Part shown: positions 1 through 64,000 of the stretch, piece after piece | Position numbering within the stretch: position 1 is the first letter of the stretch | How the letters are laid out: the number at the start of each line of letters is the position of its first letter | NCBI GenBank assembly: GCA_964343575.1 | Contig: CAYFJV010000002.1 | Span: forward strand, 69,585 to 133,584 | DNA: 64,000 bases | Source: an uncultured Methanosarcinales archaeon | GTDB lineage: Archaea > Nanobdellota > Nanobdellia > Woesearchaeales > GW2011-AR9 | Direction of reading: 5' to 3' | Notes under the pieces: model-generated | Told to the model about the DNA's origin: nothing | Databases searched by the model: none | Seen by the model: the letters and a program-made list of their open reading frames with translations, nothing else | Program-made: the position numbers and the translations under genes

Positions 1-2027
1 TTGAAAAGTGGACAGTCAAGTACTAAAGATTCAAACTCTCCACCTTCTCCTGCAATATTAAAACCATTTTTGTTGTTGATTACTTTGAGCTTTTCTAGAT
101 GTTCTTGCGTGAGCGGAGTGTTGAGCCAAGTTTTATCGATTCCTTCACCTGCAATTGCTGTGAGAATGATAGTGAAGTTGTTGTTGATTACTTCTTGCAT
201 GTGCTGTACTTGCGGCTTATGCCAAAGTGGAGAGAATATTTTGAGTCCTAATTTGTCACAGATCTTTTCGATGCGTTCTCGTTGGTATCGTGAGAAAAGT
301 GCTCCCGAAACAATGCCATCGATCTTATGTTTCTCTTTTGCTCGTTTGATTGCCTTTTCTAGGTCTTTAAGCTCTTCTTCTTTCTCTCCTTGTGTTTCCT
401 GAATGATGATGGGTAATTCCATGGCTTTTGCTTGGAGCTCGACAAGTTCGGTTCCTGCGGATTGAAACATGTAAGAATGTGGGTTTTTGCTTTTGAGGGT
501 GATGAGACAAGAAAGCTCATAATTTTGCCTTTGCATAATCAGTGCTGCGCTGGTGCTATCTTTTCCTGAGCTGAACAATACTCCAAGTTTGAGATTATGT
601 TCGGGATAGAAAGTTCGAAGGTAAGCAGACTTTCCTTTGAACTTGTTTTTCTTTGCAAGCTTGCCAAGAGCACTATCAATTCTACTCCCGTACTGCGCTG
701 CTTTCTTTTTTCGTAAGGAGAACTCTTCTGAGATGCCTTTTTCTAGTGCGATTTCTCTTAAAATGTATTTTCCATAGCCTTCTGCGATCTTGTACTCTTC
801 AGGTATTTTGAGAGCGTAGTTGACTAGATCCTTGTCAAGGAAGGGAAGTCTGAGCTCAATGTTATTATCCATGGTGAGGACATCGTCACGGTAAAGGTCT
901 CGCTCATAGATTTTTCTCAGGCCCGCTAAGCATTCTTCATTGATGTGCTTTGCTTGCTTGTGCCTTTCATAGCCGGCAAAGATCTCTTCTGATCCTAAGC
1001 CAGAGAAGATCACTTTACAGCCATCCTTTTTGGCTGCTGCTGCTGCGAGGTAGAAAGTTAATGCTACTCCAACTTTTATCACATTGGAGTCTTCAATAAG
1101 CGGCACTAAGTGCTTGAGTTTAGCTGGAATTTCTTCTTCTTTGATTTTGATAACTTTATGTTTGAGCTTGAGTTCCTGTGCAACTTTAAGGGCTGCTGTG
1201 AGATCTTGCGGGACAGTTGTTTCTGAGTCCAAAGCTGCCGTGTAACAAGTGAAGTCGACATTTTTTTCCTTAAGGGTCTTTGCAATGAAGGTTGAGTCGA
1301 TCCCTCCTGAAAAAAGGAGTGCCACTTTTTTTTGAGGAAGGCGTTTTTCTATGGCTAAATCTAGAAGGGAGGCTAATTTTTGCTTTATTCCTTCCTTGCT
1401 TTCCTTATGTTCTGGTGTAATTGTGAAGAATTTTCTTTGAATTTGCTTGGTCTTCTTTGTCACAGTATCGTATACTAGTATCTGACGAGGGTTAAGCTCT
1501 TGGATGTCAATGTGGCCTAGTTTCTCGAGAGCTTTTGCTTCGGAAGTGAAGGTGAAGGCATCTGTGTTCCACGTGAAATGAAGGGGTTTCACGCCGAGAA
1601 GATCTCTAGCAATAATGATCTGATTTTTGCTCCAATAAGCAAAAGCGTAAACACCATCAAGTTCGTCTATCTTTTTGAGTTGGAATTTGTCGAGGAAGGC
1701 GTGGAGAAGCTCTGCATCGTTGTTTGCTTCTAGCTGATATTTTTCTTTGAGTTCTTGCCAGTTATAGATTTCACAGTTGGCTGTGAGCATGGTGTTTTCG
1801 TTTGATTTGAGTGGTTGTGGAATGTGGCCTACGATGGCATGCAGGGTGTGTCCAAGGATGGTGTCTCCCTTGATTGGTTTGAGTTCTTTTGCTGTTTTTT
1901 TGAGTTGAGTTGTGGTTTTGTTGGTGATTCCACAACCATCTTTTCCTCTGTTTTGGAGTGTTGTGAGGGCTTGGATAGCTTGCGCTGCTGCATTTTCTTG
2001 TCCACTGATTCCTATGATGCCACACAT
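1..2027 (-). CDS. Partial CDS running off the window start: asparagine-synthetase-like glutamine amidotransferase fused to a C-terminal DUF71/Dph6-type PP-loop ATPase domain
   Basis: Hand translation of the minus strand from the ATG at 2027 is uninterrupted to position 1. The N-terminus reads MCGIIGISGQ...NRGKDGCGI...CEIYNWQEL, a class II Ntn amidotransferase like AsnB. The AsnB synthetase PP-loop (LLFSGGIDSTFIA) and GSEEIFAGYERH...RLPFLDKDLV follow. A second PP-loop domain then reads LGVLFSSGKDSTSAALIM and ends with GEGGEFESLVLDCPLF, the hallmark MJ0570/Dph6 C-terminal motif. The ORF track shows nothing here because the ORF has no stop within the window. Confidence 0.7.
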   Translation of the reverse strand, partial: MCGIIGISGQENAAAQAIQALTTLQNRGKDGCGITNKTTTQLKKTAKELKPIKGDTILGHTLHAIVGHIPQPLKSNENTMLTANCEIYNWQELKEKYQLEANNDAELLHAFLDKFQLKKIDELDGVYAFAYWSKNQIIIARDLLGVKPLHFTWNTDAFTFTSEAKALEKLGHIDIQELNPRQILVYDTVTKKTKQIQRKFFTITPEHKESKEGIKQKLASLLDLAIEKRLPQKKVALLFSGGIDSTFIAKTLKEKNVDFTCYTAALDSETTVPQDLTAALKVAQELKLKHKVIKIKEEEIPAKLKHLVPLIEDSNVIKVGVALTFYLAAAAAKKDGCKVIFSGLGSEEIFAGYERHKQAKHINEECLAGLRKIYERDLYRDDVLTMDNNIELRLPFLDKDLVNYALKIPEEYKIAEGYGKYILREIALEKGISEEFSLRKKKAAQYGSRIDSALGKLAKKNKFKGKSAYLRTFYPEHNLKLGVLFSSGKDSTSAALIMQRQNYELSCLITLKSKNPHSYMFQSAGTELVELQAKAMELPIIIQETQGEKEEELKDLEKAIKRAKEKHKIDGIVSGALFSRYQRERIEKICDKLGLKIFSPLWHKPQVQHMQEVINNNFTIILTAIAGEGIDKTWLNTPLTQEHLEKLKVINNKNGFNIAGEGGEFESLVLDCPLF

Positions 2028-2079
2028 GATATGTGTACTGGAGAAGTGGTTTTATAAGGGTTTTGGGGGAATGTTAATC

Positions 2080-2814
2080 TTAACTAAAGTTTTCATTCAA
2101 TTTAAAAAGAAATAAATGAAAGATGGCATTTACTAAAATGGGATAAGATGCAATTTGTGGTTCAAAGATATTCTTGTAATCTTCATTAGTTAATCTCATT
2201 TCTTTGTAGATCTTTCCTTTATTGAAGATTAACAACTTGATTATCCCTTCATCACTCACGAATTCAAAATTGAAATGGGCTAAGGAATTTCTAATCTTAT
2301 GATCTACAAACTTCAAAATAATTGGATCAGCAACTTGGTTTTTCTTAAAGACTTCCTGGATTAGTACAATTCTTGCTCCATTTGTGTCAAGATGACTTAA
2401 GGTTGAGTCTTGGAGATAAAGTTCCTTGGCCTTCTCCTTATCAAGAAAATAACTTAAAAGATCCAAGATTGATTCAAAGTGAAAAATAGTTGTGGAGATA
2501 TAAGAGTATAGTGCCGAGCTACCATCAAGAAAATAATTCTTCTTTTTCTCTCCAAGATTATCTCTGTGGTACCTTGTTATTTCTGCAACGGATCTTTCTA
2601 ATTTCTGTATGACCCTGGCCCTCTCATTTCTCTCAATTATCTTTGGGTCTTTGGGAGGACATTTTTTTAAAAGTTCATCAATAATTAGCTGGATTTCCTG
2701 GTTTATCTTTTGAACAAACATATCCCCTTGTTCTCCGAGTATGTCTGTTAGGTAAGCAGCAACATCTTCAGAATTTCTTACATTCAAAACCGCCATTTTT
2801 TTGATAAACCTCAA
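2080..2814 (-). CDS. Hypothetical protein, very AT-rich; C-terminal R-x4-H (RNSLAH) motif is reminiscent of HEPN
   Basis: 244-aa ORF with no recognisable family. It contains IRNSLAHFNFEF near the C-terminus. The stop overlaps the start of the downstream DRG GTPase gene. Confidence 0.35.
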   Translation of the reverse strand: MRFIKKMAVLNVRNSEDVAAYLTDILGEQGDMFVQKINQEIQLIIDELLKKCPPKDPKIIERNERARVIQKLERSVAEITRYHRDNLGEKKKNYFLDGSSALYSYISTTIFHFESILDLLSYFLDKEKAKELYLQDSTLSHLDTNGARIVLIQEVFKKNQVADPIILKFVDHKIRNSLAHFNFEFVSDEGIIKLLIFNKGKIYKEMRLTNEDYKNIFEPQIASYPILVNAIFHLFLFKLNENFS

Positions 2815-3908
2815 TCTAAATGAATCTCTAAGATATCTTCATCTGCTAACTTATGATGTAACATCACACGCTGCGCATCAAACTTTGCACTCTTTCCCCA
2901 GACTCTTGCGAATCTGAAACGCTTTGGAAAGTCTCGATGGAGTTTGTTACAAACGTCTCGAATAGTAGCAGGTGATTGAATGATAAGCGGCTCTTTCATA
3001 TCAGCTTCTTTTCTTGGCTCTTTGAGATAGATACGCATGAACTGTAGCTTGTCAAAAATCATATCTTTGAGTTTATTGATATTCTTCCCAGTATGCGCAG
3101 AAAAGGCAATGTCTGCGCCAATTTCCTTTTTTACTTTAGCAAGTTCTTTTCTTCCAACTAAATCTTCTTTGCTTATACTGATGATTGCTGGCAAATATTT
3201 TTTGTGCCCCTCAATACAATCAATAAAATCGTCAATGTCTATTTTGCTTCGAATAAGAATCTCTGCATTATTGATCTTAAATTCTCTGAGGATTCTCTTA
3301 AGAGTTTCATCGGGCACATCAAGTTTGACCGTCTTTCCGATTTGCAATCCACCTTTAGCAGTCTTTTTGATGTAAACTTCTGGTTTTGTTTTATTGATAC
3401 GAATGCCCGAATCTTTGATCTCTTTGAGCAATGCTTTGTGATGCTTTGGTGTGGTAACATCAACCACCATAAGAACAAGATCTGCATTTCGAATTACTGC
3501 CAGCACTTCTTTTCCTCTTCCTTTCCCACTTGCTGCTCCTTCTACAATACCAGGAACGTCTAGAATTTGAATCTTAGATTGCTTATAGTTCATCATCCCT
3601 GGGACAACACTGAGTGTAGTAAAAGCATAAGCTCCCACTTCTGATTTTGAGCCAGTAAGTTTGTTGAGAAGCGTAGATTTTCCTGCACTTGGAAATCCTA
3701 GTAAGAGAACACTCGCATCCCCAGATTTTCTCACCGAATATCCGTGATCAGATTTTCCGGTTTTTTTAGAAGATCTGCCCGCTTCTTTTTCTTTAAGAAT
3801 GGCAATTTTAGCTTTAACAAGACCAATATGGTGCTGAGTTGCCTTATTGTATTTAGTCTTCTTAATTTCGTCCTCGAGTTCTTTGATCTTCTCTCGATAG
3901 CTGGCCAT
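2811..3908 (-). CDS. DRG/Obg-family GTP-binding protein with C-terminal TGS domain
   Basis: G1 P-loop GFPSAGKSTLLNKLTG, G3 DVPGIVEGA and G4-like motifs are present. An N-terminal coiled-coil region and a C-terminal TGS-like region (KEPLIIQSPATIRDVCNKLH) match the archaeal DRG architecture. Confidence 0.8.
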   Translation of the reverse strand: MASYREKIKELEDEIKKTKYNKATQHHIGLVKAKIAILKEKEAGRSSKKTGKSDHGYSVRKSGDASVLLLGFPSAGKSTLLNKLTGSKSEVGAYAFTTLSVVPGMMNYKQSKIQILDVPGIVEGAASGKGRGKEVLAVIRNADLVLMVVDVTTPKHHKALLKEIKDSGIRINKTKPEVYIKKTAKGGLQIGKTVKLDVPDETLKRILREFKINNAEILIRSKIDIDDFIDCIEGHKKYLPAIISISKEDLVGRKELAKVKKEIGADIAFSAHTGKNINKLKDMIFDKLQFMRIYLKEPRKEADMKEPLIIQSPATIRDVCNKLHRDFPKRFRFARVWGKSAKFDAQRVMLHHKLADEDILEIHLD

Positions 3909-3928
3909 GGGTACTTGAAGAAGGCCCT

Positions 3929-3946
3929 ACTCTTAAAAAGCTTTAG
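3929..3946 (-). promoter_or_regulatory. BRE/TATA-like motif (AAAGCTTTTTAAGA on the minus strand) about 27 nt upstream of the DRG GTPase start
   Basis: Matches the recurrent AAAGCTTT + A/T-rich motif seen upstream of many genes in this window. The spacing fits an archaeal leaderless promoter. Confidence 0.45.
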
Positions 3947-4314
3947 TTGGGGAAGGTTTGGAAAGAAAGATCTTTATGTGAAGCACCGTAACCAACCAAG
4001 ATTATATAGGCTTCATAAAGGGCAGGCTCTGCAGGCCCAAGGCAATTTGCAATCCCAACTTTTAATTTTCGAGCTTTAAAACCTTCATATTGAGCTTTTG
4101 CTCTGGCAACTTCTCCTCTTACTCTTGCAACAAGAGCAGGGTGCTCTCGATAAAGTCTTGCTCTATGGGGGTCGTCTGCGCAGACATCATCCCACTTTTC
4201 ATCAAAACGAGTCCAAAAGTTATTGTACCTTGGAACTCCGTTATGGTGTGGATTTCCTTTTGCATCCAACCTTTGTTTAAATTTTTCATACTCTAAGATG
4301 GTATCAAGTGTCAT
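3943..4314 (-). CDS. Hypothetical protein
   Basis: 123-aa ORF with a BRE/TATA-like motif about 25 nt upstream on the minus strand. No family recognised. Confidence 0.35.
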   Translation of the reverse strand: MTLDTILEYEKFKQRLDAKGNPHHNGVPRYNNFWTRFDEKWDDVCADDPHRARLYREHPALVARVRGEVARAKAQYEGFKARKLKVGIANCLGPAEPALYEAYIILVGYGASHKDLSFQTFPN

Positions 4315-4332
4315 CGAGAGCCCGGCTTCAGC

Positions 4333-4352
4333 CTTTTTTATAAAGCTTTAGC
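4333..4352 (-). promoter_or_regulatory. BRE/TATA-like motif (AAAGCTTTATAAAAAA on the minus strand) about 25 nt upstream of the ORF starting at 4314
   Basis: Same recurrent motif; spacing fits a leaderless transcript. Confidence 0.45.
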
Positions 4353-4552
4353 TATTATTTAGCTGCATACTTCTTAACGACTTAGCAGAAAAAGTCTTTT
4401 CCCCTGGCCGAGTCTAGAGCAAAAGGCTCTTTTCACGCTTTCGTTTTTCTGTGTAAAACAGAAAAACCGTTCAAAGAGAACTGCTTCCCTAGCATCGCTT
4501 GCCGACAAGAGGCAGGCGGGGTGACTTTTTCTACAGAGCTCTTCTTAACAGA

Positions 4553-4573
4553 AACTATTTAAAGCTAAAAATT
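4553..4573 (+). promoter_or_regulatory. BRE/TATA-like motif (TATTTAAAGCTAAAAATT) 15-30 nt upstream of the antiporter ATG at 4586
   Basis: Shares the AAAGCT core with an adjacent A/T-rich box. Confidence 0.4.
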
Positions 4574-4585
4574 GTTCTTTAGGGT

Positions 4586-5926
4586 ATGGATTTTGTAACT
4601 CTGGCACTCTTGTCCATTAGTTTTATCCTATTCTTTGGCTTTTTCTCAGAATTTATTTTCCGAAGATTCAACATTCCAGATGTTCTGTTCTTGATCATTT
4701 TAGGTTTTATTTTGGGACCACATGTCTTAGGTTACTTAGATCCAAGCTTCTTTGTTGATATCGCTCCAATATTCACGACCTTCGCCTTGCTCTTTTTGCT
4801 TTTTGATGGTGCCTTCAACATTAATCTCTCTTCGTTGATACGAGAGTTCTCACAAAGTTTTGTGCTTACCACCTACAACTTTTTCATCTCCTCTGCGGTG
4901 ATAACTGGAGTACTTTTCTTGTTCAAGTTTGATATCACCACCTCCTTATTAGTTGGTTTTGCTCTTGGTGGCGTTTCTTCAGCCTTTGTTATCCCTGTTT
5001 TGCAAGAAATGAAAGTTGGACAGAAAGTTTATTCTTTACTTGCTTTAGAATCTGCTCTTACGGATGTGTTTTGTATCGTTTTCTCCTTGACTGTTTTAGA
5101 AGTCATGAGCTTGGGAGGATTTGGTGTCCAAAAGATTTTGACGCAGCTCAGTTCTCTTTTTGCGGTTGCTGCAATGGTTGGGATCATTGGGGGGATTGTT
5201 TGGATTTTTTTAGTTCTGAAATTCTTTAGAGAACACAATTATATGATGGCTATTGCTTATCTTATCTTCATTTATGTTGCTGCTGATTTCTTGAATGGGA
5301 ATGGTGCAATTGCAACTTTGTTCTTTGGTCTTGTTTTGAATAACTCAAAGCAATTGTCCTCTATCATTAAAGGAATCACTACCAAAAATACTTCTCTCAA
5401 GAAAAGAAAGGATATTATCGCAGGAGATCTTGGTGTTTCTATCACTACGCCTTCCGAAGAATATTTTTATCACCAAATTTCCTTCTTTTTGAAAACCTTC
5501 TTTTTTGTGTACATTGGTATTCTTATTGATTTGAGTGATTGGAAAGCGCTTCTTATTGGGATTATTTTATCATTTCTACTTTGGGCTGCTCGTTGCGCAT
5601 CATCGCTGCTTACCAAACGTTATAGTAGTTGGGATAGAAAATTGATTAATGTCATTTTTGCCCGGGGTCTTGCTGCAGCAGCAATCGCACAAATTGCAAT
5701 CTCCCAAGGAGTTATGCATGCAGAGTTTTTGGCTAAGGTGATCTATGTGGTTATCACTGGAACCATTTTACTCAGCTCTTTGAGTGTCTTTGTCTTTCGT
5801 ATACAAAAGAAAAGGCAAGATGCTGTTTTGGAGACAACTAAAGCTGTTAAAAAGACAAAAAGAAGTAGCCAGAAGAAAGCAGCAGGCAAGACACAGAAAG
5901 CAAGGAGAAAAAAGAAGCGTTCTTAG
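4586..5926 (+). CDS. Na+/H+ (cation:proton) antiporter, CPA1/NhaP family, with a Lys-rich C-terminal tail
   Basis: About 11 predicted TM helices. The N-terminus FSEFIFRRFNIPDVLFLIILGFILGP is typical of NhaP. The C-terminal tail is KKTKRSSQKKAAGKTQKARRKKKRS. Confidence 0.75.
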   Translation: MDFVTLALLSISFILFFGFFSEFIFRRFNIPDVLFLIILGFILGPHVLGYLDPSFFVDIAPIFTTFALLFLLFDGAFNINLSSLIREFSQSFVLTTYNFFISSAVITGVLFLFKFDITTSLLVGFALGGVSSAFVIPVLQEMKVGQKVYSLLALESALTDVFCIVFSLTVLEVMSLGGFGVQKILTQLSSLFAVAAMVGIIGGIVWIFLVLKFFREHNYMMAIAYLIFIYVAADFLNGNGAIATLFFGLVLNNSKQLSSIIKGITTKNTSLKKRKDIIAGDLGVSITTPSEEYFYHQISFFLKTFFFVYIGILIDLSDWKALLIGIILSFLLWAARCASSLLTKRYSSWDRKLINVIFARGLAAAAIAQIAISQGVMHAEFLAKVIYVVITGTILLSSLSVFVFRIQKKRQDAVLETTKAVKKTKRSSQKKAAGKTQKARRKKKRS

Positions 5927-5964
5927 AGGAAATATTTAAAAGTTGGAAGAAAGAATCAATCCTT

Positions 5965-6507
5965 ATGTTTGAAAATCTTTGGCAGGGCCTTGCTGATTAC
6001 TTCTACCAGATCATTGCTGGCTTTATTATGCTCTTGGTTGGTTTCGGTTTGGGTGTGCTTGCAAAGCGCTTTAGCAGAAAGGGGCTCCAAGAAATTGGTT
6101 TTAACCGCATTTTGCGCATCATTAATGTTCCTTACAATGGAGAAGAGATTGTAAGTTCACTTCTTTCTTACATTATTTACTTAGTAACTATCATCTTTTT
6201 TTTACAGCAATTGGGAATAACAAGTATTGTACTGTATTTATTGCTTGGAGCAGTGCTTATGATCATTATTCTTAGCTTCGTAGTTGGTCTTAAAGATGTG
6301 ATTCCTAATTTTATTGCAGGTCTTTTCTTGCGAGGGAAAAACTCTTTGCATGTTGGTATGCGAGTGCAAGTAAAAGAAATTAGCGGGAAAATTGATAAAA
6401 TTGGACACCTTGAAACAGAAATTGAAACGGAGCAAGGAGATATCCTTTACGTGCCAAACAATTTGTTCTTGCGCTCTAAAGTGCTTGTTAAGAAGAAGAG
6501 AAAGTAG
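5965..6507 (+). CDS. Small MscS-like mechanosensitive channel protein
   Basis: Three N-terminal TM helices are followed by an MscS beta-domain-like region (MRVQVKEISGKIDKIGHLETEIETEQGDILYVPNNLFL). Confidence 0.55.
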   Translation: MFENLWQGLADYFYQIIAGFIMLLVGFGLGVLAKRFSRKGLQEIGFNRILRIINVPYNGEEIVSSLLSYIIYLVTIIFFLQQLGITSIVLYLLLGAVLMIIILSFVVGLKDVIPNFIAGLFLRGKNSLHVGMRVQVKEISGKIDKIGHLETEIETEQGDILYVPNNLFLRSKVLVKKKRK

Positions 6508-6540
6508 GTTAGTCCTTTGTATAAGATGCAAAGGGGTTTT

Positions 6541-6798
6541 TTAAGAAGAAGCATTTATACTTTCTAACTTAGAAATAAGGTCCCAAAGTTGTGTTCTGAT
6601 ATAAGAAGAAACTCCTTGTGAATTGATCTCTTCAAGCTCAAGCACAGCTTTTTCTACCTTTAAGGAATCGTCTGCTTTGAGAAGGCTAGCAATTCGATCA
6701 AGACTTTCTTTGAGTTTTTTACTCGCATCTTGGTCCTCTTTAATCATTTCAATTGCTTCTAAAATTTCTTCTTGATCCTCAGGTATCATTGTCATCAC
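6541..6798 (-). CDS. Small all-helical acidic protein (UPF0147-like)
   Basis: 85-aa helical, acidic protein encoded just downstream of prefoldin beta. The family assignment is from memory only. Confidence 0.35.
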   Translation of the reverse strand: MMTMIPEDQEEILEAIEMIKEDQDASKKLKESLDRIASLLKADDSLKVEKAVLELEEINSQGVSSYIRTQLWDLISKLESINASS

Positions 6799-6823
6799 CG
6801 TTTTTATCTCTGTTTTTTCGATC

Positions 6824-7144
6824 CTAACTTTTCATCTCTTCAATAAGTTTCTCTTGAGCTTGCTTAATGGACTCTTTAATCTTTTCTTCTTGTTCTTCTA
6901 CCGTTTTCAAACGAAGTTGCATGAGCTTTTTCTTCTCTTCAAGCTCAGAGAGAAGTTCTTCTTTTTTCTTGGCAAGCATAAGTTTTCCCACTATTTTGTA
7001 GACTTGCTCGCTGGAAGGAAGTTCTTTGAGTGCAGATTCAAATTCAAGAAGTTGTTGCTGGATCTGTCCTTTCTGCAAAAGATGTTGCTGTAAGTTTTGT
7101 TGTAACAATTGCAACTGCATTGCATGTGTTGAACTCATTTTCAT
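6824..7144 (-). CDS. pfdB: Prefoldin beta subunit
   Basis: Q/L-rich coiled coil, beta-hairpin segment (SEQVYKIVGKLMLA), then a second coiled coil, at the typical length. Confidence 0.75.
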   Translation of the reverse strand: MKMSSTHAMQLQLLQQNLQQHLLQKGQIQQQLLEFESALKELPSSEQVYKIVGKLMLAKKKEELLSELEEKKKLMQLRLKTVEEQEEKIKESIKQAQEKLIEEMKS

Positions 7145-7174
7145 GCCTCTTTGGCAGTGGGCTTTTAGGAAGAA

Positions 7175-7309
7175 TTATCTTGCTTTCACAGTAGTTGTAA
7201 CACTTCTTCCCTTAACTACTGCACGATATCCGCAATAAGGGCAACGAACCCTTGCTGCAGTGTACTCATCAGCAACTTCTTTCCCACATTCACCACAAGT
7301 ATATTCCAT
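7175..7309 (-). CDS. rpoP: DNA-directed RNA polymerase subunit P (Rpo12/RpoP), 44 aa; absent from the ORF track because it is under 60 aa
   Basis: Hand translation gives MEYTCGECGKEVADEYTAARVRCPYCGYRAVVKGRSVTTTVKAR, the zinc ribbon C-x2-C...C-x2-C characteristic of RpoP. It sits immediately downstream of the L37ae gene, the conserved archaeal gene pair. Confidence 0.7.
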   Translation of the reverse strand: MEYTCGECGKEVADEYTAARVRCPYCGYRAVVKGRSVTTTVKAR

Positions 7310-7310
7310 T

Positions 7311-7517
7311 TTAATGTGTTGTATACGCTTTTCCAGCGAATTTTGAGCCGCAGCTCGGTTTTGTACATTGCCAGATTCCTACTGCTTGACGCTTCACAGA
7401 AGTTGCGTTACAGTAAGGACATTTGTGTTTCTTTCTTTGGTTAGCTTCAATGCGCGCGAAGACTTTTTTTGTTCTTCTCCCGTAACGAGCTCCAAATCTT
7501 TTTGTTGATAATGACAT
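7311..7517 (-). CDS. rpl37ae: Ribosomal protein L37ae (eL43)
   Basis: C4 zinc ribbon CPYCNATSVKRQAVGIWQCTKPSCGSKFAGKAYTT. Confidence 0.85.
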   Translation of the reverse strand: MSLSTKRFGARYGRRTKKVFARIEANQRKKHKCPYCNATSVKRQAVGIWQCTKPSCGSKFAGKAYTTH

Positions 7518-7548
7518 TTCTTTTACCTACTCTCTTGAACGTAAAAAG

Positions 7549-7623
7549 TGGGGCTGCCCGGATTTGAACCGGGGTTCAGCGGTCCCAAACCGCTAGTGAT
7601 AGACCAAGCTACACTACAGCTCC
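7549..7623 (-). tRNA. tRNA-Pro (anticodon UGG)
   Basis: The minus-strand sequence GGAGCTGTAGTGTAGCTTGGTCTATCACTAGCGGTTTGGGACCGCTGAACCCCGGTTCAAATCCGGGCAGCCCCA folds as a cloverleaf. The anticodon stem AGCGG/CCGCT closes the loop TTTGGGA (anticodon TGG, G37). The T-arm is CCCGG-TTCAAAT-CCGGG. The acceptor stem GGAGCTG/CAGCCCC has one A3:C70 mismatch. No CCA is encoded; the gene is followed by a T-run. Confidence 0.65.
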
Positions 7624-7722
7624 ATCCCCTGTGGCTCTTTATAAAGGTTTTGTAGTGTTTGGCTGAAAGGAAGGGGGTTTAAAAGGTTTATGGTCCGAGG
7701 AGAATGGCCAATCCTAGCCTGT

Positions 7723-8769
7723 TTAGGAGAGAAAAAGAAGCTCTCGAGGAAACTTAGTGATTTCCCTTGCTTTTTTGTTTTTGAAAAGTAAGGTGTCTTC
7801 AAGTCTAAGGCCGAACTTGTTTTTGTAGTAGAGTCCAGGCTCTATGGTAAAAAGTTGATTCTCTTTGACTGTTTGCTGGGGATCTGCTTTTATGGAAACT
7901 CTTGGATTTTCATGGACTTCAATTCCTATCCCGTGGCCAAGCGAGTGGGTGAAGAATTTTTTGTCTTTTTTGAGAATGGATCTACAATGCTTCGCGATCT
8001 CTTTGAATGATCTGTTTGTTGTTGCTTGTTGTTTTGCTTCATATTGTGCCTCTTGAAGAAGTAAGAATTTTTCTTTTTCTTCTTTTGTTGGTCTGCCGAG
8101 ATAGAACATGCGCGTCATATCTGAATTGTAAAGGGTGTACCTTGCTCCCATATCTATGAGTAGAAATCCTTTTTTGAGTTTAGTTTTACTGGTGATGTGA
8201 TGTGGCACTGTTGCGTTTGCTTGATTGGCAACAATTGTTGGGAAAGCAACTTGCGCCCCTTGTTTTCTCATGTGGTTTTCAAGGAAAAGGGCGATGGAAA
8301 GCTCTGTTGGAAAACGCTTTCTTGTAAAGTTCTCTGTGAGTTCTTGAAGCGCCTTATCGGCGATACTTGCTGCTTTCTTGAGCTTGGAGATCTCTGTCTC
8401 TGTCTTTGTTTCTCTTAAATCGCTAAGTTCTTTTGAAAAGTCAATTATTTTTGCTTTGGGGTAGATCTTTTTGAGCGTCTCTTGGAAGGAAACAGTGAGT
8501 TTGCTTTTATTGACTGCAAGACGCTTGATTTTAGTTGACGTGAAGGCCTTTTGCCATTCTTTTTTTAGCTGCCTAATTTCTAGGCCCTTCTTTCTGGGAA
8601 CATGGTCTAATTTGGTGATGTGTAGTGTTGCTTTATTTGGGGTTATTTGTAGCAAGGCATAACTGAGGTCTTCTTGCGCTAAATAAGTAATGTTTGGATC
8701 CGGGAGGGTGAGAAAGAGAAGATCAATCTTTTTGTCTTTGAGTTGCTTTTGGAGAAGTTTGAGTTTCAT
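7723..8769 (-). CDS. M24 family peptidase (Xaa-Pro aminopeptidase-like)
   Basis: Pita-bread fold motifs are present (DMGARYTLYNSDMTRMF, HSLGHGIGIEVHE, and E...E ligands in the C-terminal part). Confidence 0.8.
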   Translation of the reverse strand: MKLKLLQKQLKDKKIDLLFLTLPDPNITYLAQEDLSYALLQITPNKATLHITKLDHVPRKKGLEIRQLKKEWQKAFTSTKIKRLAVNKSKLTVSFQETLKKIYPKAKIIDFSKELSDLRETKTETEISKLKKAASIADKALQELTENFTRKRFPTELSIALFLENHMRKQGAQVAFPTIVANQANATVPHHITSKTKLKKGFLLIDMGARYTLYNSDMTRMFYLGRPTKEEKEKFLLLQEAQYEAKQQATTNRSFKEIAKHCRSILKKDKKFFTHSLGHGIGIEVHENPRVSIKADPQQTVKENQLFTIEPGLYYKNKFGLRLEDTLLFKNKKAREITKFPRELLFLS

Positions 8770-8920
8770 AATGTTGGAAAGAAGGGGGCTTTGCGTATTT
8801 AAAGGTAGCTTTGTGGGGGGGCCCTAAGTAGATTAAGAGATTTGAAGTTTTATTTTTGGCTTTTGTAGACGATCAGAAAGGATTATAAAGCCAAAAATAA
8901 TGGTTTTCCTTGAGGGATTG

Positions 8921-10147
8921 ATGAAAAAACTAGTTCTTCCAAACGGCTTAACAGTACTTTATCAAAAAAAGAAAAGCAAGACCGTTGTAGTGCAAGCGCT
9001 TGTTAAGGCAGGAAGCAATCATGAGCCCGAAGGGGAGCGTGGTGTTGCGCACATGATGGAGCATTTGCTTTTTGAGGGGACTTTCAAGAGGCCAAGCGGA
9101 AAGTTGATTGCAAATGAAATTGAGAAGCTTGGTGGAGATTTTAACGCTTATACGAGCTTTAATCGAACAAGCTATTATATCAAGGTTTTGAACAAACATT
9201 TTTCTATTGCTATGGATGTACTTGGAGATGTTTTACAAAATCCCTTATTCCAGAAAAAAGATTTTGAACGCGAACGAGGGGTTGTGCTAAAAGAGATCAA
9301 CATGATCTACGATGATCCCCGTTCTTATCAGTGGGTATTAATGCAAGGAAAGTTGTATCGTGAACATCCTGCTAGGTTTCCGAGTTACGGTAGCGTTGCG
9401 GATTTAAAGGAGATGAAAGTGCGCACCGTTCGCTCTTTTTTTGAGAAACAGTACGTGGCGAACAACATGATCCTTTGTATCGTCGGGAACGTACGTGATT
9501 GGAAAAAAGTGGTCAAACGTGAGTTTGGCATGATGCGTTCTGGTCCTGTGAAAGCTTTGCGCTATAAGAAGGAGAAACCTTTGCGTAAGAAGCAAAGCGT
9601 TGTTGAGATTCGTAAAACCTTCAATAGCCATTTAGCGATGGGTTTTCGCACAGTTACTCGTGAGCATAAGGATAGTTATGTGCTTGATGTGATTCAAGGG
9701 ATTTTAGGTCGTGGACAAAGTGGAAGGGTGTTTGCTGAGCTTCGTGGGAAGCACGGGCTTGCTTATGATGTGGGAACCGAACACATTGCAGAAGAAGATC
9801 ACGGCTATTTTGCGCTTTATGCAAGTTTTAGTAAGGAGAATAAAGCTAAGGCTGAACGCTTAATGCGCGGCGAGATTAAGAAGTTGCTTTCGGTAACTGA
9901 AGATGATATTAAAGAGGCTAAAACCTACCTCGAGGGAGAATATTATTTAGGTTTAGAAGAGCCGCAGCAGCTTGCAGACACCATGTTATTCTGGGAGCAG
10001 GTAGGCAATGCACACTGGCTTGAGAAATATTTGAAAGAGATTGAAAAAGTGACTGTTGCTGATGTTCGTCGTGTGGTTCGTAAGTATTTGCAGTATCCTA
10101 CTGTTGCTTTTATTACCGGGAATGGTTCTGGGAGGAAGAAGAAGTGA
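8921..10147 (+). CDS. M16 (pitrilysin/insulinase) family zinc peptidase
   Basis: Inverted zinc motif HMMEHLLFEG. The track ORF starts at 8900, but a TATA box at 8881-8890 favours the ATG at 8921 (MKKLVLPNGL). Confidence 0.75.
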   Translation: MKKLVLPNGLTVLYQKKKSKTVVVQALVKAGSNHEPEGERGVAHMMEHLLFEGTFKRPSGKLIANEIEKLGGDFNAYTSFNRTSYYIKVLNKHFSIAMDVLGDVLQNPLFQKKDFERERGVVLKEINMIYDDPRSYQWVLMQGKLYREHPARFPSYGSVADLKEMKVRTVRSFFEKQYVANNMILCIVGNVRDWKKVVKREFGMMRSGPVKALRYKKEKPLRKKQSVVEIRKTFNSHLAMGFRTVTREHKDSYVLDVIQGILGRGQSGRVFAELRGKHGLAYDVGTEHIAEEDHGYFALYASFSKENKAKAERLMRGEIKKLLSVTEDDIKEAKTYLEGEYYLGLEEPQQLADTMLFWEQVGNAHWLEKYLKEIEKVTVADVRRVVRKYLQYPTVAFITGNGSGRKKK

Positions 10148-10638
10148 AGGAAAAACAAGTTTTAATTCTCATTCGTGGCCCAGCAGGAGTTGGGAAAAGT
10201 ACTATCTCTAAAGCATTGAAAAGAAAAAAGGAAGGGTTAGTACATCTTGATGTGGATAGTTTTAAACACCTTATCTCTAAAGAGTCAAGTAAGACCCGTA
10301 CAGAGATTGCGCATGAGGTAGGAAGTCTCTTCCTGCAAAAATTGTTGGAAAAAGGATATAGTGTTGTTATCGAAGAACTTTTTAGAGAAAAGGAATACAA
10401 AGAGATCTTGAAAAAAGTCAAGAAATTTAAAATTCTGGTTTTGAAAGTTTTTCTTAAGGCTCCGAAAAAAGTGTTGTATCTTAGAGATGCAAATCGTGGA
10501 AAAAATAAAGGAAAGGCAGTTATTTCTAAATTACATGGAATTGTTAAAGAAAGTGGTGAAGACATTGTAATTGATACTAGCAAAGTTTCTGTTGCTGAAG
10601 CCGTAAAAAAAATTCTTTTGGAAATAGAAAAAAAATAA
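10144..10638 (+). CDS. P-loop nucleotide/nucleoside kinase-like ATPase
   Basis: Walker A motif GPAGVGKST at the N-terminus. The 164-aa size and layout resemble AAA_33/adenylate-kinase-like proteins. Confidence 0.5.
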   Translation: MKEKQVLILIRGPAGVGKSTISKALKRKKEGLVHLDVDSFKHLISKESSKTRTEIAHEVGSLFLQKLLEKGYSVVIEELFREKEYKEILKKVKKFKILVLKVFLKAPKKVLYLRDANRGKNKGKAVISKLHGIVKESGEDIVIDTSKVSVAEAVKKILLEIEKK

Positions 10639-11721
10639 TTATCTTGTCACTTGAAAGGCCTGCACTTTTTCCAAAAGTTCTTTTGCCTTTTTATCTTCTT
10701 TAAAGTGTTTTCTTGTCGGCTCTAAAAGAAAGTTGATTGCAGCAGCGACCCCGGTTTTGAGATCAATGGATTTGAGCTCTCCTTTCTTGAAAGCAGCTTC
10801 AAGTTCTTGATAGCTTGAGAAGGAAAGGTTGCCCCCATACTTTTCTGGTCTTTCGATGTCTAACTTATCCATAAGCTGGAAAACTATGTACTTTGCATAC
10901 TCTAATACTGGATTGTCTTCCACTTCTCCATCAACACAGTGCGCTTTTTTGAACTTTCTTTGCACATCTTCTTTGGAGTCAGTCATAAAAATAGCAGTAT
11001 CGGGCTTTGACTTAGACATTTTCATTGCAATCTTCCTATCGATTCCTGTTGCGTCAGATTGTTTAAACTGTAAGCCTAAAAGCATATGGTGATGTAATGC
11101 CACTGGTTTCTGTAAACCAATTTTAGGGAAGACGTCACGAGCGAGCATATTTACTTTTCTTTGATCTAGGCCTAATTGCGCGATGTCTGCATTAAGGTGA
11201 TGAATGTCTGCTGCTTGCATCAGAGGATAAAGCACTTGCGCTGCAGGGTTAGAAGTTGATTCTTCTCTTCCCATAATTTGTCCGCACTTTAAGACTCTTG
11301 ATACAGTTGCGTTCATTGCAAGTTTCATTACTGTTTCCCAATACTCGGGATGTTCTTCATAGAATTTTGAAGTCCAAACAAACTCAACGTTTTTAAGATC
11401 CATGCCGCAAGATTTCCACACTTCGATTGCATACTCTCCGACAGTTTGAATCTTTTCTAAGTCTCCTCCATACTTATTATTAAGCATGCCAAAGTAATCA
11501 GCAACCCAGAACTTGAATTTTATCCCAAGTGAAGTTAACTTGTTGACAGTGATAGCTCGAAGGAGGCCTTGCGCAATGTGAATTTGCCCGGAAGGTTCGA
11601 AACCATCATAGGCGATTGGGTGCTCTTTTTCTTGGAAAAGTTTGAGTAAGTCTTCTTTGGTGATCAATTCTTCAAAAAGAGGATCATTTTCAATTGTTGC
11701 TACTTTTTGCTCTGGATTCAT
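10639..11721 (-). CDS. tyrS: Class I aminoacyl-tRNA synthetase, most likely tyrosyl-tRNA synthetase
   Basis: FEPSGQIHIAQG is a HIGH-motif variant, and the KMSKS motif is present. The roughly 360-aa length fits archaeal TyrRS; TrpRS is not fully excluded. Confidence 0.6.
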   Translation of the reverse strand: MNPEQKVATIENDPLFEELITKEDLLKLFQEKEHPIAYDGFEPSGQIHIAQGLLRAITVNKLTSLGIKFKFWVADYFGMLNNKYGGDLEKIQTVGEYAIEVWKSCGMDLKNVEFVWTSKFYEEHPEYWETVMKLAMNATVSRVLKCGQIMGREESTSNPAAQVLYPLMQAADIHHLNADIAQLGLDQRKVNMLARDVFPKIGLQKPVALHHHMLLGLQFKQSDATGIDRKIAMKMSKSKPDTAIFMTDSKEDVQRKFKKAHCVDGEVEDNPVLEYAKYIVFQLMDKLDIERPEKYGGNLSFSSYQELEAAFKKGELKSIDLKTGVAAAINFLLEPTRKHFKEDKKAKELLEKVQAFQVTR

Positions 11722-11743
11722 AGTTTGTTTTAAGGGCCTTAAC

Positions 11744-11761
11744 AGTTATTTAAAGCTTTTT
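11744..11761 (-). promoter_or_regulatory. BRE/TATA-like motif (AAAGCTTTAAATAA on the minus strand) about 25-30 nt upstream of the tyrS ATG
   Basis: Recurrent AAAGCTTT + A/T-rich motif. Confidence 0.45.
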
Positions 11762-11869
11762 GGAATGAACCATAATAGTTTGGGAAAAGGGATGCTTGTG
11801 CTGTGGTGTGGAAAAGTATAAATAGCAAGATAGGAGGTGTCCTGATTGGGTGTTGGGGGGATTAGACTA

Positions 11870-12514
11870 ATGAAAAAAATACTCTTGTTTGATTTCTGGG
11901 GAACGCTCGCTGAAAACGGAGTTTGGAGCCCAACAAAACAAATTCGAAACATTCTTGGTATCCGTTTGCCTTTCTCTGAGTACGTTAACCGTATGCAAGG
12001 AGCCATGATGACAAAAAAGCATGAAGATTTAGAAGCTGCTTTTCGTTCGGTGTGTTCAGAATTTGCCCTTGATTGTGATGATGCTAAAATTGAAGAACTG
12101 ATTGGCATGTGGAACAAAAATTGGATGCTTGCAAAACCTTACGAGGAGGTTGCTGATGAATTGGCCAAACTTAAAGAGAAAGGGTTTACTTTAGTGCTTG
12201 TTGCTAACACAGATCAATTTTCTATTCAAAATGTTTTAGAAAAGTTTTCTTTAACTGGTCTGTTTGATAAGTTGTACTTTAGTTGCGATGTTGGGCTTAT
12301 CAAAAATGATGAAGCTTTCTTTCCTGGACTTTGTTCTGAGCTTGGAGTGGGGGTTGGAGATTGTGTCATGATAGGCGATAGCATTCAAAGTGATGTGATT
12401 GCAGCAAAGGCTGTTGGGCTTTCTGCTGTGCTTGTTGATCGTAAGAATACTCGAGATTATCATCCTAAGATTCAGTCACTTAAGGAGTTAGAAGCAGTGC
12501 TTGAGAGTTTGTAA
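11870..12514 (+). CDS. HAD-superfamily hydrolase
   Basis: Motif I FDFWGTL (DxD variant), motif II and motif IV (GDSIQSDV) are present. The start is reassigned to MKKILLFDF at 11870. Confidence 0.7.
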   Translation: MKKILLFDFWGTLAENGVWSPTKQIRNILGIRLPFSEYVNRMQGAMMTKKHEDLEAAFRSVCSEFALDCDDAKIEELIGMWNKNWMLAKPYEEVADELAKLKEKGFTLVLVANTDQFSIQNVLEKFSLTGLFDKLYFSCDVGLIKNDEAFFPGLCSELGVGVGDCVMIGDSIQSDVIAAKAVGLSAVLVDRKNTRDYHPKIQSLKELEAVLESL

Positions 12515-12555
12515 TTTGGGGAATATTTAAGTAAGCATTTTGTTTTTATTGCCTT

Positions 12556-13455
12556 ATGGTCAAAGTAGTCTTTCTCGGCACCACATGTATGCAGCCTACC
12601 AAGGATCGTAACCATAGTGGTATCTATCTCAAATTTAAAGAGCAAGAAATTCTTTTTGACTGTGGTGAGGGGATTCAGCGGCAGATGCGCATTGCGGGAT
12701 TAAAGCCAACAAAGCTAAAGCATATTTGTATCTCTCATTGGCACGGTGATCACGTGCTTGGTTTGCCTGGGCTTTTGAGTACCATGGCAGCAAATCAATA
12801 TTCTGGGACTTTGCATATTTATGGTCCTAAGGGTTCTCGGAAAAGGTTCTTGGCTATGCAAAAAGCCTTCTCTTGTGGTCTTGATCAATTGGATGTGCAG
12901 TTGCATGAGTTAGGATCTTCGGGGCTTGTCTTTGAAGGAAAGGATTTTGAGTTGCATGCGCAGTCGCTCGAGCATTGCATGCCTTGTTTTGGCTATTCTT
13001 TTGTTGAAAAAGATCGCAGGCGTATCAAAGTTGCTCTTGCTAAAAAGTTGGGGCTGGCTGGTCCGGTTTTAGGTAAGTTGCAGCAAGGAAAGAATGTTGT
13101 GCATAAAGGTAAGAAGGTTAAGTGCGATGATGTAACGACCGTTGTTAAAGGTAAAAAAATTGCTTACGTTGCTGATACCAAGATGTGTCAAAGCGCCGTT
13201 GTACTTGCAATGGATGCCGATTTGTTAATTTCAGAGAGTACCTTTCATAGTGAAGATGCAAAGAAGGCTTTGGAGTTTCATCATATGACTTCGGCTGATG
13301 CTGGAAAATTGGCTGTTCAGGCAGGAGTTGGAAAGTTGGTATTAACTCATCCAAGTTTACGCTATAAGACGACAAGCGCACTGGTTCGTGAAGCAAAGAA
13401 GTACTTTAAGGGGTCCGTGAGCTTTGCTAAGGACTTTATGGAGATTAAGGTTTGA
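12556..13455 (+). CDS. rnz: Ribonuclease Z (tRNA 3' endonuclease), metallo-beta-lactamase fold
   Basis: The HxHxDH motif reads ISHWHGDHVLGLPGLL, with a short-form RNase Z N-terminus. Confidence 0.8.
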   Translation: MVKVVFLGTTCMQPTKDRNHSGIYLKFKEQEILFDCGEGIQRQMRIAGLKPTKLKHICISHWHGDHVLGLPGLLSTMAANQYSGTLHIYGPKGSRKRFLAMQKAFSCGLDQLDVQLHELGSSGLVFEGKDFELHAQSLEHCMPCFGYSFVEKDRRRIKVALAKKLGLAGPVLGKLQQGKNVVHKGKKVKCDDVTTVVKGKKIAYVADTKMCQSAVVLAMDADLLISESTFHSEDAKKALEFHHMTSADAGKLAVQAGVGKLVLTHPSLRYKTTSALVREAKKYFKGSVSFAKDFMEIKV

Positions 13456-13547
13456 GTTCTTGGAGTTTGGTTTGTTCTCTTTTTATTGCACTGGTCAAGT
13501 GCGGTGAGTGTATATAAAGCATTATTGCATTCTTGCTTTTGATATCT

Positions 13548-13937
13548 ATGAACCGCAAAGCTAAGGGGACAAACGCTGAACGTCAGCTAGTGCATGCAAT
13601 CCATTCTTTTGGTTGGTCTTGTTTGCGGGCAGCCGGGAGCGGGTCTTCACGTTATCCTTGCCCAGATATTTTGGCAGGTAATGGAAGCAGACGTCTTGCT
13701 ATCGAGTGTAAAGTTACGAAGGAGAAACGTAAATACTTTAGCGCTGAAGATGTGCAGCAGTTGCGTATTTTTGCTCGCAACTTTGGAGCTGAGTCTTGGC
13801 TGGGGGTGAAGTTTGGCTCTGAGGATTGGTATTTCGTGATGCTTGAAGATCTTATCGAGACCAAAAGTGCTTTTGTCATTTCTTTAGATGTTGCTGAACG
13901 TCGTGGCTTGAGGTTGAAAGAGTTGTTGGAGAGTTAG
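13548..13937 (+). CDS. hjc: Holliday junction resolvase Hjc
   Basis: KGTNAERQLV...GSGSS...PDILA...IECKV matches the Hjc catalytic core (E, D, E-x-K). Start reassigned to MNRKAKG. Confidence 0.75.
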   Translation: MNRKAKGTNAERQLVHAIHSFGWSCLRAAGSGSSRYPCPDILAGNGSRRLAIECKVTKEKRKYFSAEDVQQLRIFARNFGAESWLGVKFGSEDWYFVMLEDLIETKSAFVISLDVAERRGLRLKELLES

Positions 13938-14003
13938 TTTTTTTCTTTTTTAGGTGTTGATTGGCAGCTGCTTGTGAGGTTGGAAAAGTTGTCTTCTTTG
14001 ACG

Positions 14004-14017
14004 AAAGCTTTATAAGT
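14004..14017 (+). promoter_or_regulatory. BRE/TATA-like motif AAAGCTTTATAAG upstream of the TFE gene
   Basis: Recurrent motif about 52 nt upstream of the ATG at 14068, implying a short 5' UTR. Confidence 0.35.
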
Positions 14018-14067
14018 GTCGTCCTTTGTCGTAGAGGACAAGATAGTGGGGTCTGTCCAGTTCTAAG

Positions 14068-15108
14068 ATGCGTCTAACCAAACAAAAAATTGATGGAGTC
14101 ATCATAAAAATCCTTGGAGAACAAGGTTTATCCCTGGTGGAACTTCTTCAGGGGCAAGAAAACGTTTCTGAGTTTGATATTGCAAAAAAGCTCAAGAAAG
14201 ATATCAAAGTTGTTCGTAAGATGCTCTATTTGCTTTACAATCACAATTTAGTTTCTTTCACACGAAAAAAAGACAAGCAAAAAGGATGGTATATTTACTA
14301 TTGGACCCTTATGCTCGAATCTTTACGCTTTCAATACCTTAAACAGAAAAAGGAGACTCTTGCTCGGCTTGAAAAGATGCTTGAGCGAGAGAGAAAAGAG
14401 ATTTTCTTTGTCTCTCCAGATGGAAGCACTCGTTTAAGTTTTGATGAAGCAATGGAGTTTGACTTTCACTGCCCTGAGACGGGAGCGCTTCTTGAGCAAG
14501 AAGATAATGCTGAGCGTATAACTTTGCTTGAAAAGCGAATCACCGAACTTCGCAAAGAGATTGAAGCTGAACAAAAGTTCCGTGATGCTCAACGCAAGAA
14601 GAGAAGAGAAGAAGCGAAGAAAAAAGCAGCAAAAGAAAAAGCTCGAGAAGAGCGCCGACTTGCAAAAGAGAAGGCTGACAAGGAAAAAGCAAAAGAGGCT
14701 AAACGAAAAGCTAAGGAGCTTGAGAAGAAGAGGGCTGCTCGTGAGCGAGCAAAGGTTCGTGAGGCTAAGAGAAAGGCAAAAGAAGCTGCGAAAAAGAAAG
14801 CAGCAAAAGAAAAAGCTTTGAAGAAAAAGGAAGCTGAGCGTAAGAAAAAAGAGGCTGCAAAGAAGAAGAAGCAAAAGGCAGCAAAAAGAAAAGCAAGCAA
14901 ACGCAAGGTTGCTCGTAAAAAAGCGAGTAAAGCAAAAAAAGCAGTTAAGAAGAAAGTTGCTAAAAAGAAAAAAGTGGTGAAAAAGAAAGCCACAAAGAAG
15001 AAAGCTGCTAGAACAAAATCAAAAGCTTCTAAGAAAAAAACAGTTAAGAGAGTGAAGGTTCCTGCTAAAAAGAAAACTGTAAAAAGAAAGAGCGGGAGAA
15101 AAAAATAA
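14068..15108 (+). CDS. tfe: Transcription factor E alpha (TFIIE-alpha homolog) with an unusual ~190-aa Lys/Ala/Glu-rich C-terminal extension
   Basis: N-terminal winged helix with the GWYIYYWTL motif. The zinc-ribbon region is degenerate (a single Cys, FHCPETG). It is followed by a histone H1-like low-complexity tail (AKKKAAKEKAREE...KKKVAKKKKVVKKKATKKK). Confidence 0.7.
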   Translation: MRLTKQKIDGVIIKILGEQGLSLVELLQGQENVSEFDIAKKLKKDIKVVRKMLYLLYNHNLVSFTRKKDKQKGWYIYYWTLMLESLRFQYLKQKKETLARLEKMLERERKEIFFVSPDGSTRLSFDEAMEFDFHCPETGALLEQEDNAERITLLEKRITELRKEIEAEQKFRDAQRKKRREEAKKKAAKEKAREERRLAKEKADKEKAKEAKRKAKELEKKRAARERAKVREAKRKAKEAAKKKAAKEKALKKKEAERKKKEAAKKKKQKAAKRKASKRKVARKKASKAKKAVKKKVAKKKKVVKKKATKKKAARTKSKASKKKTVKRVKVPAKKKTVKRKSGRKK

Positions 15109-15152
15109 ACTGTTTTATCTTCTAAAATTAAAATTTAAGAAAAAAAGAAGAT

Positions 15153-15422
15153 TTATCTTCGTCTTCTAGTTGTTCTTCGAGAAGTTGTTTTCTTACGAGC
15201 AGGACTTTTTTTCTTCTTTGCTGGAGACTTCTTCTTGATACCAAGAGCTCTCTCAATTACTGCTTCCTCTCGCAAAACTCGCATGGTCATTCTTTGAATG
15301 TTGGACTCCATTCCTGCAACACGTCGCTCAAGCATGATAAGCACACGCAAACTGTAAACAATTGCAGCTAAGGTTCCAATGATGGTTGCGAGAATAACTT
15401 GTAGTAAGGATAATTCTGCCAT
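15153..15422 (-). CDS. Small membrane protein with a basic C-terminal tail
   Basis: One N-terminal TM helix, then a K/R-rich tail. Confidence 0.35.
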   Translation of the reverse strand: MAELSLLQVILATIIGTLAAIVYSLRVLIMLERRVAGMESNIQRMTMRVLREEAVIERALGIKKKSPAKKKKSPARKKTTSRRTTRRRR

Positions 15423-15543
15423 TTGTGCACCTCTTTTGATTGCTAAATTGCTTTGGAAAAAGTGTTTTGAGCTATATAAATGTTTGCTTAGCTAGTTTCA
15501 AGAAGAGGAAAGGTTAACAAAAAGAAAATTTCTGTGTGCGTGC

Positions 15544-15771
15544 ATGAGAAAAACGTATCGTGGAAGTGAAGCACCTGGTTTTCCAATGCTCACTTATGGG
15601 CTAGTTTTTGGAACTGTTTTATTGGCCTCTTTAGGAAGTTATGGCATATTCTCTTTGTCCGATGCTGCCAATGCCTCTCCAGAAATTGGTGGAATGGAAA
15701 GAATACTTGGGTCTGATCCTCTTTATGAAGATACTGCTGGGAGGTACTTTTCTTTAGAGAGAGAACCCTAA
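15544..15771 (+). CDS. Hypothetical small membrane protein
   Basis: 75-aa ORF with one hydrophobic segment; weak support. Confidence 0.25.
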   Translation: MRKTYRGSEAPGFPMLTYGLVFGTVLLASLGSYGIFSLSDAANASPEIGGMERILGSDPLYEDTAGRYFSLEREP

Positions 15772-15775
15772 GCCA

Positions 15776-15790
15776 AAGCTTTATAAAAAT
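15776..15790 (+). promoter_or_regulatory. BRE/TATA motif AAAGCTTTATAAAAA, 20-30 nt upstream of the aIF2-beta ATG (leaderless)
   Basis: Best example of the recurrent motif. Confidence 0.5.
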
Positions 15791-15809
15791 GACCTAGCTT
15801 TGCCTCTTT

Positions 15810-16220
15810 ATGGATGATTATGAAGCTTTACTCAAAAAGGCTCTTGAAGAACTGCCAGAACACTCGGTTGCAGCAGAGCGTTTTACTATTGAGAAAGTGA
15901 AAGGCCACATTGAAGGAAGTAAGACTATTATTTCTAACCTTAAACAGATTGCTAAAGACCTTGGTCGAGATGCTGATCATCTTTTGAAATATCTTCTTCG
16001 TGAGACTGCAACTGCAGGAAAGTTTTCTAGAGGGCGCGTTATCTTCGCATCCAAGATTTCGGCGAAACGTTTGAATGATAAAATTCGAAAGTACGCTAGT
16101 GAGTTTGTTTTTTGTAGCGAGTGTGGTAAGCCTGAAACTCAACTTATCGAAGAAAAGGGGATTGCTTATTTGCGTTGTCAAGCTTGCGGTGCAAAAAAGC
16201 CGGTAAAAACAATCAAATAA
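15810..16220 (+). CDS. eif2b: Translation initiation factor 2 beta subunit (aIF2-beta)
   Basis: C-terminal C4 zinc ribbon CSECGKPET...CQACGAKK with a conserved N-terminal helix. Confidence 0.85.
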   Translation: MDDYEALLKKALEELPEHSVAAERFTIEKVKGHIEGSKTIISNLKQIAKDLGRDADHLLKYLLRETATAGKFSRGRVIFASKISAKRLNDKIRKYASEFVFCSECGKPETQLIEEKGIAYLRCQACGAKKPVKTIK

Positions 16221-16238
16221 TTTTGTGGGTTTCGTGCG

Positions 16239-16544
16239 ATGGGATCAGATGTCTTTATTCTTGCCGAACATAATTCTCCAGAAGGTATTGTTATGGTACT
16301 CACTGATGCAGAGATCATTGGTCAAAAGTTTGAAACGGAGAAACTGCAACTTGATTTGTCCGGAAAGTTTTATGCTGGGGAAGAGAAGAGTCGTGAAGAA
16401 GTTTTGAAACGTTTGCAGAAGGCCTACATTGTGAACTTTACTGGAGAGCGAAGCGTTGCTCTTGGTCTAGAGTTAGGTATTCTTGATTCAGAGCGTGTGC
16501 TTGTGATTGGCGGCGTTGAGCATGCACAAGCTTGGCTTGGGTAA
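16239..16544 (+). CDS. Hypothetical conserved small protein
   Basis: 101-aa ORF directly downstream of aIF2-beta. Confidence 0.35.
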   Translation: MGSDVFILAEHNSPEGIVMVLTDAEIIGQKFETEKLQLDLSGKFYAGEEKSREEVLKRLQKAYIVNFTGERSVALGLELGILDSERVLVIGGVEHAQAWLG

Positions 16545-16549
16545 AAAGA

Positions 16550-17527
16550 CTACCAAACTGCAAGAGTCCTTGAAGATCTTCTTGGTTGAGCCCTTGGCAT
16601 CTCTGAGAGTGGGATGTGATGTTGAGAGTATAGAGTTTTCAAATCATGTGGATCTTCGTATTGCCCCACCCCTTCTAAATTATAATTGCTACAACCAGTT
16701 TTTACTTGGTCAGCACTAAGTCCTAATTGTCCCGTTAACTCTCTTGTTGCTCTGTCAACTGAAAAAGCAAGAGTTTCTCCTCGAATGTATGTTATCCTGG
16801 TCCCAACTCCCGGAGGACAGATACTGCTTGTATGCGCTCCTTCAACTCTAAGCTCCAAATTTGGAGCACCGGGCCCATCATGTACCAGAAGAATTCTGTT
16901 ATCTCCTGCAAAGAGATATTTTACTCTAGACCCATCTAGTTGGATTGGTCTGCTTGGTGTGGCCATAGAGGATCTTGATCTCCCTCTCCTATACTCAAAG
17001 GGTAGGCCTGCAGATTCATATAGCTCTGCAAGAGAACTAAGATCTCCACTTCTCGTAACTCTTTGCATCTTAGGTCCCTTCCCATAAAGGTTTGCTTGGT
17101 GGGAAGGATTCAAGACATCCAGTACCTGATAGCCCTCAAGCCCCCTTGGGAGAACAACAGTCGTGATTCTTCTACCACGAAGAGTATGTTCTCCTCCAAG
17201 GGTTCTAGCTCTTCTTCCTGTGGCCTTAGACAGGCCCGGAGTTCTAGGATAATGAACGAGAAGAAGTGTTCTTGAACAGTCATCATAAAGAGCAGTTTCA
17301 ACTTCTACCCCTGCAAGCATATCAATAAAAGACCTTTCTGGTTCTGGTGCTCTCACTCCTTCAGCTTGCGTAGAGCCCTGAGATTCTTCTCTTGCGTGTT
17401 GAAAGTTTGGGTTTTTAGGCTTTGGGCCCTTATTTGCTTTCCCTCCCCGACTAGGGTGGTGCGCATTTTTAGCAGCTATTCTTGCTCTTGTCTTTTCTCT
17501 TGCTCTTAATCTTGATTTCCTTGACAT
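16550..17527 (-). CDS. Arg/Gly/Pro-rich ORFan with a highly basic N-terminal arm; compositionally atypical (about 48% GC)
   Basis: 325 codons with no stop. The first 45 aa are R/K-rich (MSRKSRLRAREKTRARIAAKNAHHPSRGGKANKGPKPKNPNF) and the rest looks globular. GC is clearly higher than in flanking genes. A TATA-like box lies 30-40 nt upstream. Confidence 0.45.
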   Translation of the reverse strand: MSRKSRLRAREKTRARIAAKNAHHPSRGGKANKGPKPKNPNFQHAREESQGSTQAEGVRAPEPERSFIDMLAGVEVETALYDDCSRTLLLVHYPRTPGLSKATGRRARTLGGEHTLRGRRITTVVLPRGLEGYQVLDVLNPSHQANLYGKGPKMQRVTRSGDLSSLAELYESAGLPFEYRRGRSRSSMATPSRPIQLDGSRVKYLFAGDNRILLVHDGPGAPNLELRVEGAHTSSICPPGVGTRITYIRGETLAFSVDRATRELTGQLGLSADQVKTGCSNYNLEGVGQYEDPHDLKTLYSQHHIPLSEMPRAQPRRSSRTLAVW

Positions 17528-17645
17528 TTATTTCTTCACTTTTTCTTGGAAATCTAAATTTTATATAAAATCTTAGATATTAAAAAAGAATATTCTCTTG
17601 TTTTGTGTTTTTTTAGGGCTGTTTTTTGGTTTTTTGTGAAAAAAG

Positions 17646-20600
17646 TTACTTCCCCATAAACGCGCCCAGACCCACTTGCTTATCTTTGGCTTTACCAAAG
17701 ACGGTGTCAATGTTATGTTTAAGCAGATTAATGGTTTGCTTCAAGTAGGGAGAAAAATCGTATTTCTGCGCAAGCTCAAGGCTTGGTTCAAGATACTTCA
17801 CTACCGATCCTTCAGAGATGGTAAAAATTATCTTTCCTGTTTTACAAGTATGGCACTTATTGCTTATCGGTGGGCGACGATATTTCGTGTTACATTTCCC
17901 GCAACGAAAGCCTTGCATAGAAAACTTTCTAAAATTCCCTTTGATATCCGCTAAAAAGTGTCGCTGGATTACCATTCGAGCAACATCATCCATATCAACT
18001 GCGCGCACTTTTCTTGCGATTTCCATTTGACCGAATAATTTTTCTTTCATACTCGGCAAAATTTTGTAGGCTGAGCAGTTTACTCCTTTGTTAAAGTTGT
18101 CAACATGGTGTGTAAAACCAAAACCTTCATACTGTTCTGGAGTATCAAGCTTGTGATCAAGCTGTACGATTTTCTTTTTTTCTTTACCATAACGCACTTC
18201 CCAAGGAGCTTTCATTTCCAACGCTGCTTCATAAAGTTCTAAAGGATAACGCCATTCCATATCAACTCCTAAGACTTGGTCGTCAACCTCACTTGGAGAA
18301 AGTACTGGGGTGAGTACCAGCGCAGCATCCATGGTTGATCCCCTACTACTTGGAAGATATCTCTTGGAGAAATTAAGTAAACCATCAAGAAGGAGCATTA
18401 CTGCTGCTTCGTCACCATCGCAGTCCCTTCGCAGTCCCGCATGGTACATTGGGTGCGTAATAAGCCCTTGCGTGTGTGCAAAACCAATAATTCTCCCCAC
18501 CGTTCCTGCAGAAATGTGCGGAGCTAAACCAATTACTAAATGACCCACAAGATCTTTTTCATTTTTTACTTTATAGAAGGGTTTGAGACCATAGTGGTTG
18601 ACCAGCATATCATCAATAAACTGCGCTACCCTTGTGAGCACTTGCGCAGCTGATTCTTCAAGCACATCAACGGCAGGCAAGATGACATCTTGTGGCCTCA
18701 TTTCCAAAATTTGGTCGTCATTTTCAAGGTATTTTCCATGAATGTCTCTTTCATAACCAAGTTCTTTGAGTCTTTCAATACTTGTTCCAATCTCTTTTGG
18801 CTTGAAATGGGTAAGAGGTAGTTCAGTACAATCGTAGCGCGTGGTGCCATCTTTATTTACGGCAACGTTGTGTTTTGCTCGCAAGATGCCTTTCATTAAG
18901 TGTTCAGCAATTTTTTCTCTGTTGCTTGTCCCACGGACCCCTTTGATAAGATCGGGAATGATTTTGGTATTGAGTTTCTTTTTGAGAGCATCTACAATTT
19001 CGATAATCTCAATCTTTTGTAAGAGTTTTTCTTGCTCAAACTCTTCTGTTGGTTCTCCTGTTTGATGGCAACAACGAAAAGGACTAAGCTTACCTTCTTT
19101 GGTCTTGAACATTTTAATGGGAGCGTTAATCTCTCCCTCTTCAAGAGCTGCTTGAATGCTTCGCATTCTTCCTCCTTCTTCTCCAACTGGAAAAAGTACG
19201 TGAGGAGAGCCCGTCATTTTGCGCATCTTGGCTTTTTCTGGTCTTCCCATTCGCGCGCCGATAAAAGTTCCTGCCTTATCACGCTGTTTTATGGGCGCGT
19301 GCTGATTAAGGTATCTAAGAGGATTTTTGTAGCTTCCTTCTTTGAGAGTTTTGAGAGAGAGAGAAAGATTTTTGATCTCTTCTAGCGTTGAAAAATTGAG
19401 TAAGAAAGAGAGTACTTGACTCTCTGTTTTCTCAAGTACAATATTTTCTTTATTGATTAATTGATGAGGGATCCCTAGCAATTCGAGTGCTTGCTTTGCT
19501 TCTTGGCAAGCTTGCTCTTTTTTGTCAAAAGGAATGATGATTTTTTTGATCTCTTCGCTCTTTTCTTCCTTCTTTAGTTTTGAAGAGGAGAGAATAGATA
19601 TAAGAGTTTGAAATTGTCGCATAGCCAGTAGTTTCCAAAAGTAAGTAAAGTCAGAGTGTAATGGTACTTGAAGCTGCTTGCTAATCGTCTTTGCTTCTTG
19701 AAATGTTGGTGAGAAGAAAAGTGGCTTTTGGATGTATTTGAGAAAATTTTCTGTATCTATTTTGAAATCACTTGCAGCCTTGCTTAAATGCTCTTTAGTT
19801 GGAATCTCTACTTCGATTGCATATTTTTCTCTTATTGTTTTTTCTACTTCTTGCGCCCACCATTCTGGACAATACCCCGCGGGGACCAGTTTGTGTCCAT
19901 TCTCAGAAAAATCTCCATAATTAAACAAGATATCTCCAAGGTAAAGTACTTCCTCAACCTCGTTAGCATGTTGTTTTGCTAGCTCTTGGGTAGGAAGTTG
20001 TAACACATTTCCATTATTGAGCCGTACAATCGGTCCTTCAAGCGTGTCGCAAACAGTTACCGTCGCTGCTTTTCCGGGTCGCTCTACTTTCATTTGCGTT
20101 CCGATGGCAATGAACTTGTCAAGCACCACAAGCGTCGCTGGGTGTAAAGCTGCTGCAGAAAACCCAGAGGTTCTTCCTCTTCCGTAACGAAGACGAAATC
20201 CTCCCTCTCTTACTGGATGTGTAAGTACGGGTCTTCCTGCAACCATATCTGAAATAAAGGTATTGTTTGCCTTTACCTTTACTTCTTCCTCTTTTCCCTT
20301 TGCATTTTTGTCTTTTGGTCCTGCTTTTTTTTCCTTCTTCTGACCGTGCTGCGCATGAATCTTATCTTTAAGATCAATAAATTCTTTGATGAACTCCCAC
20401 TCTAAATCAAAATCCTTTCCCCACTTGCTTAGTCGTTTCCATAGTTTTGGTGCCTTTTGACAAAGTCCTTCTGCTACTACCAAACACATTCCTCCACGAA
20501 TGAGGTTTGTAGCAATTCTTGGAAGGTCTTTATAATTAGAAACCTCAATTTTTTCAGTTGGATCCCCGTCAACTTCAACAGGCAAATGAGAGAGCATAAA

Positions 20601-21251
20601 GTTTAACTCTTCATCACTTGGATGGTATTGGAGGTTGGTTACCCGATCATGATAATCATGCACTTCTGCAGTGTAACGTTTTACTTCGGTTTCATTCGGA
20701 TCGTAAGGAGCATAACCCATCTTTACTCGAACATAATCAGCAAGAATAACACTTGTGGAGGAAGCGGTACCCCCTGCTCCTCGAATTGGTCCAGCGTATC
20801 TTAGCGCAAGGTATTCTTTTCCATCCTTTCTTTTCTTTACTTCAATACCGATGAAGCCCTCCAAAGGTGCTGCCACAATCCCAAGTGTGAGGTAGGCAAA
20901 GCCTGTTCTGATTCCCACTTCAATTGCTTCTTTTTTGTTTTTGAATTTACAAAATTTTTCTTTGGCAACTTCTTCGGCGATTTTGAAACCGACGCGCCAA
21001 TCAAGCGTTCCGTATTCTTTTTCTAACTCTTGAACACGCTCAGGAATATTTGTTTCTAGAATTTGGGGGGCCACAATGCTCACAAGTCCAAGCACCCGAT
21101 CTGCCATGGTGTTTGCCAAGATGATTTCTGGTTTGTCTTCGGGATCGAGTTGTTTTGCTCTTGCTTGGTTAGCGATGGTGTAGCAGATGTCGACATCCTT
21201 TCGTAAATTTTCGAAGTATTTACTAATGGTTGGGGAAGCGACTATTGCCAT
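17646..21251 (-). CDS. polC: DNA polymerase D large subunit (DP2)
   Basis: 1201 aa with conserved DP2 segments throughout, including the catalytic region (GDEAAVMLLLD) and C-terminal Zn fingers (CGKCNTKYRRPPISNKCHTCK). Length is typical; no intein is apparent. Confidence 0.95.
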   Translation of the reverse strand: MAIVASPTISKYFENLRKDVDICYTIANQARAKQLDPEDKPEIILANTMADRVLGLVSIVAPQILETNIPERVQELEKEYGTLDWRVGFKIAEEVAKEKFCKFKNKKEAIEVGIRTGFAYLTLGIVAAPLEGFIGIEVKKRKDGKEYLALRYAGPIRGAGGTASSTSVILADYVRVKMGYAPYDPNETEVKRYTAEVHDYHDRVTNLQYHPSDEELNFMLSHLPVEVDGDPTEKIEVSNYKDLPRIATNLIRGGMCLVVAEGLCQKAPKLWKRLSKWGKDFDLEWEFIKEFIDLKDKIHAQHGQKKEKKAGPKDKNAKGKEEEVKVKANNTFISDMVAGRPVLTHPVREGGFRLRYGRGRTSGFSAAALHPATLVVLDKFIAIGTQMKVERPGKAATVTVCDTLEGPIVRLNNGNVLQLPTQELAKQHANEVEEVLYLGDILFNYGDFSENGHKLVPAGYCPEWWAQEVEKTIREKYAIEVEIPTKEHLSKAASDFKIDTENFLKYIQKPLFFSPTFQEAKTISKQLQVPLHSDFTYFWKLLAMRQFQTLISILSSSKLKKEEKSEEIKKIIIPFDKKEQACQEAKQALELLGIPHQLINKENIVLEKTESQVLSFLLNFSTLEEIKNLSLSLKTLKEGSYKNPLRYLNQHAPIKQRDKAGTFIGARMGRPEKAKMRKMTGSPHVLFPVGEEGGRMRSIQAALEEGEINAPIKMFKTKEGKLSPFRCCHQTGEPTEEFEQEKLLQKIEIIEIVDALKKKLNTKIIPDLIKGVRGTSNREKIAEHLMKGILRAKHNVAVNKDGTTRYDCTELPLTHFKPKEIGTSIERLKELGYERDIHGKYLENDDQILEMRPQDVILPAVDVLEESAAQVLTRVAQFIDDMLVNHYGLKPFYKVKNEKDLVGHLVIGLAPHISAGTVGRIIGFAHTQGLITHPMYHAGLRRDCDGDEAAVMLLLDGLLNFSKRYLPSSRGSTMDAALVLTPVLSPSEVDDQVLGVDMEWRYPLELYEAALEMKAPWEVRYGKEKKKIVQLDHKLDTPEQYEGFGFTHHVDNFNKGVNCSAYKILPSMKEKLFGQMEIARKVRAVDMDDVARMVIQRHFLADIKGNFRKFSMQGFRCGKCNTKYRRPPISNKCHTCKTGKIIFTISEGSVVKYLEPSLELAQKYDFSPYLKQTINLLKHNIDTVFGKAKDKQVGLGAFMGK

Positions 21252-21425
21252 AACAATTTTTAGGGATTTTCTGCTTTATATTTCTTGTTCTTGTCCAATG
21301 GTCCAGTGCAGATAGTGAGGATGGAATATAGTCTTGCCTGGTCTTACTATTGTTCTTTCTAGGCTAAAGGAGATGAGGAGAGAATGCGAGAAGGGAAAAA
21401 GAAAATGAAAAAAAAGGATATGAAA

Positions 21426-21833
21426 CTATACCCAAGATACTAAAATTGCTGCAGCAACTAAAACAGTTACTAACCAATACGCTCCATTAAGGAAAAAGAG
21501 CTTAACATCTTTTCTCTCCCAAAGCACAGGGCCCAAAGCAAGCGGCATCATAAACCCTAACCAAAGCCAAAAACCAAGCATGAGCCCTTGTGGAACTGTT
21601 GCTGCTCCTGTAAGATTTACAAAACGGTCAAGCACATAGACCATAACTAAGGTTGCTAGAAAGCCAATGAACATGTGCCCAGCCATACCTTCTTTTTGCG
21701 CCTTTTGCATATCTTTTTTCTTGAGGCCGGTTAGTTTCATCCACATTGATCCAAAGACTTTTGGGTGATACCAGACCATTCCAAGTACCATTGCAGCAAG
21801 CGCTGCTACTAAAACAGAGACATAGTTTACCAT
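21426..21833 (-). CDS. Hypothetical integral membrane protein (4 TM)
   Basis: Hydrophobic 135-aa core from MVNYVSVLVAALAAMVLG. The upstream Lys/Asn-rich extension in the track ORF is probably not translated. Confidence 0.45.
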   Translation of the reverse strand: MVNYVSVLVAALAAMVLGMVWYHPKVFGSMWMKLTGLKKKDMQKAQKEGMAGHMFIGFLATLVMVYVLDRFVNLTGAATVPQGLMLGFWLWLGFMMPLALGPVLWERKDVKLFFLNGAYWLVTVLVAAAILVSWV

Positions 21834-21925
21834 TGTATTTACCTCTTTTTGTTTATTCTTTTGTTTGTTTTTTAGATTTGTTTTGCTACTTATCTTATTG
21901 AGATAGTTAGAAGAAAGAATTTGCA

Positions 21926-23716
21926 CTATATAAATTTCATTACTTTTACTTCTCTCGTCTTTAAGTTAATTACTGGTACCCTCCCTGGCTGCGGATCATG
22001 GCCTAACTTTTCTTGAAACTTTGTTCTTGCTTGCCAACAACTGCCACTCATCATGGTAATTCCCTTATAATTTGCAATGGCAGAATAATGGATGTGGCCA
22101 GTAATCATAATATCTGGAACTTTTTTGATAAGGAGCGGATCTTCGTTGTGAGAAGGTAAGTAAGGAGTTGATTTGAATGCAGGTGCGAGATGTCTTCGCT
22201 TGAGTAAGTATTTCATAATGAGGTCTGCTCGATGATAGCCACCGTTGTTTCGAATGCTATCAACATTTGCTACATAAAAATCAAAACTATAACCATGGTA
22301 CATGAGCACATTAATGCCAGGGAAATCCTCGGTTTTAGCAATGTTAATCATAGAAGGGTTGCTGACAAGCTCAACGTTTTCCATCTCGTGAAGATCTTCG
22401 GTGTATTCTTTATAGAAAACTGGCTGGGGTTCTGCTAAGTGCACAACGTCGTGGTTTCCTGGACAAATAAAGATCTTTTTATCTTTAGGAATCTCTTTGA
22501 TGAGGTCAGCAAAAGCCTTGTACTGTCCTTCAATGGTTTGAATAGTAAGCTCATCTGGTTGTTTGGGATAGATTCCTACACCATCAACCACATCTCCAGC
22601 AATGAAGATGTACTTTACTTTTCTAGCAATATTTTTTTGATCTTCTGATCCGACTTCTGCTCTTGCCCAAGAGATGAACTTTTTGAAGGCATCTTCCATG
22701 AAATAGCTCGATCCCACATGGATGTCTGAGAGAAAAATCGCATATTCTTCTTTAGGCGCCTTTCGCATTTCTTTGGTGCTTGGTACATCTGGCCAAACTA
22801 TTTGATCAGCAAAAATAATATCTCCGCCACTCACTCCCGTTATCCCAATTACTTCATCAAAAGTAAGTTCTTTTCCTTGTTCTAAAAGATCGGGCTTGTT
22901 CTTACTGATGAGAATTTTGATATCTCCTGTAATATCTTCAACGGTGAGCAAAAGATTTCCATTTTTAGTTTCAGCAATTTCGCTTACAAGGCCAATGACA
23001 GCAATGGTTTCTCTCTCTCTTTTCTGCCTTACTCTACTAATGCTGGTGACATTTTTCATTTCTGGGTGTTGGCGAATTACTTTCTCTAGGAAGTAATAAC
23101 GGGTTTTGAAAATGTTGGCAAAATCTTTTACAGCGTATTTCTTAGAAATGGTTTCAAAAGAATAGACGACCTCATATTGGTACTCTTGCTGAATTTTTTC
23201 AAGAACTGCAAGGTCCTCTTGGGCATCAATAGTAGTTACTGTTTCTTTGAGTTGAATGCTCTGGCCATCAAGAGCTTTTTCTAAGCTGCTCTTTTCTACT
23301 TCTGTTTCAAGACTAGAAAACACTTCTTCATGACTGCTCGCTGCACTGCTTGCAAGGTTAGAGCCTTGGGAGCTTGCTGCTGCTTGTGGAACTTGAAGAG
23401 AAGAAGAGCGTAAATCTTGAAGTTGCGCCTCGTAACGGTCAAAATCTCCTTGACGCTCAAAATCAACTCGATATTTATCTGCTTCATACCAATCAACAAA
23501 GCTTTCCTCTTTTCCCACAATGTCAGCATAATCTGGAGTGAGCACCAACATGTCTTGCTCTGCTTCTAACTTAGCAATAAGCTCAGCTTCAATCCCTTGC
23601 TCAAGCTGTTCTTTGCTTAAAAGTACACCCTTTTCGAAGAGTTTTTTGATTAAATCTTCTTTGCTTTGCGTCATTTTATTTGATTCTGCAGTTGCAGAGA
23701 TGTGGGAATCTCCCAC
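21926..23716 (-). CDS. polB: DNA polymerase D small subunit (DP1), 3'-5' exonuclease of the calcineurin/Mre11 phosphoesterase type
   Basis: Metallophosphatase motifs (GDVVDG, ICPGNHD, GHIH) sit in the C-terminal half; the N-terminal OB-like region is typical of DP1. Confidence 0.9.
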   Translation of the reverse strand: MGDSHISATAESNKMTQSKEDLIKKLFEKGVLLSKEQLEQGIEAELIAKLEAEQDMLVLTPDYADIVGKEESFVDWYEADKYRVDFERQGDFDRYEAQLQDLRSSSLQVPQAAASSQGSNLASSAASSHEEVFSSLETEVEKSSLEKALDGQSIQLKETVTTIDAQEDLAVLEKIQQEYQYEVVYSFETISKKYAVKDFANIFKTRYYFLEKVIRQHPEMKNVTSISRVRQKRERETIAVIGLVSEIAETKNGNLLLTVEDITGDIKILISKNKPDLLEQGKELTFDEVIGITGVSGGDIIFADQIVWPDVPSTKEMRKAPKEEYAIFLSDIHVGSSYFMEDAFKKFISWARAEVGSEDQKNIARKVKYIFIAGDVVDGVGIYPKQPDELTIQTIEGQYKAFADLIKEIPKDKKIFICPGNHDVVHLAEPQPVFYKEYTEDLHEMENVELVSNPSMINIAKTEDFPGINVLMYHGYSFDFYVANVDSIRNNGGYHRADLIMKYLLKRRHLAPAFKSTPYLPSHNEDPLLIKKVPDIMITGHIHYSAIANYKGITMMSGSCWQARTKFQEKLGHDPQPGRVPVINLKTREVKVMKFI

Positions 23717-23788
23717 AAGAACATCTAAGACTTTCTCACTCTTTTTAGTAAGCTACACCACCCCTAGCGCAACCCTTGAGCTAATGTT

Positions 23789-24991
23789 TTAATCCTTTAA
23801 TTGAATGGAACGTTCAATAAGTTCTTTAAGTTTTGCTTTAATACCTTCTTCTAAGGACATAGAGATCTCTCTTGTTCGCCCATACCTTCCTTTGGAAACG
23901 ATTTTTGCATTGATGATCCCCAGCATATCAAACTCGGCTAGAATATCAGAGACTCTTCTTTGGGTAAGCACATTGAAACGTACTTTCTTACAAAGTGTTT
24001 GATACACATCATAAATCTCTCCAGTGTAGATGGTCTTTTTCTTTGGTGCAAGTAGGAGGATTGCGTAGAGGACGGCTTGAAATTGCTTTGGTTGGCTTAC
24101 TACGGCATTAATGATCTTATCTGATTCAATTTTTTTCTCTGCTTCATCAAGGTGCTCTATCTCAATTGTTTTAGAAGTGCTTCTCTCTGCTAATTCTCCT
24201 GCAACTCTGAGAAGATCAATTGCTCTTCTTGCATCGCCATGTTCTCTAGCGGCGTAGGCAGCACATTTTTCGATAACTCCGGGTTTGACAACCTCTGGTC
24301 GAAAAGCACTTTGCGCCCTTTTTCTTAAGATGTCCTGGATCTGTAAGGCATTATAAGGAGGAAAGATAAGTTCTTCTTCGCTCAGAGAAGATTTTACTCT
24401 GGGATCTAAGTTCTCTGCAAAAATAAGATTGTTAGAGATTCCAATAAGACAAATTTGTGCATTTTTGAGCTCTGAATTAATCCTTGTAAGATTATAGAGA
24501 ATCTCATCTCCTATTTTTTTAGTAAGCTGATCTATTTCATCAAGGACAAGCAAAATAAGCTTCTTTTCTTTGTCAACAAGAGAATAGAATATATTGTAGA
24601 CTTCATCTGTTGGAAGACCGGTGGCAGGAACTTCTTTACCAAACTCCTTAATGAGCTGGGCTATGAGCCGATACTCAGTATCTGCTATCCTTTTTAATTT
24701 ACAATTTACATAGATGCTTTGCAAAGGAACTTCGTTTTTCTTTGCAATCTCTTCCATTGACTGTAAGATGTATTTTATAGAGAGTGTTTTCCCGGTTCCT
24801 GTTTTTCCATAAATAAGAAGGCTAGAGGGTTTTTCTAAACGCAGAGCGGGAGCTAAGATGTTTGCAACCTCTTGAATAAGTTCCTCACGAAATAAGACTT
24901 CTGATGGAACATAGGCAGAGAGAAGATACTCTTTACTTAAAAAGATTGAATCTTTCTTAAGAAAGTTTTCGAAAAAATCTGTAATCCCCAT
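23789..24991 (-). CDS. cdc6: Orc1/Cdc6 replication initiator (AAA+ ATPase with C-terminal winged helix)
   Basis: Walker A motif GKTGTGKT, Walker B motif LVLDEID, sensor motifs and a C-terminal wH domain. Confidence 0.95.
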   Translation of the reverse strand: MGITDFFENFLKKDSIFLSKEYLLSAYVPSEVLFREELIQEVANILAPALRLEKPSSLLIYGKTGTGKTLSIKYILQSMEEIAKKNEVPLQSIYVNCKLKRIADTEYRLIAQLIKEFGKEVPATGLPTDEVYNIFYSLVDKEKKLILLVLDEIDQLTKKIGDEILYNLTRINSELKNAQICLIGISNNLIFAENLDPRVKSSLSEEELIFPPYNALQIQDILRKRAQSAFRPEVVKPGVIEKCAAYAAREHGDARRAIDLLRVAGELAERSTSKTIEIEHLDEAEKKIESDKIINAVVSQPKQFQAVLYAILLLAPKKKTIYTGEIYDVYQTLCKKVRFNVLTQRRVSDILAEFDMLGIINAKIVSKGRYGRTREISMSLEEGIKAKLKELIERSIQLKD

Positions 24992-25790
24992 TGGAAATGC
25001 CCCACCCCTTAGTTTCTTCTGGAAAGCCTTTTTTGAGAAAATATTCTCTTTGGCTTGAATTGTTGAAGTGGTTTGTTTCCTTTAAATCTTTTTTGTTCAT
25101 TGAAGAATGAAGTAGAAAAGAAGTATATTCTGTTCTCTTTACTTGAATGGTTGTTTCGTAGTTGTTTTATCATTGTTCTTTTGCGTTGGGAGGAGAGATG
25201 AACTACACGAGTTAAATGCACTCTTTTTCTTTTCCTTTTTCTTCTCATTTTTTCTTTTATTTGTTTCTCTCTTGTTTGTTTTCTATTTATATTATTTATT
25301 TCAATATTGTAAATAATAATAATAATAATAAGCTTAGCTAAAAAAGAAGATTTAGAAAAAGCATTTGCGATTTGAGAACTGCGCTTAACTTTTCAGAGAG
25401 CAGTGTTTCTTTTTTTAGGTTTTTTTCTTTTTTCTTCTAACTCTAAAAATTTCTTTTTCTTTTCTAAACAAAGAGAAGATTTCTTTTCCTTTCTTACTTT
25501 TCTTTGTTTTCCTTTTTTTTTTGGTTTTTTGAAAAAGAGTTTTCCATGAGAAGAGAGGGGGATGGTGCGTTTGTGCTTGTTAGTGTTTGGAGAAAAGAAT
25601 ATTGGTTTCTTAGTTTTCTTCTTTTTGTGTTGTTTTTGACTATTCTTTGAAAGAATTTGAATGAATTGTATCGAAGGCGAGCCAAGTTTTTAACAAGTTT
25701 TTCTCTTCTTTTTTCTTTTTCTGACAATTTTTCCTCTTTTCCGGAAACATTTAAATAATAGTTTTGGCTGTTTTTTGCTAATGGTTCTTG
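24992..25790. other. Candidate chromosomal replication origin (oriC)
   Basis: An ~800-bp non-coding region lies immediately upstream of orc1/cdc6 and just beyond the orc1-DP1-DP2 gene array, the conserved Pyrococcus-type arrangement. It is extremely A/T-rich with long T/A tracts and an (AAT)6 microsatellite. It also contains GGAAA-type elements (CTTCTGGAAAG at about 25016 and the palindrome TTTCCGGAAAC at about 25738) reminiscent of mini-ORB cores. Confidence 0.45.
25312..25331. repeat. (AAT)6 microsatellite inside the putative origin region
   Basis: Directly visible as aataataataataataat. Confidence 0.9.
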
Positions 25791-26626
25791 AGGCATTGCT
25801 GAATCCATTTTCTGTTAAGAAAAAACCCTGGGAAATGTTTTTTGCGGGAATGCTCTATGCCATTGTGGGAATGCTTCTTTCTTACTTTGTCTTTCGACAG
25901 CTTTCTGGCTTTCTCATGGTCTTTCTTATATCAATAGCAGCTATGCCTTTGGTCTATAATGCTATTAAGAGAGAAGAAGAGATTGATGTTCAAGTTAAAG
26001 GAGAGTGGCGTATTCTCAAAGAGCACAGTAGAGTTATCTTTTTTCTCCTCTACTTTTTCTTAGGAATAGTTATTAGTTTAACCATTGCTTACGTTGTTTT
26101 ACCTTCGGCGATGGTGAGTGAAATCTTTTACATTCAAGCAAATGCGATTCAAGATGTTAATAACAGTGTTTCAGGAAATCTGGCTTTGTTTGGTTTGTTT
26201 AAGGCAATCTTTTTGAATAACCTCAAGGTACTTTTCTTTTGCCTTGTCTTTTCTTTCCTTTATGGGATGGGAGCTATCTTTATTCTTACTTGGAATGCTT
26301 CAGTTGTAGCGGCAGCAATTGGTAATTTGATAAAGACAAGCCTTGCAGATGCTGGTGCGAATTTAGGTATGCAAAATATTGCTTTATACTTTAATGTAGG
26401 AGCGTTTAGCTTTATGAGGTACATGACCCACGGTCTTCTGGAGATTACTGCCTATTTTGTTGCTGGTTTGGCAGGAAGTATCATTTCTATTGCCGTAATT
26501 CGGCATAATCTTGAGAATGAAGCAGTACTTTATGATGCGCTTGATTTAATCTTCATTAGTTTAGGTATTTTGCTTATTGCTGCAATTGTAGAAGTCTATG
26601 TAACACCACAGTTCTTCCACGCTTGA
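25775..26626 (+). CDS. Polytopic membrane protein, DUF95/SpoIIM-like
   Basis: 283 aa with about 6 TM helices and no soluble domains. The family assignment is from memory. Confidence 0.4.
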   Translation: MLMVLEALLNPFSVKKKPWEMFFAGMLYAIVGMLLSYFVFRQLSGFLMVFLISIAAMPLVYNAIKREEEIDVQVKGEWRILKEHSRVIFFLLYFFLGIVISLTIAYVVLPSAMVSEIFYIQANAIQDVNNSVSGNLALFGLFKAIFLNNLKVLFFCLVFSFLYGMGAIFILTWNASVVAAAIGNLIKTSLADAGANLGMQNIALYFNVGAFSFMRYMTHGLLEITAYFVAGLAGSIISIAVIRHNLENEAVLYDALDLIFISLGILLIAAIVEVYVTPQFFHA

Positions 26627-26654
26627 AGTTTAGTTTATAGCTTGTTTGTTTTTT

Positions 26655-27440
26655 CTAAAGAATTTTTACTTTCCCTGGAAGATTTTGAAAGATTTCTCCC
26701 ATCTCAAGCATACGCTCAATTGCTTTTTCTGTTTCAGAATTGTTAAGGAGATCAATAAGCTCCTCAATAGCAACACCATTTCCTTGATCTAATTCTTTTA
26801 TTTTCTCTCTAATGAGCTCATTGAGTTGTACTTTTTGCCCTAAGTTTTCAAGGCTTTGATTGATTTCTTCTTTGACTTCACTTATTTCGTCCTTATTTTC
26901 TATCTCAATGGTTTCTACTGTAATCTTTTCATCCTCTTTTTTCGCTTCTTGTTCTGTATGCAATTGCTCTGAGTGTAAAGCTGGCTCTTGAACTGCTGCT
27001 TGGTGTTTTTCTTTATCTACTTGGATCTCTTCTTCTTTTTGTTCTTCCTTATCCTGTTTAAGTTCAAGGGCCCTTAGCTCAAGCCACTCTTTTTCAACTA
27101 CTTTTAGAATTTCAGGTGCTAAATATTTTTCCTGGTTAAAGACCCGCACTCTTGCGATGCAAAGGGCAATGTCACCAACGTTGAGCTCTTCAAGACGTTT
27201 GTGCTCTTCAAAAACTCGAGCTAGAATTTGGCCTGAACCATCGTCGAGAAGCACAGAAGTAGTTGAACCATTTTTGGCAATAGAAAGAATAATGGCAATA
27301 ATGTTTACTCGGTAGAGTTTTTCTTGCTTTGTTGTGAGCAAAAAGTTGGCTTGTCCTTCCTCTTCTGTAATATATTCTCCAGAAATGATAGCCCCAATGG
27401 TGGTCTTTCTTGCTGTGTGTCTGGTGTAAGAGGCTTGCAT
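26655..27440 (-). CDS. OB-fold plus C-terminal winged-helix protein (RPA32/Stn1-like architecture), acidic linker
   Basis: The N-terminal ~110 aa have a beta-rich OB-like pattern (LYRVNIIAIILS...VLLDDGSGQILARVFEE...VGDIALCIARVRVF). A Glu/Lys-rich linker follows. The C-terminal ~50 aa are wH-like (VAIEELIDLLNNSETEKAIERMLEMGEIFQ). The gene is adjacent to MCM. Confidence 0.35.
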   Translation of the reverse strand: MQASYTRHTARKTTIGAIISGEYITEEEGQANFLLTTKQEKLYRVNIIAIILSIAKNGSTTSVLLDDGSGQILARVFEEHKRLEELNVGDIALCIARVRVFNQEKYLAPEILKVVEKEWLELRALELKQDKEEQKEEEIQVDKEKHQAAVQEPALHSEQLHTEQEAKKEDEKITVETIEIENKDEISEVKEEINQSLENLGQKVQLNELIREKIKELDQGNGVAIEELIDLLNNSETEKAIERMLEMGEIFQNLPGKVKIL

Positions 27441-27479
27441 AATCCTTTGGAACTTTTTGTGGTTTTAATCTTTGTTTTT

Positions 27480-27625
27480 GTAGAGAATATAGGTTCTTTT
27501 TAGGTGGCACTTGCCAAGCGGGGCCGGAAAGACCCTTGTCCGCCTGGTGCTTTTTCTTTCCTGGAAAAAGGGCTCCCAAGGAATTCGCTTCTTTATTCTG
27601 ATTTTCCCAGCAACCAGGCAAGTGC
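27480..27625. ncRNA. Candidate structured small RNA (class unknown) in a GC-rich island between MCM and the OB/wH gene
   Basis: GC is about 60% in an otherwise AT-rich intergenic region. The 5' segment GGTGGCACTTGCC (about 27508) is complementary to GGCAAGTGCGCC (about 27608), forming a long terminal helix. Internal hairpins include GGGCC-GGAAA-GACCC and AGGCGG...CCGCTT. The two overlapping minus-strand ORFs in the track are low-complexity and are rejected as coding. Confidence 0.35.
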
Positions 27626-27636
27626 GCCGCCTTTGC

Positions 27637-29670
27637 CTATAATCTTTGCACAAAGCCCTTTTTTGGCTCAAAGATGTCTCCTGACCTTCTTAATTTGGTA
27701 AGTACCTCATCAACATCATCTTCAGAAATATTCTTCTCTTTAGCCGCTTGCATAATCATTTCAATTGGAATGATTTTTTCTCCAACTTCTTTCTCTACTT
27801 TGCTAACTAGATCTTTAATAATGCTGATTTTGCTTCGTTGTGTTGCCGTAATCTTACTGCTAATACGGTCAATGTCAATCTTTCCAGTCTCACTGTCTTT
27901 TGCAATTTGGTTAAGGCTATAATCAAGTAGCTCAATTGCTTTTTGCGCGTCTTTTTTGGTAACTTTTTTTGCCAGGCGCAACTTTGCTGAACCTTCAGCT
28001 AAACGCACCAGAGCTTCAAGCTGCCGAGCCGAAATGGGGATGGAGCGAACTCCTCCTTCTTCAACATTGCCAAAGTTTCTCATATTTACATAATATTCTT
28101 GAATCTCTTGAATTGCGGCGTCTGTAAGTTCTGGGTTTGCAGTATTTCTCACATACATGAAATATTTTTTTAAGACGTCAGTTGGAATATCTGATTTTGC
28201 TCTTTCCGGATTTTGATGAAGTTTAAGGATAAAGGAAGCCATGATTTTGTCTTTCTCTTTGCTTGGTAAATCCTTTACTGGAAAAATAAGATCAAATCTG
28301 TTGATGAGTGCCGGTGGGAGGTTGATTTGATTTGCTATTAAGTCGTAGGGATCGAATCTTCCAAACTTTGGGTTTGCTGCTGCCAGAAGAGTGGTTTCAC
28401 AGCGGAGTGTTGCTTGAATGTTTGCTTTACTCACACTTACTGTTTGCTGTTCCATCGCCTCGTGCAAGGCAGATCTATCTTCCTTGGTCATCTTATCCAT
28501 CTCATCAATAATTGCAAAACCACGGTTAGCAAGGACTAATGTTCCTGCTTCTAAGCTCCATCCGCCAAGAAATTCATCCTTAACAACACTTGCCGTAAGA
28601 CCTGCCGCGCTTGCCCCTTTACCGCTAGTAAAACGAGATTTTGGTGCAACCTTGGTTATCCTCTTAAGCAGCTGAGATTTTCCTGCTCCGGGATCTCCTA
28701 TTAAGAGCATGTGCATATCTCCTCTTGTTTTTACACCATCAGGTCTTGCTTTTTTACAACCGCCAGCGAGTTGAAGCACAAGCGCTTCTTTGATTTTATC
28801 ATGCCCATAAATGGATGGGGCGATATTTTCGGAAAGATAACCATGTACTTGAGGATGTTTAGCAATATCTTTTATCTGTTCAAGTTCGTCTTCAGTAATT
28901 TTCATCTCGGAAGGATCATTTTCCATCGGTTCAATGAAGTTCGCTTCTAAGATAAGATCATATTTAGTTGACTTTCCTCCGCTTCGTAAGGTGATTGGTA
29001 CTTCGCTTACCCAACCGTAGAGCTTTACGCGCGCCCCTGGGCTGCTTTTTCTCTCTGGGATGGGACTCACCAAGTCTCCTTTAAGAAAAACGTTCATACG
29101 CTTTGGTTGCGCGCCGTCAAGATCATCTGGTGATTCTTCAAGTACCAATGCTTGTCCATCGATGAGCTCTTTGCTCATCTCTTTGAATTTTCCCTTTCTT
29201 CCGCAAGAGCATCTGCTTGGCTCTTTGAATTTTTGATCAAGCTGCAGTACCTTGAGAATGTTCCCGCAAGATGGGCATTCAAAAGTTGCACGTGCTACAT
29301 GGGGACGCACATCACTTTTTTGTCTAACAATTCCATCACACCATAGAAATTTTCCAAGGTGTTTGCTTCGAATTTCACTTACTCTCACTTTAAGAGATTC
29401 AGGAAAGTTTTTGAGACGTACATTGAACTTGTCTAATTTTTTGGGAAGATCAAACTCTTTGATAGCTAACTCTGCAGCTTTGAGAAGGTTCTCTGGGTCT
29501 TCAATAATTTCTTCAGTAAGCTCGGTGTTAAATTTTAGGAGAGCAGAAAAGTCGAGCACCATAGAATTTTGTCCTTTTCGCACTGCTTCAAGAAGTTGCG
29601 CGTGATAGTGCTGTTCAATAAACTCTCTAAAAAGAGTAATTTGTTTGTCTACTTCCAATGTCCACCCCAA
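27637..29670 (-). CDS. mcm: MCM replicative helicase
   Basis: N-terminal Zn finger (CPSCGN...CSCG), Walker A GDPGAGKSQLL, Walker B IDEMDKM, arginine finger and C-terminal wH domain. 677 aa with no intein. Confidence 0.95.
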   Translation of the reverse strand: MGWTLEVDKQITLFREFIEQHYHAQLLEAVRKGQNSMVLDFSALLKFNTELTEEIIEDPENLLKAAELAIKEFDLPKKLDKFNVRLKNFPESLKVRVSEIRSKHLGKFLWCDGIVRQKSDVRPHVARATFECPSCGNILKVLQLDQKFKEPSRCSCGRKGKFKEMSKELIDGQALVLEESPDDLDGAQPKRMNVFLKGDLVSPIPERKSSPGARVKLYGWVSEVPITLRSGGKSTKYDLILEANFIEPMENDPSEMKITEDELEQIKDIAKHPQVHGYLSENIAPSIYGHDKIKEALVLQLAGGCKKARPDGVKTRGDMHMLLIGDPGAGKSQLLKRITKVAPKSRFTSGKGASAAGLTASVVKDEFLGGWSLEAGTLVLANRGFAIIDEMDKMTKEDRSALHEAMEQQTVSVSKANIQATLRCETTLLAAANPKFGRFDPYDLIANQINLPPALINRFDLIFPVKDLPSKEKDKIMASFILKLHQNPERAKSDIPTDVLKKYFMYVRNTANPELTDAAIQEIQEYYVNMRNFGNVEEGGVRSIPISARQLEALVRLAEGSAKLRLAKKVTKKDAQKAIELLDYSLNQIAKDSETGKIDIDRISSKITATQRSKISIIKDLVSKVEKEVGEKIIPIEMIMQAAKEKNISEDDVDEVLTKLRRSGDIFEPKKGFVQRL

Positions 29671-29820
29671 GTAAGCTTCCTTTTGTTGTTTAGCTCAAGT
29701 AATCTTAGCAGCCTTGCTCATTAAAAAGCTTTGCTCCATACCAAATATGTCTTTTTGAAAATGTGTTTTAGAATGTCAAGAAGAGAATAAGACAGAAATA
29801 AAGGGAGAAAAATAAGAAAA

Positions 29821-30384
29821 TTAAGCGTTAAGTAACTTTTCTAAGTTTTGGATTAACTTATCTGTTGCTTCATGCACTTCTTCTTCGGTTCGACAACCAG
29901 TACACACAATTTTCCCGTTACTGAAAAGCAAGAAGGTTGCTCGTGTTCCTTTTAGTTTGTGTACAAGACCTGGAAACTGCTCAGGCTCGTATTCTGTGTT
30001 AGGCAATTTAAGTCCTAAGAAGTTCAAATTAAGTGCCATACCAATGGATCCAGCAGCTACAATGTTCTGCACATTGATCTCAGGTTTAATGGTAACGTGA
30101 ATGTCAAGCTTTTTAAGGCTCTTAATAATGCTTTGAATACTCTTTTCTACTTCACCAAGATTTTTTGCTCCAGTACATACAATTTTTCCACTAGAGAAGA
30201 TAAGTGCTGAAGTCTTTGGATTTTTGATTCGAAGAACAAGTCCAGGAAATTGCTCTGGATTGTATTCAGTGTTTGGCAGAGTTGCTGCCATTTTCTCTAA
30301 AGGAATATCTTTTTCTAAGGAGCTGGACACAACAATGTTTACGATAGTGATTTCTTTTTTTCCTGTTTTTTTCTTTGTTGCCAT
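29821..30384 (-). CDS. tbp: TATA-box binding protein (TBP)
   Basis: Two direct TBP repeats: NIVVSSSL...GKIVCTGAKN and NIVAAGSI...GKIVCTGCRT. Confidence 0.9.
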   Translation of the reverse strand: MATKKKTGKKEITIVNIVVSSSLEKDIPLEKMAATLPNTEYNPEQFPGLVLRIKNPKTSALIFSSGKIVCTGAKNLGEVEKSIQSIIKSLKKLDIHVTIKPEINVQNIVAAGSIGMALNLNFLGLKLPNTEYEPEQFPGLVHKLKGTRATFLLFSNGKIVCTGCRTEEEVHEATDKLIQNLEKLLNA

Positions 30385-30691
30385 GAATTAACGCCTCCGG
30401 AAGTGATTTGAGTGTTTTATTCTCTTCTTTCTCGGACTTTTAAGGAATTCTTTACAGACTATTTAAATATTCCCTTTATAAATGGTTTCTTTACCTTTTT
30501 AAAGGAGAAGGAGAGTCTTCCCTTCTCAGTAAAAAAGACCCCCTCATTTCCGATGGAAAGAGCCTAAAAACAAGTAATTTTTGTATTTTGGCTGTTTTAT
30601 TTTAGGCAGCTTTGCTTTTTTTGGCCTTTGTTTGAGATTGAAGCCTTTCTTCGAGAAAGTATTTTAAAATGGACATTTTCTTTGTTTCTCT

Positions 30692-31579
30692 ATGGTTAGT
30701 GCTACTTTTACTCATATTCTTCTCTCTTATGGGGAGATTTTTTTGAAAGGAAAAAATAAGGGTAGTTTTGAGCAGAAGTTGCTTTCTAATATTCGAAAAC
30801 AGTGCGGTTTTGGACAAGGTAGGTTGGACTTTGAGCGAGCGGGAAGCCGTTTTCTTTTACCTTATTTCGAAGAGCATGAAAAGCTGCAAAGAGTATTTGG
30901 TTTGAGTAATTATGCTCTAGCAGTTCGAGTTGAGAAAGAAATTGAGCAAATTAAACAAGTTGCTCTTAAGTTTATGTCTGAAAAGAAAGGAACTTATCGC
31001 GTGATGGCTAAGCGAGCCGATAAACGTTTTGCTTTGACTTCTCCAGAGATTAATGTTGCGGTAGGTAGTTTTTTGGGAGAGCAGTTGGGGGAATTAGAAT
31101 TTTCTTTGAAGGGTGCAGAACATGTTTTGCATGTTGAAATTAATGAAAAGGGAGCTTTTGTGTTTTTAGAAGTTGTTTCTTGCTTTGGTGGTCTTCCAGT
31201 TGGCACCGGAGGTAAAGTTGGTGCTTTACTTGATGGGAGCGAGCAGAGTTTGCTTGCTTGTTTGCTTATGATGAAACGAGGCGTGGTTCCTATACTCTTT
31301 TCTTCTGGTCTTGTTGCTGATAAGGATTTGAAGTTGCTTCGTAGCTATTCTCCAAAGAATTTGTCGGTAGTGCAGTTTGCCGATGAAAAAGAGTTGATTG
31401 CTAAGATGTCTGCGAAGAGACTTTCTGTTTTGGTTGTTGGGCAGCAGTTTTCCACTTTTGAAGAGTTTTCTTTTGAGAAGAGAGGGGACTTGCTTGTCTT
31501 TCGTCCTTTGATTGCTTTTAGTTCTGCAGAAGTTGAGGGGAAGTTTTGTAACTTTTCTCAAGCAATTGGAAAGGAATAA
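30692..31579 (+). CDS. ThiI-like THUMP-domain protein with a degenerate PP-loop (possible pseudo-enzyme or tRNA-binding partner)
   Basis: The N-terminus (ILLSYGEIFLKGKNKGSFEQKL) matches the ThiI ferredoxin-like and THUMP domains. Where ThiI has LLSGGIDS, this protein has LLDGSEQS. At 295 aa it is about 100 aa shorter than ThiI. Confidence 0.6.
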   Translation: MVSATFTHILLSYGEIFLKGKNKGSFEQKLLSNIRKQCGFGQGRLDFERAGSRFLLPYFEEHEKLQRVFGLSNYALAVRVEKEIEQIKQVALKFMSEKKGTYRVMAKRADKRFALTSPEINVAVGSFLGEQLGELEFSLKGAEHVLHVEINEKGAFVFLEVVSCFGGLPVGTGGKVGALLDGSEQSLLACLLMMKRGVVPILFSSGLVADKDLKLLRSYSPKNLSVVQFADEKELIAKMSAKRLSVLVVGQQFSTFEEFSFEKRGDLLVFRPLIAFSSAEVEGKFCNFSQAIGKE

Positions 31580-31596
31580 AAGGAATAAGCTTTTTC

Positions 31597-31797
31597 TTGT
31601 CTCTTATGGGGATTTGGGATGGGTTTTCTAGAAGTGCTGCTGTTGCAGAAGTGGAAGAGGAGCTTACCGAGGAAGAGTTTCTTGCCTTTTCTGATTCTAT
31701 CCGTAACACTGTAACTAGTTTGCGTGGTTCTTTGCACAATTATACTAAGATTTTTAGAGAGTTTGCAGTTGAGTTGGAAGCGGCTGCGCAGAATTAA
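31597..31797 (+). CDS. Hypothetical small acidic protein
   Basis: 66-aa ORF; weak support. Confidence 0.25.
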   Translation: MSLMGIWDGFSRSAAVAEVEEELTEEEFLAFSDSIRNTVTSLRGSLHNYTKIFREFAVELEAAAQN

Positions 31798-31847
31798 TTC
31801 TTGTTCTTTTTGGAAAAATATAAGAGGAAAGATCTTTCTCTTCTTGT

Positions 31848-32397
31848 TATGGTTATTAAGTTTCTGCTTGGTTTGATCCCTTTTATTAGAAGAGAAGCTG
31901 AAGAGGAAAAAATTGCTGGTCATATTGAAAATCATGCCGAGGAGTCTGATGCTTTGGCTCGTCTTCTCATGAAACGCTTACGAGAGGTTTTCGTTGCTAA
32001 TGACTCTTTTTTCCCAAATGGTGTTCAATATGAACTTGTTACCGTAAATGGGACTGCCCCTGTGGGTAAAGTTCTTCATAGGAAGAAGAGAACCTACTTT
32101 GCAAACTTGGCGCTTGCCGAGAGAATTGTGGAAGAACTGTTTAGAAGAAATCTTATCCCGGCAGAAGACCAAGATTACTTCAAAAAATATAAGAAAGACC
32201 TTCTTGACCTTCTTGCACTTAAAGACCAAGTTGACTTTTATCGGCGTGAAGTGTTTCACAGAGCCTTGGGTCGCAAAATTTCTCTTTATATTTTTGTCTT
32301 TTACAGCCAAGGGGCTATTTCCATCTATCAAGACAAAATTTTTGCTGTCAAAGAACCTTTTGGCTTACTTGGTGGTGAAGATGATGAAGAAACTTAG
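31848..32397 (+). CDS. Hypothetical protein
   Basis: The track ORF starts at a TTG at 31801; the first ATG (MVIKFLLG) is at 31848. No family recognised. Confidence 0.35.
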
Positions 32398-32420
32398 TTC
32401 TCTTTGTTTGTTATTGTTAA

Positions 32421-34754
32421 TTACATAACTCCTTTATTGAAGTTACCAATGGTGGTTCCTTTCTTGAGCAGAGAGATGTCTCCTGGATCTTCTCCATCGA
32501 GGATTTTTTTGTAGGCTTGCACTTCTTCTTTTGCTTTTTCTAGAAGCTTGTTGCTGCAATAATCTTCTCTGAGAAATTCAAGGTAGAAATGTTTGATGCC
32601 TTGTTCTTTGAATACTTTTATTTTGTCAAGAAGAGCAACCTTTCTTGAGTAACGCATTTCTGTGTTTTGATTTGGTGTGATTAAGAGCGGGAAAGTAATT
32701 TTCTTCTCATCAGTGAGCTTCTTTTCTTCTCTTGCTCCTTTGAAATTCATTACCACTGGGCGCCCATGAGCAAAAACCATGAAGTCTTTATCTTTGAATT
32801 GAGCTAGTTCTTTGGCGTTAAGTTCGATTGAGACGATAGGGCTTGCGTTTTCTTTTTTGACTTCTTGTAGATCAATATCATTGAAGACGTTCATGGTATA
32901 GAAAAGGTGTTTTTTGAGCTTTGGAAGCCCTTTTGTGCCTTCTGAGCGTTTTAGCTCCTTGTCCACTCTGTAGAGCCCGTGGTTTGCAATCATAATTCCA
33001 CCTGGCTTTTCCTTTTCTAGAAGAATGAGTATCTTTTTGATATCTGCATCACTCAGTGTTAAGTGAGTAAAAGCAAAGAACTCTGCTTTAGGATTAAGTT
33101 TTTTGGTAAGTTGTTTTGCCTTTGCAAACCCAGGAGAGAAGATATCATAGTAGATGGTGTTTGCCTTCTTTGCAACTATTTTGAGCAGCTCTAGGGAATT
33201 CACCCTAATGTTAAGGCTTTCCTGTGTCTTTTTTTCTCCTTTGTTTTTTGTTTTGCTCCCTTTTTCTAAAATTTCTTCTGCCCTGAGCATTCCAGGAGAA
33301 GTTCTCGCTACTTTTGGTAGGAAAACTGAGTTTAGTTCCTCTTTGATTTGAGTTATGCTTGAGGAAGGTAGGAAAAGATTCTTTGGAAGTTTTCCTTCTA
33401 GCGTGATTGTAAAGAAGTTGTTTTTGTTTAGTTTCTCTTCAATAGTTTCTTTGTTAAGTGCGCTTGTCTTTGCCTGTTGTAAAAGATCTTTGCTGGCGAA
33501 AATATGTTCTTTTCCTTTCCAGTTTGTGTTGAGCTCTAGGGCTTTTCCAATCTCCGCTTGGCTAATGCTGAGGGCGAGCGGATATCTTTTATTCTTCCCA
33601 GCCAGGGGTTTTCCTTTGCTTTGTGAAGTAAGATAAACTCTTGCCCCTTCTCTGAATGAAGGGTTTGGAATTTGTACCTCTTGGCCTTTTATAGCATGTT
33701 TGATTATTTTTCCATTCTTGTCCAAGAGTTTTTGTACAAACTCTCCTTTCATTTCTCCTTTTCTTTTATCCCAAAAACCAATGCCATCATGGATATAAAG
33801 CTCGTGAAGCAACTTTATCTTTTTGTTATGCACTTCTCCTAAGAAAATTCCCCTATGGGTGGGGAGTGTTGTGCTGAGTACTTCTTTATACTCATTTTTG
33901 AGGAAGAAGCCAGTAGTAAAGTCTCGATTGAAACTCATTCTGATGCGATCAAAATCTTCTTGGGTAAATTTTTTCCAGTTTCCAGAGTAGTACCTATCAA
34001 TTGCTTCTCGATAACATTTGGTGACTACCCCAACATACTCTGGAGATTTCATTCTCCCTTCAATCTTGATGGTGTGAACCCCACTTTCGATAATTTTTGG
34101 AATTTGATTGAGCAGCGCAAGATCTTTTGGACTGAGTAAGAAGCCTTCTTTGTTGTACTCTTTACGACAACTAGAAGCGCAAAGTCCTCGATTCCCTGAA
34201 CGTTTTCCGATGAGAGATGAGATGAGGCATTGTCCTGAATAAGAAATGCAAAGATGTCCATGACAGAAAATTTCTATAGGAAATTGTGATCGCTCTGAGA
34301 TGTATCTTAGCTCGTTAAAGTCAAGTTCTCTAGCAACTACTGCCAAGTCTGCGTATTGTTGCCAATTTTTGAGGCCCGCGTAGTTCATAATGCTTGCCTG
34401 CGTTGAGATGTGTACTTTGAGATCCGGATAGCGTTCTTTAATGAATGGAAGAAGATAGATGTCTTGTACAATTACTGCATCAACACCAGCTTCGTAGGCT
34501 TTGTCAAGCGCTTTGAACCATAGATTTAATTCATTGTTTTTTATGAGCGTGTTTAATGTGAGGTTAATCTCTACTCCATGAAAGTGGGCAAGCTGTATTG
34601 CAGCTGGGAGCGTTTCAAAAGTTAAATTTCCTTTGTTTTTTCTTCTGGCGTTGAAGTTCTTCACCCCAAGATAAACTACATCAGCACCATTATTGATAGC
34701 TGCTTGCAGAGCTTCTAGTGAACCTGCCGGAGAGAGGAGTTTGAGTTTTTTCAT
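32421..34754 (-). CDS. Peptidase U32 family protein (RlhA/TrhP-type; possible RNA 5-hydroxylation factor) with a long C-terminal extension
   Basis: N-terminal U32 TIM-barrel core with the signature EIFCHGHLCISYSGQC...GNRGLCASSCR. At 777 aa it is roughly twice the length of the minimal U32. Confidence 0.8.
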   Translation of the reverse strand: MKKLKLLSPAGSLEALQAAINNGADVVYLGVKNFNARRKNKGNLTFETLPAAIQLAHFHGVEINLTLNTLIKNNELNLWFKALDKAYEAGVDAVIVQDIYLLPFIKERYPDLKVHISTQASIMNYAGLKNWQQYADLAVVARELDFNELRYISERSQFPIEIFCHGHLCISYSGQCLISSLIGKRSGNRGLCASSCRKEYNKEGFLLSPKDLALLNQIPKIIESGVHTIKIEGRMKSPEYVGVVTKCYREAIDRYYSGNWKKFTQEDFDRIRMSFNRDFTTGFFLKNEYKEVLSTTLPTHRGIFLGEVHNKKIKLLHELYIHDGIGFWDKRKGEMKGEFVQKLLDKNGKIIKHAIKGQEVQIPNPSFREGARVYLTSQSKGKPLAGKNKRYPLALSISQAEIGKALELNTNWKGKEHIFASKDLLQQAKTSALNKETIEEKLNKNNFFTITLEGKLPKNLFLPSSSITQIKEELNSVFLPKVARTSPGMLRAEEILEKGSKTKNKGEKKTQESLNIRVNSLELLKIVAKKANTIYYDIFSPGFAKAKQLTKKLNPKAEFFAFTHLTLSDADIKKILILLEKEKPGGIMIANHGLYRVDKELKRSEGTKGLPKLKKHLFYTMNVFNDIDLQEVKKENASPIVSIELNAKELAQFKDKDFMVFAHGRPVVMNFKGAREEKKLTDEKKITFPLLITPNQNTEMRYSRKVALLDKIKVFKEQGIKHFYLEFLREDYCSNKLLEKAKEEVQAYKKILDGEDPGDISLLKKGTTIGNFNKGVM

Positions 34755-34788
34755 TTTGTTTTATTTTTCTGTTTCTTGTTTATTCCAG

Positions 34789-35823
34789 TTAATTACCCAC
34801 ATATTTTGAATAAAGGGCTTGCGCTTCTTTTTCTTTCTTTGCTTTTATGAGTGCTCTTCCATCTTTGAAGATGAGAAGGTTGAAGGAGTTGTCTTTTGCT
34901 TTTATGGCGAGTGCAGTGTTGTCATAGATAGTTGTGATGTTTTCTTCTTTGTTTAGTTTTTCTTCTAGCTCTTTGAGATCGATAGCTTTATTTCCTAGGA
35001 TTTGGAAGTTTCCAGAGGAACAGAAGCGTTTAGTCCTTTCCTCCTCTCTTTCTGGGTTGAGGTGGGTGAAGTTTCCCTGACAAGTAGGACAGTTTTCTCT
35101 TCTTTTTGCTTTGAGTTTTCTCAGATCATTGTTCCAGATGTTGAAAGTGATAAGTTCTCCTTGATCTACTGTTTTGCCTAGAATTATTTTGAGGGCCAGA
35201 GTTACTTGCATGCTTGCTATGATATGTGTTGTGCTGTTCAAAACTCCAGCAGAAGCGCAGGTCTCCCCTCGCGCATTGTTTGGCAGTGCGCAGTTAAGGC
35301 AAGAGATGTTCTCTTTACCTTCTTCTTGGGTTATTGCCATAAGCATACCCTCTTTTTGGATAGCTCCAGCATAGATCCAAGGAATCTTTTCTTTTGCACA
35401 AAAGTCGTTGATGAGCAGTTTTGTTTGAAAGTTGTCTGTGCAGTCGAGTAGAAGAGAATACTCTTTTAGTTTGAGAGAAAGGATGTTTTTTGCATTAAGA
35501 TGCATGTTTTCAGTTTCTATCTTTACTTGAGAGTTAATCTGTAACAATTTTTCCTTGCAGACTTCTGCTTTGTTCTTTCCAATGTCTTTTTCTGTAAAAA
35601 GCGCTTGTCTTTGTAGATTAGAAAGCTCGATTGTGTCTCGATCAATAAGCAAGAGTTCTTGCACACCTGCTCGAACTAGAAGTTCTGCTGCCACAGTTCC
35701 AAGGGCTCCGCAGCCAATTATTGCTATTCTTGCAGCACAGATTTTTTCTTGCCCTTCTTCTTGGATGTCTGGGATGAGCATTTGTCTTGAGTACAGCTCC
35801 TTTTGTTTGTTTGTGAGTTTCAT
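34789..35823 (-). CDS. E1-like MoeB/ThiF/UbaA adenylyltransferase for ubiquitin-like sulfur carriers, with a ~90-aa C-terminal extension
   Basis: Rossmann motif IIGCGALGTVAAELLVRAGV and two CxxC pairs (CLNC...CPTC). An uncharacterised C-terminal domain follows. Confidence 0.85.
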   Translation of the reverse strand: MKLTNKQKELYSRQMLIPDIQEEGQEKICAARIAIIGCGALGTVAAELLVRAGVQELLLIDRDTIELSNLQRQALFTEKDIGKNKAEVCKEKLLQINSQVKIETENMHLNAKNILSLKLKEYSLLLDCTDNFQTKLLINDFCAKEKIPWIYAGAIQKEGMLMAITQEEGKENISCLNCALPNNARGETCASAGVLNSTTHIIASMQVTLALKIILGKTVDQGELITFNIWNNDLRKLKAKRRENCPTCQGNFTHLNPEREEERTKRFCSSGNFQILGNKAIDLKELEEKLNKEENITTIYDNTALAIKAKDNSFNLLIFKDGRALIKAKKEKEAQALYSKYVGN

Positions 35824-35826
35824 CTT

Positions 35827-36816
35827 TTATTGCGTTTCTTCTGCTTTTTGTAGCACTGCTTTGAGCTTACAAGCATTACAAACTTTTCCGTTACTTGGCT
35901 CGCCGCAGCTTTGGCAGGATTGGATGCCTTTTTTTGAACTTGTGTTTCTTGCACTGGCCATTTCTCTTTCTTTGAGTAAAGGGAGCATGTCTAGGAAAGA
36001 ATTAATGATCCCTGTTTTGGTCCCAGGGAATTTTTCTTCAAAAGTATTGAGCAAATCACGTACTTCTGCGCGGTAGCTTTGGGTTACATTTGGACACTCA
36101 GTGTATTCTACTTTGAATCCTTTGAGAAAAGTGTAGAGCCTGGTTTCTTTCTCTGAGCAAAAATAAAGTGGCTTTACTCTACGAACAAAGTCTTGGTGCG
36201 CCTCAACCCCACTTATAGGGCCGAGTTTTGCTGCAAGCTTGGTATTTGCCTTGAACAGGTTCATAAGCACAGCTTGGGACTCATCATCAAGGTTGTGTCC
36301 AGTTACTAGTTTTGTTGCCTTTAGTTCCTTTGCATATTTGTTGAGAAGGTACCTTCGCCACACACCACAGATGTTACAGGGCTTTTTTTTTGTCTCTTTG
36401 TTGATGATAGGGAATGCTTGGTCAAGTGTTTTCCCAAAGTCTTCTTCAAAAGAAGCAATTTTGAGTGGGACATCATGTTGTTTACAGAAAGTTTTGAGAT
36501 CGTCAAGTGTTTTTTCTCTGTAGTCTGCAATCCCTTCATTGATAATGAGCGCATGCAAATTGTCTCTTGGAAAGTTGTTTTTTTCCATGTACTTTTTGAC
36601 TAGATAGAGAACGGTTAGAGAATCTTTCCCTCCAGAAGCTGCAACACAAACCTTATCGTTTCTCCCGATAAGCTGAAAGCGATTAATTGTTTTGATAACC
36701 TTCTCTTCAAAATAAGAAATGAAATGTTTTTTACAAAGTTTCCCGTGCTGTAATTCGATTACTGCCTTTTCCTCGCATTTGATGCAAGAGTTTGTTTTGT
36801 TTCTTGTTTCTTGCAT
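35827..36816 (-). CDS. ncsA: tRNA 2-thiouridine synthetase, NcsA/TtuA/Ncs6 family (PP-loop ATPase with Zn fingers)
   Basis: N-terminal CxxC...C zinc finger, PP-loop AASGGKDS, central CNICG and C-terminal CQSCG...CNAC motifs. Confidence 0.85.
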   Translation of the reverse strand: MQETRNKTNSCIKCEEKAVIELQHGKLCKKHFISYFEEKVIKTINRFQLIGRNDKVCVAASGGKDSLTVLYLVKKYMEKNNFPRDNLHALIINEGIADYREKTLDDLKTFCKQHDVPLKIASFEEDFGKTLDQAFPIINKETKKKPCNICGVWRRYLLNKYAKELKATKLVTGHNLDDESQAVLMNLFKANTKLAAKLGPISGVEAHQDFVRRVKPLYFCSEKETRLYTFLKGFKVEYTECPNVTQSYRAEVRDLLNTFEEKFPGTKTGIINSFLDMLPLLKEREMASARNTSSKKGIQSCQSCGEPSNGKVCNACKLKAVLQKAEETQ

Positions 36817-36818
36817 TG

Positions 36819-37046
36819 CTAGCCCCCAGAGATGACGCTCAGGAGCAAAATGTTATCATTGTCTTGGAGAAGATCGTCAGTAGTAAGCACTTCATTGCCT
36901 CTAGTGACAAGAACGGTTTGCGCATTGACTTGAATCTCTTGAAGAAGTTCTTTGACAGTGCTGCCTTCAAAGCCTTCTAGCTTGAATGTTTGGCCCGTCT
37001 TTTCATTATGTACTTCAATGCTTTTACTTGTGCTGTTTGTGTTCAT
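36819..37046 (-). CDS. SAMP/TtuB/Urm1-type ubiquitin-like small sulfur carrier protein ending in Gly-Gly
   Basis: 75 aa with a beta-grasp-like pattern and the C-terminus ...LLSVISGG followed by the stop. It lies 3 nt upstream of ncsA in the same orientation. Confidence 0.7.
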   Translation of the reverse strand: MNTNSTSKSIEVHNEKTGQTFKLEGFEGSTVKELLQEIQVNAQTVLVTRGNEVLTTDDLLQDNDNILLLSVISGG

Positions 37047-37149
37047 TTTCCCTCCTAGACTGCTTCTAATAAGCAGAATGCTTAGGCGTTTTTTTCAGTA
37101 TTCCTTTTTCCTGAGTCCTTTTATAAGTTTTACCTGCTTATTTGCGGGC

Positions 37150-37161
37150 AAAGCTTTATAA
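37150..37161 (+). promoter_or_regulatory. BRE/TATA motif AAAGCTTTATAA about 25 nt upstream of the lipoprotein ATG at 37185
   Basis: The TATA box overlaps the ATG at 37161 used by the track ORF, which argues that the real start is the downstream ATG. Confidence 0.5.
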
Positions 37162-37184
37162 TGGCCCCCCAAACTTGGAAAAGC

Positions 37185-37772
37185 ATGAAAACTTACACAC
37201 TACCTCTTGCTTTTCTGCTTGCCTGTTCAACAGGGGAAAAAGCAGAAGAACCTGACGCAGATTCATTAGGAGAAGCAGTTTATACTGCGGATTCTGGTCA
37301 AGTGGATAGCAAAGGAGCAGACTCGGGTGTTGTGGATGAGGAGGTTGAGCCACTTTTACCAGACTTAGTTATTTTAGGTTATACTGTCGATGATACCCAA
37401 CTTACTTCTGGTAGTGTGGGCTATTCTCTTGAAATAGTAAACCAAGGAGAAGGTCAAGCGCCAAACTCAGTAATTTATACAAGTGTTAGACTTGTTAGCT
37501 CAAACGTTTGTAACGGTTCTGGTTCTGGGGGGGCTGGCCCAGCAGTTGAGGAATATACTCCAATAGAGGCATTGGCTTCTGGAGCAAGTGATACTCTTGA
37601 AGGAAGTAGAAGCTTTGGTCCAAGTGGAGAGGGTTGTCAAAAGCGAATAACTTTGGAAGTTTTGGCAACAGCAGACTGTCCAGAAGATGGTTGTCTTGGA
37701 GCAATTGTTGAGTTTGATGAGACAAACAACTCTCTTGAGTTTGTTTACGAATCTGGTCTTTTTGATTATTAA
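37185..37772 (+). CDS. Predicted lipobox-containing secreted protein with a CARDB-like domain
   Basis: Signal peptide MKTYTLPLAFLLAC|S with the lipobox LLAC. The C-terminal part is Ig-like and ends with the E-x-x-E-T-N-N motif (IVEFDETNNSLEF) typical of CARDB domains. Confidence 0.55.
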   Translation: MKTYTLPLAFLLACSTGEKAEEPDADSLGEAVYTADSGQVDSKGADSGVVDEEVEPLLPDLVILGYTVDDTQLTSGSVGYSLEIVNQGEGQAPNSVIYTSVRLVSSNVCNGSGSGGAGPAVEEYTPIEALASGASDTLEGSRSFGPSGEGCQKRITLEVLATADCPEDGCLGAIVEFDETNNSLEFVYESGLFDY

Positions 37773-37789
37773 TTCTGCTTTTTCTCTTT

Positions 37790-38539
37790 TTATTTATTCT
37801 TCTTTTTAAGCTGCCAAAGTTGCCACCCCGAAATTAAAGCAAAGACAAGGCACAAATATTGCCCCATAGTAAGCCCTTGGCTAAGAATGAGGTATTCTTT
37901 GAAGAATTCTAAAAAGAAACGAATAGTAGAGAAAAGAAAGATGAAGAGCCAAAAGATGAAGCTTTCTGGAAGTTTGTTTTCCTTTTTTTGATGAAGTGTA
38001 ATGAGGGCAATAAAGATGAAGGTGTTTTGCAGCGCTTCGTAGAGCTGCACGGGGTGGCGTTTACCTTCGTATCCTTCAAAGAGAACTCCAAAAGAAGAGT
38101 TTGTTGCTCTTCCTACAATTTCTTGGTTGAGGAAATTACCGAATCTCACAAAAATAGCCCCAAGGGCTACTACAATCATACTTAAATCGGCTAGCTTCCA
38201 AAAGTTAAGTTGCTTTTTCTTCGCGTAAAGGTAGGCTCCAAGACTTCCTCCAACAATTGCTCCATGGGATGAGAGACCTCCTTCCCAGAAGAAAAGAATT
38301 TGTATGGGGTTGTAAAGAAAATGTGTTGGACTGTAGAAAATTGCGTGAAAGATTCTTGCTCCGATGAAAAGACTGATAACTGTTACAAGATAGTACTCCA
38401 TAGCAATCTCTTCTTTGATGCCTTCTTGTTTTGCTAGATATTTGAACAGGAAAAAAGAGCAGAGTAGAGCTAGCATAATCATAACGCCGTACCAGCGAAT
38501 GCTTAGAGTTCCGATTTGAAGCGCGATAGGATCTATCAT
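37790..38539 (-). CDS. lgt: Prolipoprotein diacylglyceryl transferase (Lgt) homolog, a bacterial-type lipoprotein biogenesis enzyme
   Basis: Starting from MIDPIALQIGTLSIRWYGVMIMLALLCSFF, the protein follows the Lgt N-terminal consensus (IDPVAFxIGPLxIHWYG) with about 7 TM helices. It carries the Lgt signature region GGLSSHGAIVGGSLGAY and a C-terminal basic stretch. The track ORF extends 38 codons upstream into a GC-rich intergenic region and is trimmed here. Confidence 0.6.
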   Translation of the reverse strand: MIDPIALQIGTLSIRWYGVMIMLALLCSFFLFKYLAKQEGIKEEIAMEYYLVTVISLFIGARIFHAIFYSPTHFLYNPIQILFFWEGGLSSHGAIVGGSLGAYLYAKKKQLNFWKLADLSMIVVALGAIFVRFGNFLNQEIVGRATNSSFGVLFEGYEGKRHPVQLYEALQNTFIFIALITLHQKKENKLPESFIFWLFIFLFSTIRFFLEFFKEYLILSQGLTMGQYLCLVFALISGWQLWQLKKKNK

Positions 38540-38758
38540 TTTTTGTTTTAGCTTTGGAGAAAATCTCGCTACGCTCGTGTTGGGCCGGGCAAAACATCTG
38601 CTTCTTTTTTTGATTGTGCTACGTCCCCGGATGGGGCCACCCCCGTAACGCACTCGCTTGTTTCTTCTATGATGTTTTGCGAATTGACCCCAACAACATT
38701 TCCTCCAAATCCAGTAGTTAAGCTAAGTATTTTAAAGTTGCTCGGCTTTCTCTTCTTT

Positions 38759-39334
38759 ATGCCTAGACAGAAGAAATTGAGAGCAGGTTTTGAAGGAGTA
38801 TTTCTTCGTTTTACTCCATCGGAAGCAGAGCTCTCCTTGGTAAAAGAACTTGGTTTTTCTAGCTCTAGCGTTCTTGTTGCGGGCAAAGATTTTGTGTTTT
38901 TAGAAGAGAAACAGAAGAAAAAAGTTTTGAGTGAAGCCCGAAAGGCAAAGAAAAAAGGAAAATTTCTTGTTGCTCGAGTTTTTGATGAAGATCATTTGCG
39001 TTTTGTGGTAGAGCATAGCCCAGTTGATATGGTTTTAGGAATGGAAAAGATCAACCCCAAAGATAGCATGCATTATCCAAGATCAGGAGTTGATCAAGTG
39101 ATCGCAAAGATTGCTGCTAAGAAAGGAAAAACTCTTGCTTTTTCTTTTCAAGACATTTTGGCTGCTAGGCCAGGAAAGGAGCGAGCGCAGCTTTTACATC
39201 GTATGCGTTTTACTTTGAAGTTTTGTAAGAAGTATGGCGTTAAAGTTTTCTTTGGAAATTTTGCGCTTAGGAGAATGGAACTTCGAGCCCAAAAAGATCT
39301 TATGGCTTTTTTTAGATTGTTGCAGAAGAAATAG
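38759..39334 (+). CDS. rnp3: RNase P protein subunit Rpp30 (Rnp3)
   Basis: GVDQVIAKIAAKKGKTLAFSFQDIL...RAQLLHRMRFTLKFCKKYGVKVFFGNFA matches the Rpp30 TIM-barrel C-terminal half. A TATA-like TTTTAAAG lies at 38731-38738. Start assigned to MPRQKK. Confidence 0.55.
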   Translation: MPRQKKLRAGFEGVFLRFTPSEAELSLVKELGFSSSSVLVAGKDFVFLEEKQKKKVLSEARKAKKKGKFLVARVFDEDHLRFVVEHSPVDMVLGMEKINPKDSMHYPRSGVDQVIAKIAAKKGKTLAFSFQDILAARPGKERAQLLHRMRFTLKFCKKYGVKVFFGNFALRRMELRAQKDLMAFFRLLQKK

Positions 39335-39350
39335 TAACAATAAGGTGAAG

Positions 39351-39359
39351 ATTTATAAG
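39351..39359 (+). promoter_or_regulatory. TATA-like box ATTTATAAG 21-29 nt upstream of the first gene of the pilin-like cluster
   Basis: Position and A/T composition are typical of an archaeal TATA box. Confidence 0.4.
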
Positions 39360-39379
39360 GAAAAATTTCTTGTTTTCTT

Positions 39380-41809
39380 GTGATGTTAGCGTCAGCTCAA
39401 AAAAGAGGACATTGTAGGGATAGCAAGCGTGGGCAAGTTACCCTGTTCATAATTCTAGGAATGGTTATTCTTATCTCCGTTGGTTTCATGCTAGCGCTTA
39501 CTGCCATGATTCAGAAAGGACAATTGCAAGTTGCTGAAGAAGATGTAGTTTCCAATTTATTTCAAACCGAGAGTTTGCGTTTGTTTATAGATGATTGTTT
39601 GTATGATGCCCTTGAGGAGGGTTTAGTTCAAATTGGAGAGCAAGGGCGTTTGTGGAAAGAGCAGGATGGTGGCACTGTTCCTTTTGTTGCAGGAGAGACC
39701 GGAACCTTTCATTTTGGAAAACAGGTTTATTATGCAATCAGTTATGATAACAACAGTAATCATAGCGAGGCTTACCCTTGTTCCAATTCCACAGATCTTT
39801 CTCCTGATTATTGTCGCTACAGTTTTCCTGAGGAAGGAAAATTTGGTGAGAAGGAGCATTTGAGTGCAAGTGCAATTGAAGGAGATTTGCTCCGATACAT
39901 TACTCAGGAAGCAGCTCTTTGTATGGAAGAAGTGCTTCAAAGTAATTATTCTTTGTTCGTCCCGGTTGTTGCTGAAGAAATTGATCTTTCTTTAGATATT
40001 GCTACAAATGGCATTGCTGTAGAAGCAAGCTATCCTTTACATCTTGAGCAAGGGGGAGAAGAATACACCCAACTTACCGAGTTTGATTTTTTTTACTCTA
40101 GCTCTTTGAGCTCTTTTTTACTTCAAGCAGTAACACGCCCTATTAATGAAGAGCAAAGTGATCCAACTTATCTTTTTTCAGAAGCTGATTTGCAAAGTTC
40201 GGAGCCCTATCAACTTTTAGATCCCACTTTTACAAAAACAGAGGCGAGCAGTGGGGATACTATCATTCAATATAACTTGAACCCGGGAGTGATTCTTGAG
40301 AACCAAGATTATTTCTTTCAATTTGCTTTAGAAAATCGCCCTCCTGCACTTGACTACATTGAGCGTAATGCTTGTTTAAGTTATGATTATTTGGTTTTAG
40401 AGGGAGAGCAAGGAGATATGGGAAAATTACTTTTAGATGCATCAGCTAGTGACCCTGAGGAGGATAGCGTTACTTTTTCTTTGCTTGACGATCATTTGCC
40501 AGTGCCACTTAGTTCGGTAGATTCTGATTCTTGGAGTGCAGACTTACAAGGTGCGGCTCCAGGTTATTATAACTTCACTCTTTTAGCGGCAGATGAACAT
40601 GGTAGGACTGATTTGCAAAATGTTCGCGTCCTTCTTGATCGAGAAATCACCGCTGAATTTTCGGTCGCTTCCCCTTATTGTACTTTTGCAGGAGACCATA
40701 GTTGTTTACTCTCTACCGAAGATCCTTTTTTTGTAACACTTACTAACCCAGGAGAATCGTTAGCAGCAGACGTTGATGAAGTGCTTGAGCTTAGTTACGA
40801 TGGTTTTAATGGAGAGAGCTTTGTTTCAGGAGCTTTGTATCCTTCCTTACTTGGTGCAGAGAGTTGTATTGGTCTTCCAATGGAAACTGAGACTAGCCCA
40901 GCATCTTGTAACATTAGTGCTTACGACCCATTCATTGAAAGTTGGAAAGATTCTTTGTTGGGCCCGAGCAGTACGCACCCCTACTTAAGCCAAACGACGC
41001 CAGATGGCGAACTTAGTGTGGCCTTTTTTACAGGTTATTGCGGCGCCTGGGAGTATGAAAATAAGGAGTTCTTACATTTTGAAGTTGCAGAGTGTATCCC
41101 TCATGAAAATCTTGAGAATCCCTTCGCTTACCCTTACCACCACCAAACTTTTGATCCGATCAGCGGAGAATATCTTGGTCTTGATGAGGAAATTAGTCCT
41201 TTCTTGGCGGCCCACAGTTGTTGTAATATGAATGGAACTTACAAGGCAGCAGGCTCAAGTTGTTATGAAAGTGCTCCTGGTTGTTATGGAGGTATTGTTG
41301 GTTGGACTTCTAGCGCTCCCGGTCTTGTCTTGGAGCAGGAAAGCGATACTTGTAGTGGGCTTCGTGGGAATGTTTGTGGGACTGGAAGTTCTAAAATAAG
41401 CGAATTGTATCAAGGAAACCTTGTTTGTGGAAGCAGTTTTGATGTTTCTTGCTCTTTAGATCAAATCCCAGATGTCTGTGAAGGAAGAGATGCTTGGGGT
41501 TATGTTGATGAGAACTTTGATGGTATTAACGATGCTTGGTGTCACGGGCAAATGGGTTGTAGTGCTCTTTGCTCACTCGGCGATGGCGGGTCAGTAGTTT
41601 ATTCAGGAGGAGGAGTTGCTCCAAGTGGGCCAGAGGGCATTAACCAACAGGCAGTTTTGGGACAGGCAAGTGATGATGCTTTTGCGCCTTTCGATCCTTT
41701 TTTCTCTTTTAGTTGTGGATGTAGTTCTGCTACAGAAGGAAGTGTTTGTGATGCTAACTTTGATGGAGAATTCTTAGGGCAGTGTGTTTCTAGTGTTTGT
41801 GTTGAGTAG
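39380..41809 (+). CDS. Large (809 aa) acidic, Cys-rich extracellular protein with a class III (prepilin-like) signal peptide
   Basis: The N-terminus is ...SKRG|QVTLFIILGMVILISVGFMLALTAM, a basic tract then G|Q then a 22-aa hydrophobic stretch. The mature part is D/E-rich with many paired Cys residues. Confidence 0.6.
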   Translation: MMLASAQKRGHCRDSKRGQVTLFIILGMVILISVGFMLALTAMIQKGQLQVAEEDVVSNLFQTESLRLFIDDCLYDALEEGLVQIGEQGRLWKEQDGGTVPFVAGETGTFHFGKQVYYAISYDNNSNHSEAYPCSNSTDLSPDYCRYSFPEEGKFGEKEHLSASAIEGDLLRYITQEAALCMEEVLQSNYSLFVPVVAEEIDLSLDIATNGIAVEASYPLHLEQGGEEYTQLTEFDFFYSSSLSSFLLQAVTRPINEEQSDPTYLFSEADLQSSEPYQLLDPTFTKTEASSGDTIIQYNLNPGVILENQDYFFQFALENRPPALDYIERNACLSYDYLVLEGEQGDMGKLLLDASASDPEEDSVTFSLLDDHLPVPLSSVDSDSWSADLQGAAPGYYNFTLLAADEHGRTDLQNVRVLLDREITAEFSVASPYCTFAGDHSCLLSTEDPFFVTLTNPGESLAADVDEVLELSYDGFNGESFVSGALYPSLLGAESCIGLPMETETSPASCNISAYDPFIESWKDSLLGPSSTHPYLSQTTPDGELSVAFFTGYCGAWEYENKEFLHFEVAECIPHENLENPFAYPYHHQTFDPISGEYLGLDEEISPFLAAHSCCNMNGTYKAAGSSCYESAPGCYGGIVGWTSSAPGLVLEQESDTCSGLRGNVCGTGSSKISELYQGNLVCGSSFDVSCSLDQIPDVCEGRDAWGYVDENFDGINDAWCHGQMGCSALCSLGDGGSVVYSGGGVAPSGPEGINQQAVLGQASDDAFAPFDPFFSFSCGCSSATEGSVCDANFDGEFLGQCVSSVCVE

Positions 41810-42034
41810 GTTTGGGTTTTGTTTTAGAGATGGTAGAAAAAGTCTTACCTTCTGCCGAAGCTTATTCCTGAAGGACTCTTGTCCGCCTTTGGATTTTCTC
41901 CTTTTGGTAGAAAATGGCTACCAAGAGCATCGCTCATTGGAAGTTTCTTGCCAGCAAAGGGGCAGAGAAGGAGACTTTTTCTACATCTTTTTTGGAGTAG
42001 AAAGTTTTAAGTTTTCTTAGGATTTGTTCTTCTT

Positions 42035-42604
42035 ATGGACCCGGTAAGTTTTTTGCTTCTTCTCGTAGTTCTTTTAGGAGTATTCTTTACTCTTCTCTAT
42101 CTTCTTTTTAAGCAGAAGGAAGAACACTTTGAGTATAGTTTGCCTTTGGAAGATGGGGAAGACGATGAGAAAAAAAGATCTTTTTTTGATCCTTCATTTT
42201 TTGCTAGAATTCAAGAACACCTCTTTTTTTTGCGTAAGAAGCACAAGAGAAAAGTGAGCTCTTACAAGCGTCATGAAGAGTTTGCAACCTTCCCTGAAAC
42301 TAAGGCTGCTTTTGTTGCTGGAAAAGACACTTCACAAAAGACAGGGAAAGGGATTGGAAAGGGTAGACACATGCACCGTCTTGGTAAGCTAGTTGATAAA
42401 CATCAACGAAAAAAAGTAAAAGCGTCTGCAGGAGGTAAGAAGAAGGAAAAAAAGTTTTTTCTGAACAGAGTTTTGGCTAAACGTATTGATTTTTGGAAAG
42501 AGAATACTCCTTTGCATTCTATCGAACGCATTGATGCTCTTGAAAGAGTTCGTTCTGTAGCAAAAGGTGCTGTGAAAAAGAAAGAAATTAAGAAAAAGAA
42601 GTAA
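42035..42604 (+). CDS. Membrane protein with an N-terminal TM helix and a long basic cytoplasmic region
   Basis: MDPVSFLLLLVVLLGVFFTLLYLLF followed by a K/R-rich region. Confidence 0.4.
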   Translation: MDPVSFLLLLVVLLGVFFTLLYLLFKQKEEHFEYSLPLEDGEDDEKKRSFFDPSFFARIQEHLFFLRKKHKRKVSSYKRHEEFATFPETKAAFVAGKDTSQKTGKGIGKGRHMHRLGKLVDKHQRKKVKASAGGKKKEKKFFLNRVLAKRIDFWKENTPLHSIERIDALERVRSVAKGAVKKKEIKKKK

Positions 42605-42714
42605 GGGTGTGTTTCTCTTCTCATTCTTTTCATTCTATTTTTTAAAGGTCTTCGTCGGTTCCTTTAAAACGAAGGTTTATAAAGCAAAATGCTTTCTTCC
42701 CTGAGGTATTTTCC

Positions 42715-45700
42715 ATGGTGGAAACGAGTAAAAAGAGGACCCTTGTAGATGTAATTCTAGCTCGAGCTTTTTTCTTTGGCCTTCTGTTTATTCTTACTGT
42801 GATTTCGCTTAACGGCGCCTTTGCTGTTGGCTTAGAAGGGTGTTACACTTATGCGGGAGGAAGCCCAGACCTTTTTTGTCAAGATGATGTCTTAGAAGAA
42901 GATGCTTTGGCTGACTATGAGCTCTTAGTTGGAGACGGGCTTTTTGATGATTATTTTTTCCCTGGGCAGAGTTGTGATGTTTTTCCTGACCTTTGTGAAG
43001 AAGTGACTTGCTCTTTGGATTGTAGCACGCAGGCGATTGGTTCTTGTGAATTTGAAGGAGGACAAGCAGTTCCAGATGATGAATATGATTTGTGGTGTAG
43101 TTGGGGTTGTTGTCAAATCCCTTCAGGTTATTGTGGTCAAGTAGATCTGCGCTCTGTTTGTGTGGAAGAAGCTTCTTACCAAGGATATTCTATCGATGAA
43201 GTAACTTACATCAGTTCAGCTTACAGTCCGATCACCACAGATGAATGTGTAGATCTTTGTGTTGCAGGATTGGAGGATGCGAGCTTAAGTGGTTACATCT
43301 TTGATGCAGCGGACGGAGTAACTCCAATTGAAGGAGCAACAGTTGAACTTCGATCGGGAGTTACAGCTCAAAGTGATGTGGCAGGATTTTATCAATTTCA
43401 AACAGTGAGCCCTGGAACTTATGTGGTAAGTGTTAGTGCAACTGGCTATTCTGGAGCTTCGCAGACAATAACTTTGGAATCTGGGGAAGTTGAAGAACTT
43501 GATTTCACTTTGAGCGTTGCAGACCAAGTAGCAAGTCTTTCTGGAACTGTGGTGGATGAGTTTGGTGTTGCAGTAGCTGACGTTTCTTTATGTTGGACTG
43601 GCCCAGGGGTTGGTTGTACTACTTCTGCAGTAGATGGTTCTTATTTGGTTAGCGAAATCTTACTTGGAGATTATACTTTTACTCTGAGTAAGTTTGGTTA
43701 TGAGACAAGTAGCGATAGTCTAAGCATTCAATCAGACCTGGTCTATGATTTTGTTCTCTTCTCTCAACCGTTCCAAGGTATTAGTGGAAGCACCTGGATT
43801 GATCCAGAAGGAGATGGTTTGCTTCTTGGCGGAACAGATTACTTGCAGTATGGGGTAAGTATCTTCGTAGATGGGATCTATCGGGGAAGTTCACAATACC
43901 CTGATGGAGATTTTAATATTTATCTTGATGAAGGAGATTATACCATAACAGCGAGCTACCTTGATTTTGTCTCTCCTGAGTACAGTGTTACTGTTCTTGC
44001 TGGACAGTCAAGTTCTGTTGATCCTGTGTTAACACAGTACATTGGAGAGTGTAGTTATGGTCAACCGGACGAGTCAAAACCAGTTGCAGAATTACATGCG
44101 GTCGCGGTTGCTGGTTCTCTTGCTGTAGATTTGAGTTGGGATAAACCTTGTGCTGAGGTGAGTGGTTATAATCTTTATCGTGACGGTGAGCTACACATGC
44201 AACTTTCACCTTTCGCTTTAAGTTTTACCGATTCAATTGATTTGGAATGGGGAATGGGTTATATCTATGGAATCCAAGCGATTTATACTGATGGTCCGAT
44301 GATTGATGACCAACCTCAAACTCGCTTTTCAGAGATTACTGAGACAAGCATCACTCTTGGAAATGCCGCTTGTGAAGGAAAAGAACCCGGAGATCTTTTT
44401 TGTCTGGCTGACGATCTAAAGTCAACTTACACTTGCGATATTTTCAACACTCTTTTGATCAGTACAAGTTGTGCTGCTTTAGATACAAGTACGAGCGATT
44501 ATTATTGTGTAGAATCAAGCCCAGGATTTGCAACCTGTAAAGACGCAGGTATGTGTAACGCCTTTACTCTTGGCGCCGATCCTTTTGGTTTGTACCACAG
44601 CGAAGAAGTTTGTTATGGCCCTTACCTTGGCGCAGAGAGCGGTTATGAGAATTATTGTTACTATGATTACACTTCTGGAGTTGTTGATCAGTGTACGAGT
44701 TGCGTGGAGGTAGAAAGTTGTTTTGATTATGTTAGTGAGGGGGCTTGTGGTATCAACAACTGTTTGGGAGTTGGTTGTCAATGGATCAACGGAAGTTCTT
44801 CTTCTGGAGAAGGAGATATTAGTGCTTATGAAGAAGAGAGCGAACCTTTCTTAGATTATGGTTACCTTTTCCCTGTGAGCGAGGAGACGGGCCATGGTTA
44901 TTGCGCCCCGCTTGAGTATGAAGAGGATGATAATTGCGCCCTTTGTTCTCCTGGAAGCAGTCTTTTTGAAAACAACTTGTGTACTCCTGAAGTTTGTACT
45001 GAATTGGGCGCTTGTTACTCTGATAAGGATTTGCCTTTGAGTACTTGCCATTCCTGTGGCGAAGAAAGTAGTCCCGAGGTGAACTGTTACAGTTATGCTT
45101 CAGAGCTGGAATGTACTGCAGGAAGCCCAACTGTGAACGATAATGGACAAATTTTGCGTTCAGCAGATAGCTGTACTTGGGGTGCTTGCGCTTGGATTGC
45201 CGATGACTTTGATCCTGCCGGTGGTTATTGTATCAAAGATGGGGATGCCAACCGTATTGATGATTGTTCTGAGTTTGTCTCAGGAGATTATTCTTCTTGT
45301 ATTGCAGATACTGCTCCGCCAGTGACTTCTTTGCAAGCAGAGGGCTTTGCAATTGTATCTGAGACATTTTCACAATTAGAATTTGTTGCTGTTGATAACG
45401 AGAGGATGGGGAGTCTGTGGTTCTGTTTGGAAAGCGCTGATGCAAGTGATTGTACTGATTTTGAAGCCGCAGATTATCCTTTCACCTTGCAGGGAGAAGA
45501 AGCTCTTTTGGAACTTAACATGAGTGAGTCAAGTTTTTTACAGTCAGAATTGGTTGATGGCGAGACTTACAAACTTCGCTTCTACTCCGTTGATGAGTTC
45601 TATAACCAAGAATCTGTACAAGAAGCTTTTGTTTTCGTTGATAACAAACTTCCCGATTTTACTGTTGTAACTGAGCCAAGCATAGATGGAGATGTTGTAG

Positions 45701-48700
45701 ATCTCTTAGTCTATCTTACTGATTTGAGCGAGCCAGTGAGTTGTAGTTTTACATTGGAAGAAATTTTGCCTCCTGCTGCAGAGCAAGTTATTGGGTTTGA
45801 ACGTGACGAGGACAAAGAATACACTTTTGTAGGCCTTGGGGCTACTCTTGCCGAGTTGAGTGTTTCTTGTACTGATGATCATGGAAACTCTTTTGTGCAT
45901 GAAGAGACCCTTAGTTTTGATCTAGAACAAGATATTAGTATTGTTTATCCTCCTTTGGGTGGCTCTGTTTCTGAGACCACAATTATTTTTGAGATTGAGA
46001 CCGCAGTGTCTGCAAGTTGTGACTTGTATTACGATAATGATGGCGACCTTATCTTTGATTATCTAAGTAACTTTAACAGTATCGATATTGATAATAAGGT
46101 TCACGAAACTAACCCGATTCCTGGCTTCTTCGAAGGAGAATATGTTGGTAACTTACAGGTGATTTGTCGAGAATCTTTGGATCAGAGCCAAGTGTTAGAA
46201 GATTATTTTGATTTTGTCGTAGATTTTACCGGGCCAGAGACACAGATTATTTTGACTGAAGGGACCAGAGAAGAAACCCCAATTGCTTATGGTTGGGAAG
46301 AATACTTTATCTCTGAAGTGCAGGTGGACTTTAGTTGTGAGGCAGATGGATTTGATTGTGACCAAAGTTTTTATTGTCTTGGAGAAGGTTGTGAATTTGC
46401 AAGTGCCCCGGGTTATGTAGAGTACACTGGAAGCGGCAGTTTGTTTGTAAATGAAACAACAGAAATTTGTTATTACTCTACAGATCTTGGCGGTTCTACT
46501 GTTTATCCTACTTGTGGAACCATCATCGTAGAGGGCTTTGGCATCAATTTAGTTCAACCGGACCCTTATTTCTATCAAGGAGAAGTTTATGGAGTAAGTG
46601 CAGCCGATAGCTTTGATTGGGAAGTTATGAGCAAGATTGATACTCAAGGCTGCGTTTTTGATTTCACTTCAGAATTTGATTATCATGGGGTCCCTCTAAT
46701 CCGAACTTTCTCGGAAAGTCTTAGTGGAGAAAATTACTACCTTTATTCTCCTTTCCCTGGAGATGGGGCGAGCGCTTACGACGCAATTGGCGGGCTTAAA
46801 GTCCTTTATGTGAAATGTGAAGATTACCAAGGAGAGATTGGTCCTGCACAGAAAATGAACCTTGAGTTCGATCCTTCTGCTCCAAGTATTAGTGATGCTT
46901 ACGCTGAGCCAGATTTTATCACCGAAGGAGTTGTTACTCATCTTTATGTGACCACCGATGATCCTACGCTTTGTAGGTACAGTGATAACTCAGATGGGGA
47001 CGGAAGTACTGAATTTGCAACTATGCCATTCAGTTTCCCTGGTTACGATGAAGGAGAATTGCATCTTGCTCATCAAGACGATTTTATTTTCAGTTTTGTT
47101 GGTGCAACAAGAGATTACAGCTTAAATGTACAATGTATGAACGGGGCAGGAGACCTTTCTGAAGTTGAAACCATTGATTTTAGTGTAGATTATACTGTTG
47201 CAGGAAACATTATGAGTGTTGCTCCGAGTGGTTTTATCTCTGGAGAAAACGTTACTTTACTTGTTGAGACTAACAAAAACGGCGTTTGTTCTTACGAAGA
47301 AAATGGCAGTTCAGTTGATTTTGAAGTAACTGGTGGCACAAGTCACAGCCATTTGATTGGGTCTCTTGAAGAAGGAGATTATCAATACCTTGTCACTTGC
47401 CATATCGCAGAAAATGTACGCACTGCCGAGATTATCTTTACTGTAGATCAAACTGCGCCAACTGTGACCATGGTAGAGGATGGTTCTTACTCTTGTAGTT
47501 TGGAGCAAGTGAGCATTTATGTTTACACAGACGAAGAAAACATTAGCACTTATTACTATCAACTCTATCAAGGAGAATCAGATCTTGGAGAATCTTCTTT
47601 GAGTACTTACTTTACTACTACTAATGATACAGCCCCAGATGATGAAGAAGCAGTGCTTATTGGAGAAGGAACCTTGTTAGGGGACAATGGTACTGTGATT
47701 ACTGGACTTAGTTTAGAAGAAAATGAGAGTTACTTTGTGAAGGTTGCAGCAAGCGATGTTGCTGGAAACACTGGCGGATACACTTCAAGTGATGGTTTTA
47801 TTGCAAGTGGTTCTGACCTTACTGTTTGTGCTGCTGATGGTGATGCGCCAAACGTTCGCGTACAAACCAACAGTAGTAGTTGTACTGAAGTCACCGCCGA
47901 AATTATTTGTGAGGATGAACTTGCTTGTAGTAGCATTAGTTATGGACAGAGCACAAGTTCCGAGACCTGCTCTGCCGATTCAAGTTATTATGGACAAAAA
48001 CTTTCCTTCTCAAGCTCTGGGTGGGTTTGTTACTCTGCAAGCGATCCAAGCGATAACCAAGAGAATGGGAGTGCTCAAATAACCTTTAGTGATAATGATG
48101 GAGATGGCATCTCTGATAGTTGTGATCTTTGTAGTGGTACTCTGTCTGGACAAGATGTTGATGCAGAAGGTTGTGGTCTAGGGCAGGTTCCAGATGATGA
48201 GCGAACAAATGATGAAGATAACGATGGTTTGCCAGATCATTGGGAAAGAGTCTATCACAGAGAAGGTGTTTGTCCTTTGTTTGCCGAAGCAATAGACTCG
48301 GACAGTAATGGTATTACTGATACTGATGAAGATTATGATGGGGACGGTTACACTAACTATGAAGAGTACATTGCTGGTTTAGACCCTTGTGTTGCTGATG
48401 CTCCGAGCACCTTTATTGATGACAATGATCTTGACAGCGAACTTCTGGGCCTTCCTGGAAGTGGAGAAGGAAAGGAAGGGGCCGATGTTGTAGCTATTAT
48501 CTTCTTTGTCATTGGCGCACTGTTCATGCTTGGTGGTGCGGGTTATCTTTATTATTATTATAATTACACTCCAGAAGGGAAGGTTCTTTTGAAGCAAGGG
48601 GGGAAAGGGAGTCTGAGAGGAGTCGGTTCTGGCGGCGCTCTTGGAAGTAGCGTTGGTGGCGGCCTATATCGTCAAGGAATTGGTTCTCGATCAGCAGGTG

Positions 48701-49140
48701 CAGGTCTTGGGGGTTCCGGGGCTAGGGCTGGGTTCGGGGCCACGGGAGTTGCAGGCGGAGGACTTTTAGATAGTATGAGACGGAGAGTTTCCTCTCGTAA
48801 GCGATCCCGAGAACGAAAGTTACGATCTTTGCAAAGGCAGAACGTCTTTGGAAGTTTTAGTAAAGAGAGTGGAGAATTCCCCCACTTTAAGGATATTTTG
48901 AGCTCTCGAAAGAGTCATCATGCAAAGGTAGGAGATCTTGTTGAGCGTTACAACGATCACCATGATGTTGTACAACAAGGTTTGAAGAAAGAAGAAAAGG
49001 CTCTTTTTAGGCGCTTAGATAAAATCTCTAGTGAAGCAGAGAAAAAGAAGCAAAGTGTTCGAGCAACAGTTGGTAAAGATGAAGCTAAAGATATTTTTGA
49101 AAAGTTGAAGAAATTGAGCGAGAAGCGTAAGTCAAGCTGA
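42715..49140 (+). CDS. Giant (2141 aa) surface adhesin-like protein: Sec signal peptide, CarboxypepD_reg-like domains, Cys-rich modules, TSP3-type Ca-binding repeats, C-terminal TM anchor and Gly-rich basic tail
   Basis: The signal peptide carries an AFA|VG signal-peptidase site. Two CarboxypepD_reg-like beta-sandwich repeats are present (SGYIFDAADGVTPIEGATVELRSG...GFYQF...PGTYVVSVSATGY, and a second copy). Near the C-terminus are D-x-D-x-D-G motifs (DEDNDGLPDHWE, DTDEDYDGDGYTNYEEYIAGLDPC) typical of thrombospondin type 3-like calcium-binding repeats. The protein ends with a TM helix (VVAIIFFVIGALFMLGGAGYLYYYY) and a Gly/Arg-rich tail. Confidence 0.7.
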   Translation: MVETSKKRTLVDVILARAFFFGLLFILTVISLNGAFAVGLEGCYTYAGGSPDLFCQDDVLEEDALADYELLVGDGLFDDYFFPGQSCDVFPDLCEEVTCSLDCSTQAIGSCEFEGGQAVPDDEYDLWCSWGCCQIPSGYCGQVDLRSVCVEEASYQGYSIDEVTYISSAYSPITTDECVDLCVAGLEDASLSGYIFDAADGVTPIEGATVELRSGVTAQSDVAGFYQFQTVSPGTYVVSVSATGYSGASQTITLESGEVEELDFTLSVADQVASLSGTVVDEFGVAVADVSLCWTGPGVGCTTSAVDGSYLVSEILLGDYTFTLSKFGYETSSDSLSIQSDLVYDFVLFSQPFQGISGSTWIDPEGDGLLLGGTDYLQYGVSIFVDGIYRGSSQYPDGDFNIYLDEGDYTITASYLDFVSPEYSVTVLAGQSSSVDPVLTQYIGECSYGQPDESKPVAELHAVAVAGSLAVDLSWDKPCAEVSGYNLYRDGELHMQLSPFALSFTDSIDLEWGMGYIYGIQAIYTDGPMIDDQPQTRFSEITETSITLGNAACEGKEPGDLFCLADDLKSTYTCDIFNTLLISTSCAALDTSTSDYYCVESSPGFATCKDAGMCNAFTLGADPFGLYHSEEVCYGPYLGAESGYENYCYYDYTSGVVDQCTSCVEVESCFDYVSEGACGINNCLGVGCQWINGSSSSGEGDISAYEEESEPFLDYGYLFPVSEETGHGYCAPLEYEEDDNCALCSPGSSLFENNLCTPEVCTELGACYSDKDLPLSTCHSCGEESSPEVNCYSYASELECTAGSPTVNDNGQILRSADSCTWGACAWIADDFDPAGGYCIKDGDANRIDDCSEFVSGDYSSCIADTAPPVTSLQAEGFAIVSETFSQLEFVAVDNERMGSLWFCLESADASDCTDFEAADYPFTLQGEEALLELNMSESSFLQSELVDGETYKLRFYSVDEFYNQESVQEAFVFVDNKLPDFTVVTEPSIDGDVVDLLVYLTDLSEPVSCSFTLEEILPPAAEQVIGFERDEDKEYTFVGLGATLAELSVSCTDDHGNSFVHEETLSFDLEQDISIVYPPLGGSVSETTIIFEIETAVSASCDLYYDNDGDLIFDYLSNFNSIDIDNKVHETNPIPGFFEGEYVGNLQVICRESLDQSQVLEDYFDFVVDFTGPETQIILTEGTREETPIAYGWEEYFISEVQVDFSCEADGFDCDQSFYCLGEGCEFASAPGYVEYTGSGSLFVNETTEICYYSTDLGGSTVYPTCGTIIVEGFGINLVQPDPYFYQGEVYGVSAADSFDWEVMSKIDTQGCVFDFTSEFDYHGVPLIRTFSESLSGENYYLYSPFPGDGASAYDAIGGLKVLYVKCEDYQGEIGPAQKMNLEFDPSAPSISDAYAEPDFITEGVVTHLYVTTDDPTLCRYSDNSDGDGSTEFATMPFSFPGYDEGELHLAHQDDFIFSFVGATRDYSLNVQCMNGAGDLSEVETIDFSVDYTVAGNIMSVAPSGFISGENVTLLVETNKNGVCSYEENGSSVDFEVTGGTSHSHLIGSLEEGDYQYLVTCHIAENVRTAEIIFTVDQTAPTVTMVEDGSYSCSLEQVSIYVYTDEENISTYYYQLYQGESDLGESSLSTYFTTTNDTAPDDEEAVLIGEGTLLGDNGTVITGLSLEENESYFVKVAASDVAGNTGGYTSSDGFIASGSDLTVCAADGDAPNVRVQTNSSSCTEVTAEIICEDELACSSISYGQSTSSETCSADSSYYGQKLSFSSSGWVCYSASDPSDNQENGSAQITFSDNDGDGISDSCDLCSGTLSGQDVDAEGCGLGQVPDDERTNDEDNDGLPDHWERVYHREGVCPLFAEAIDSDSNGITDTDEDYDGDGYTNYEEYIAGLDPCVADAPSTFIDDNDLDSELLGLPGSGEGKEGADVVAIIFFVIGALFMLGGAGYLYYYYNYTPEGKVLLKQGGKGSLRGVGSGGALGSSVGGGLYRQGIGSRSAGAGLGGSGARAGFGATGVAGGGLLDSMRRRVSSRKRSRERKLRSLQRQNVFGSFSKESGEFPHFKDILSSRKSHHAKVGDLVERYNDHHDVVQQGLKKEEKALFRRLDKISSEAEKKKQSVRATVGKDEAKDIFEKLKKLSEKRKSS

Positions 49141-49183
49141 TCTATAGCTTTGTGGCTCAGATGGGAAGTTGGTTGATAGGAAG

Positions 49184-49717
49184 ATGTTTTGGAACAAAAA
49201 AGGGATGGGCATTCAGCAAGTTTTTGTCTTTATTGTAGCGGCAATAGTTTTTGCTATCATTACTATTTTTGGTTACAGTGCTATTACTGATTTTATTGAT
49301 AAGGGAGAGCAGGTTGAGTTTTATCAGTTTAAGACAGAGATCGAATCAAGTATCAAGAAGATTTATCCTGAGTTTGGAGCAGTGCGCCAAGAAGAATATC
49401 GAGTACCAGTAGAGTATGAACAGATTTGTTTTGTTGATTTGGACGCTCCTTTTGATCCGAGCTCTGAACTTTGCGAGAAAGACCCCATTGCTTGTGATGT
49501 TTGGGAAACTGCGCAAGACCCTTTAGCAGAAATTACTGGTTATGCTGCTGCTGACGAGAATGTGTTTTTGAAACCTCCTGCGCCAATTGCCTTAAAGGTG
49601 TTCACTTTAGATATTGATGGTGGATTCCTTTGTGAAGATATTAATGGGGGGCGCTTCTCACTTCGTTTGGAAGGAAGGGGCTCTTCTGTTGAACTGAGTT
49701 CGGTTGTGTATCAGTAG
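49184..49717 (+). CDS. Type IV pilin-like protein (class III signal peptide)
   Basis: MFWNKKG|MGIQQVFVFIVAAIVFAIITIFGY. An SD-like TAGGAAG precedes the ATG at 49184; the track start is 49169. Confidence 0.5.
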   Translation: MFWNKKGMGIQQVFVFIVAAIVFAIITIFGYSAITDFIDKGEQVEFYQFKTEIESSIKKIYPEFGAVRQEEYRVPVEYEQICFVDLDAPFDPSSELCEKDPIACDVWETAQDPLAEITGYAAADENVFLKPPAPIALKVFTLDIDGGFLCEDINGGRFSLRLEGRGSSVELSSVVYQ

Positions 49718-49782
49718 GGCATGGTTTGGTGAAGGGGTGTGAGCGAGTTTTTTGGTAGCTAAGATACTTGGAATATTGGAAA

Positions 49783-50934
49783 ATGAAATTTTTTGAGAGT
49801 GGCGGAATTTTTGGAAAGAAAGGGCAGTTTACACTTACTTTCAATTGGATTTACGTGCTCATAGTTGGAGCAGTTATCTTGCTTTTTTTTGTTGGTTTGG
49901 CAGTAAAGCAAACTGAAGTTTCTGAGCAACAACTTACTTTTGATGTAACCCAAATTTTAGATTCTATTTTTACGGGAGCCACAGTTTCTGAGAAGACGAA
50001 GAATTTTATAGATACTTCGGCGCTGCTTGATTTTAGTTTGACTTTTGAGTGTGAGTTAGATGCTGGTGGAGGTTTTCGTGATATTTTCTCTGGCTACGGT
50101 TTGGAGGGAACAAGCTCTAGCATCGAAACTCCCATAGAAGCAATTTTTGCTCCAGAAGAGATTCAGTCTAATGAAGTTATTACTTGGAGTTTACCTTATT
50201 ATTTGCCTTTCAAAGTAATGGATGTACTTTTGCTCAGCTCTCGTAACATTCAGTATTATGTGCTTGGTGGAGAAGGAACAGACTTTCGTATTGAGATGGA
50301 GAACATAACTGAAGGCTTTAACATAGCTTTTATCGATTCGCTCGATGAAGTTGAATCTGGAGATAATTTTCATGTGCGTGTAGTTGAATTTTCTTCTGGC
50401 GGAGTTGGTGATTCTCTTGTTTCGGGAGGAGCAGTGCCTGGAAGTTTGCTGATGCTTGCAGATAGTCAAGTCTCTGGTGTTTCTTTAACTCCTTCAAATG
50501 GGGCCTTTTATTTTTCTAAACAAGGTGGCGTATGGCAGAAAGATCATATTGAAGAAGTAGCAATTGTTTCTTTAGATGGTGAGCGTGATGCAGCAAAATA
50601 TGCTGCTTTGTTCTCTGGGTCTGCTGAAACTTACCAATGTAACATGATGAAGGTTTTCAAGCGTTTGGAAATCGTAAGCCAAGTCTATTTGAGCAAGTAT
50701 GAAGAATTGCTTGAGTATTATGATGTTACGGGAACAAGTTTGGTTGATCCTTCTTTGAAATCTTTGTGTTCAAACATCTTGGATGGAGATATTTCTTTAC
50801 AACAACTTTCTTCGGCAGCGACTGTGTGTACAATAAGTGGGTACACAGAATGTGTTGAATTAGAAAACTTTGCTTTTGATTTGGCTGCAATTAACGAGCG
50901 TTTGGACGAACGCGGTTGTGTTACTTTGTATTAG
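49783..50934 (+). CDS. Type IV pilin-like protein (class III signal peptide), 384 aa
   Basis: MKFFESGGIFGKKG|QFTLTFNWIYVLIVGAVILLFFVGLAV. Confidence 0.55.
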   Translation: MKFFESGGIFGKKGQFTLTFNWIYVLIVGAVILLFFVGLAVKQTEVSEQQLTFDVTQILDSIFTGATVSEKTKNFIDTSALLDFSLTFECELDAGGGFRDIFSGYGLEGTSSSIETPIEAIFAPEEIQSNEVITWSLPYYLPFKVMDVLLLSSRNIQYYVLGGEGTDFRIEMENITEGFNIAFIDSLDEVESGDNFHVRVVEFSSGGVGDSLVSGGAVPGSLLMLADSQVSGVSLTPSNGAFYFSKQGGVWQKDHIEEVAIVSLDGERDAAKYAALFSGSAETYQCNMMKVFKRLEIVSQVYLSKYEELLEYYDVTGTSLVDPSLKSLCSNILDGDISLQQLSSAATVCTISGYTECVELENFAFDLAAINERLDERGCVTLY

Positions 50935-50943
50935 CTTTGGTTG

Positions 50944-52539
50944 TTAATCCAATCTGTCAAGACGAACGTACTCTAGTTCCCCGCTGCCTGTGACTTCTAG
51001 GCTTGCTTGCAAGTTTTCGCTTGCTCCTGCAGGAATGCAAGCGCCATCCTCTCCTTGCACACTTACTGCATGACTTCCATTCATGTAAAGAGAAGCCGTA
51101 CCATCTGGAGAGATGCGAATCTCCCCATTAGCAAAAGAATCTTGTGATGCCGTCCCACTATAGCTTTCAGTATCTGGGTAGGAACCGTCAGGGTTTAAAC
51201 AAAGCAATGCAAACCTTCCTCCTTGTCTGTGGACGAAGGCAACTCCTGTCTTTCTCCCGAGCCAGTCCAAATCAGTAAAATCTCTCCCATAAACCCTCAC
51301 TGCAAAGTCTTCTGGATCAGAACTTTCTCTTTTCCATCTGAACTTTACTGAATAATCACTCTGAGGATCATAGGGTAATTCATTAGTTGTGAGACACTCG
51401 TCTCCTTCCAGTGTTGTTTCTAGTGTTTCGCTTGCAGGGTGGACTTGGTAGTTTCCTCCTGCGTGGCTATCGTCCCACTGGTCTACCGCAGTTCCAACAT
51501 CCAAACGGGGCTCAACAAAGCCGTCGCAGAAGACATTTGCATAGCTGTCTTCTTCGCATTCTGGATCAGCTGAATGTGTTGTGTAGTCGGTATCCCAAAG
51601 ACCTGTGTCCTGTTCAGTGAGAGAAAGATCTGTGTCTTGTGTGATTGGGTCGCTAACTATTGTCACGACTGTGCTCACTCCTGTTCCGCCACAAGAAATT
51701 TCATCCCCATCTATAATATCATTACAGTTGTTATCTAAACCATCATGACAAAGTTTTCCTGTTTCTTCTTCAAGACCTTCGAGTCCAGTTGCAAGATACA
51801 AACTTGCAGTTGCAGGGTGGCTGCTTCCATCAACCAAAGCATGATAGTTAAAATGTGTTACTTTGTCCTCGTCTGCCCGAAGACCAACCCCTTTTCTACT
51901 AGCTATCTCAAACAAACTATCTACTGTTTGATCAATCCCTGAGACGACCCCAATGATTGGAAACTTCTTAGTCATGAAAGTGTAAATTGTACTGGATAAG
52001 CCAGGTATTGCTTCATCTTTTTCTTTACAACCAAGATACCCGCTTCCTCCAACACCTTGTGTGGCATCCATTCTTAGGCTATCTGTGGTTCTTCTTGCCT
52101 CCCAGTAGGGATCTTGACCCACTTTGCCCATTCCTTCTTGATAAACAGTAACCCTCAAATCTTCAGTAATTGGGTCAAGCGTTGCGGTGTAAGGACTGAA
52201 ATGCTCGACAAACACTGCATCAGGTAGATAACCGCTTTCCGGCCCAGGGTCAATGAATAGTAATTCTGCTTTATCTCCTTTGGTGTCATGAAAACCTACA
52301 AGAGCATTTGCCATTGGCTCTCTGGTATCTTGAGCAAGAACAGTGATATCTGCTGGATCTCTTGGCTCGCCCGACTTTTTGGTGCCCTTCTCATATTGGG
52401 CCATGCTCACAAAACCATTGTCATTGGTGTGAGCAAACTTAAACATGGGCTTTGCTCCAGGTTGACATGCCCCGGCTAACGCTACTATTGGAAGAATTCT
52501 TGTTACATTTCTTACGATGGTCTCTAAGCCGCCCAACAT
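50944..52539 (-). CDS. Secreted protein, convergent with the cluster; contains a Cys/Asp-rich metal-binding-like motif and a possible C-terminal LamG/concanavalin-like domain
   Basis: The Sec-type signal peptide RILPIVALAGAC has a lipobox-like ending. The motif CHDGLDNNCNDIIDGDE resembles the Cu/Ca-binding C-x-D-G-x-D-N-D-C repeats. The C-terminal ~200 aa are beta-rich. Confidence 0.45.
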   Translation of the reverse strand: MLGGLETIVRNVTRILPIVALAGACQPGAKPMFKFAHTNDNGFVSMAQYEKGTKKSGEPRDPADITVLAQDTREPMANALVGFHDTKGDKAELLFIDPGPESGYLPDAVFVEHFSPYTATLDPITEDLRVTVYQEGMGKVGQDPYWEARRTTDSLRMDATQGVGGSGYLGCKEKDEAIPGLSSTIYTFMTKKFPIIGVVSGIDQTVDSLFEIASRKGVGLRADEDKVTHFNYHALVDGSSHPATASLYLATGLEGLEEETGKLCHDGLDNNCNDIIDGDEISCGGTGVSTVVTIVSDPITQDTDLSLTEQDTGLWDTDYTTHSADPECEEDSYANVFCDGFVEPRLDVGTAVDQWDDSHAGGNYQVHPASETLETTLEGDECLTTNELPYDPQSDYSVKFRWKRESSDPEDFAVRVYGRDFTDLDWLGRKTGVAFVHRQGGRFALLCLNPDGSYPDTESYSGTASQDSFANGEIRISPDGTASLYMNGSHAVSVQGEDGACIPAGASENLQASLEVTGSGELEYVRLDRLD

Positions 52540-52749
52540 TTTGGTTTCACCTTAGTTATACACCCACAAGGACCACTTTTTCTTAACTTATTACTGCAAA
52601 GTGACGGAATTATATAAGAATTTCGTTATATTTTTCGAAAAAACAACAAATTGCTATGCTTTTTTCTCTTGTCTAAGAGGTCTTTTCTGGCAGTTTTTGA
52701 CGGGTTTTGGCCGGAATTTGTTTGAGAAAAGTTTAAGTGGGCTAAAAAA

Positions 52750-53313
52750 ATGATTCTTTTTATGTTTGCTTTCTTTGCTGGTAGAAAAAGAGGACAAATT
52801 CAGATGATGGAAACTATTGCAGTGCTTTTCATCTTCTTTATTTTGCTTGTTTTTGGCCTTCTTTTCTATTTTAAGTTTCAAGATCTTGGCTTTGAACAAC
52901 GCCAAGAAGAAGTGCTTGGTGCGCGAGCAATGGATAGCACTTTGCAAGTGCTCTTTTTACCTGAATTGCAATGTAGTAGGGGTGATGCTGAAGCAGAAGA
53001 TAATTGTATTGATCTTGCGAAGCTACGAGCGCTTGAAGAGATTGTGCCAACATACCTTAATGACTATTATTTCAACCTTTTTTCTTTTGCAACAGTTACT
53101 GTTCAAGAGACCTACCCTGGGGATGAGACTTGGGTAATTTACGATCGACCAAAAGTAATTGATGATGGTCAAGGGGGAGAGATTGCTAACTGGCAGAGAA
53201 AGGAGCCGAGTTATTTTGTGGTTGCTTTGAAAGACGAGTTGGCTGAAGAATATGGTGCGATTGGAAAAGATAAGTACAGTTATGGGTATTTGGTAGTTGA
53301 GGTGTACTCATGA
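52750..53313 (+). CDS. Type IV pilin-like protein (class III signal peptide)
   Basis: ...GRKRG|QIQMMETIAVLFIFFILLVFGLLFYF. The stop overlaps the next gene's ATG (ATGA). Confidence 0.5.
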   Translation: MILFMFAFFAGRKRGQIQMMETIAVLFIFFILLVFGLLFYFKFQDLGFEQRQEEVLGARAMDSTLQVLFLPELQCSRGDAEAEDNCIDLAKLRALEEIVPTYLNDYYFNLFSFATVTVQETYPGDETWVIYDRPKVIDDGQGGEIANWQRKEPSYFVVALKDELAEEYGAIGKDKYSYGYLVVEVYS

Positions 53314-53858
53314 AGCTTTGGAAGAAAATATCTCGTAAAGGTCAAGCAGAAATCATTGGTTTGGTAATTATAGTTATTATGCTTAGTTTGGGTTTTTTGT
53401 TTTTAGCGCAGTTTGCTGTGCAAGAACAACCTGAAAAAACAGTATTTACTCGAAAAGGTTTAGCTTACAGTAGTATGAGCGCAGTACTTAAGACAACTTT
53501 AGAATGTGATATGACAAGTCGTGTTGAATACTTAAGTGTTGGTGACGATCTGTTTGAAGATTGTGCTAAAAACCGTTGCGTTCCAGGACTTCCTTGCGGC
53601 GCATCAAATTTTATGTGTTCAGACATGCACAGTTGCGAGTATTTAGAGCAAGAAGTTGGTCTAATGCTTGATGAATCTCTTGGACTTTGGAATAAAGAGT
53701 ATGAATTTCGCTCAACTCTTGTCTCTGGAACTGATGAGTATGAATTGTTTTTGATTCAAGAAGGCGACTGTGGCGGCGAGCGCGACAGTTCGGGATTGTT
53801 CCCCACTTACATTACTGGTTTGGGTTTAGTGCAGAACACTTTGTATCTTTGTAATTGA
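53310..53858 (+). CDS. Type IV pilin-like protein (class III signal peptide), Cys-rich
   Basis: MKLWKKISRKG|QAEIIGLVIIVIMLSLGFLFLAQF, matching the archaeal KGQAAIE-type prepilin N-terminus. An SD-like GAGGTG sits 7 nt upstream. Confidence 0.6.
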   Translation: MKLWKKISRKGQAEIIGLVIIVIMLSLGFLFLAQFAVQEQPEKTVFTRKGLAYSSMSAVLKTTLECDMTSRVEYLSVGDDLFEDCAKNRCVPGLPCGASNFMCSDMHSCEYLEQEVGLMLDESLGLWNKEYEFRSTLVSGTDEYELFLIQEGDCGGERDSSGLFPTYITGLGLVQNTLYLCN

Positions 53859-54075
53859 TTTTTTTGTTTCTTGTTTTATTTTTCTGTTTCATTGTGCTTG
53901 GCTTCGTTTAGTTTATTTTGTTCTTTTCTTGTTCATTTAGTTCTCTGTTAACGCAATCTTTATATATGCAAAATGGTTTTTGCTTTATTAATTTACAGTC
54001 GTAAAAACTCATTACAACTTGCTTGTAGCAATCTAGTTGCTTGCAAATGTTGTTGTGGGATCACAAAGAGGTGTA

Positions 54076-54458
54076 TGATGATGAACTTGTTTGCAAACAA
54101 AAAAGGACAAGGACTTTCTTTAACTGTTATAATTGTTGCAGCGCTTGCTTTGATTGTTTTAGTTGTTTTAGTTGCTATCTTTTTAGGAAGGATTGGTACT
54201 TTCGGAGAGGGAGTGAGTAAAGCGGGACAAGCAGATTTGTTGGAACTTAAGGTAAGTTATGGAACTTGTCATCCTGCAAAAGCGCAGGAAACAGTGTTTT
54301 TGAATGCTTATGCTGCTGCTGAAGGACTTGATGATTTAACAGCTCAGCAAGAAGAAAAAGATGCAGCCTATCAAGATCTAAGTAGTGAGATTAGCAGATG
54401 TAAGTCTGCTGCTAGTGATGAAGCAAATTGCCTATCCTTTGGCTGTGCTTGGGGATAA
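54076..54458 (+). CDS. Type IV pilin-like protein (class III signal peptide)
   Basis: MMMNLFANKKG|QGLSLTVIIVAALALIVLVVLVAIF. The track ORF begins at 53973 with an unlikely Cys-rich leader. Confidence 0.55.
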
Positions 54459-54470
54459 GAGGTTAGATAG

Positions 54471-54740
54471 ATGAGTGCCAGAAAGGGACAAGCGAACACC
54501 TTTTGGATTATCATTGGAGCAGTTATTGCTTTGGTGGTGATGGTTGTTTTGCTCTTGATGTTTACCACAAAGGGGAACATTTTAGAACAAGGGGTGAGCA
54601 GCTGCGAAGGTAAGGCCGGGAAATGTGAACTTGGTACGACTTGTCCCACTGGCACGCTGAAATCTCCTTTTGAGTGCGGCAGCCCCGATGAAGTTTGTTG
54701 TATCGGCGATATTGGCGGCGACGACGATGACGAAAGCTAA
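54471..54740 (+). CDS. Small type IV pilin-like protein (89 aa)
   Basis: MSARKG|QANTFWIIIGAVIALVVMVVLLLMF followed by a Cys-containing C-terminal knob. SD GAGGT lies 8 nt upstream. Confidence 0.55.
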   Translation: MSARKGQANTFWIIIGAVIALVVMVVLLLMFTTKGNILEQGVSSCEGKAGKCELGTTCPTGTLKSPFECGSPDEVCCIGDIGGDDDDES

Positions 54741-54855
54741 ACTAGTTGGTCGTCGTGGACAAGCCATGCCCTCGGTTGTTGTCATTGTTTTGGCAATCGT
54801 CTTTTTTGTGGTTGCCTTGCTTATTGTTGCTAAGATCCTCGGGTATTTAGAATAG
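54727..54855 (+). CDS. Mini-pilin (42 aa): class III signal peptide plus hydrophobic helix only; absent from the ORF track
   Basis: MTKAKLVGRRG|QAMPSVVVIVLAIVFFVVALLIVAKILGYLE. The start overlaps the stop of the preceding gene. Confidence 0.45.
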   Translation: MTKAKLVGRRGQAMPSVVVIVLAIVFFVVALLIVAKILGYLE

Positions 54856-54891
54856 AGCCGGCTTTGGTTTGTTAGTTGAGGTGTTGCCAAG

Positions 54892-55026
54892 ATGTGGAAC
54901 AAGAAAGGGATGGAATTTTGGCAATTGGTGTTGATTGTTCTTGCAGTGCTTATCATGCTTTTCTTTATTGTCTTTTACAACCAATTAGGAGATAAGTTGC
55001 GTGAAATTATAGGGGGCTTTTTTTAG
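54892..55026 (+). CDS. Mini-pilin (44 aa), not in the ORF track
   Basis: MWNKKG|MEFWQLVLIVLAVLIMLFFIVFYNQLGDKLREIIGGFF. SD-like GAGGTG lies 9 nt upstream. The stop is 1 nt before the next ATG. Confidence 0.45.
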   Translation: MWNKKGMEFWQLVLIVLAVLIMLFFIVFYNQLGDKLREIIGGFF

Positions 55027-55027
55027 G

Positions 55028-55813
55028 ATGGAGTTTACTTTTGCTAAACTTGGCTCTGGTATTTTGGCGGTGATTGCTCTTTTTTTTCTAGCAGCTTGGT
55101 TCTGGAGTAGTTCTGCTGAGGCAAAGGAATCAGTTTTTGAAGGGATTGATAACACACTCCCAGATATTGGTGCTGCCGAAGTTGATGGCGTTGATAAGAT
55201 TGTTCTGAGTGAAGAGCATCAAGCAGCAGTTGATGAACTTGTCTTTATGATGGAATTTATGGCGGTCAGCGAAGAGGCTTGTTTTTCTCAGTATAATGGC
55301 CTGGCAAGTTATGGAGAGAATGGTTTTCCTGCCCTTGGAACTGCAACGGGCGGAACTGCTTTGAGTTTTGTTTACAGTGCTGAGAAAGAGGAGACCGCAA
55401 TTACCATCTCTGGAGGTGCCCAAAGTCAGCTTATTCAGAGAATAGAAATTCCAGAAGTACGCCCTTGTATTATCGCAGGTAGTGAGGAAGTTTCTGGACT
55501 TTTACTTGCGCTTTGGCATAACATTGATGAAAAAAGAATCAGTGATGACCACCACATTCCTGTTGAGTCTCTTATTATCTCGGATGATGGGGGGGAGAAT
55601 ACAATAAATTATGGTTTTGGCCCCCAAGAATTTTTGGACTCTGGCTATCTTTATACCCCTGGGAATGGAAATGTTTGTTTCTTCCCAACAGTAGAAGATG
55701 AGGGAGATGTTTGTACTGCTACAAGAGAAGGGCTGGAAGAAAGTTGTTTTGATGAAGGCATGGAGAATGGTATCCCAGCATTGCTTGATGAAGGTTATTT
55801 GTTAGAATGCTAG
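55028..55813 (+). CDS. Secreted acidic Cys-containing protein (Sec-type signal, AEA|KE site)
   Basis: MEFTFAKLGSGILAVIALFFLAAWFWSSSAEA|KE. The post-signal AEAKE motif is shared with the next gene, which suggests paralogs. Confidence 0.5.
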   Translation: MEFTFAKLGSGILAVIALFFLAAWFWSSSAEAKESVFEGIDNTLPDIGAAEVDGVDKIVLSEEHQAAVDELVFMMEFMAVSEEACFSQYNGLASYGENGFPALGTATGGTALSFVYSAEKEETAITISGGAQSQLIQRIEIPEVRPCIIAGSEEVSGLLLALWHNIDEKRISDDHHIPVESLIISDDGGENTINYGFGPQEFLDSGYLYTPGNGNVCFFPTVEDEGDVCTATREGLEESCFDEGMENGIPALLDEGYLLEC

Positions 55814-55838
55814 TATTTTTTGAGTAGAGAAAAGGAAA

Positions 55839-56828
55839 ATGGTGAGAATGGAAAAAAAAGGCCAAATGCAGTTTGATCTGACCAGAATGATTGTTGTCGT
55901 CGTTGGTTTTCTTGTGATTGTTGGCCTTATCTTTTTTACAACTAGTAATGCTGAAGCAAAAGAGCCAGAACTTATCTGTGAAGAAAGTGTTGCCTTTCGT
56001 GCAGCGAGCGCCGTAGAATTTGCTGGGCAAGACATTAAGTACGCGCCAATTCTTTGTAAAACTGAGGATGAAGTTGTTTCTGGAAGTCAAGAAGAAGTCT
56101 TGGAAGAGTTTGCAGATTCCATGGCGAGTTGTTGGCAGATGTTCGGTGAAGGAAGATACAAAAATGATGTCTTTAGTAGCATGAGCATCTTCCAGCAAAA
56201 TAGTTGTTTTGTTTGTAATACTCTTTTAATTGAAGATATTAAGGCAGATGATGGTGATGAGCCTCTTGCTGGGGCTGCGTTTAGTTTTCCATTTGGGGTT
56301 GAAGAAGAAGGTGGTTCAATCTCTACGGACGAATTCCTTGAGTATATCATTGAAGAAGAACACCCTAAATTAGATGAAGTTAGCTATTTAGATTATTTTC
56401 AGAGTTATGCTGGAGATGGGAGGATTGTTCCTATCTTTAGTGGAGAAGAGGTTGACGGGGCTGTTGAAGTAGTTGGTATTGAAGAAGACCGAGCTTATGC
56501 TATTGCATTTGGTTCGCGAACAAGTTCTTGTGATTTTTGTGATACGCTCTTTGGTGGTGGAGTTGCCACCACTGCCTTAGGAGTTGCAGCTTTTGCTTAC
56601 TTGCCAGTTGGAGGAACACTTGCTTTGTACACTATTGGTGCAGGGGGGGTTGCTACTGTGGTTGGTGGAACCGGTGTGTTTAGTGATGTTTTTGGTGATG
56701 TTTTGTACGCTGATGATTTTGTTGAAAGTAGAGATGTAAGTACTGTTTATGTGGTTGATATTACCAACAGTGCTGCGCTGGAAGATTTTGGAAATAGTTG
56801 CGCCATTGTGCCGGAGTATATAAGATGA
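55839..56828 (+). CDS. Type IV pilin-like protein (class III signal peptide)
   Basis: MVRMEKKG|QMQFDLTRMIVVVVGFLVIVGLIFF, followed by TTSNAEAKEP. The mature part is acidic and Cys-rich. Confidence 0.55.
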   Translation: MVRMEKKGQMQFDLTRMIVVVVGFLVIVGLIFFTTSNAEAKEPELICEESVAFRAASAVEFAGQDIKYAPILCKTEDEVVSGSQEEVLEEFADSMASCWQMFGEGRYKNDVFSSMSIFQQNSCFVCNTLLIEDIKADDGDEPLAGAAFSFPFGVEEEGGSISTDEFLEYIIEEEHPKLDEVSYLDYFQSYAGDGRIVPIFSGEEVDGAVEVVGIEEDRAYAIAFGSRTSSCDFCDTLFGGGVATTALGVAAFAYLPVGGTLALYTIGAGGVATVVGGTGVFSDVFGDVLYADDFVESRDVSTVYVVDITNSAALEDFGNSCAIVPEYIR

Positions 56829-57223
56829 TTAATTTGGGTACTAGTGGGACTCTCTTTGGAAAGAAGGGACAAGGTTCACGAACCATTGTGGTCCTTATTG
56901 CTGCAGTATTGGTACTTGTTGTTGTTATTCTTCTTATTGCCATGTTCTCTCGAGGGGGAAGTACCGCTTTTGGAGGTATTAGTGATACCATTAGCTCTCT
57001 TGGTGATTGTGATGAAGATCTTGTTGCTAATTTGCAAGATAAATGTCCTTGTCTTGCTGGAGATCCTGCCAGTGAATTTGCAGGTTGTCCCTCCTCAGTT
57101 CGAGAAGAAGCAGATCTAGAAAATTATCAATGTAGTGAAGAAGAGCTTGCTGCTTGCGCTGCTGAAGAAGAAGAAGAGGATCCAAGAGGAGGAGATGGAG
57201 AAGAAGCGGGTGATGAAGTATGA
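56825..57223 (+). CDS. Type IV pilin-like protein (class III signal peptide)
   Basis: MINLGTSGTLFGKKG|QGSRTIVVLIAAVLVLVVVILLIAMF. The ATGA overlaps the upstream gene. The acidic C-terminus has Cys pairs. Confidence 0.5.
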   Translation: MINLGTSGTLFGKKGQGSRTIVVLIAAVLVLVVVILLIAMFSRGGSTAFGGISDTISSLGDCDEDLVANLQDKCPCLAGDPASEFAGCPSSVREEADLENYQCSEEELAACAAEEEEEDPRGGDGEEAGDEV

Positions 57224-58002
57224 GCTCTGTTTTTAGAAGTAGAAAGGGGTCTACGGTGATGCTTCCTTTTGTAGTTTCTATTCTTATTGGATTATTGTTA
57301 GTTGGATCCATTACTGGGATTGGCTATCGGCTTTTTGCAGAGAACGATCAAGCAGAAGAGAGTTTCGTAGAGTTTGCTGAGAAAATTAATGAAGCATCTC
57401 TCGCTGGCGAGGGAACTTCAAGCATTGTTCATTTAGATAGAGATAGTTTCATTATTGCTTACAATGCAGGCAAAGATACTTCTATCTGTACGGGGGGAGT
57501 AGATGGCTCGGTTTATGCTTGTGGGCCAAGTAATTATCCTTCTTCTGATGAAAATTGTGCGGGGGACGCTTGTATCTGTCTTTGTAGTGATTATTATACT
57601 CGCTCGGTGGTGGAAGGAGATAGTGATGATGAAGTGCTTGTTTGTGAGCAGCGTCAGTGTCTTGGAACTCCAGGTGTTATCTATACTGATAATTTGGCGC
57701 TTGAAAACTTTTATCTTGATGAAAGCGTTGTGGTTCCCAATATTGCTACTGGTCATTTCGATCAAGGATTTATTATTACTCGAGATGTTTTGAATCCAAG
57801 TTTTTTTGCATTTCCTTTCATGGATTTTGGCAGACAATTTTTTACTATTACTTACGTAGAGGGGGTTGAAGGCGGAGCAGAAATTGCTGTGTGTAGAAAC
57901 GATCCTTGTGTCATTTTTGGAGAAGAAACAGTTTTTGAAGAGGAGCAAGAGGAAAGAATTTTGGAGGGGGAGCAGGAGGAAGAAGCTGCACTGCTTTCTT
58001 AG
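57220..58002 (+). CDS. Type IV pilin-like protein (class III signal peptide), Cys-rich
   Basis: MSSVFRSRKG|STVMLPFVVSILIGLLLVGSITGIGY. The ATGA overlaps the upstream gene. Confidence 0.55.
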   Translation: MSSVFRSRKGSTVMLPFVVSILIGLLLVGSITGIGYRLFAENDQAEESFVEFAEKINEASLAGEGTSSIVHLDRDSFIIAYNAGKDTSICTGGVDGSVYACGPSNYPSSDENCAGDACICLCSDYYTRSVVEGDSDDEVLVCEQRQCLGTPGVIYTDNLALENFYLDESVVVPNIATGHFDQGFIITRDVLNPSFFAFPFMDFGRQFFTITYVEGVEGGAEIAVCRNDPCVIFGEETVFEEEQEERILEGEQEEEAALLS

Positions 58003-58005
58003 AAC

Positions 58006-58485
58006 ATGTATTCGCTTTTCTCCAACAAAAAAGCAAGCACTATTATGATTTTTATCATTCAGCTAGTTTTAGTTGTCTTGATTGTTGGAAGCATTTCTGT
58101 GTATATGAAAGATTCCGCTACTGGTGAGCGCGTGAATAAAATTTTACTTGCTGATGAGCTTGCAGGAGCAGTGCAGTTGTTGGTTGCGCAGCCAGGAGAT
58201 GCTGTGTTAGAATTCCCTTTGCAAGAAGGCCAAGACCTTTCTTTGTATGTGATTACTTTGTCTGGAGGAGAGGTATCTGTCTTTTTGGAAGATGAAGGTT
58301 CTTTGACTGCAATTACTCGTGATCTTTTATTGCCAAAAGAGTATGATGCTGTTGGTGCATCTAACCAGTTAGCATATTTTTGTTTGAGGAAAGAGGGAAG
58401 GAGTGTTTTCTTAGAGTCTTGTGTTTCTGAGGAAGTCCTTGAAGAAGAAAGTGAGATGGAAGAAGAGGTCTTTGCAAATGTTTAG
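58006..58485 (+). CDS. Type IV pilin-like protein (class III-like signal, Ala at position -1)
   Basis: MYSLFSNKKA|STIMIFIIQLVLVVLIVGSISVYM. Confidence 0.45.
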   Translation: MYSLFSNKKASTIMIFIIQLVLVVLIVGSISVYMKDSATGERVNKILLADELAGAVQLLVAQPGDAVLEFPLQEGQDLSLYVITLSGGEVSVFLEDEGSLTAITRDLLLPKEYDAVGASNQLAYFCLRKEGRSVFLESCVSEEVLEEESEMEEEVFANV

Positions 58486-59008
58486 CATTATGTTTAGAGG
58501 CATGCTTGAGAATAGAAAAGGAGAGTCTTCTGCTCCCATCGCTTGGACTTTTATCTTTTTTATGGCGCTTATCCCATTAATAATTGTACTTGCTTTTGTT
58601 ACTTTGTTTACTATTGGTACTTTTCAAGGGAATGTTACTGAGCAGCCCCTGGCTTTACAGGCAGATTCTTTGGCAGAACGCTTCTTTTCTAGTTCAGAGT
58701 GTTTTGCTTACGAAGATCCTTTTACTGGGGAGTTTGTAAAAAATAGCATTGATTTGGAAAAGTTTACTGCAGAGCAGTTTGAGCGGTGTTATTTTACAGG
58801 AGAAGGTGGTTTTGAAGATGTTAATTTTGCCATTGTTTTGCCGGCCTATGAGGGTGTTGGTTTAACAAGTGATAATTATTACAATGTTTATGGAACTATT
58901 TTTGAGCAGTTAGTATTGGTGTATGAGGAGAGAGAAGAAGGGCAGGAAGGAGAGAGAAGGAGACCTGTTTTGAGTCAGATTGAAATTCATGTGCAAGGAG
59001 AAGTATGA
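58478..59008 (+). CDS. Type IV pilin-like protein (class III-like signal)
   Basis: MFSIMFRGMLENRKG|ESSAPIAWTFIFFMALIPLIIVLAFVTLF. The start is reassigned from the track's 58421 and overlaps the upstream gene by 8 nt. Confidence 0.45.
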   Translation: MFSIMFRGMLENRKGESSAPIAWTFIFFMALIPLIIVLAFVTLFTIGTFQGNVTEQPLALQADSLAERFFSSSECFAYEDPFTGEFVKNSIDLEKFTAEQFERCYFTGEGGFEDVNFAIVLPAYEGVGLTSDNYYNVYGTIFEQLVLVYEEREEGQEGERRRPVLSQIEIHVQGEV

Positions 59009-59523
59009 TGTTGTTATTAAAAAACAAAAAGGGAGCATTTGCGGGGGCAGCAGACATAATTCTTTTTGCTGGCCTTGTACTTATTTTGCTTGTACTTGTT
59101 GGTATCTTTAACACAGCTGCTGCTGCTGAAAATGTTGGGGCAACAACTTCTGTCTTACAGCTCGATGCCAACGAAGATGTACTTACTTTGCTTCGCAGTA
59201 CAGTGAACTATGATGATCAGGAGATTAGCTTTGGGCACTTGGTGGAGTTGTCTCAAAACCAAGGCCAAGAAGAACTTGAGCGAGGTATTCTGAAGGAGAG
59301 TCATGAGCTTTTAGATCCTGTTGTTGGTGAGAATAATTGGGCAATAAACATTTGTTATGAAGATAAAGGAAGCCATGATAGCAAGTGTTGGTTGTATTTG
59401 AACTCTAATCGTTGGAGTGCTACGGTTAAAGGACCAAAAGGCAATTTAGAAAGTGAAGGAAGTATTACTTTTATTGATCAGAAAAGCGAGCGTGTGACAG
59501 TTACTTTGCGCTTGCTGAAATAG
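59005..59523 (+). CDS. Type IV pilin-like protein (class III signal peptide)
   Basis: MMLLLKNKKG|AFAGAADIILFAGLVLILLVLVGIF. The ATGA overlaps the upstream gene. Confidence 0.55.
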   Translation: MMLLLKNKKGAFAGAADIILFAGLVLILLVLVGIFNTAAAAENVGATTSVLQLDANEDVLTLLRSTVNYDDQEISFGHLVELSQNQGQEELERGILKESHELLDPVVGENNWAINICYEDKGSHDSKCWLYLNSNRWSATVKGPKGNLESEGSITFIDQKSERVTVTLRLLK

Positions 59524-59543
59524 ACGAGAAGTTATTAATTTAG

Positions 59544-60908
59544 GTGTTAAGGATGTTGTTTGAAAACAAGAGAGGAGAAATTATGCATTGGGCAGTCATT
59601 GGTGTGATTTTAGCTCTTGGCATGTTTTTTGTTTATTCTTACGGAACAACCCTTGATTTTGGCGGTAAGGATTTTACTGCTCTTGAGGTTGGTAATGTTT
59701 TTGAGCAAGCAGAGATTGATAAGTATTATCTTGAGAGGAGCATGCAACATTTGGCTTGGGAGACTGTTCTGGATTTAGCTGCGGTTGGTGGTATGCCTGA
59801 TCAATACTGTGGAGAATATTTGGGTTATACTTTGTGGAACAATAAAGTTGAGAGTTGTTATGTAGAAGAGGGAGATGGTTTTGTTGAGTTATTTGCAAGC
59901 AATTTTGCTTTAGAATCTAACTCTTTGTTTTATGAAAATGAAGTGGTACTCGGGGGCGACTATTCTTCAGAAGATGAGCTTGGGGATGTTGTTTTGCGTG
60001 AAGTTGAGACTACTTTTCCCGAGGATTTTGCTTATGAGTTTAGTTATGAAGGAGGGCGTTTTTCTGGAAAAAGTTCTGAAGAAGTGTTTATTAGTGATGA
60101 TCGAGAAAAAATAAGTTACTCTTTTTCACCTTCCTTTAGTGTTGACCTTGGTTACGGTTTAAGCTCTGAGTATGCTGTTTTGAAAGAAGAATCTGCATTG
60201 CTTCTTGCTTCTTGTAGCTCAAGTTTACTCTTGCGTGAATGTTTAGAGAGAGAAATGAAAGATCGTTGGCACTTTATGCACTGTGATTTGCCAGCTTATC
60301 AAGAAGAGCGTCGTCAAGTTGCCTTTTGTGTAGAGAGTCCTGGCGAAGAGAAGGTGTTTAAAGGCGTTAGTGAGTTAGTTCCTGTGCAGTATAAGTTTGC
60401 CTTAGATTTTAGTTCTCCTGGCGCTTTTCCAGTGCAAGATCTTATCGTGGGGTATGATGCAGCTTTTGATCTTTATGAGATTAGCTTTGTTGGCGGGGAT
60501 GTGGGGCTTGCTGCTGATTGGTATCATATTTACCTGACAACTTATGATGATAGTATGTACGTTGGCCCTATTGAAGATTTTTTGGGCTATCAATTTTCAG
60601 GAATTTATTTTGAAGAGTTTGCTTTCTCTTCTGAGGATGTTAGCTTGGAATGTCCTTTGACAAATCCAGTTGCGGTTGCTGGCGGAGCTTTTGCTTGTGG
60701 TGATAGGGTGTATTATTACCTTGCTCCAGAAGATTTGCCGAGTTTGCCTTTATTTGAGGAGTATTTTGTAGGGGTTGGTGCTTGGGAAGGTGGTGAAGAG
60801 TCGGTAGTCAATGGTTTTGTCGCTTTGCCTGAACATCCTCTTAGTTTAGATATTGGCTCGGGTCCTGGTCTAGAAGAATCCTTGGAAGAAGAGATGGCAA
60901 CTATCTAG
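59544..60908 (+). CDS. Type IV pilin-like protein (class III signal peptide), 454 aa, acidic
   Basis: MLRMLFENKRG|EIMHWAVIGVILALGMFFVYSYG. SD-like AGGTG lies upstream. Confidence 0.55.
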   Translation: MLRMLFENKRGEIMHWAVIGVILALGMFFVYSYGTTLDFGGKDFTALEVGNVFEQAEIDKYYLERSMQHLAWETVLDLAAVGGMPDQYCGEYLGYTLWNNKVESCYVEEGDGFVELFASNFALESNSLFYENEVVLGGDYSSEDELGDVVLREVETTFPEDFAYEFSYEGGRFSGKSSEEVFISDDREKISYSFSPSFSVDLGYGLSSEYAVLKEESALLLASCSSSLLLRECLEREMKDRWHFMHCDLPAYQEERRQVAFCVESPGEEKVFKGVSELVPVQYKFALDFSSPGAFPVQDLIVGYDAAFDLYEISFVGGDVGLAADWYHIYLTTYDDSMYVGPIEDFLGYQFSGIYFEEFAFSSEDVSLECPLTNPVAVAGGAFACGDRVYYYLAPEDLPSLPLFEEYFVGVGAWEGGEESVVNGFVALPEHPLSLDIGSGPGLEESLEEEMATI

Positions 60909-60983
60909 ATTGTATGAGCAAAATGCTTATAAAGCATTTTTCTTGTGTTTTCTTCATTATTTTGATCTTTCGGGGTGGTCATT

Positions 60984-62003
60984 ATGTATAAGATTCCTTT
61001 AGCTGAATTAAAAGAAAAAATTGTGGCTTCTGGCAAGCTTGACGCTGCTGGACTTGATGAGCGTATTCGCTCTAAAATAAATGAACTTTCTGGGCTTATT
61101 AGTGAGGAGGGTGCAACACACATCATTGCTAACGAACTTGGTGTTGAAGTTGTTGCTCCAGATAAGGATCGTTTGAAAGTAAAAGAGATCTATGCTGGTA
61201 TGGCAAAGGTGAACACACTTGTTAAAGTAATTCAAAAGTATGAAGTGCGCGAATTTAACAGCAATGGGCGTGCAGGAAAGGTTTGTTCTTTATTCGTAGG
61301 AGATGATACGGGGGTTACTCGCCTTGTTTTTTGGAACGATCAAGTTGATCAGTTAGGAGAAGTTGTTGAAGGAAGCATTTTGCTTGTTAAAGAAGCTTAT
61401 GCTCGTGATAATCGTGGGAGGGTAGAAGTGCACATGGGAAGAAATGGTACTTTTACTCTGAATCCAGAAGGAGAGAGTGTTGAAGTGATCGCCCGTGCTG
61501 CTTCTGGAGATGGTGGTGCTGGTGGCGCAGATTACTCTCGTAAAAGTATTGGTGAACTTGGTGGTGGCGAAGAAGGTGTTGAACTCTTAGGCACCATAGT
61601 ACAAGTTTTTGATCCTCGCTTTTTCTTCTTGTGTCCTGAATGTAACAAACGAGCAAGTGAAGGTGGCGAAGGCGGAGCTTATACTTGCGCTGCTCATGGT
61701 GCAGTTAGTCCTGTCTTGTCTTACGTCCTTAATGCTATCGTTGATGATGGTTCTGGAAACATTCGTGGCGTTTTTTGGAAAAACCAGACAAACAATTTGT
61801 TGAAGATGACTGAAGAAGATTTGAGCTCTTATCGAGATAATCCTGCCTCTTTTGAGGATATAAAGACTGAGCTGCTTGGCGAGCAAGTTTTACTTATGGG
61901 GCGTGTTAAGAAAAATGAGATGTTTAATCGTCTTGAGTTTAGTGTGCAGCGGGTTGCTAAGGCAGATGCTGGAGCTGAGCTTGCCCGTGCTCGTGGAGAA
62001 TAG
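60984..62003 (+). CDS. rpa: Replication protein A (RPA), OB-folds plus zinc ribbon
   Basis: The N-terminus MYKIPLAELKEKI...ISEEGATHIIANELGV is typical of archaeal RPA. The protein contains OB-folds and a C4-type Zn motif (CPECNKR...C..H). Confidence 0.8.
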   Translation: MYKIPLAELKEKIVASGKLDAAGLDERIRSKINELSGLISEEGATHIIANELGVEVVAPDKDRLKVKEIYAGMAKVNTLVKVIQKYEVREFNSNGRAGKVCSLFVGDDTGVTRLVFWNDQVDQLGEVVEGSILLVKEAYARDNRGRVEVHMGRNGTFTLNPEGESVEVIARAASGDGGAGGADYSRKSIGELGGGEEGVELLGTIVQVFDPRFFFLCPECNKRASEGGEGGAYTCAAHGAVSPVLSYVLNAIVDDGSGNIRGVFWKNQTNNLLKMTEEDLSSYRDNPASFEDIKTELLGEQVLLMGRVKKNEMFNRLEFSVQRVAKADAGAELARARGE

Positions 62004-62053
62004 TTATGATAAATAGAATGATTGAAATAACTAGTTTTTTATAGCTTTCTTTT

Positions 62054-62521
62054 TTGTTCTTTTTGATGTTATTTGTTGGGCATGTGTTATTGGGCTTAGT
62101 TGTGTATCTTATCTTTAGTCCTTTTTTCTCTGCAGGTAACGAGCTGATTTTTTTTCTTGTGCTTATGTTGGGCTCTTTGCTCCCAGATATCGATGAAGAA
62201 CACAGCAAAATTAACCAATGGAGTGGTATTGTTGGGAAAGTTGTTGCTAAAATTTTTCCTCACCGTGGCTTTTTGCACTCACTCTTATTTTTTGGAATCC
62301 TTGCAGGGCTTATCTCTTATTTTTGGCAAAGCGCTTATGCGGTTGCTTTGTTGCTTGGTTACCTTGCTCACATTATTGGGGATGGTATTTCTTTGTCTGG
62401 GGTGCGGGTGTTTTTCCCTTTTCGAGTTAAGATTAGGGGGCCTTTGCGAGTTGGAAGTCATGCAGAGATGGCAATAACTCTTCTTTTGTTTATTCTGGTG
62501 CTCAAGCTTCTTTTCTTCTGA
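62054..62521 (+). CDS. Membrane-bound metal-dependent hydrolase (YdjM/DUF457-like)
   Basis: Four TM helices with conserved His/Asp residues (LLPDIDEEHS, HRGFLHS, HIIGD). Confidence 0.5.
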   Translation: MFFLMLFVGHVLLGLVVYLIFSPFFSAGNELIFFLVLMLGSLLPDIDEEHSKINQWSGIVGKVVAKIFPHRGFLHSLLFFGILAGLISYFWQSAYAVALLLGYLAHIIGDGISLSGVRVFFPFRVKIRGPLRVGSHAEMAITLLLFILVLKLLFF

Positions 62522-62560
62522 AGATTTTTTCTAAATTCCTTATTGATAATCATTTTCACC

Positions 62561-62574
62561 AAAGCTTATAAAAG
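62561..62574 (+). promoter_or_regulatory. BRE/TATA motif AAAGCTTATAAAAG about 25-30 nt upstream of the ZIP transporter ATG at 62597
   Basis: The motif lies inside the N-terminal extension of the track ORF (62543), which argues for the downstream start. Confidence 0.5.
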
Positions 62575-62596
62575 GGAGTTTTGTTTTCTTGGAACT

Positions 62597-63364
62597 ATGT
62601 ACGTTGTTTATGCAATTTTGGCATCAGCTTTGGTATCTTTAGTTTCTATTCTGGTTGCCATTCCTTTTCTTTTTAGGAAAGAAATTCCGCAGAAGACGCT
62701 TTTGGTTCTTTTGGCGGTTTCAGTTGGAACCTTGCTCGGAGTTGTATTTTTAGATTTTTTACCTGAAGCTACATCCCATGGTTATACTCTTGGAATGGTT
62801 TTTACACTCTTGTTTGGTTTTTTGTTTATGCTCTTGGTTGAAAAGTTGGTGCATTTTGAGCATGAAGAACACCACTCTAAGCATCAGGGGCACAGGCATG
62901 CTTACGCTTTAGCTCCGGTAAATTTAATTGGAGAAGCAGTGCACAATTTTGTTGACGGCTTAGTTATTGCGGGAAGTTTTGCAGTTGACATTGGTTTAGG
63001 AATAGCGGCTACTGTTTCCATTGCTTTGCATGAGATTCCACAGGAAATTGCGGATTTGGGCGTATTGCTTTATGCTGGGCTTTCTCGTAAGCGGGCATTG
63101 TTGTTTAACTTCATTTCTGCCCTCACTGCAATGTTGGGAACGGTTGTAGGTCTTGTGCTTGTTGGAAAACTCAGCGGTTTTACTACGTTTATCTTACCTT
63201 TTGCTGCCGGAAATTTTTTGTATATCGCGGCTTCTAATTTGACACCCCAACTCCACAAAGAATGTGATTTGAAACAAACTTTCTTACACTTGTTTGCTAT
63301 TTGTGTAGGGGTAGGAATAATTGTTTTGATTGTTCTTTATGGTCCTGGACATGTCCATGGTTAA
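62597..63364 (+). CDS. zupT: ZIP family (ZupT-like) zinc/metal transporter
   Basis: His-rich loop HEHEEHHSKHQGHRH and the conserved TM4/TM5 motifs HNFVDGLVIAG and HEIPQEIADLG. Confidence 0.8.
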   Translation: MYVVYAILASALVSLVSILVAIPFLFRKEIPQKTLLVLLAVSVGTLLGVVFLDFLPEATSHGYTLGMVFTLLFGFLFMLLVEKLVHFEHEEHHSKHQGHRHAYALAPVNLIGEAVHNFVDGLVIAGSFAVDIGLGIAATVSIALHEIPQEIADLGVLLYAGLSRKRALLFNFISALTAMLGTVVGLVLVGKLSGFTTFILPFAAGNFLYIAASNLTPQLHKECDLKQTFLHLFAICVGVGIIVLIVLYGPGHVHG

Positions 63365-63398
63365 TTTGTTAGATGTTTAAATTCGAGGTATTTGAAAA

Positions 63399-63623
63399 AT
63401 GATAAAGAAAAGTTTACTTGTAGTTTTGTTAGTTATTTTGGCTCTTGGCTTGCTTGCTTGCTCTACTGAGCTTGGGCACAGTGATGATGGAGATCATGAC
63501 CACGATGGTGATGGTGTGCAAGATCATGCTGCTGAAGATCATGATGATGATCACGAAGAGGAAGCTCATGAAGATGATGAAGAGCACGATGATGAGCACT
63601 CTGAAGAAGAGGAAGGGGAGTAA
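63399..63623 (+). CDS. His/Asp/Glu-rich putative metal-binding lipobox protein
   Basis: Signal peptide MIKKSLLVVLLVILALGLLAC|S with the lipobox LLAC. The mature 50 aa are almost entirely H/D/E (HSDDGDHDHDGDG...HDDDHEEEAHEDDEEHDDEHSEEEEGE). Confidence 0.55.
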   Translation: MIKKSLLVVLLVILALGLLACSTELGHSDDGDHDHDGDGVQDHAAEDHDDDHEEEAHEDDEEHDDEHSEEEEGE

Positions 63624-63644
63624 AGTTCCCTTCTTGTTTCATCA

Positions 63645-64000
63645 TTAAAATCTTCTTTCTGTTATGGCTCCTTTGATTCTTTGTCCATCATTTAGATAGA
63701 GAGTTAATCTTACATTGCTATAGGGCGTTTCTTCTGCACCAGATTTCGGAGGATTAGCCGGGGTAGAAAGTCCTACTTTCATCAGCACCATTGGATCTGC
63801 ACTTACTCTGTCAGAAAGAATGCCTCCAAGTCTTTTGGTTCTTGTTTCACTTCTCACAAGATTACAATCCGTAACCCTTGCACCACTATGGCCTGCTTCC
63901 TCAAGAAATTTAGGTAGTCCGTACTCTTCAGGATCTGCTGCAGTGTAACGAGAAACTCTTTGATGGTTGGGTGTACTATCTATAGTTCTTCTTGACTCAA
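63645..64000 (-). CDS. Partial CDS (C-terminal end), unknown function; continues beyond the window end
   Basis: The open frame on the minus strand runs to the window edge. No family recognised. Confidence 0.25.
   Translation of the reverse strand, partial: ESRRTIDSTPNHQRVSRYTAADPEEYGLPKFLEEAGHSGARVTDCNLVRSETRTKRLGGILSDRVSADPMVLMKVGLSTPANPPKSGAEETPYSNVRLTLYLNDGQRIKGAITERRF

Follow-up and report, generated by a model that had tools for sequence, protein, structure and literature searches.

A probable ORB-type replication origin beside orc1/cdc6 in the Woesearchaeota, with a strand skew of one sign across it

The intergenic spacer between orc1/cdc6 and a SpoIIM-like gene is probably an ORB-type chromosomal replication origin of the Woesearchaeota (DPANN), of the kind known as oriC1 or as the Pyrococcus oriC. 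It was examined in a stretch of 64,000 nucleotides (the window) and in 78 related Woesearchaeota loci, 41 of which have syntenic spacers. Archaeal origins are defined as a duplex-unwinding element (DUE) flanked by ORBs beside the initiator gene (PMC4010727, PMC5333045), and the same architecture was found in the window and conserved in related genomes (Table 1). The original prediction of an oriC-type region beside orc1, with the Pyrococcus-like orc1-DP1-DP2 gene order, is strongly supported by this architecture and its conservation. Firing of the origin, and bidirectional activity, we only infer, because the compositional skew keeps one sign across the spacer.

Table 1. Coordinates of the genes and sequence elements in the window
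Feature	Position	Strand	Description
orc1-SpoIIM intergenic spacer	24992..25780	.	789 bp, GC 0.29; probable origin core and two divergent promoters
orc1/cdc6 initiator gene, Orc1-1/Cdc6-1-type ortholog	23789..24991	-	Pfam Cdc6_C, Cdc6_lid, AAA
DP1	21926-23716	-	Pfam; downstream of orc1
DUF1761 membrane ORF	21426-21926	-	Pfam; downstream of orc1
DP2	17646-21251	-	Pfam; downstream of orc1
SpoIIM-like gene	25781-26626	+	Pfam; other flank of spacer
OB-fold ORF	26655-27440	-	Pfam
MCM	27637-29670	-	Pfam
TBP	29821-30384	-	Pfam
ORB-L, TTCCAGAAGAAACTAAGGGGT	25004..25024	-	Relatives-only PWM 28.7 bits, second best in window; exact pattern match
ORB-R, TTCCATGAGAAGAGAGGGGGA	25542..25562	+	PWM 24.1 bits, third best in window; pattern match
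Solitary full ORB, TTCCATCGGAAATGAGGGGGT	30537..30558	-	PWM 30.3 bits, top score in window; pattern match
Candidate DUE	25255..25354	.	15% GC; least stable 100-mer of the 64-kb window
GTTAAATGCACTC, copy of origin-specific box GTTAAATGCAATY	25211..25223	+	Best box-PWM match, 19.9 bits; directed at DUE
GTTAAGCGCAGT, degenerate second box (tentative)	25378..25389	-	Weak PWM score, 7.3 bits
GGAAACATTTAAATA, BRE/TATA promoter of SpoIIM-like gene	25743..25757	+	Conserved GAAAYRTTTAAATA in most relatives

The region had been described as about 800 bp of coding-free, A/T-rich DNA directly upstream of orc1, and both points hold: the gene-free spacer lies between position 24991, at which the minus-strand orc1 starts, and position 25781, the true ATG of the SpoIIM-like gene; its GC content is 29% against 40% for the window, and no longer stretch of the window lacks ORFs of 90 aa or more. 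AT-rich homologues of 379-1634 bp are present in the 41 syntenic relatives. The polD small subunit, membrane ORF and polD large subunit that had been read behind orc1 were identified by Pfam as DP1, DUF1761 and DP2. The orc1-DP1-DP2 order is common to nearly all of the 78 relatives, and the order oriC-cdc6-dp1 is that of Pyrococcus (PMC1904270). On the other flank, TBP-MCM-OB-SpoIIM-spacer-orc1 synteny was seen in about 41 relatives.

The adjoining gene encodes an initiator of the Orc1-1/Cdc6-1 type with AAA+, ISM and winged-helix domains. Its product scored 405.7 bits against NCBIfam TIGR02928 (cutoff 181), and its best PDB matches, both full length, were Sulfolobus solfataricus Cdc6-1 (2QBY_A, 353 bits) and Aeropyrum pernix ORC1 (2V1U_A, 324 bits); Cdc6-3 reached 157 bits and the Cdc6-2 types about 60. 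The wing motif GRYGRT is kept. By these matches, the window's initiator is a predicted Orc1-1 ortholog of the proteins whose crystal structures include ORB DNA.

De novo k-mer discovery in the 41 syntenic spacers recovered a 22-nt ORB, TTCCAYNRGAAAYNRRGGGGT, which in our own alignment agrees with the Methanomassiliicoccales ORB GTTCCAGTGGAAATGG-AGGGGT (PMC4153887) at 16-18 of 22 positions and which also fits the euryarchaeal ORB consensus (PMC1868953). A search for ORB repeats with a position weight matrix (PWM), a check that the original prediction had proposed, was carried out with a matrix trained on the relatives only, the window being left out. It found two full ORBs in the spacer, each with the dyad TTCCA..GGAAA and the G-string of the archaeal consensus. 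ORB-L, which matches the pan-archaeal consensus CTTCCAGTGGAAACGAAAGGGGT (PMC4153887) at 18 of 23 positions in our own alignment, directs its G-string at orc1 and comes to within 12 nt of that gene's ATG. ORB-R is inverted with respect to ORB-L, directs its G-string at the SpoIIM-like gene, and is separated from ORB-L by 517 bp of AT-rich DNA. On both strands of the window together (128 kb), just four PWM matches were strong, and the spacer contains two of these. Similarly, the ORB pattern TCCANNRGAARNNRRGGGG occurs three times in the window, two of the three within the spacer, versus 0.00 occurrences expected (100 shuffles).

The arrangement recurs in the relatives. A homologue of ORB-L, that is an ORB in + orientation no more than 300 nt from the orc1 start, was present in 73/77 relatives, and the inverted pair was present in 53 of the 56 relatives having more than 1.3 kb of upstream sequence and in 12 of 15 loci outside the PWM training set. 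Over 1.2 Mb of relatives' loci, 145 of the 159 PWM matches of at least 18 bits fall no more than 1.7 kb upstream of orc1. The pair keeps company with orc1 despite a different upstream neighbour (loci L061-L080), and no second ORB pair was found in 71 kb here or in the 1.2 Mb of relatives' loci. The median pair spacing in relatives is about 600 bp, and the dyad centre in Woesearchaeota is CCA-TN-RG (T at 75%). Some relatives carry one extra ORB copy per side that lacks the G-string.

GGAAA-containing elements at both edges of the region had been proposed as possible degenerate ORBs or mini-ORBs. The left one, CTTCTGGAAAG (25016-26), is part of ORB-L. The right one, the palindrome TTTCCGGAAA (25738-47), was rejected, because it scores below 8 bits with the PWM, occurs in no relative (all 41 syntenic spacers lack it) and overlaps the BRE/TATA of the SpoIIM-like gene. 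The second true ORB, ORB-R, had been overlooked. Both ORBs of the spacer are predicted full-length canonical elements, contrary to the suggested degeneracy, and a cluster of mini-ORBs (more than five 13-bp repeats) is absent from the spacer, where TTCCANNRGAA occurs just twice, both times in a full ORB. A direct repeat, CCATTGGAAATG / CCCTGGGAAATG (family D14), was also considered as a mini-ORB and rejected; both copies have low PWM scores, and while one spans the 5' leader and start codon of orc1, the other falls within SpoIIM coding DNA.

All of the least stable 40-, 60-, 100-, 200- and 500-bp stretches of the window lie within the spacer. The least stable 100-mer is the candidate DUE, and the least stable 60-mer (25272-25331) has 8% GC. 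The (AAT)6 tract noted earlier at 25312-25331 was recovered by TRF as (AAT)6.7 inside the candidate DUE, and the ATT-repeat/ATATTGAAA stretch aligns with the related locus L001. Among the relatives, 50/50 have the locus's least stable 100-mer between the ORBs, and 48/50 the least stable 60-mer (binomial p about 3e-66 for the between-ORB position of the stability minimum). In the window, inverted ORBs thus surround an AT-rich candidate DUE. Polypyrimidine/polypurine strand asymmetry was considered as a further origin feature and was not conserved across 51 relatives.

Spacers upstream of orc1 are enriched about 19-fold in a box of consensus GTTAAATGCAATY, which occurs in 27/65 loci. The word GTTAAATGCA is found once in the window, within the box copy at 25211..25223. 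A possible degenerate second copy, GTTAAGCGCAGT, lies across the DUE from the first and is convergent with it; in the pairwise alignment it stands opposite an exact GTTAAATGCAAT of L001, and convergent box pairs were seen in L020, L026, L029 and L041. Outside the spacer, GTTAAATGCA is mostly a coding coincidence (for example the DP2 Zn-finger CVKCN), except for orc1-dp1 copies in three relatives; the box is therefore not a general promoter motif.

The promoter of the SpoIIM-like gene lies in the outer 220 bp of the spacer (25563-25780), which are outside the origin core. In most relatives GAAAYRTTTAAATA precedes the SpoIIM ATG by about 30 nt, and in the window GGAAAC of TTTCCGGAAA together with TTTAAATA aligns with this conserved BRE/TATA. 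At the opposite end, ORB-L has a TATA-like AATATTTT on one side and the start codon of orc1 on the other.

The top PWM score of the window belongs to a solitary full ORB that precedes the TBP start codon by about 150 nt and heads the tbp-mcm-OB gene string. Neither a DUE nor an ORB pair is present at this site. An ORB of at least 18 bits lies 100-250 nt upstream of tbp in 12/35 relatives, versus 0.45% of background 400-nt segments.

These features suggest how the origin would work. The Orc1-1-type initiator from the adjoining gene would bind both inverted ORBs, which match the published ORB consensuses, and the bound initiators would bracket the 517-bp AT-rich core, whose stability minimum at 25255-25354 may be where melting starts. 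MCM, whose gene lies 2 kb off, would be loaded at the core. Orc1 on ORB-L probably also represses orc1, because ORB-L stands between the TATA-like sequence and the start codon, and the GTTAAATGCAATY box flanking the DUE is probably bound by an accessory factor.

Strand composition was the unfavourable result. The original prediction had named GC skew as a test, and neither a polarity switch nor a cumulative minimum was found at the spacer in the window profile or in per-gene GC3 over 71 kb. On the + strand, genes of either orientation have positive GC3 skew at 7.7-16.5 kb and at 30.7-64 kb, the replication-gene cluster has values near 0, and AT3 skew is negative all along the window. A 7.2-kb leftward extension revealed no negative GC3-skew domain, leaving one sign from -7 to +64 kb. 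In L017, L009 and L052, the relatives with strong skew, the sign also stays the same straight through the spacer. Among 22 paired relatives, the left-right difference in GC3 skew was not significant (p = 0.42); AT3 skew alone moved in the direction expected, and weakly (p = 0.013). Third codon positions of the orc1-sense strand are rich in C to either side of the spacer, a pattern shared by the window and about 71% of relatives. A skew switch is not a universal origin feature, since an informative skew pattern was reported in only 18/224 archaeal genomes (PMC7111523).

This skew is an argument for reading the spacer as a dormant origin or as a control region that Orc1 binds, with forks coming mostly from elsewhere or replication started by recombination; Orc1 on the ORBs would then autoregulate orc1 and, via the tbp ORB, tbp-mcm. 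A leading-strand signature (G>C, T>A in GC3 and AT3) lies on the + strand on both sides of the spacer, ORB-L overlaps the orc1 5' region, and the ORB before tbp stands without DUE or partner. There is also a precedent: the conserved ORB origin of Thermococcus kodakarensis is reported to be dispensable (PMC5663688), and a conserved origin sequence therefore does not prove use. We nevertheless regard this reading as rather unlikely. Autoregulation needs one promoter-near site, which leaves a second, inverted ORB 150-1300 bp away unexplained, as it does the stability minimum that always falls between the ORBs. ORC1/Cdc6 is single-copy in Nanobdellota genomes (2026 preprint, 10.64898/2026.05.13.725050), no other ORB pair turned up in the sequence surveyed, and the rarity of informative skew among archaea weakens the compositional argument. 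Taking the spacer as an origin, the non-inverting skew could mean that replication is mainly unidirectional or strongly asymmetric, heading for mcm/tbp and leaving orc1 behind, which if true would parallel the monotonic cumulative skew of some CPR bacteria (PMC7143001). That the Woesearchaeota combine a canonical ORB-DUE-ORB origin lacking strand-asymmetry inversion with a lineage-specific initiation and regulation circuit, formed by the box and the tbp-mcm ORB, is a speculative proposal that we think quite unlikely to be correct.

Two further explanations deny the spacer any role in replication. It might hide a small protein gene, a noncoding RNA or the remnant of a mobile element whose terminal inverted repeats mimic ORBs. 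The two ORBs are indeed inverted repeats, and two ORFs (79 and 104 aa) lie in the spacer, for which the public ENA annotation lists a 100-aa product. These ORFs, already judged probable non-genes in the original prediction, are low-complexity, with no Pfam match and no tblastn match in the 78 relatives; no family of spacer ORFs extends beyond one subclade, and there the frames are mixed, so that a conserved small gene, which would have spoken against an origin, did not emerge. Nothing reached Rfam gathering thresholds in the spacer, a permissive search giving only a spurious CrcZ (17 bits vs a 95-bit threshold). The repeats occupy the same orc1-side place in more than 50 species-level genomes, unlike a mobile element. 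We consider this explanation largely refuted and very improbable. Scarcely credible is the view that the spacer simply houses divergent promoters in a long AT-rich region, its ORB-like words being products of chance or of ribosome-binding sequence. Promoters of both flanking genes do lie within it, and the G-string of ORB-L (GGGGTGGGG) is at the Shine-Dalgarno position, but some 220 nt separate ORB-R from the SpoIIM start, so that this ORB is not a ribosome-binding site. Shuffling, the between-ORB stability minimum and PWM specificity, with matches almost exclusive to the orc1-upstream spacer across 1.2 Mb, effectively refute it, and the exceptional length of the ORF-poor stretch also speaks against it.

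The spacer is an ordinary kind of element, since more than 50 related uncultivated Woesearchaeota have the same origin layout, in a lineage where it was previously undescribed: no ORB, oriC or skew description for Woesearchaeota origins was found in the literature searched, and the 2026 Nanobdellota preprint mentions none. It provides a sequence-level origin definition (ORB consensus, spacing, DUE and extra conserved box) for a large uncultivated DPANN lineage, whose genomes have so far simply been rotated to the orc1 gene. Practical uses are the design of coverage-based growth estimates and the anchoring and checking of assemblies, because the contigs of 19/80 relatives break in this spacer. 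The absent skew switch, the tbp-mcm ORB and the box are testable leads on initiation control in a single-Orc1 archaeon.

The initiators closest to the window's Orc1 are those of the Sulfolobus and A. pernix oriC1. Sulfolobus and Aeropyrum origins have 3-4 ORBs, and the genomes have several origins and several Orc1 paralogs. The Nanobdellota ORC1, in contrast, is single-copy according to the 2026 preprint. Shared with the Sulfolobus and A. pernix oriC1 are the ORB dyad core followed by a G-string and the abutment of origin and initiator gene (PMC4010727). The oriC of Pyrococcus abyssi and P. furiosus likewise lies directly upstream of a single cdc6/orc1 with DP1 and DP2 behind, and has two long ORBs inverted around AT-rich DNA with a core of TTCC...GAA plus G-run (PMC1904270). 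Pyrococcus additionally has many 13-bp mini-ORBs and a second ORB cluster inside dp1, whereas here there are two full ORBs only, no ORB in dp1, and a solitary ORB upstream of tbp instead; the G-run follows GGAAAT after about 9 nt in the Pyrococcus oligo (TTCCAGTGGAAATGAAACTCTGGGGGG) and after 3 nt here.

Haloferax volcanii oriC1 resembles the spacer in its length (there 1,360 bp), its divergent genes including orc1, its ORBs around AT-rich DUEs and a DP1 gene nearby (PMC1868953); it differs in an extra halophile-specific G-string in the ORB, in the presence of multiple origins, and in demonstrated ARS activity, the present origin being a prediction from sequence. The CPR Microgenomates (Ch65, Collierbacteria, Beckwithbacteria) share a one-sign skew and are also ultra-small uncultivated organisms (PMC7143001), but they are bacteria with complete genomes, compared with 71 kb and the 21-kb loci of relatives here, a scope that does not establish a genome-wide monotonic skew. 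The predicted Methanomassiliicoccales origins have the same 22-nt ORB layout with a G-string 3 nt after GGAAAY, inverted ORB pairs beside orc1/cdc6.1 and occasional solitary ORBs elsewhere (PMC4153887). Their dyad centre is CCA-GT-GG, in contrast to CCA-TN-RG here, and their pairs are spaced 39-256 bp apart, well below the Woesearchaeota median.

The intergenic region between orc1 and a SpoIIM-like gene (the spacer) has, with high confidence, the architecture of a canonical origin, in which two origin recognition boxes (ORBs) flank a duplex-unwinding element (DUE) beside an Orc1-1-type initiator, and this architecture is conserved across Woesearchaeota; from it we infer origin firing at the spacer. 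The window comes from a Woesearchaeota genome (DPANN, Nanoarchaeota/Nanobdellota), and Woesearchaeota-type MAGs supplied all of the best 80 genomic matches to its Orc1 (many carry the generic label 'uncultured Methanosarcinales' and one a Deltaproteobacteria label). Gene identities from Pfam and NCBIfam bore out the locus and the orc1, DP1, DP2 gene order of the original prediction, whose description of an AT-rich spacer (GC 0.29 vs 0.40 for the window), an AAT tract and two quoted words (25016-25026 and 25738-25747) was accurate as written. The SpoIIM ORF as listed has a TTG start at 25775; the in-frame ATG (N-terminus MVLEALLNP) was chosen as the start for aligning relatives, and the spacer therefore spans 24992-25780 (789 bp).

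K-mers common across the orc1-SpoIIM spacers of 41 syntenic relatives (379-1634 bp, each AT-richer than its own locus) were counted. They fell into two families, TTCCAT[CGA][GA]GAAA, then ...AAGGGGT, and GTTAAATGCAAT; the full element, TTCCAYNRGAAAYNRRGGGGT, was present once near each spacer end in almost all relatives, in opposite orientation with the G-run outward. Judged by its sequence, this element is the archaeal ORB. Published forms include the pan-archaeal consensus CTTCCAGTGGAAACGAAAGGGGT and the Methanomassiliicoccales consensus GTTCCAGTGGAAATGG-AGGGGT (both PMC4153887 Table 2), the euryarchaeal consensus GTTCCAGTGGAAAC-AAA----GGGGG (PMC1868953) and the P. furiosus ORB oligonucleotides, reverse strand, TTCCAGTGGAAATGAAACTCTGGGGGG (PMC1904270). 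The Methanomassiliicoccales consensus shares the 22-nt layout of the Woesearchaeota ORB, with 16-18 of the 22 positions identical in our own alignment; the main difference is at the dyad centre, which is T (75%) in the Woesearchaeota ORB but G in the other consensuses.

The original prediction had proposed an ORB search with a position weight matrix (PWM). With a PWM trained on relatives only, the window left out, four strong matches were detected on the two strands of the 64-kb window, two of them in the spacer, and the next score fell to 9.7 bits. The IUPAC pattern TCCANNRGAARNNRRGGGG matched three times in the window vs 0.00 expected (100 dinucleotide shuffles). Of the ORB elements predicted at both edges, the left one stood, since the quoted word CTTCTGGAAAG is part of the orc1-proximal ORB (ORB-L), while on the right the true second, SpoIIM-proximal ORB (ORB-R) had been missed. 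The right-hand palindrome TTTCCGGAAA was ruled out as an ORB by its absence from all relatives. At that position the window and most relatives share GAAAYRTTTAAATA instead, ~30 nt ahead of the SpoIIM start codon; it reads as the BRE/TATA promoter of the SpoIIM-like gene, and its spacing implies an mRNA with no leader or a very short one. The leftmost ORB-like site sits in a minus-strand asparagine-synthase/diphthamide-synthase-like coding sequence; ~0.02 matches as strong are expected by chance (our estimate, 128,000 positions x 2^-22.8).

Features of the candidate origin locus and its surroundings (window coordinates).
Feature	Position	Strand	Remarks
ORB-like site GTGTTCCACGTGAAATGAAGGGGTTTCA, inside coding sequence	1564-1591	+	22.8 bits
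tRNA	7549-7623		Rfam
DP2	17646-21251	-	Pfam, NCBIfam
DUF1761 membrane protein	21426-21926	-	Pfam, NCBIfam
DP1	21926-23716	-	Pfam, NCBIfam
orc1/cdc6	23789-24991	-	Pfam, NCBIfam; transcribed leftward
ORB-L TTCCAGAAGAAACTAAGGGGT	25004-25024 (PWM match 25000-25027)	-	28.7 bits
Least stable 500 bp	25038-25537
Box copy GTTAAATGCACTC	25211-25223	+	points right, toward DUE
Least stable 100 bp (DUE)	25255-25354
Least stable 60 bp	25272-25331		8% GC
Least stable 200 bp	25283-25482
Least stable 40 bp	25288-25327
(AAT)6.7 tract	25312-25331
Degenerate box GTTAAGCGCAGT	25378-25389	-	points left
ORB-R TTCCATGAGAAGAGAGGGGGA	25542-25562 (PWM match 25539-25566)	+	24.1 bits
Palindrome TTTCCGGAAA	25738-25747
Putative SpoIIM BRE/TATA GAAAYRTTTAAATA	25743-25757	+
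SpoIIM-like membrane protein	ATG 25781	+	far flank of spacer from orc1
OB-fold ORF	26655-27440	-	SpoIIM side of spacer
MCM	27637-29670	-	SpoIIM side of spacer
TBP	29821-30384	-	SpoIIM side of spacer
ORB upstream of tbp	30537-30558 (PWM match 30534-30561)	-	30.3 bits

In 1.215 Mb of relatives' loci the PWM gave 159 matches of at least 18 bits. Of these, 145 precede orc1 by no more than 1.7 kb, 13 precede tbp by no more than 400 nt, and the last (in L063) is just upstream of mcm. A + ORB no more than 300 nt from the orc1 start was found in 73/77 loci (32/36 among loci outside matrix training), and an inverted ORB pair in 53/56 loci with >1.3 kb of upstream sequence (12/15 independent loci). Even in the more distant group L061-L080 the pair remains beside orc1, though SpoIIM and MCM are located elsewhere. 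In 19/80 relatives the contig breaks off no more than 600 nt before the orc1 start (left ends of L002, L003, L021, L023, L031-L035, L046, L062, L067, L068, L072-L074 and L077-L079), which marks the AT-rich spacer as a recurrent metagenome assembly breakpoint.

Duplex stability was calculated from nearest-neighbour stacking energies for stretches of five lengths, and at all five the least stable stretch of the whole 64 kb lay between ORB-L and ORB-R. In the 50 relatives that carry an ORB pair on 8 kb or more of sequence, the locus-wide least stable 100-mer was between the ORBs in 50/50 and the least stable 60-mer in 48/50. With only 3.7% of the locus lying between the ORBs, the binomial p is about 3e-66. 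L001, the closest relative, has an ATT-repeat/ATATTGAAA stretch that aligns with the one in the window DUE. Flanking the DUE is a separate motif, the GTTAAATGCAATY box, which shows no variation across 12-13 nt, is ~19-fold enriched in orc1-upstream spacers (0.364 vs 0.019 per kb) and occurs there as an exact 9-mer in 27/65 loci. Several relatives (L020, L026, L029, L041) carry a convergent box pair around the AT-rich centre, and GTTAAATGCA has a single occurrence in the window. Box matches outside the spacer are coding coincidences, save orc1-dp1 intergenic copies in L020, L022 and L023. We treat the box as a putative binding site of a factor; no described counterpart was found.

The two low-complexity ORFs inside the spacer (79 and 104 aa) had no Pfam match and no tblastn match in 78 relatives with a syntenic spacer, and all-vs-all comparison of the stop-free stretches (30 aa or longer) in 42 spacers gave no shared family including the window, in agreement with the earlier view that they are not genes. 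The same comparison returned only mixed-frame matches, i.e. DNA-level similarity, inside one subclade (L020, L022, L026, L029, L038, L041), whose conserved block near the orc1-proximal ORB, seen by mixed-frame blastp, is absent from the window. At Rfam gathering thresholds the whole window yielded nothing except one tRNA; a non-coding RNA in the spacer was rejected, the permissive search giving only a 17-bit CrcZ match vs a 95-bit threshold.

GC skew is positive almost everywhere in the window, and the cumulative curve climbs, plateaus at 17-30 kb and climbs again, with no V. On the + strand, third-codon-position GC (GC3) skew is +0.2 to +0.4, whichever way the genes point, at 7.7-16.5 kb and 30.7-64 kb and near zero in the replication-gene cluster (16.5-30.4 kb), and AT3 skew is negative throughout. 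The window skew is strong, strand-specific and leading-strand-like (G>C, T>A on the + strand), without inversion at 25.3 kb. L083, a contig reaching 7.2 kb further left, has no negative skew domain. The GC-skew check named in the original prediction failed locally, with no minimum or switch at the spacer in the window plus these 7.2 kb. Strongly skewed relatives keep one sign through the spacer in orc1 orientation (L017 and L009 negative, L052 positive), and among relatives with flanking sequence beyond the cluster about 71% have negative GC3 skew (orc1-sense strand C-rich) to the left and right of the spacer alike. Across 22 relatives the paired left-right GC3 skew difference was not significant (p = 0.42), and AT3 skew shifted weakly in the expected direction (+0.05 to -0.06, p = 0.013).

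The missing switch is a main point of interest here, as are the origin-specific box and the ORB ahead of tbp-mcm; it lowers confidence in the spacer as the dominant bidirectional origin. It feeds the main, less likely rival explanation that the spacer is an Orc1-binding control region or a dormant origin, and also an unlikely reading of predominantly unidirectional or strongly asymmetric replication. We do not take it as decisive, because an informative skew pattern was present in only 18/224 archaeal genomes (PMC7111523), a skew switch is located beside cdc6 in one DPANN genome (PMC5905446), and some CPR bacteria have monotonic strand disparity without switching (PMC7143001).

Window Orc1 scored 353 bits against S. 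solfataricus Cdc6-1 (2QBY_A), 324 bits against A. pernix ORC1 (2V1U_A), 157 bits against Cdc6-3 and about 60 bits against Cdc6-2-type proteins; by these scores it is far nearer to the ORB-bound crystal structures than to other paralog types, and it keeps the winged-helix GRYGRT motif. ORC1/Cdc6 is reported to be a single-copy core gene in Nanobdellota (2026 preprint). From left to right, orc1 is followed by ORB-L (G-run facing orc1, whose ATG is 12 nt away), ~185 bp, the box, the DUE, the degenerate box, ~150 bp of T/C-rich DNA, ORB-R (G-run toward SpoIIM), ~180 bp, and the SpoIIM BRE/TATA and ATG. Reviews define an archaeal origin as an AT-rich DUE with ORBs on both sides, beside the initiator gene (PMC4010727; PMC5333045), which makes the most likely mechanism one in which Orc1 would bind both ORBs, the DUE between them would melt, and MCM would be loaded at the melted DUE. 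A TATA-like AATATTTT lies at about -54 of orc1, and the position of ORB-L between it and the start codon makes orc1 autorepression via ORB-L likely. In the window (25000-25008) and relatives, 5-15 nt usually separate the G-string (GGGGTG...) of the orc1-proximal ORB from the orc1 ATG; placed like a Shine-Dalgarno sequence, the G-string may have a dual role.

The best-scoring ORB of the window is solitary, ~150 nt upstream of TBP, and heads the co-oriented tbp-mcm-OB string. ORBs scoring 18 bits or more, in either orientation, are present 100-250 nt upstream of tbp in 12/35 relatives (L001, L008, L009, L011, L020, L022, L026, L029, L038, L039, L047, L074) vs 0.45% of background 400-nt segments; in one of these relatives, L074, tbp has relocated. 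This arrangement suggests that tbp/mcm expression is under Orc1 control. About 45 relatives have the OB-fold ORF (261 aa; weak Pfam OB-fold match, E = 1.5e-4; no NCBIfam family) conserved in its place between the SpoIIM and MCM genes; it is possibly an uncharacterised factor in ssDNA binding or replication.

Follow-up and report, generated by a model that had tools for sequence, protein, structure and literature searches.

A GC-rich hairpin element behind the MCM gene of an uncultured archaeon, most likely one of three diverged MITE copies

Here we describe a GC-rich element located directly after the MCM helicase gene in a 64,000-nucleotide stretch of DNA from an uncultured archaeon (hereafter the window), together with two related elements found elsewhere in the same stretch. 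Rather than a stable RNA gene from one of the known families, the element is most probably a hairpin-forming, non-autonomous MITE that is present here in three diverged copies. This reading is preferred because several features fit it jointly: the small size and lack of coding capacity, the presence of multiple dispersed copies, the terminal inverted repeats common to them, the 9-bp duplications flanking two of them (copies A and C), and the empty orthologous site of one (copy A). The MITE family is probably new.

The MCM-OB/wH spacer and the three copies

The region that attracted attention, 27441-27636, is the exact spacer that separates the stop codon of MCM (27637-27639) from the ATG at 27440 with which the gene for an OB-fold/winged-helix (OB/wH) protein starts, both genes being on the minus strand; the intergenic placement given in the original prediction fits it precisely. 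A replication gene cluster surrounds the spacer, and an AT-rich region beside cdc6 lies about 2 kb off. The window belongs to a marine DPANN archaeon resembling Woesearchaeota, and its MCM is 54-83% identical to MCMs from MAGs, many of them labelled Woesearchaeota or Nanoarchaeia. The GC-rich island itself is real, at 55% GC over 27503-27633 and not the 60% first estimated; the window as a whole has 40% GC, hence it is not strongly AT-rich. The median GC of crude intergenic segments is 38%, and the spacer ranks second among 27 such segments, with only the tRNA-Pro region higher, by little. The genes and the three copies are as follows.

27637-29670, minus strand: MCM helicase gene, with all MCM Pfam domains present; stop codon TAG (CTA on the plus strand, 27637-27639)
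26655-27440, minus strand: OB/wH gene, 261 aa; conserved partner downstream of MCM in most relatives
27475-27639, plus strand: copy A, about 165 bp, 49% GC; aligns with B and C, the GC island being its inner part
41826-41992, plus strand: copy B, about 167 bp, between the ORFs 39380-41809 (plus) and 42035-42604 (plus)
4379-4540, plus strand: copy C, 162 bp, between the divergent genes 3943-4314 (minus) and 4586-5926 (plus)

Copy B was first noticed in a list of inverted repeats covering the whole window, as a similar architecture at 41833-41984. The cores of A and B are about 70% identical and have in common CTTGTCCGCCT, GGCTNCCAAG, TCGCT, CCAGCAA and …TGCC/GGCA…; the terminal helix of B differs in sequence from that of A, with its complementarity retained. 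A covariance model built from the cores of A and B only (R1) found copy C at 4401-4518, with 38 bits and E = 4e-8, and the model was then rebuilt with all three copies (R2); copy A scores 129 bits with R1 and 115 bits with R2. Pairwise identity among the three is 67-74%, over lengths of 162-167 bp and at 43-49% GC. All of them lie on the plus strand of the window, and their orientation relative to neighbouring genes varies: A is antisense, B is sense and starts about 17 nt past the stop codon of its upstream gene, and C sits between divergent genes. The least regular of the three is A, in which the 5' end is degenerate and the outer arm on the 3' side, set beside those of B and C, is both short and degenerate; its 3' end falls about 7 nt short of its counterpart in B and C, and is exact only to within a few nucleotides.

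The three-copy model detected no fourth copy in the whole window, both models detected none in 306 kb from 35 related loci, and a further 7 kb from the same organism held no additional copy. Copy C is identical in an independent metagenome contig (L183), and another contig of the same species (L189) carries copy A too. When assemblies of the same organism were checked for an empty site, their contigs only carried the copies or broke beside them. By blastn, the element had no match in 30 related loci, the window, plasmids or phages. Pattern scans were also made: in metagenomes, GGCACTTGCC-N(85-115)-GGCAAGTGC proved too unspecific and gave at least 120 chance matches, none of those listed resembling the element inside, the same pattern gave 19 chance matches in viral contigs, and a scan of viral contigs for core motifs gave 7 matches, none fitting the model. 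Six-frame translations of A, B and C used as protein queries returned no match, by a method insensitive enough to miss the known 78-aa ORF over B. Thus no copies were found outside this organism by metagenome and six-frame searches that are weak. Papers searched for the terminal inverted repeat sequence yielded unrelated primer matches only.

Coding capacity can be set aside. The ORFs that had been pointed out over the spacer do exist; three ORFs over copy A that were compared with the public protein collection are absent from it, and reading frames are inconsistent across the copies. Over copy B, a 78-aa ORF is called in public assemblies as a singleton, and a phmmer search of it against 1.84 billion representatives returned itself and one weak, partial, probably spurious match; this ORF is spurious. 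Also, no transposase was found in the window, where ten ORFs of 325-454 aa each proved to be a housekeeping gene or to lack any Pfam family at E <= 1e-5.

Secondary structure and searches for RNA families

The core fold common to the copies consists of 27 base pairs, divided between the terminal helix, P1, and a central hairpin of four segments, P2. In copy A, these and the outer arms have the following coordinates.

27502-27515, plus strand: 5' strand of P1 (AGGTGGCACTTGCC), pairing with 27617-27632
27617-27632, plus strand: 3' strand of P1 (GGCAAGTGC-GC-CGCCT), with a 2-nt bulge at 27626-27627
27526-27591, plus strand: P2, the central long hairpin, of four stacked helices
27526-27528/27589-27591 with 27531-27532/27585-27586, then 27534-27538/27577-27581, 27542-27544/27571-27573 and 27550-27555/27565-27570, plus strand: the helices of P2
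27475-27493, plus strand: outer 5' arm of copy A (TTTTTGTAGAGAATATAGG), a diverged form of the family end GTAGAAAAAGTC, complementary at 15 of 19 positions to 27636-27654
27636-27654, plus strand: partner of the outer arm, spanning the five final codons of MCM together with its stop codon

P1 has nine perfect pairs (27507-27515/27617-27625), then the bulge, then five more (27502-27506/27628-27632), and its inner eight pairs covary with those of B and C. The long-range complementarity of the original prediction therefore stands, with its right arm having been put about 9 nt too far left. Two inner hairpins described at the same time, GGGCC-GGAAA-GACCC and AAGCGG/CCGCCT, are present in the sequence but are not kept in B and C, in the alignment as read. 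The outer helix of copy A is partly made of MCM coding sequence.

The copies have kept their pairing, whether as RNA or as DNA: 95% of the cells in the 27-pair core are paired, 12 of the 27 pairs have changed on both sides, and none of 500 shuffles did as well. This covariation comes from three sequences only, and for one of them, copy C, the alignment was made by the model itself. Pairing in helices 2-5 stands at 89-100%, with both sides changed in 9 of 19 pairs, and sliding the partner columns by 1-3 positions lowers pairing to 40-55%. The original prediction had looked to conserved secondary structure for support, and in this respect it was borne out.

Thermodynamic stability depends on how the element is delimited. 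For the stretch as first proposed, the minimum free energy gives z = -0.55 on the plus strand and -0.46 on the minus strand against dinucleotide shuffles, and its self-complementarity score is equalled by 42% of 131-nt windows. At its full extent, about 27475-27654, copy A folds with z = -2.85 on the plus strand. Folded at full length, the copies reach significance on either strand (z = -1.7 to -4.5), which is the expectation for a palindrome at the DNA level. In A and B the plus strand folds more stably than the minus strand by 6-7 kcal/mol, in C the strands are about equal, and there is a mild excess of G·U pairs on the plus strand (17 vs 9). Quasi-palindromic DNA is subject to template switching, an established mutational mechanism that can yield compensatory changes without selection on an RNA.

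Searches for known RNA families were uniformly negative. None of the copies matches any family of Rfam 15, including Archaea_SRP, RNaseP_arch/RNaseP-T, C/D and H/ACA sRNAs, tRNA, riboswitches and others. At the gathering thresholds, only tRNA-Pro (7549-7623) passes in the window; the best scores around A, B and C are 11.6-18.6 bits, compared to thresholds of 34-90. The specific proposals made at the outset, an SRP RNA, RNase P RNA or snoRNA, thus found no Rfam match in any copy, even at E <= 5-10. ARAGORN, with introns allowed, called no tRNA at copy A. By eye, none of the C/D boxes, ACA box, BHB motif, RNase P CR-I, SRP helix 8 or class-II tRNA D-arm is conserved across the copies, and no TATA/BRE-like promoter motif common to the three was seen upstream of or inside them. 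Another RNA candidate was considered in the GC island at 48558-48848, but this sequence encodes the Gly-rich part of a protein of 2141 aa. A DGR template/variable repeat, a retron ncRNA, an IS200/605 PATE or omega-RNA and an IS110 bridge RNA were likewise rejected, there being no cognate enzyme nearby or no 9-bp duplications in such systems.

Termini, direct repeats and the empty site in relatives

The terminal inverted repeat GTAGAAAAAGTC…GACTTTTTCTAC is common to B and C and is exact at three of their four ends. Its positions, and those of the direct repeats flanking A and C, are given below.

41833-41844 and 41973-41984, plus strand: terminal inverted repeat of copy B, GTAGAAAAAGTC and GACTTTTTCTAC, both exact
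4385-4396 and 4523-4534, plus strand: ends of copy C, GCAGAAAAAGTC (5', one mismatch against GTAGAAAAAGTC) and GACTTTTTCTAC (3', exact)
27466-27474, unstranded: left direct repeat of copy A, TAATCTTTG; putative target-site duplication, now non-coding
27640-27648, unstranded: right direct repeat of copy A, TAATCTTTG; equals CAAAGATTA on the minus strand, where its three codons encode the terminal Q-R-L of MCM
4370-4378 and 4541-4549, unstranded: direct repeat of copy C, CTTCTTAAC, perfect over 9 bp on both flanks

The window contains no other exact match to GTAGAAAAAGTC or GACTTTTTCTAC, nor a further end with 0-1 mismatch. The ends of copy A are degenerate versions, GTAGAGAATA… and …CTTTGCCTA. 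The outermost 4-5 nt vary among the copies, and the true termini are therefore undefined. A high-GC viral contig (L175) carries the 12-nt inverted repeat of B and C on either side of an unrelated segment of 145 bp, a coincidence for which chance predicts roughly 0.02 occurrences, as a rough estimate. This hints at a widespread transposase family recognising these ends; a search of plasmids with the L175 element, seeking a parent IS, gave no match. The 3' end of C and both ends of the L175 segment read CTGTAG….

The direct repeats match at 9 of 9 positions at both A and C, and at A the repeat abuts the shortened 3' end. As background, a repeat of at least 9 nt between 30-nt flanks occurs at 0.87% of random sites in the window, so that two of three copies would carry such repeats by chance with a probability of about 2e-4. 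At copy B, the flanking repeat (6 exact, 7 of 8 with a mismatch, displaced on the 5' side) is unconvincing.

Comparison with relatives gives the repeat at A a direction. None of the 27 related loci whose sequence continues beyond MCM has the island downstream of that gene, by inspection and blastn; the MCMs of these loci are 54-83% identical, and the comparison covers the site of copy A only. In most of them the OB/wH gene follows MCM, across a spacer of 0-110 nt that is mostly AT-rich, and in some the two genes overlap. The closest relatives (L023 and L170-L174; MCM 81-83% identical) have the order TBP-MCM-OB/wH-SpoIIM-Cdc6 and a 75-nt spacer. The absence of the island from relatives therefore points to a lineage-specific insertion of about 120-170 bp. 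The original prediction had named lack of conservation in related genomes as grounds against itself, and at this locus the element is indeed missing from them.

In L170, L174 and L023, all without the element, MCM ends with CAAAGATTA followed by TAA. Read against these sequences, the right-hand repeat of A is the ancestral target sequence, and the left 9-mer at 27466-27474 appears as a displaced duplicate of the MCM end, since relatives that are free of the element end MCM with CAAAGATTA; this is the prediction for a target-site duplication. Lengthened by two bases, the direct repeat of A still matches at 10 of 11 positions (TATAATCTTTG vs TTTAATCTTTG). On this evidence the duplication would have included the ancestral stop codon, the present TAG of MCM would have been made at the junction, and the TAA of the downstream copy would have changed later to AAA; reconstruction of the empty site requires this one later substitution in the left copy.

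From these observations a course of events can be proposed. A transposase encoded elsewhere would have inserted the element at the very end of the MCM gene, duplicating its last codons, and the sequence is consistent with a duplication of 9 bp or of 11 bp including one mismatch. The length of MCM would have been left intact by the TAG formed at the element junction, and the normally adjacent OB/wH gene would have been pushed about 170 nt from MCM. On the minus strand of the outer 5' arm of A, about 49 nt upstream of the OB/wH ATG, there is a TATA-like CCTATATT, which OB/wH may now use as its promoter. The copies differ by 26-33% yet the direct repeats of A and C are perfect; therefore, the divergence probably for the most part predates insertion, and the source elements would have diversified beforehand with the hairpin kept. 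We infer that the element needs its hairpin, be it in transposition or in the RNA form after co-transcription, unless the hairpin is kept by the template-switch correction of quasi-palindromes. Any effects on the expression of MCM or OB/wH, through the 3' hairpin, an internal T5 run or the new promoter, would be by-products.

Alternative readings, known systems and significance

The MITE reading has features set against it. The copies are unusually diverged for a family within one genome, all of them are on the plus strand, no autonomous element was found in the window and the flanking repeat of B is imperfect and badly placed. Copy A has a short 3' end and a degenerate 5' end, the outermost nucleotides vary among the copies, and the empty site of A can be reconstructed only with a later substitution; also, the many double changes that keep pairing and the mild G·U excess on the plus strand are a pattern equally seen in functional RNA families. 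In the main alternative, A, B and C are paralogous small RNAs, structured and perhaps mobile, about 120-165 nt long and made from the plus strand, with the hairpin as the functional product. At MCM, where it would lie antisense to the last codons and to the junction of MCM with OB/wH, such an RNA could regulate these replication genes, the other copies acting elsewhere or in trans. The case for it consists of the 27-pair core, so consistently paired at 26-33% divergence and collapsing when the columns are slid, the better plus-strand fold in A and B, the higher G·U count of the plus strand, the common strand, a T6 run (CTTTTTTGG) after A and after B on the plus strand, a GC content that is tRNA-like relative to the intergenic background, and the conserved unpaired motifs GCCRAG and UUGCCNNCAA. 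Against it stand the absence of a common promoter-like motif (as read), with B beginning so soon after the upstream stop codon, the lack of any Rfam match, the absence from the syntenic site and from all 306 kb of the related loci, and the near-equal folding of C on both strands; moreover, the covariation is thin, from three sequences with one model-aligned, and can be mimicked by template switching. The 9-bp direct repeats and terminal inverted repeats require a transposition step regardless, and we regard the small-RNA family as unlikely. Somewhat more doubtful is a mobile structured-RNA family in which an approximately 160-nt hairpin RNA is the selected product and transposition is its means of spread; such an RNA might guide or scaffold its own mobilisation, or the copies might form a regulatory set with one member antisense to the 3' end of MCM. 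The pairing kept at about 30% divergence and the mild plus-strand bias are compatible with a mobile structured RNA. The observations are better explained otherwise than by an independent stable-RNA gene, though a role at the RNA level is possible.

It is harder to sustain that the island is a locus-specific cis element of the MCM-OB/wH operon, such as a 3'-UTR stabiliser, a terminator, an attenuator or an origin-linked DNA site, and we hold this to be very unlikely. The position is suggestive, directly after the MCM stop and before the TATA-like box of OB/wH, within a replication gene cluster and near the AT-rich region beside cdc6; the minus-strand RNA would form a hairpin directly after the stop codon, with a U5 run mid-hairpin, and in the predicted fold this hairpin is long and well defined, with a centroid near the minimum free energy structure. 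The presence of B and C at two unrelated loci, in different relative orientation, effectively refutes a primary role of this kind, and the island is missing in the 27 relatives, in several of which MCM and OB/wH are adjacent or overlapping. Because there are copies elsewhere and none in relatives, any cis role would be secondary to insertion. A GC-rich spacer with a fortuitous inverted repeat deserves almost no credence: the z-score of only about -0.5 for the stretch as first delimited, the many windows that match its self-complementarity and the abundance of inverted repeats of similar length in the window would all be in keeping with chance, but the two homologous copies at E = 4e-8 or better, the covariation, the flanking repeats and the full-length z-scores refute it.

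Among known systems, the Correia/NEMIS elements of Neisseria and the ERIC/IRU elements of enterobacteria are intergenic imperfect palindromes of about 100-160 bp located near gene ends. They are co-transcribed with their neighbours, form long RNA hairpins and can carry promoter- or terminator-like signals, and their pairing tends to persist. Copies A-C resemble them as hairpin-forming intergenic repeats; unlike A-C, these families are bacterial and not archaeal, and there is no sequence similarity between them. Also, Correia elements duplicate TA, whereas A and C are flanked by 9 bp.

DDE insertion sequences of the IS4, IS5, IS256 and IS1 types make 8-9-bp target duplications, and 9 bp is typical of the IS10/IS50-type (IS4 family), IS903-type (IS5 family), IS256 and IS1. 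The ends of IS10/IS50 begin CTG. The 9-bp duplication and the CTG start at the 3' end of C and at the ends of the L175 segment are points of likeness to these elements, but no transposase gene or full-length IS with such ends was seen, and an assignment to an IS family from these two weak features, the 9-bp duplication and the CTG end, would be a guess. The archaeal SRP RNA, RNase P RNA and guide sRNAs are similar to A-C in being GC-enriched relative to intergenic DNA, in the arrangement of a terminal helix around stem-loops and in a size within the sRNA range. They differ in that A-C have no covariance-model match and no C/D or ACA boxes conserved (by eye), occur as three divergent copies in 64 kb, are missing from relatives and, at A and C, are flanked by direct repeats.

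The closest likeness is to prokaryotic MITEs, which are small, non-coding and intergenic, are present in several copies per genome and have no transposase of their own. They share with A-C inverted repeats at their termini, at least 10-15 bp in length, and short target duplications (2-10 bp), and the host clade of A-C has been reported to be MITE-rich. Archaeal MITEs range from 50 to 800 bp in a census that clustered them at 95% identity (PMC11602168; Nucleic Acids Res 2024;52:13094), and one of the most MITE-dense archaeal genomes that it reports is woesearchaeal, with 105 per Mb (PMC11602168). Two differences are that MITE families are usually known from near-identical copies, whereas A-C are only 67-74% identical, and that no partner IS is seen in the window.

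For annotation, these results mean that the GC island after MCM is to be labelled a repeat, most likely a MITE, and not an RNA gene, and that the 78-aa ORF over copy B is to be dropped. The well-maintained hairpin in old, diverged copies is a feature deserving a second look. The family would add a concrete member to the high MITE load reported for Woesearchaeota, of a kind already known in the clade (PMC11602168). In addition, a DPANN archaeon with a reduced genome offers here what is probably a small but clear case of MITE insertion at the stop codon of an essential replication gene, with the length of the protein unchanged. Finally, the insertion splits the otherwise tightly linked MCM-OB/wH pair, and it may have given OB/wH a new TATA-like box.

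Surroundings of the putative MITE copies

A gene call, a viral segment and some contig ends bear on the diverged copies of the putative MITE family.

41784-42020, +: 78-aa ORF lying wholly over copy B and annotated as a gene in public assemblies (P0121; loci L185 and L186)
L175 911-1055: segment of 145 bp in a GC-rich viral contig (IMGVR_UViG_3300036859_000386)

The 78-aa ORF forms a singleton cluster, and comparison with 1.84 billion representatives returned, besides the protein itself, only a single match, weak and partial (E = 6e-6). The gene call is almost certainly spurious. The viral segment is bounded by a perfect inverted repeat of 19 bp, GAGGCTGTAGAAAAAGTCC, which includes the 12-mer of the terminal inverted repeat that copies B and C share, and its interior is unrelated to the copies, with no match to their covariance model. 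The segment may be a MITE that a related transposase has mobilised.

In the ERR2281801/02 assemblies, which come from sister samples, one short contig (L187) ends less than ~30 nt from copy B, and two others (L188 and L190) flank the MCM-OB/wH region but do not reach across copy A. Breakage of the assembly at a repeat would fit these ends, as would low coverage alone.

The apical part of copy A (27565-27574) and the MCM codons for P-K-K-G-F (27654-27663) show perfect complementarity over 10 nt (AAAAAGGGCT/AGCCCTTTTT), which could be a chance match of A/T-rich runs. In the minus-strand mRNA, the MCM 3' coding end would thereby be able to pair with copy A.

The strongest GC island

42715-49140: putative surface protein of 2141 aa, containing the GC island at 48558-48848

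The strongest GC island of the window, at 48558-48848, reaches 63% GC over 120 nt. It was rejected as an RNA candidate: it codes for a Gly/Ser/Ala-rich low-complexity stretch, located directly after a hydrophobic segment and close to the C-terminus of the 2141-aa protein. A search of the island against Rfam gave no match.

The replication gene cluster and its putative origin

23789-24991, -: cdc6/orc1, bordering the AT-rich spacer
24992-25774: AT-rich spacer of ~780 bp between cdc6/orc1 and a SpoIIM-like gene
31801-32397: additional ORF between THUMP/ThiI and ThiF
32421-34754: additional ORF of 777 aa between THUMP/ThiI and ThiF
60975-62003, +: a second, RPA-like OB-fold protein, carrying a Rep_fac-A_C domain

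The spacer is likely a replication origin. Its GC content is 16-36% (per 100 nt), several motifs of 13-23 nt recur within it (e.g. CAGAGAGAAGAT/CAAAGAGAAGAT), and it contains an AT palindrome at 25284-25327. The cluster around it runs in the order PolD small subunit, Cdc6, the putative origin, SpoIIM, OB/wH, MCM and TBP. Immediately upstream of TBP-MCM, the closest relatives (L170-L174) carry ThiF, PP-loop and THUMP/ThiI genes, whereas in the window (30692-36816) the two additional ORFs separate THUMP/ThiI from ThiF, which is a local insertion or rearrangement.

Six close homologues of MCM (P0003, P0017, P0047, P0052, P0076 and P0107), of 1059-1163 aa, carry intein or homing-endonuclease domains, with PF14890 in all six and PF14528 in five; the intein is absent from the MCM of the window (677 aa). 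The RPA-like OB-fold gene lies ~33 kb away from the MCM-linked OB/wH gene, and the protein encoded by the latter is therefore probably not the sole single-strand-binding candidate.

Follow-up and report, generated by a model that had tools for sequence, protein, structure and literature searches.

A predicted tRNA thiolation operon with a U32-family gene at its 3' end and a flanking ThiI-like protein in a Woesearchaeal genome

Results

Gene layout of the locus

The window analysed here is a 64,000-nucleotide stretch of contig CAYFJV010000002.1 (assembly GCA_964343575.1) from a member of the Woesearchaeales. A preliminary description of this DNA had placed five genes within 6.4 kb of it. All five open reading frames were recovered at the same positions, homologous domains were found in each with Pfam and NCBIfam models, and the earlier domain calls proved broadly right (Table 1). 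For each of the five proteins, Woesearchaeota/Nanoarchaeia encode hundreds of homologues of comparable length, and the five are thus genuine genes and not chance ORFs.

SAMP, NcsA/TtuA and E1 form a tight minus-strand operon, as had been described, with spacers of 2 nt (SAMP/NcsA) and 3 nt (NcsA/E1). The U32 gene had been placed upstream of this trio together with the ThiI-like gene; it lies instead 34 nt downstream of E1 on the same strand, the spacer contains no oligo-T run, and U32 is probably co-transcribed with E1. The probable transcription unit therefore comprises four genes, SAMP, NcsA/TtuA, E1 and U32, rather than three. Convergent to this unit, the ThiI-like gene lies on the opposite strand; the 840 nt between it and U32 contain an orphan pair of ORFs. 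These 66-aa and 198-aa ORFs are split by a TAA at 31795-31797; the 198-aa ORF gave no Pfam or NCBIfam match and no tblastn match in related loci or viral contigs, and the pair is probably a lineage-specific orphan. The putative leader carries a TATA-like box (TTATAAAA, 37126-37119) and a Shine-Dalgarno AGGAGG (37056-37051) ahead of the SAMP ATG at 37046.

Table 1 Features of the locus (window coordinates).
Feature	Coordinates	Strand	Properties
ThiI-like (PH1313-type)	30692..31579	+	295 aa; Pfam ThiI_fer + THUMP
Orphan filler between ThiI-like and U32 genes	31597..32397	+	66-aa + 198-aa ORFs, same frame
U32-family, long	32421..34754	-	777 aa; Pfam Peptidase_U32 1.5e-70 + DUF3656
Second C-terminal lobe of U32 protein, residues 499-777	32424..33260	-	cysteine-free degenerate U32-like TIM barrel
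DUF3656 region of U32 protein, residues 387-473	33336..33596	-	Pfam PF12392
E1-like adenylyltransferase (ThiF/MoeB/UbaA/TtuC family)	34789..35823	-	344 aa; Pfam ThiF 1.4e-70
E1 C-terminal TBP-like (helix-grip) domain, residues 250-344	34792..35076	-	
NcsA/TtuA-type [4Fe-4S]/PP-loop tRNA 2-thiouridine synthetase, predicted	35827..36816	-	329 aa; PP-loop ATP_bind_3
SAMP/TtuB/Urm1-like ubiquitin-fold sulfur carrier	36819..37046	-	75 aa; ThiS; C-terminal ...SGG
Putative operon leader	37051..37126	-	read from sequence; function inferred

The SAMP–NcsA–E1 core resembles known sulfur relays

The carrier matches Pfam ThiS (PF02597) with 28.7 bits (cutoff 22.5) and, weakly, the NCBIfam models for ThiS and SAMP2. 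A ThiS-family ORF also holds the first position of the operon in loci L001, L086 and L087 and in ~15 metagenome loci. NcsA/TtuA scores 205.5 bits with the NCBIfam TtuA (Pyrococcus) model and 204.9 bits with NcsA, both under their cutoffs, and 83.4 bits with TIGR00269, over its cutoff. Its closest PDB matches are PH0300 TtuA (6e-51), M. maripaludis NcsA (6scy, 4e-47) and T. thermophilus TtuA (5e-40). The protein contains two zinc fingers (C11xxC14...C28xxH31 and C301xxC304...C313xxC316), the PP-loop S61GGKDS and a three-cysteine Fe-S site (C147xxC150 + C241). The TtuA and NcsA scores are equal, so that the sequence does not discriminate between U34 and U54 as the target. E1 matches ThiF (5e-42) and MoeB (4e-39) in the PDB and harbors the motifs G37CGALG and D127CTDN, the zinc-site cysteines C175/C178/C245/C248 and the crossover-loop C189.

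The same elements, a GG-ending ubiquitin-fold carrier, a ThiF-type E1 with a zinc tetra-cysteine site and a crossover-loop cysteine, and a PP-loop thiolase with two zinc fingers and a three-cysteine Fe-S site, are found in T. thermophilus TtuA/TtuB/TtuC and H. volcanii NcsA/SAMP2/UbaA, to which the eukaryotic Ncs6–Urm1–Uba4 system also corresponds. PDB relatives match at E 1e-40 to 1e-51. The window proteins score below the NCBIfam equivalog cutoffs, and the window core differs from the known systems in joining the three genes in a single, tightly spaced operon. All sequence hallmarks are present, and, as the preliminary description had held, the trio is predicted to be an ordinary ubiquitin-like sulfur relay for tRNA 2-thiolation. 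Neither a cysteine desulfurase nor a rhodanese was seen in the window as a sulfur donor.

The operon recurs with the same gene order in ~15 independent Woesearchaeal contigs. In L001, L006, L086 and L087 the convergent ThiI-like gene comes next, with TBP–MCM beyond it, an order also present in ~12 metagenome loci at an E1 identity of 43-51%; L088, L139 and one JGI contig have no ThiI-like gene at this place. This adjacency is part of a far larger collinear block, PolD–Cdc6–MCM–TBP, and the closeness of the ThiI-like gene to the operon is thus by itself no proof of a functional link.

E1 carries a C-terminal TBP-like domain

The ~90-aa C-terminal extension of E1, previously left unassigned, comprises ~95 additional residues that form one TBP-like domain. 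Its Cys268 (in FCSSG) is invariant, and it also contains the motif F-x-DGRA-L-I. UbaA and TtuC have no extra domain, whereas Uba4 and MOCS3 carry a rhodanese domain. A set of MoeB homologues that end in a TBP domain, the "ThiF-MoeZ-MoeB group", was reported in 2013 (Brindefalk et al., PMC3597702) and shares the two-domain architecture of the window E1, which aligns full-length to the corresponding NCBIfam model NF009123/PRK12475 (residues 8-343 against positions 2-338 of 338; 247 bits, cutoff 510). The architecture occurs in archaea and bacteria alike. The report covered three members and gave neither context nor function, whereas we find Woesearchaeal members in the hundreds, a cysteine of the TBP-like domain that is invariant and, in Woesearchaeales, the E1–TBP gene inside a SAMP–NcsA operon. 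This last placement points to tRNA thiolation and not to molybdopterin synthesis. NcsA does not neighbour the E1–TBP gene in bacteria or in many of the loci with lower identity. The TBP-like domain may be a docking or sulfur-handling module that replaces the rhodanese domain of Uba4/MOCS3.

A ThiI-like protein without a PP-loop

The ThiI_fer and THUMP domains noted earlier are present, but the enzymatic part of ThiI is not. TIGR00342 aligned to model positions 1-197 of 373 only (115 bits, cutoff 264.5), the sequence LLDGSEQS stands where LLSGGIDS (the SGGxDS PP-loop) is expected, and the catalytic C-terminus and catalytic cysteines are missing. Lacking both the PP-loop and this catalytic region, the protein would be unable to adenylate U8, and we rejected a role as a canonical s4U8 synthetase. 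The loss is family-wide: the same defect is seen in ~115 homologues with lengths of 260-295 aa. The same degenerate loop is seen in Pyrococcus horikoshii PH1313 (PDB 1vbk), where it reads ILH-DELS; PH1313 is of similar length (307 aa) and likewise combines a ferredoxin-like domain and THUMP with a shortened PP-loop-type domain, although its sequence similarity to the window protein is distant (E 1e-20). Judged from these features, the ThiI-like protein is of the PH1313 class: ferredoxin-like, THUMP and a truncated, PP-loop-less Rossmann-like domain. The Woesearchaeal family has a conserved place, convergent to the thiolation operon.

The U32 protein has an RlhA-type architecture

The U32 protein had been assigned to the RlhA/TrhP type. 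BLASTP places it at roughly equal distances from RlhA, UbiU and TrhP; its architecture agrees with the first part of that assignment and not with the second. Pfam DUF3656 is matched with 24.3 bits (cutoff 22.1), and only the RlhA subfamily is reported to combine U32 with DUF3656 (PMC5727448). Profile alignment with hhalign is collinear with E. coli RlhA over 541 columns, whereas only 284 catalytic columns align with TrhP. The residues E161, C169, C176, C192 and C196 are invariant; E161, C169 and C176 have identical numbering in E. coli RlhA (YdcP), the 23S rRNA ho5C2501 synthase, and their counterparts are essential in RlhA and TrhP (PMC5727448, PMC6599085). About half of the RlhA1 proteins are described as having a second U32-like lobe; it is C-terminal, as here, in the long forms (RlhA1+RlhA2) that are common in Clostridia and Bacteroidia (Kimura et al. 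2017, PMC5727448). We thus predict an RlhA architecture of U32, DUF3656 and a second, cysteine-free U32-like TIM barrel. The window protein differs from RlhA in its archaeal host, in an identity (~34%) confined to the N-terminal 300 residues, in a second lobe devoid of cysteines, and in having no counterparts of C580/C611, which are essential in E. coli RlhA.

With E. coli TrhP (YegQ, tRNA ho5U34) the protein shares the U32 catalytic domain (38% identity over ~200 residues), but the TrhP NCBIfam model gives 209 bits (cutoff 534), and neither the TrhP-specific C-terminal domain PF16325 (Peptidase_U32_C) nor the TrhP-specific insertion was found in it. TrhP orthologues have been reported in bacteria only (PMC6599085). 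A TrhP-like architecture is ruled out by DUF3656, the collinearity with RlhA and the lack of PF16325.

The U32 gene adjoins the operon in three species

The U32 gene adjoins the thiolation operon only in the window and in two sister species, which keep the five-gene order at 41-76% protein identity. Among 85 U32 loci, an E1, NcsA, SAMP or ThiI-like gene occurs within 10 kb only in L001/L002/L007 (one species) and L006, and E1/U32 spacing is zero in L001. The operon-adjacent position was not found in ~45 other Woesearchaeal U32 loci, no U32 gene stands at the operon in any of 80 metagenome E1 loci, and 47 Woesearchaeal loci revealed no conserved neighbour of U32. In the MAG GCA_964498285.1 operon and U32 gene lie on separate contigs (L088, L030). 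The U32 proteins of the window, L001 and L006 form one clade in a neighbor-joining tree computed without bootstrap. Synteny across related genomes is thus conserved for SAMP–NcsA–E1 and the ThiI-like gene, while U32 is scattered.

Discussion

The locus is probably a conserved sulfur-relay core with a recent U32 add-on and a flanking PH1313-class pseudo-enzyme, that is, a known kind of system with modestly interesting accessories. We read the relay steps from the motifs, which are intact, and from what has been characterised for TtuA/TtuB/TtuC and NcsA/SAMP2/UbaA. E1 would adenylate the 75-aa SAMP at its C-terminal Gly-Gly, and conversion of SAMP to the thiocarboxylate would follow. The PP-loop of NcsA/TtuA would adenylate C2 of the target uridine, and AMP would be exchanged for sulfur from SAMP-COSH via the three-cysteine [4Fe-4S] site. 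In a mesophile the target is most likely U34, with U54 as the alternative. The ThiI-like protein would be a conserved pseudo-enzyme that retains its domains for tRNA binding (ferredoxin-like and THUMP) and at most binds or presents tRNA. The U32 gene appears to have been translocated to the 3' end of the operon in the ancestor that the window organism shares with its two sister species. Its product is most likely an Fe-S hydroxylase acting on rRNA rather than tRNA, to judge from its architecture; prephenate, the proposed oxygen donor, may be unavailable in a reduced DPANN genome. If U32 is transcribed together with the thiolation genes, this would be an accident of the lineage or a loosely shared regulation of RNA modifiers that depend on Fe-S, and would reflect no conserved functional coupling.

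In the preliminary description all five genes were predicted to act on tRNA uridines. The cluster itself is real, and that reading is partly supported: it stands for SAMP, NcsA and E1 but not for U32 or the ThiI-like protein. We regard a single island for s2U, ho5U34 and s4U8, selected for co-regulation, as quite unlikely. The genes are contiguous, four are probably co-transcribed, their order is held in two sister species despite protein divergence, and TrhP, a tRNA hydroxylase, is among the U32 relatives. Nevertheless, in known systems ho5U and s2U are carried by different tRNAs, the U32 linkage is limited to three species, the U32 architecture is RlhA-like without PF16325 and TrhP is reportedly bacterial, and the ThiI-like protein has neither PP-loop nor catalytic cysteines. 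Still less probable is a U32 protein functionally coupled to the relay (through the same RNA or the Fe-S/sulfur supply) by an adaptive insertion, or one that acts on a non-RNA substrate like UbiU/UbiV. The short or zero E1/U32 spacer with likely co-transcription, the retention of the arrangement across three species, a UbiU BLASTP score equal to that of RlhA and the missing RlhA C-terminal cysteine pair would fit such a role; other lineages show no linkage, no quinone-pathway genes were detected among the window ORFs tested, and the DUF3656 domain and collinear RlhA alignment favor the rRNA hydroxylase.

It is also unlikely that SAMP and E1 serve mainly in sampylation/urmylation or in molybdopterin/thiamine sulfur insertion, with NcsA as one client or target. 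The top NCBIfam scores of E1 are to MoeB/ThiF models, SAMP matches ThiS, an NcsA neighbour is often absent beside E1–TBP proteins, and archaeal UbaA/SAMPs have a known dual function (PMC4048286). Against this, no MoaE, ThiG/ThiH or JAMM gene occurs among the window ORFs tested, and SAMP, NcsA and E1 lie 2-3 nt apart in the window and stand next to each other in this order in ~15 lineages. Such a conjugation or cofactor role can be compatible with the sulfur-relay core with its U32 add-on that we prefer.

A predicted ubiquitin-like thiolation operon with two conserved accessories

From its sequence, the locus is predicted to be a standard archaeal ubiquitin-like tRNA-thiolation operon accompanied by two conserved accessories, a TBP-like domain fused to the E1 and a pseudo-ThiI, while the U32 protein is a lineage-specific, RlhA-like passenger. 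All five ORFs that the preliminary description had grouped into one tRNA-uridine modification island are present in the window at the positions it gave, and its domain calls were upheld throughout by Pfam and NCBIfam searches. The source names attached to the nearest homologues, together with the archaeal replication and transcription genes that surround the locus, assign the window to a DPANN archaeon of the Woesearchaeota/Nanoarchaeia type.

Coordinates of the genes of the locus and of neighbouring features (window positions)
Feature	Position	Strand	Remarks
PolD DP2	17646-21251		
PolD DP1	21926-23716		
Cdc6	23789-24991		
MCM	27637-29670	-	677 aa, intein-free
TBP	29821-30384		
ThiI-like	30692-31579	+	
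Orphan ORF pair	31597-32397	+	66 aa + 198 aa, one frame, single TAA at 31795-31797
U32	32421-34754	-	777 aa
E1	34789-35823	-	
NcsA/TtuA	35827-36816	-	
SAMP	36819-37046	-	75 aa
ORF, 203 aa	37161-37772		
Lgt	37790-38653	-	PF01790 1.7e-63; bacterial-type prolipoprotein diacylglyceryl transferase in an archaeon
Cysteine-rich ORF, 809 aa	39380-41809	+	Downstream of the locus; translation seems to begin with a hydrophobic stretch
Giant ORF, 2141 aa	42715-49140	+	Downstream of the locus

The SAMP, NcsA/TtuA and E1 genes had been described as a three-gene operon on the minus strand. Their tight packing is confirmed, with spacers of 2 nt (SAMP/NcsA) and 3 nt (NcsA/E1), but U32 is likely a fourth member. 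The 34-nt spacer between E1 and U32 is A-rich and free of oligo-T runs, and a TATA-like element, TTATAAAA, and a strong AGGAGG, both identified by eye, precede the SAMP start, which together point to a likely transcription unit SAMP–NcsA–E1–U32. Convergent to U32, the ThiI-like gene is encoded on the other strand, and the 840 nt between the two genes hold the orphan ORF pair. Rfam and tRNA scans gave no match in the region.

The putative sulfur carrier is a β-grasp protein of the ThiS family (PF02597, 28.7 bits against a cutoff of 22.5) whose C-terminus reads VISGG directly before the stop codon, leaving a Gly-Gly that would be free for adenylation/thiocarboxylation. The ThiF domain of the E1 (PF00899, 1.4e-70) contains the nucleotide loop G37CGALG, the motif D127CTDN with the catalytic Asp, the zinc cysteines C175, C178, C245 and C248 and the crossover-loop C189, and these hallmark residues are invariant or almost so in 36 homologues. 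The E1 matches ThiF and MoeB structures at ~1e-40 and scores below four NCBIfam cutoffs (155 against 450 for UbaA, NF047750; 214 against 275 for ThiF; 200 against 449 for MoeB; 247 against 510 for NF009123). In the NcsA/TtuA protein we find the PP-loop S61GGKDS, two zinc fingers (C11/C14/C28/H31 and C301/C304/C313/C316) and the CxxC + C ligands of an Fe-S cluster (C147/C150/C241). Its PDB matches are P. horikoshii TtuA (PH0300), M. maripaludis NcsA (6scy) and T. thermophilus TtuA, with scores of 176 for TtuA versus 164 for NcsA, and the subfamily models give 205.5 bits for TtuA-Pyrococcus versus 204.9 bits for NcsA, both below their own cutoffs.

With intact motifs in the SAMP, the E1 and the PP-loop enzyme, the core would fit the 2-thiouridine pathway of the TtuB/TtuA/TtuC or SAMP2/NcsA/UbaA type. 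The complete relay of carrier, activating E1 and PP-loop thiolase that had been proposed is thus backed by sequence hallmarks in each of the three proteins. TtuA (U54) and NcsA (U34) scores are near-equal and do not discriminate between these two uridines as the thiolation target; from the low-GC, presumably mesophilic host we infer U34.

The C-terminal domain of the E1 is TBP-like

The C-terminal domain of the E1 had been left unassigned, an entry that can now be filled. A single TBP-fold domain follows the ThiF domain; it has no rhodanese fold, and the C-terminal rhodanese with its persulfide cysteine that is found in Uba4/MOCS3/MoeZ-type E1 enzymes is missing. Brindefalk et al. put the architecture on record in 2013, when their small "ThiF-MoeZ-MoeB" group, which has a TBP domain at the C-terminus, came without functional information (PMC3597702). 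NF009123 spans the domain, aligning to the E1 over its full length. All close homologues keep the domain (97-100% coverage), and its motifs are an invariant cysteine, C268 (FCSSG), and F-x-DGRA-L-I.

A profile search with this domain returned 511 clusters, bacteria among them, nearly all with the same architecture. The bacterial E1–TBP proteins retain the cysteine; TtuA or ThiS neighbours, sought beside their genes in Isachenkonia and a Planctomycetes MAG, were not found. The profile also matches two proteins with no relation to E1 enzymes, P0435 (1244 aa, 8 stretches) and P0466 (574 aa, frog, 4 stretches), which carry multiple tandem copies of a related segment. An origin of the domain as a recent duplicate of the nearby TBP gene was rejected, as hhalign gave a probability of 2% and the likeness is confined to an LF-x-G motif. 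The operon context ties the E1–TBP fusions to tRNA thiolation, in which the domain may serve in sulfur handling or RNA docking, and their invariant cysteine is a residue open to mutagenesis.

The ThiI-like protein is a conserved pseudo-ThiI

The ThiI-like protein resembles ThiI over the ferredoxin-like domain (PF22025, 1.9e-12), the THUMP domain (PF02926, 3.2e-12) and the first part of the catalytic domain, and no further. TIGR00342 aligns at model positions 1-197 of 373, the protein being ~90 residues short at the C-terminus, and its PP-loop reads LLDGSEQS where ThiI has LLSGGIDS. It lacks an equivalent of E. coli C344 and the [4Fe-4S] cysteine triad of the full-length catalytic domain, and none of its cysteines (38, 164, 190 and 286) is conserved. 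In an alignment of 120 ThiI-like homologues the defect recurs in every 260-295-aa Woesearchaeal member, and all ~115 short homologues carry E[ND]-xxS at the PP-loop; the 371-aa genuine ThiIs recovered by the same search retain SGGIDS and the C-terminal cysteines. A degenerate PP-loop, fold and C-terminal shortening are shared with PH1313 of P. horikoshii (1vbk), which the literature treats as ThiI-like, its activity being unconfirmed and its PP-loop domain shortened (PMC9957541).

The degenerate PP-loop, the early end and the family-wide defect together mark a conserved pseudo-ThiI. Such a protein is predicted to be incapable of the known s4U8 chemistry and probably retains tRNA binding. Its earlier listing as a tRNA-uridine enzyme is contradicted by the loss of both the PP-loop SGGxDS and the catalytic C-terminus. 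PH1313-type proteins, for which a structure is solved, emerge here as a large conserved PP-loop-less family with a position fixed beside the thiolation operon.

The U32 protein has an RlhA-like architecture

The U32 protein combines Peptidase_U32 (PF01136) with DUF3656 (PF12392), and both domains occur in most of its Woesearchaeal homologues. The joint presence of the Peptidase_U32 and DUF3656 motifs is reported to be unique to RlhA, about half of RlhA1 proteins have a second, C-terminal U32 motif, and RlhA homologues exist in some archaea (Kimura et al., PMC5727448). TrhP orthologues are reported solely from bacteria (Sakai et al., PMC6599085).

Comparison with the E. coli U32 paralogues, taken from NC_000913.3, was indecisive by BLASTP, which did not tell them apart (RlhA 160, TrhP 139+51, UbiU 159 and UbiV 41 bits), and RlhA and TrhP, UbiU and UbiV were separated by architecture and profile alignment alone. 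Searching the PDB directly with the U32 sequence gave no match, and an NJ tree that places RlhA nearest is without bootstrap support and is not leaned on. By hhalign, the U32 family profile is collinear with RlhA, the prephenate- and Fe-S-dependent synthase of 23S rRNA ho5C2501, over 541 columns, whereas its alignment with TrhP is confined to the catalytic core. Assignment to TrhP, the tRNA ho5U34 enzyme that had been named earlier alongside RlhA, is further opposed by the lack of a PF16325 (Peptidase_U32_C) match and by a score of 208.8 bits against the NF011996 cutoff of 534, and we reject it. UbiU and UbiV are not supported either: the NCBIfam scores are below cutoff (190.6 against 440 and 17.4 against 275, respectively), and these proteins are a short single-domain pair working with UbiT, an architecture that differs from that of the 777-residue window protein.

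Residues E161, C169 and C176 are invariant in 32 sequences and have numbering identical to RlhA. The C580/C611 pair, which is essential for ho5C formation in E. coli RlhA, has no counterpart: there is no invariant cysteine past C196, and the last 530 residues contain a single cysteine, C733, which is unconserved. Because E161, C169 and C176 are kept yet this pair is absent, we refer to an RlhA-like architecture and not to an RlhA orthologue. Judged on this architecture, the protein is probably an RNA (rRNA) hydroxylase. U32 proteins of RlhA architecture are near-universal in Woesearchaeota, which raises the questions of whether archaeal rRNA carries ho5C and, if prephenate is lacking, of which oxygen donor is used.

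Synteny of the operon, the pseudo-ThiI and U32

Species-representative genomes were scanned with the U32 profile and metagenomes with the E1 profile, and each locus was then searched with the window proteins; some contigs were inspected one by one. The order Rpp30 / SAMP–NcsA–E1 / convergent ThiI-like / TBP–MCM–OB–SpoIIM recurs in L001 and L006, loci from two sister species, in the related loci L086 and L087 and in ~12 metagenome loci, with E1 identities of 43-51%. This recurrence across lineages shows that the ThiI-like gene has long stood beside the thiolation operon. The ThiI-like gene is missing between E1 and TBP in loci L088 and L139 and in one JGI contig (3300072015), its slot in such genomes holding either an unrelated 127-aa ORF (L088 6913-7296) or nothing, so the pseudo-ThiI is dispensable in those lineages.

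U32 is joined to the operon only in the window and the two sister species (L001/L002/L007 and L006), with ~60% U32 identity. The three operon-linked U32 proteins form one clade in an NJ tree without bootstrap support. Around ~45 other Woesearchaeal U32 loci there is no E1, NcsA, SAMP or ThiI-like gene, none of 80 E1 loci has a U32 gene, and one MAG (GCA_964498285.1) carries the operon (L088) and U32 (L030) on separate contigs. Across 47 Woesearchaeal loci, no gene proved to be a conserved neighbour of U32. Since its linkage is limited to three species, U32 was inserted between E1 and the ThiI-like gene in this lineage only. Of the five-gene synteny originally envisaged, the part that comprises SAMP, NcsA, E1 and the ThiI-like gene extends across Woesearchaeales, but U32 takes part only in these three species. 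In some relatives, E1 and the convergent ThiI-like gene are separated by 600-800 nt of additional sequence (L095 7976-8800; L098 7949-8534); U32 entered at this same junction in the window's clade, so the site may be insertion-prone.

The operon and the ThiI-like gene sit inside a larger block (17646-39334) that is collinear across Woesearchaeota and runs through PolD DP2, DP1, Cdc6, SpoIIM, OB-fold, MCM, TBP, ThiI-like, E1, NcsA, SAMP and (Rpp30). Adjacency by itself is therefore a weak sign of shared function.

Implications

The core is a textbook Urm1/SAMP-type system, and the main value of the analysis is corrective: annotations should not place the U32 and ThiI-like proteins among the tRNA-uridine enzymes of a single pathway. 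A bolder proposal, which we regard as improbable, is that in Woesearchaeota the TBP domain stands in for the rhodanese or partner sulfurtransferase, with C268 acting as a persulfide carrier or the domain docking the E1 on tRNA, and that the pseudo-ThiI is a dedicated tRNA presenter for the relay. If true, these parts would make up a streamlined machine for thiolation, undescribed in any organism, and two orphan families, the E1–TBP fusions and the PH1313-like proteins, would gain their first functional context.

Neighbouring genes

The orphan ORF pair next to the ThiI-like gene could represent one ~265-aa gene interrupted by an in-frame stop, a pseudogene or a pair of small orphan genes; the 198-aa ORF has no Pfam or NCBIfam match and no homologue in related loci or viral contigs. 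In the sister genome L001 this gap is missing, and the ThiI-like and U32 genes overlap. The MCM proteins of relatives (L001, L087 and a JGI contig) are 1058-1136 aa long and contain an intein with a LAGLIDADG endonuclease. Lgt and the 203-aa ORF are inserted between SAMP and RNase P Rpp30, which are adjacent in other Woesearchaeota, and homologues of Lgt are present in the related loci L041 and L130.
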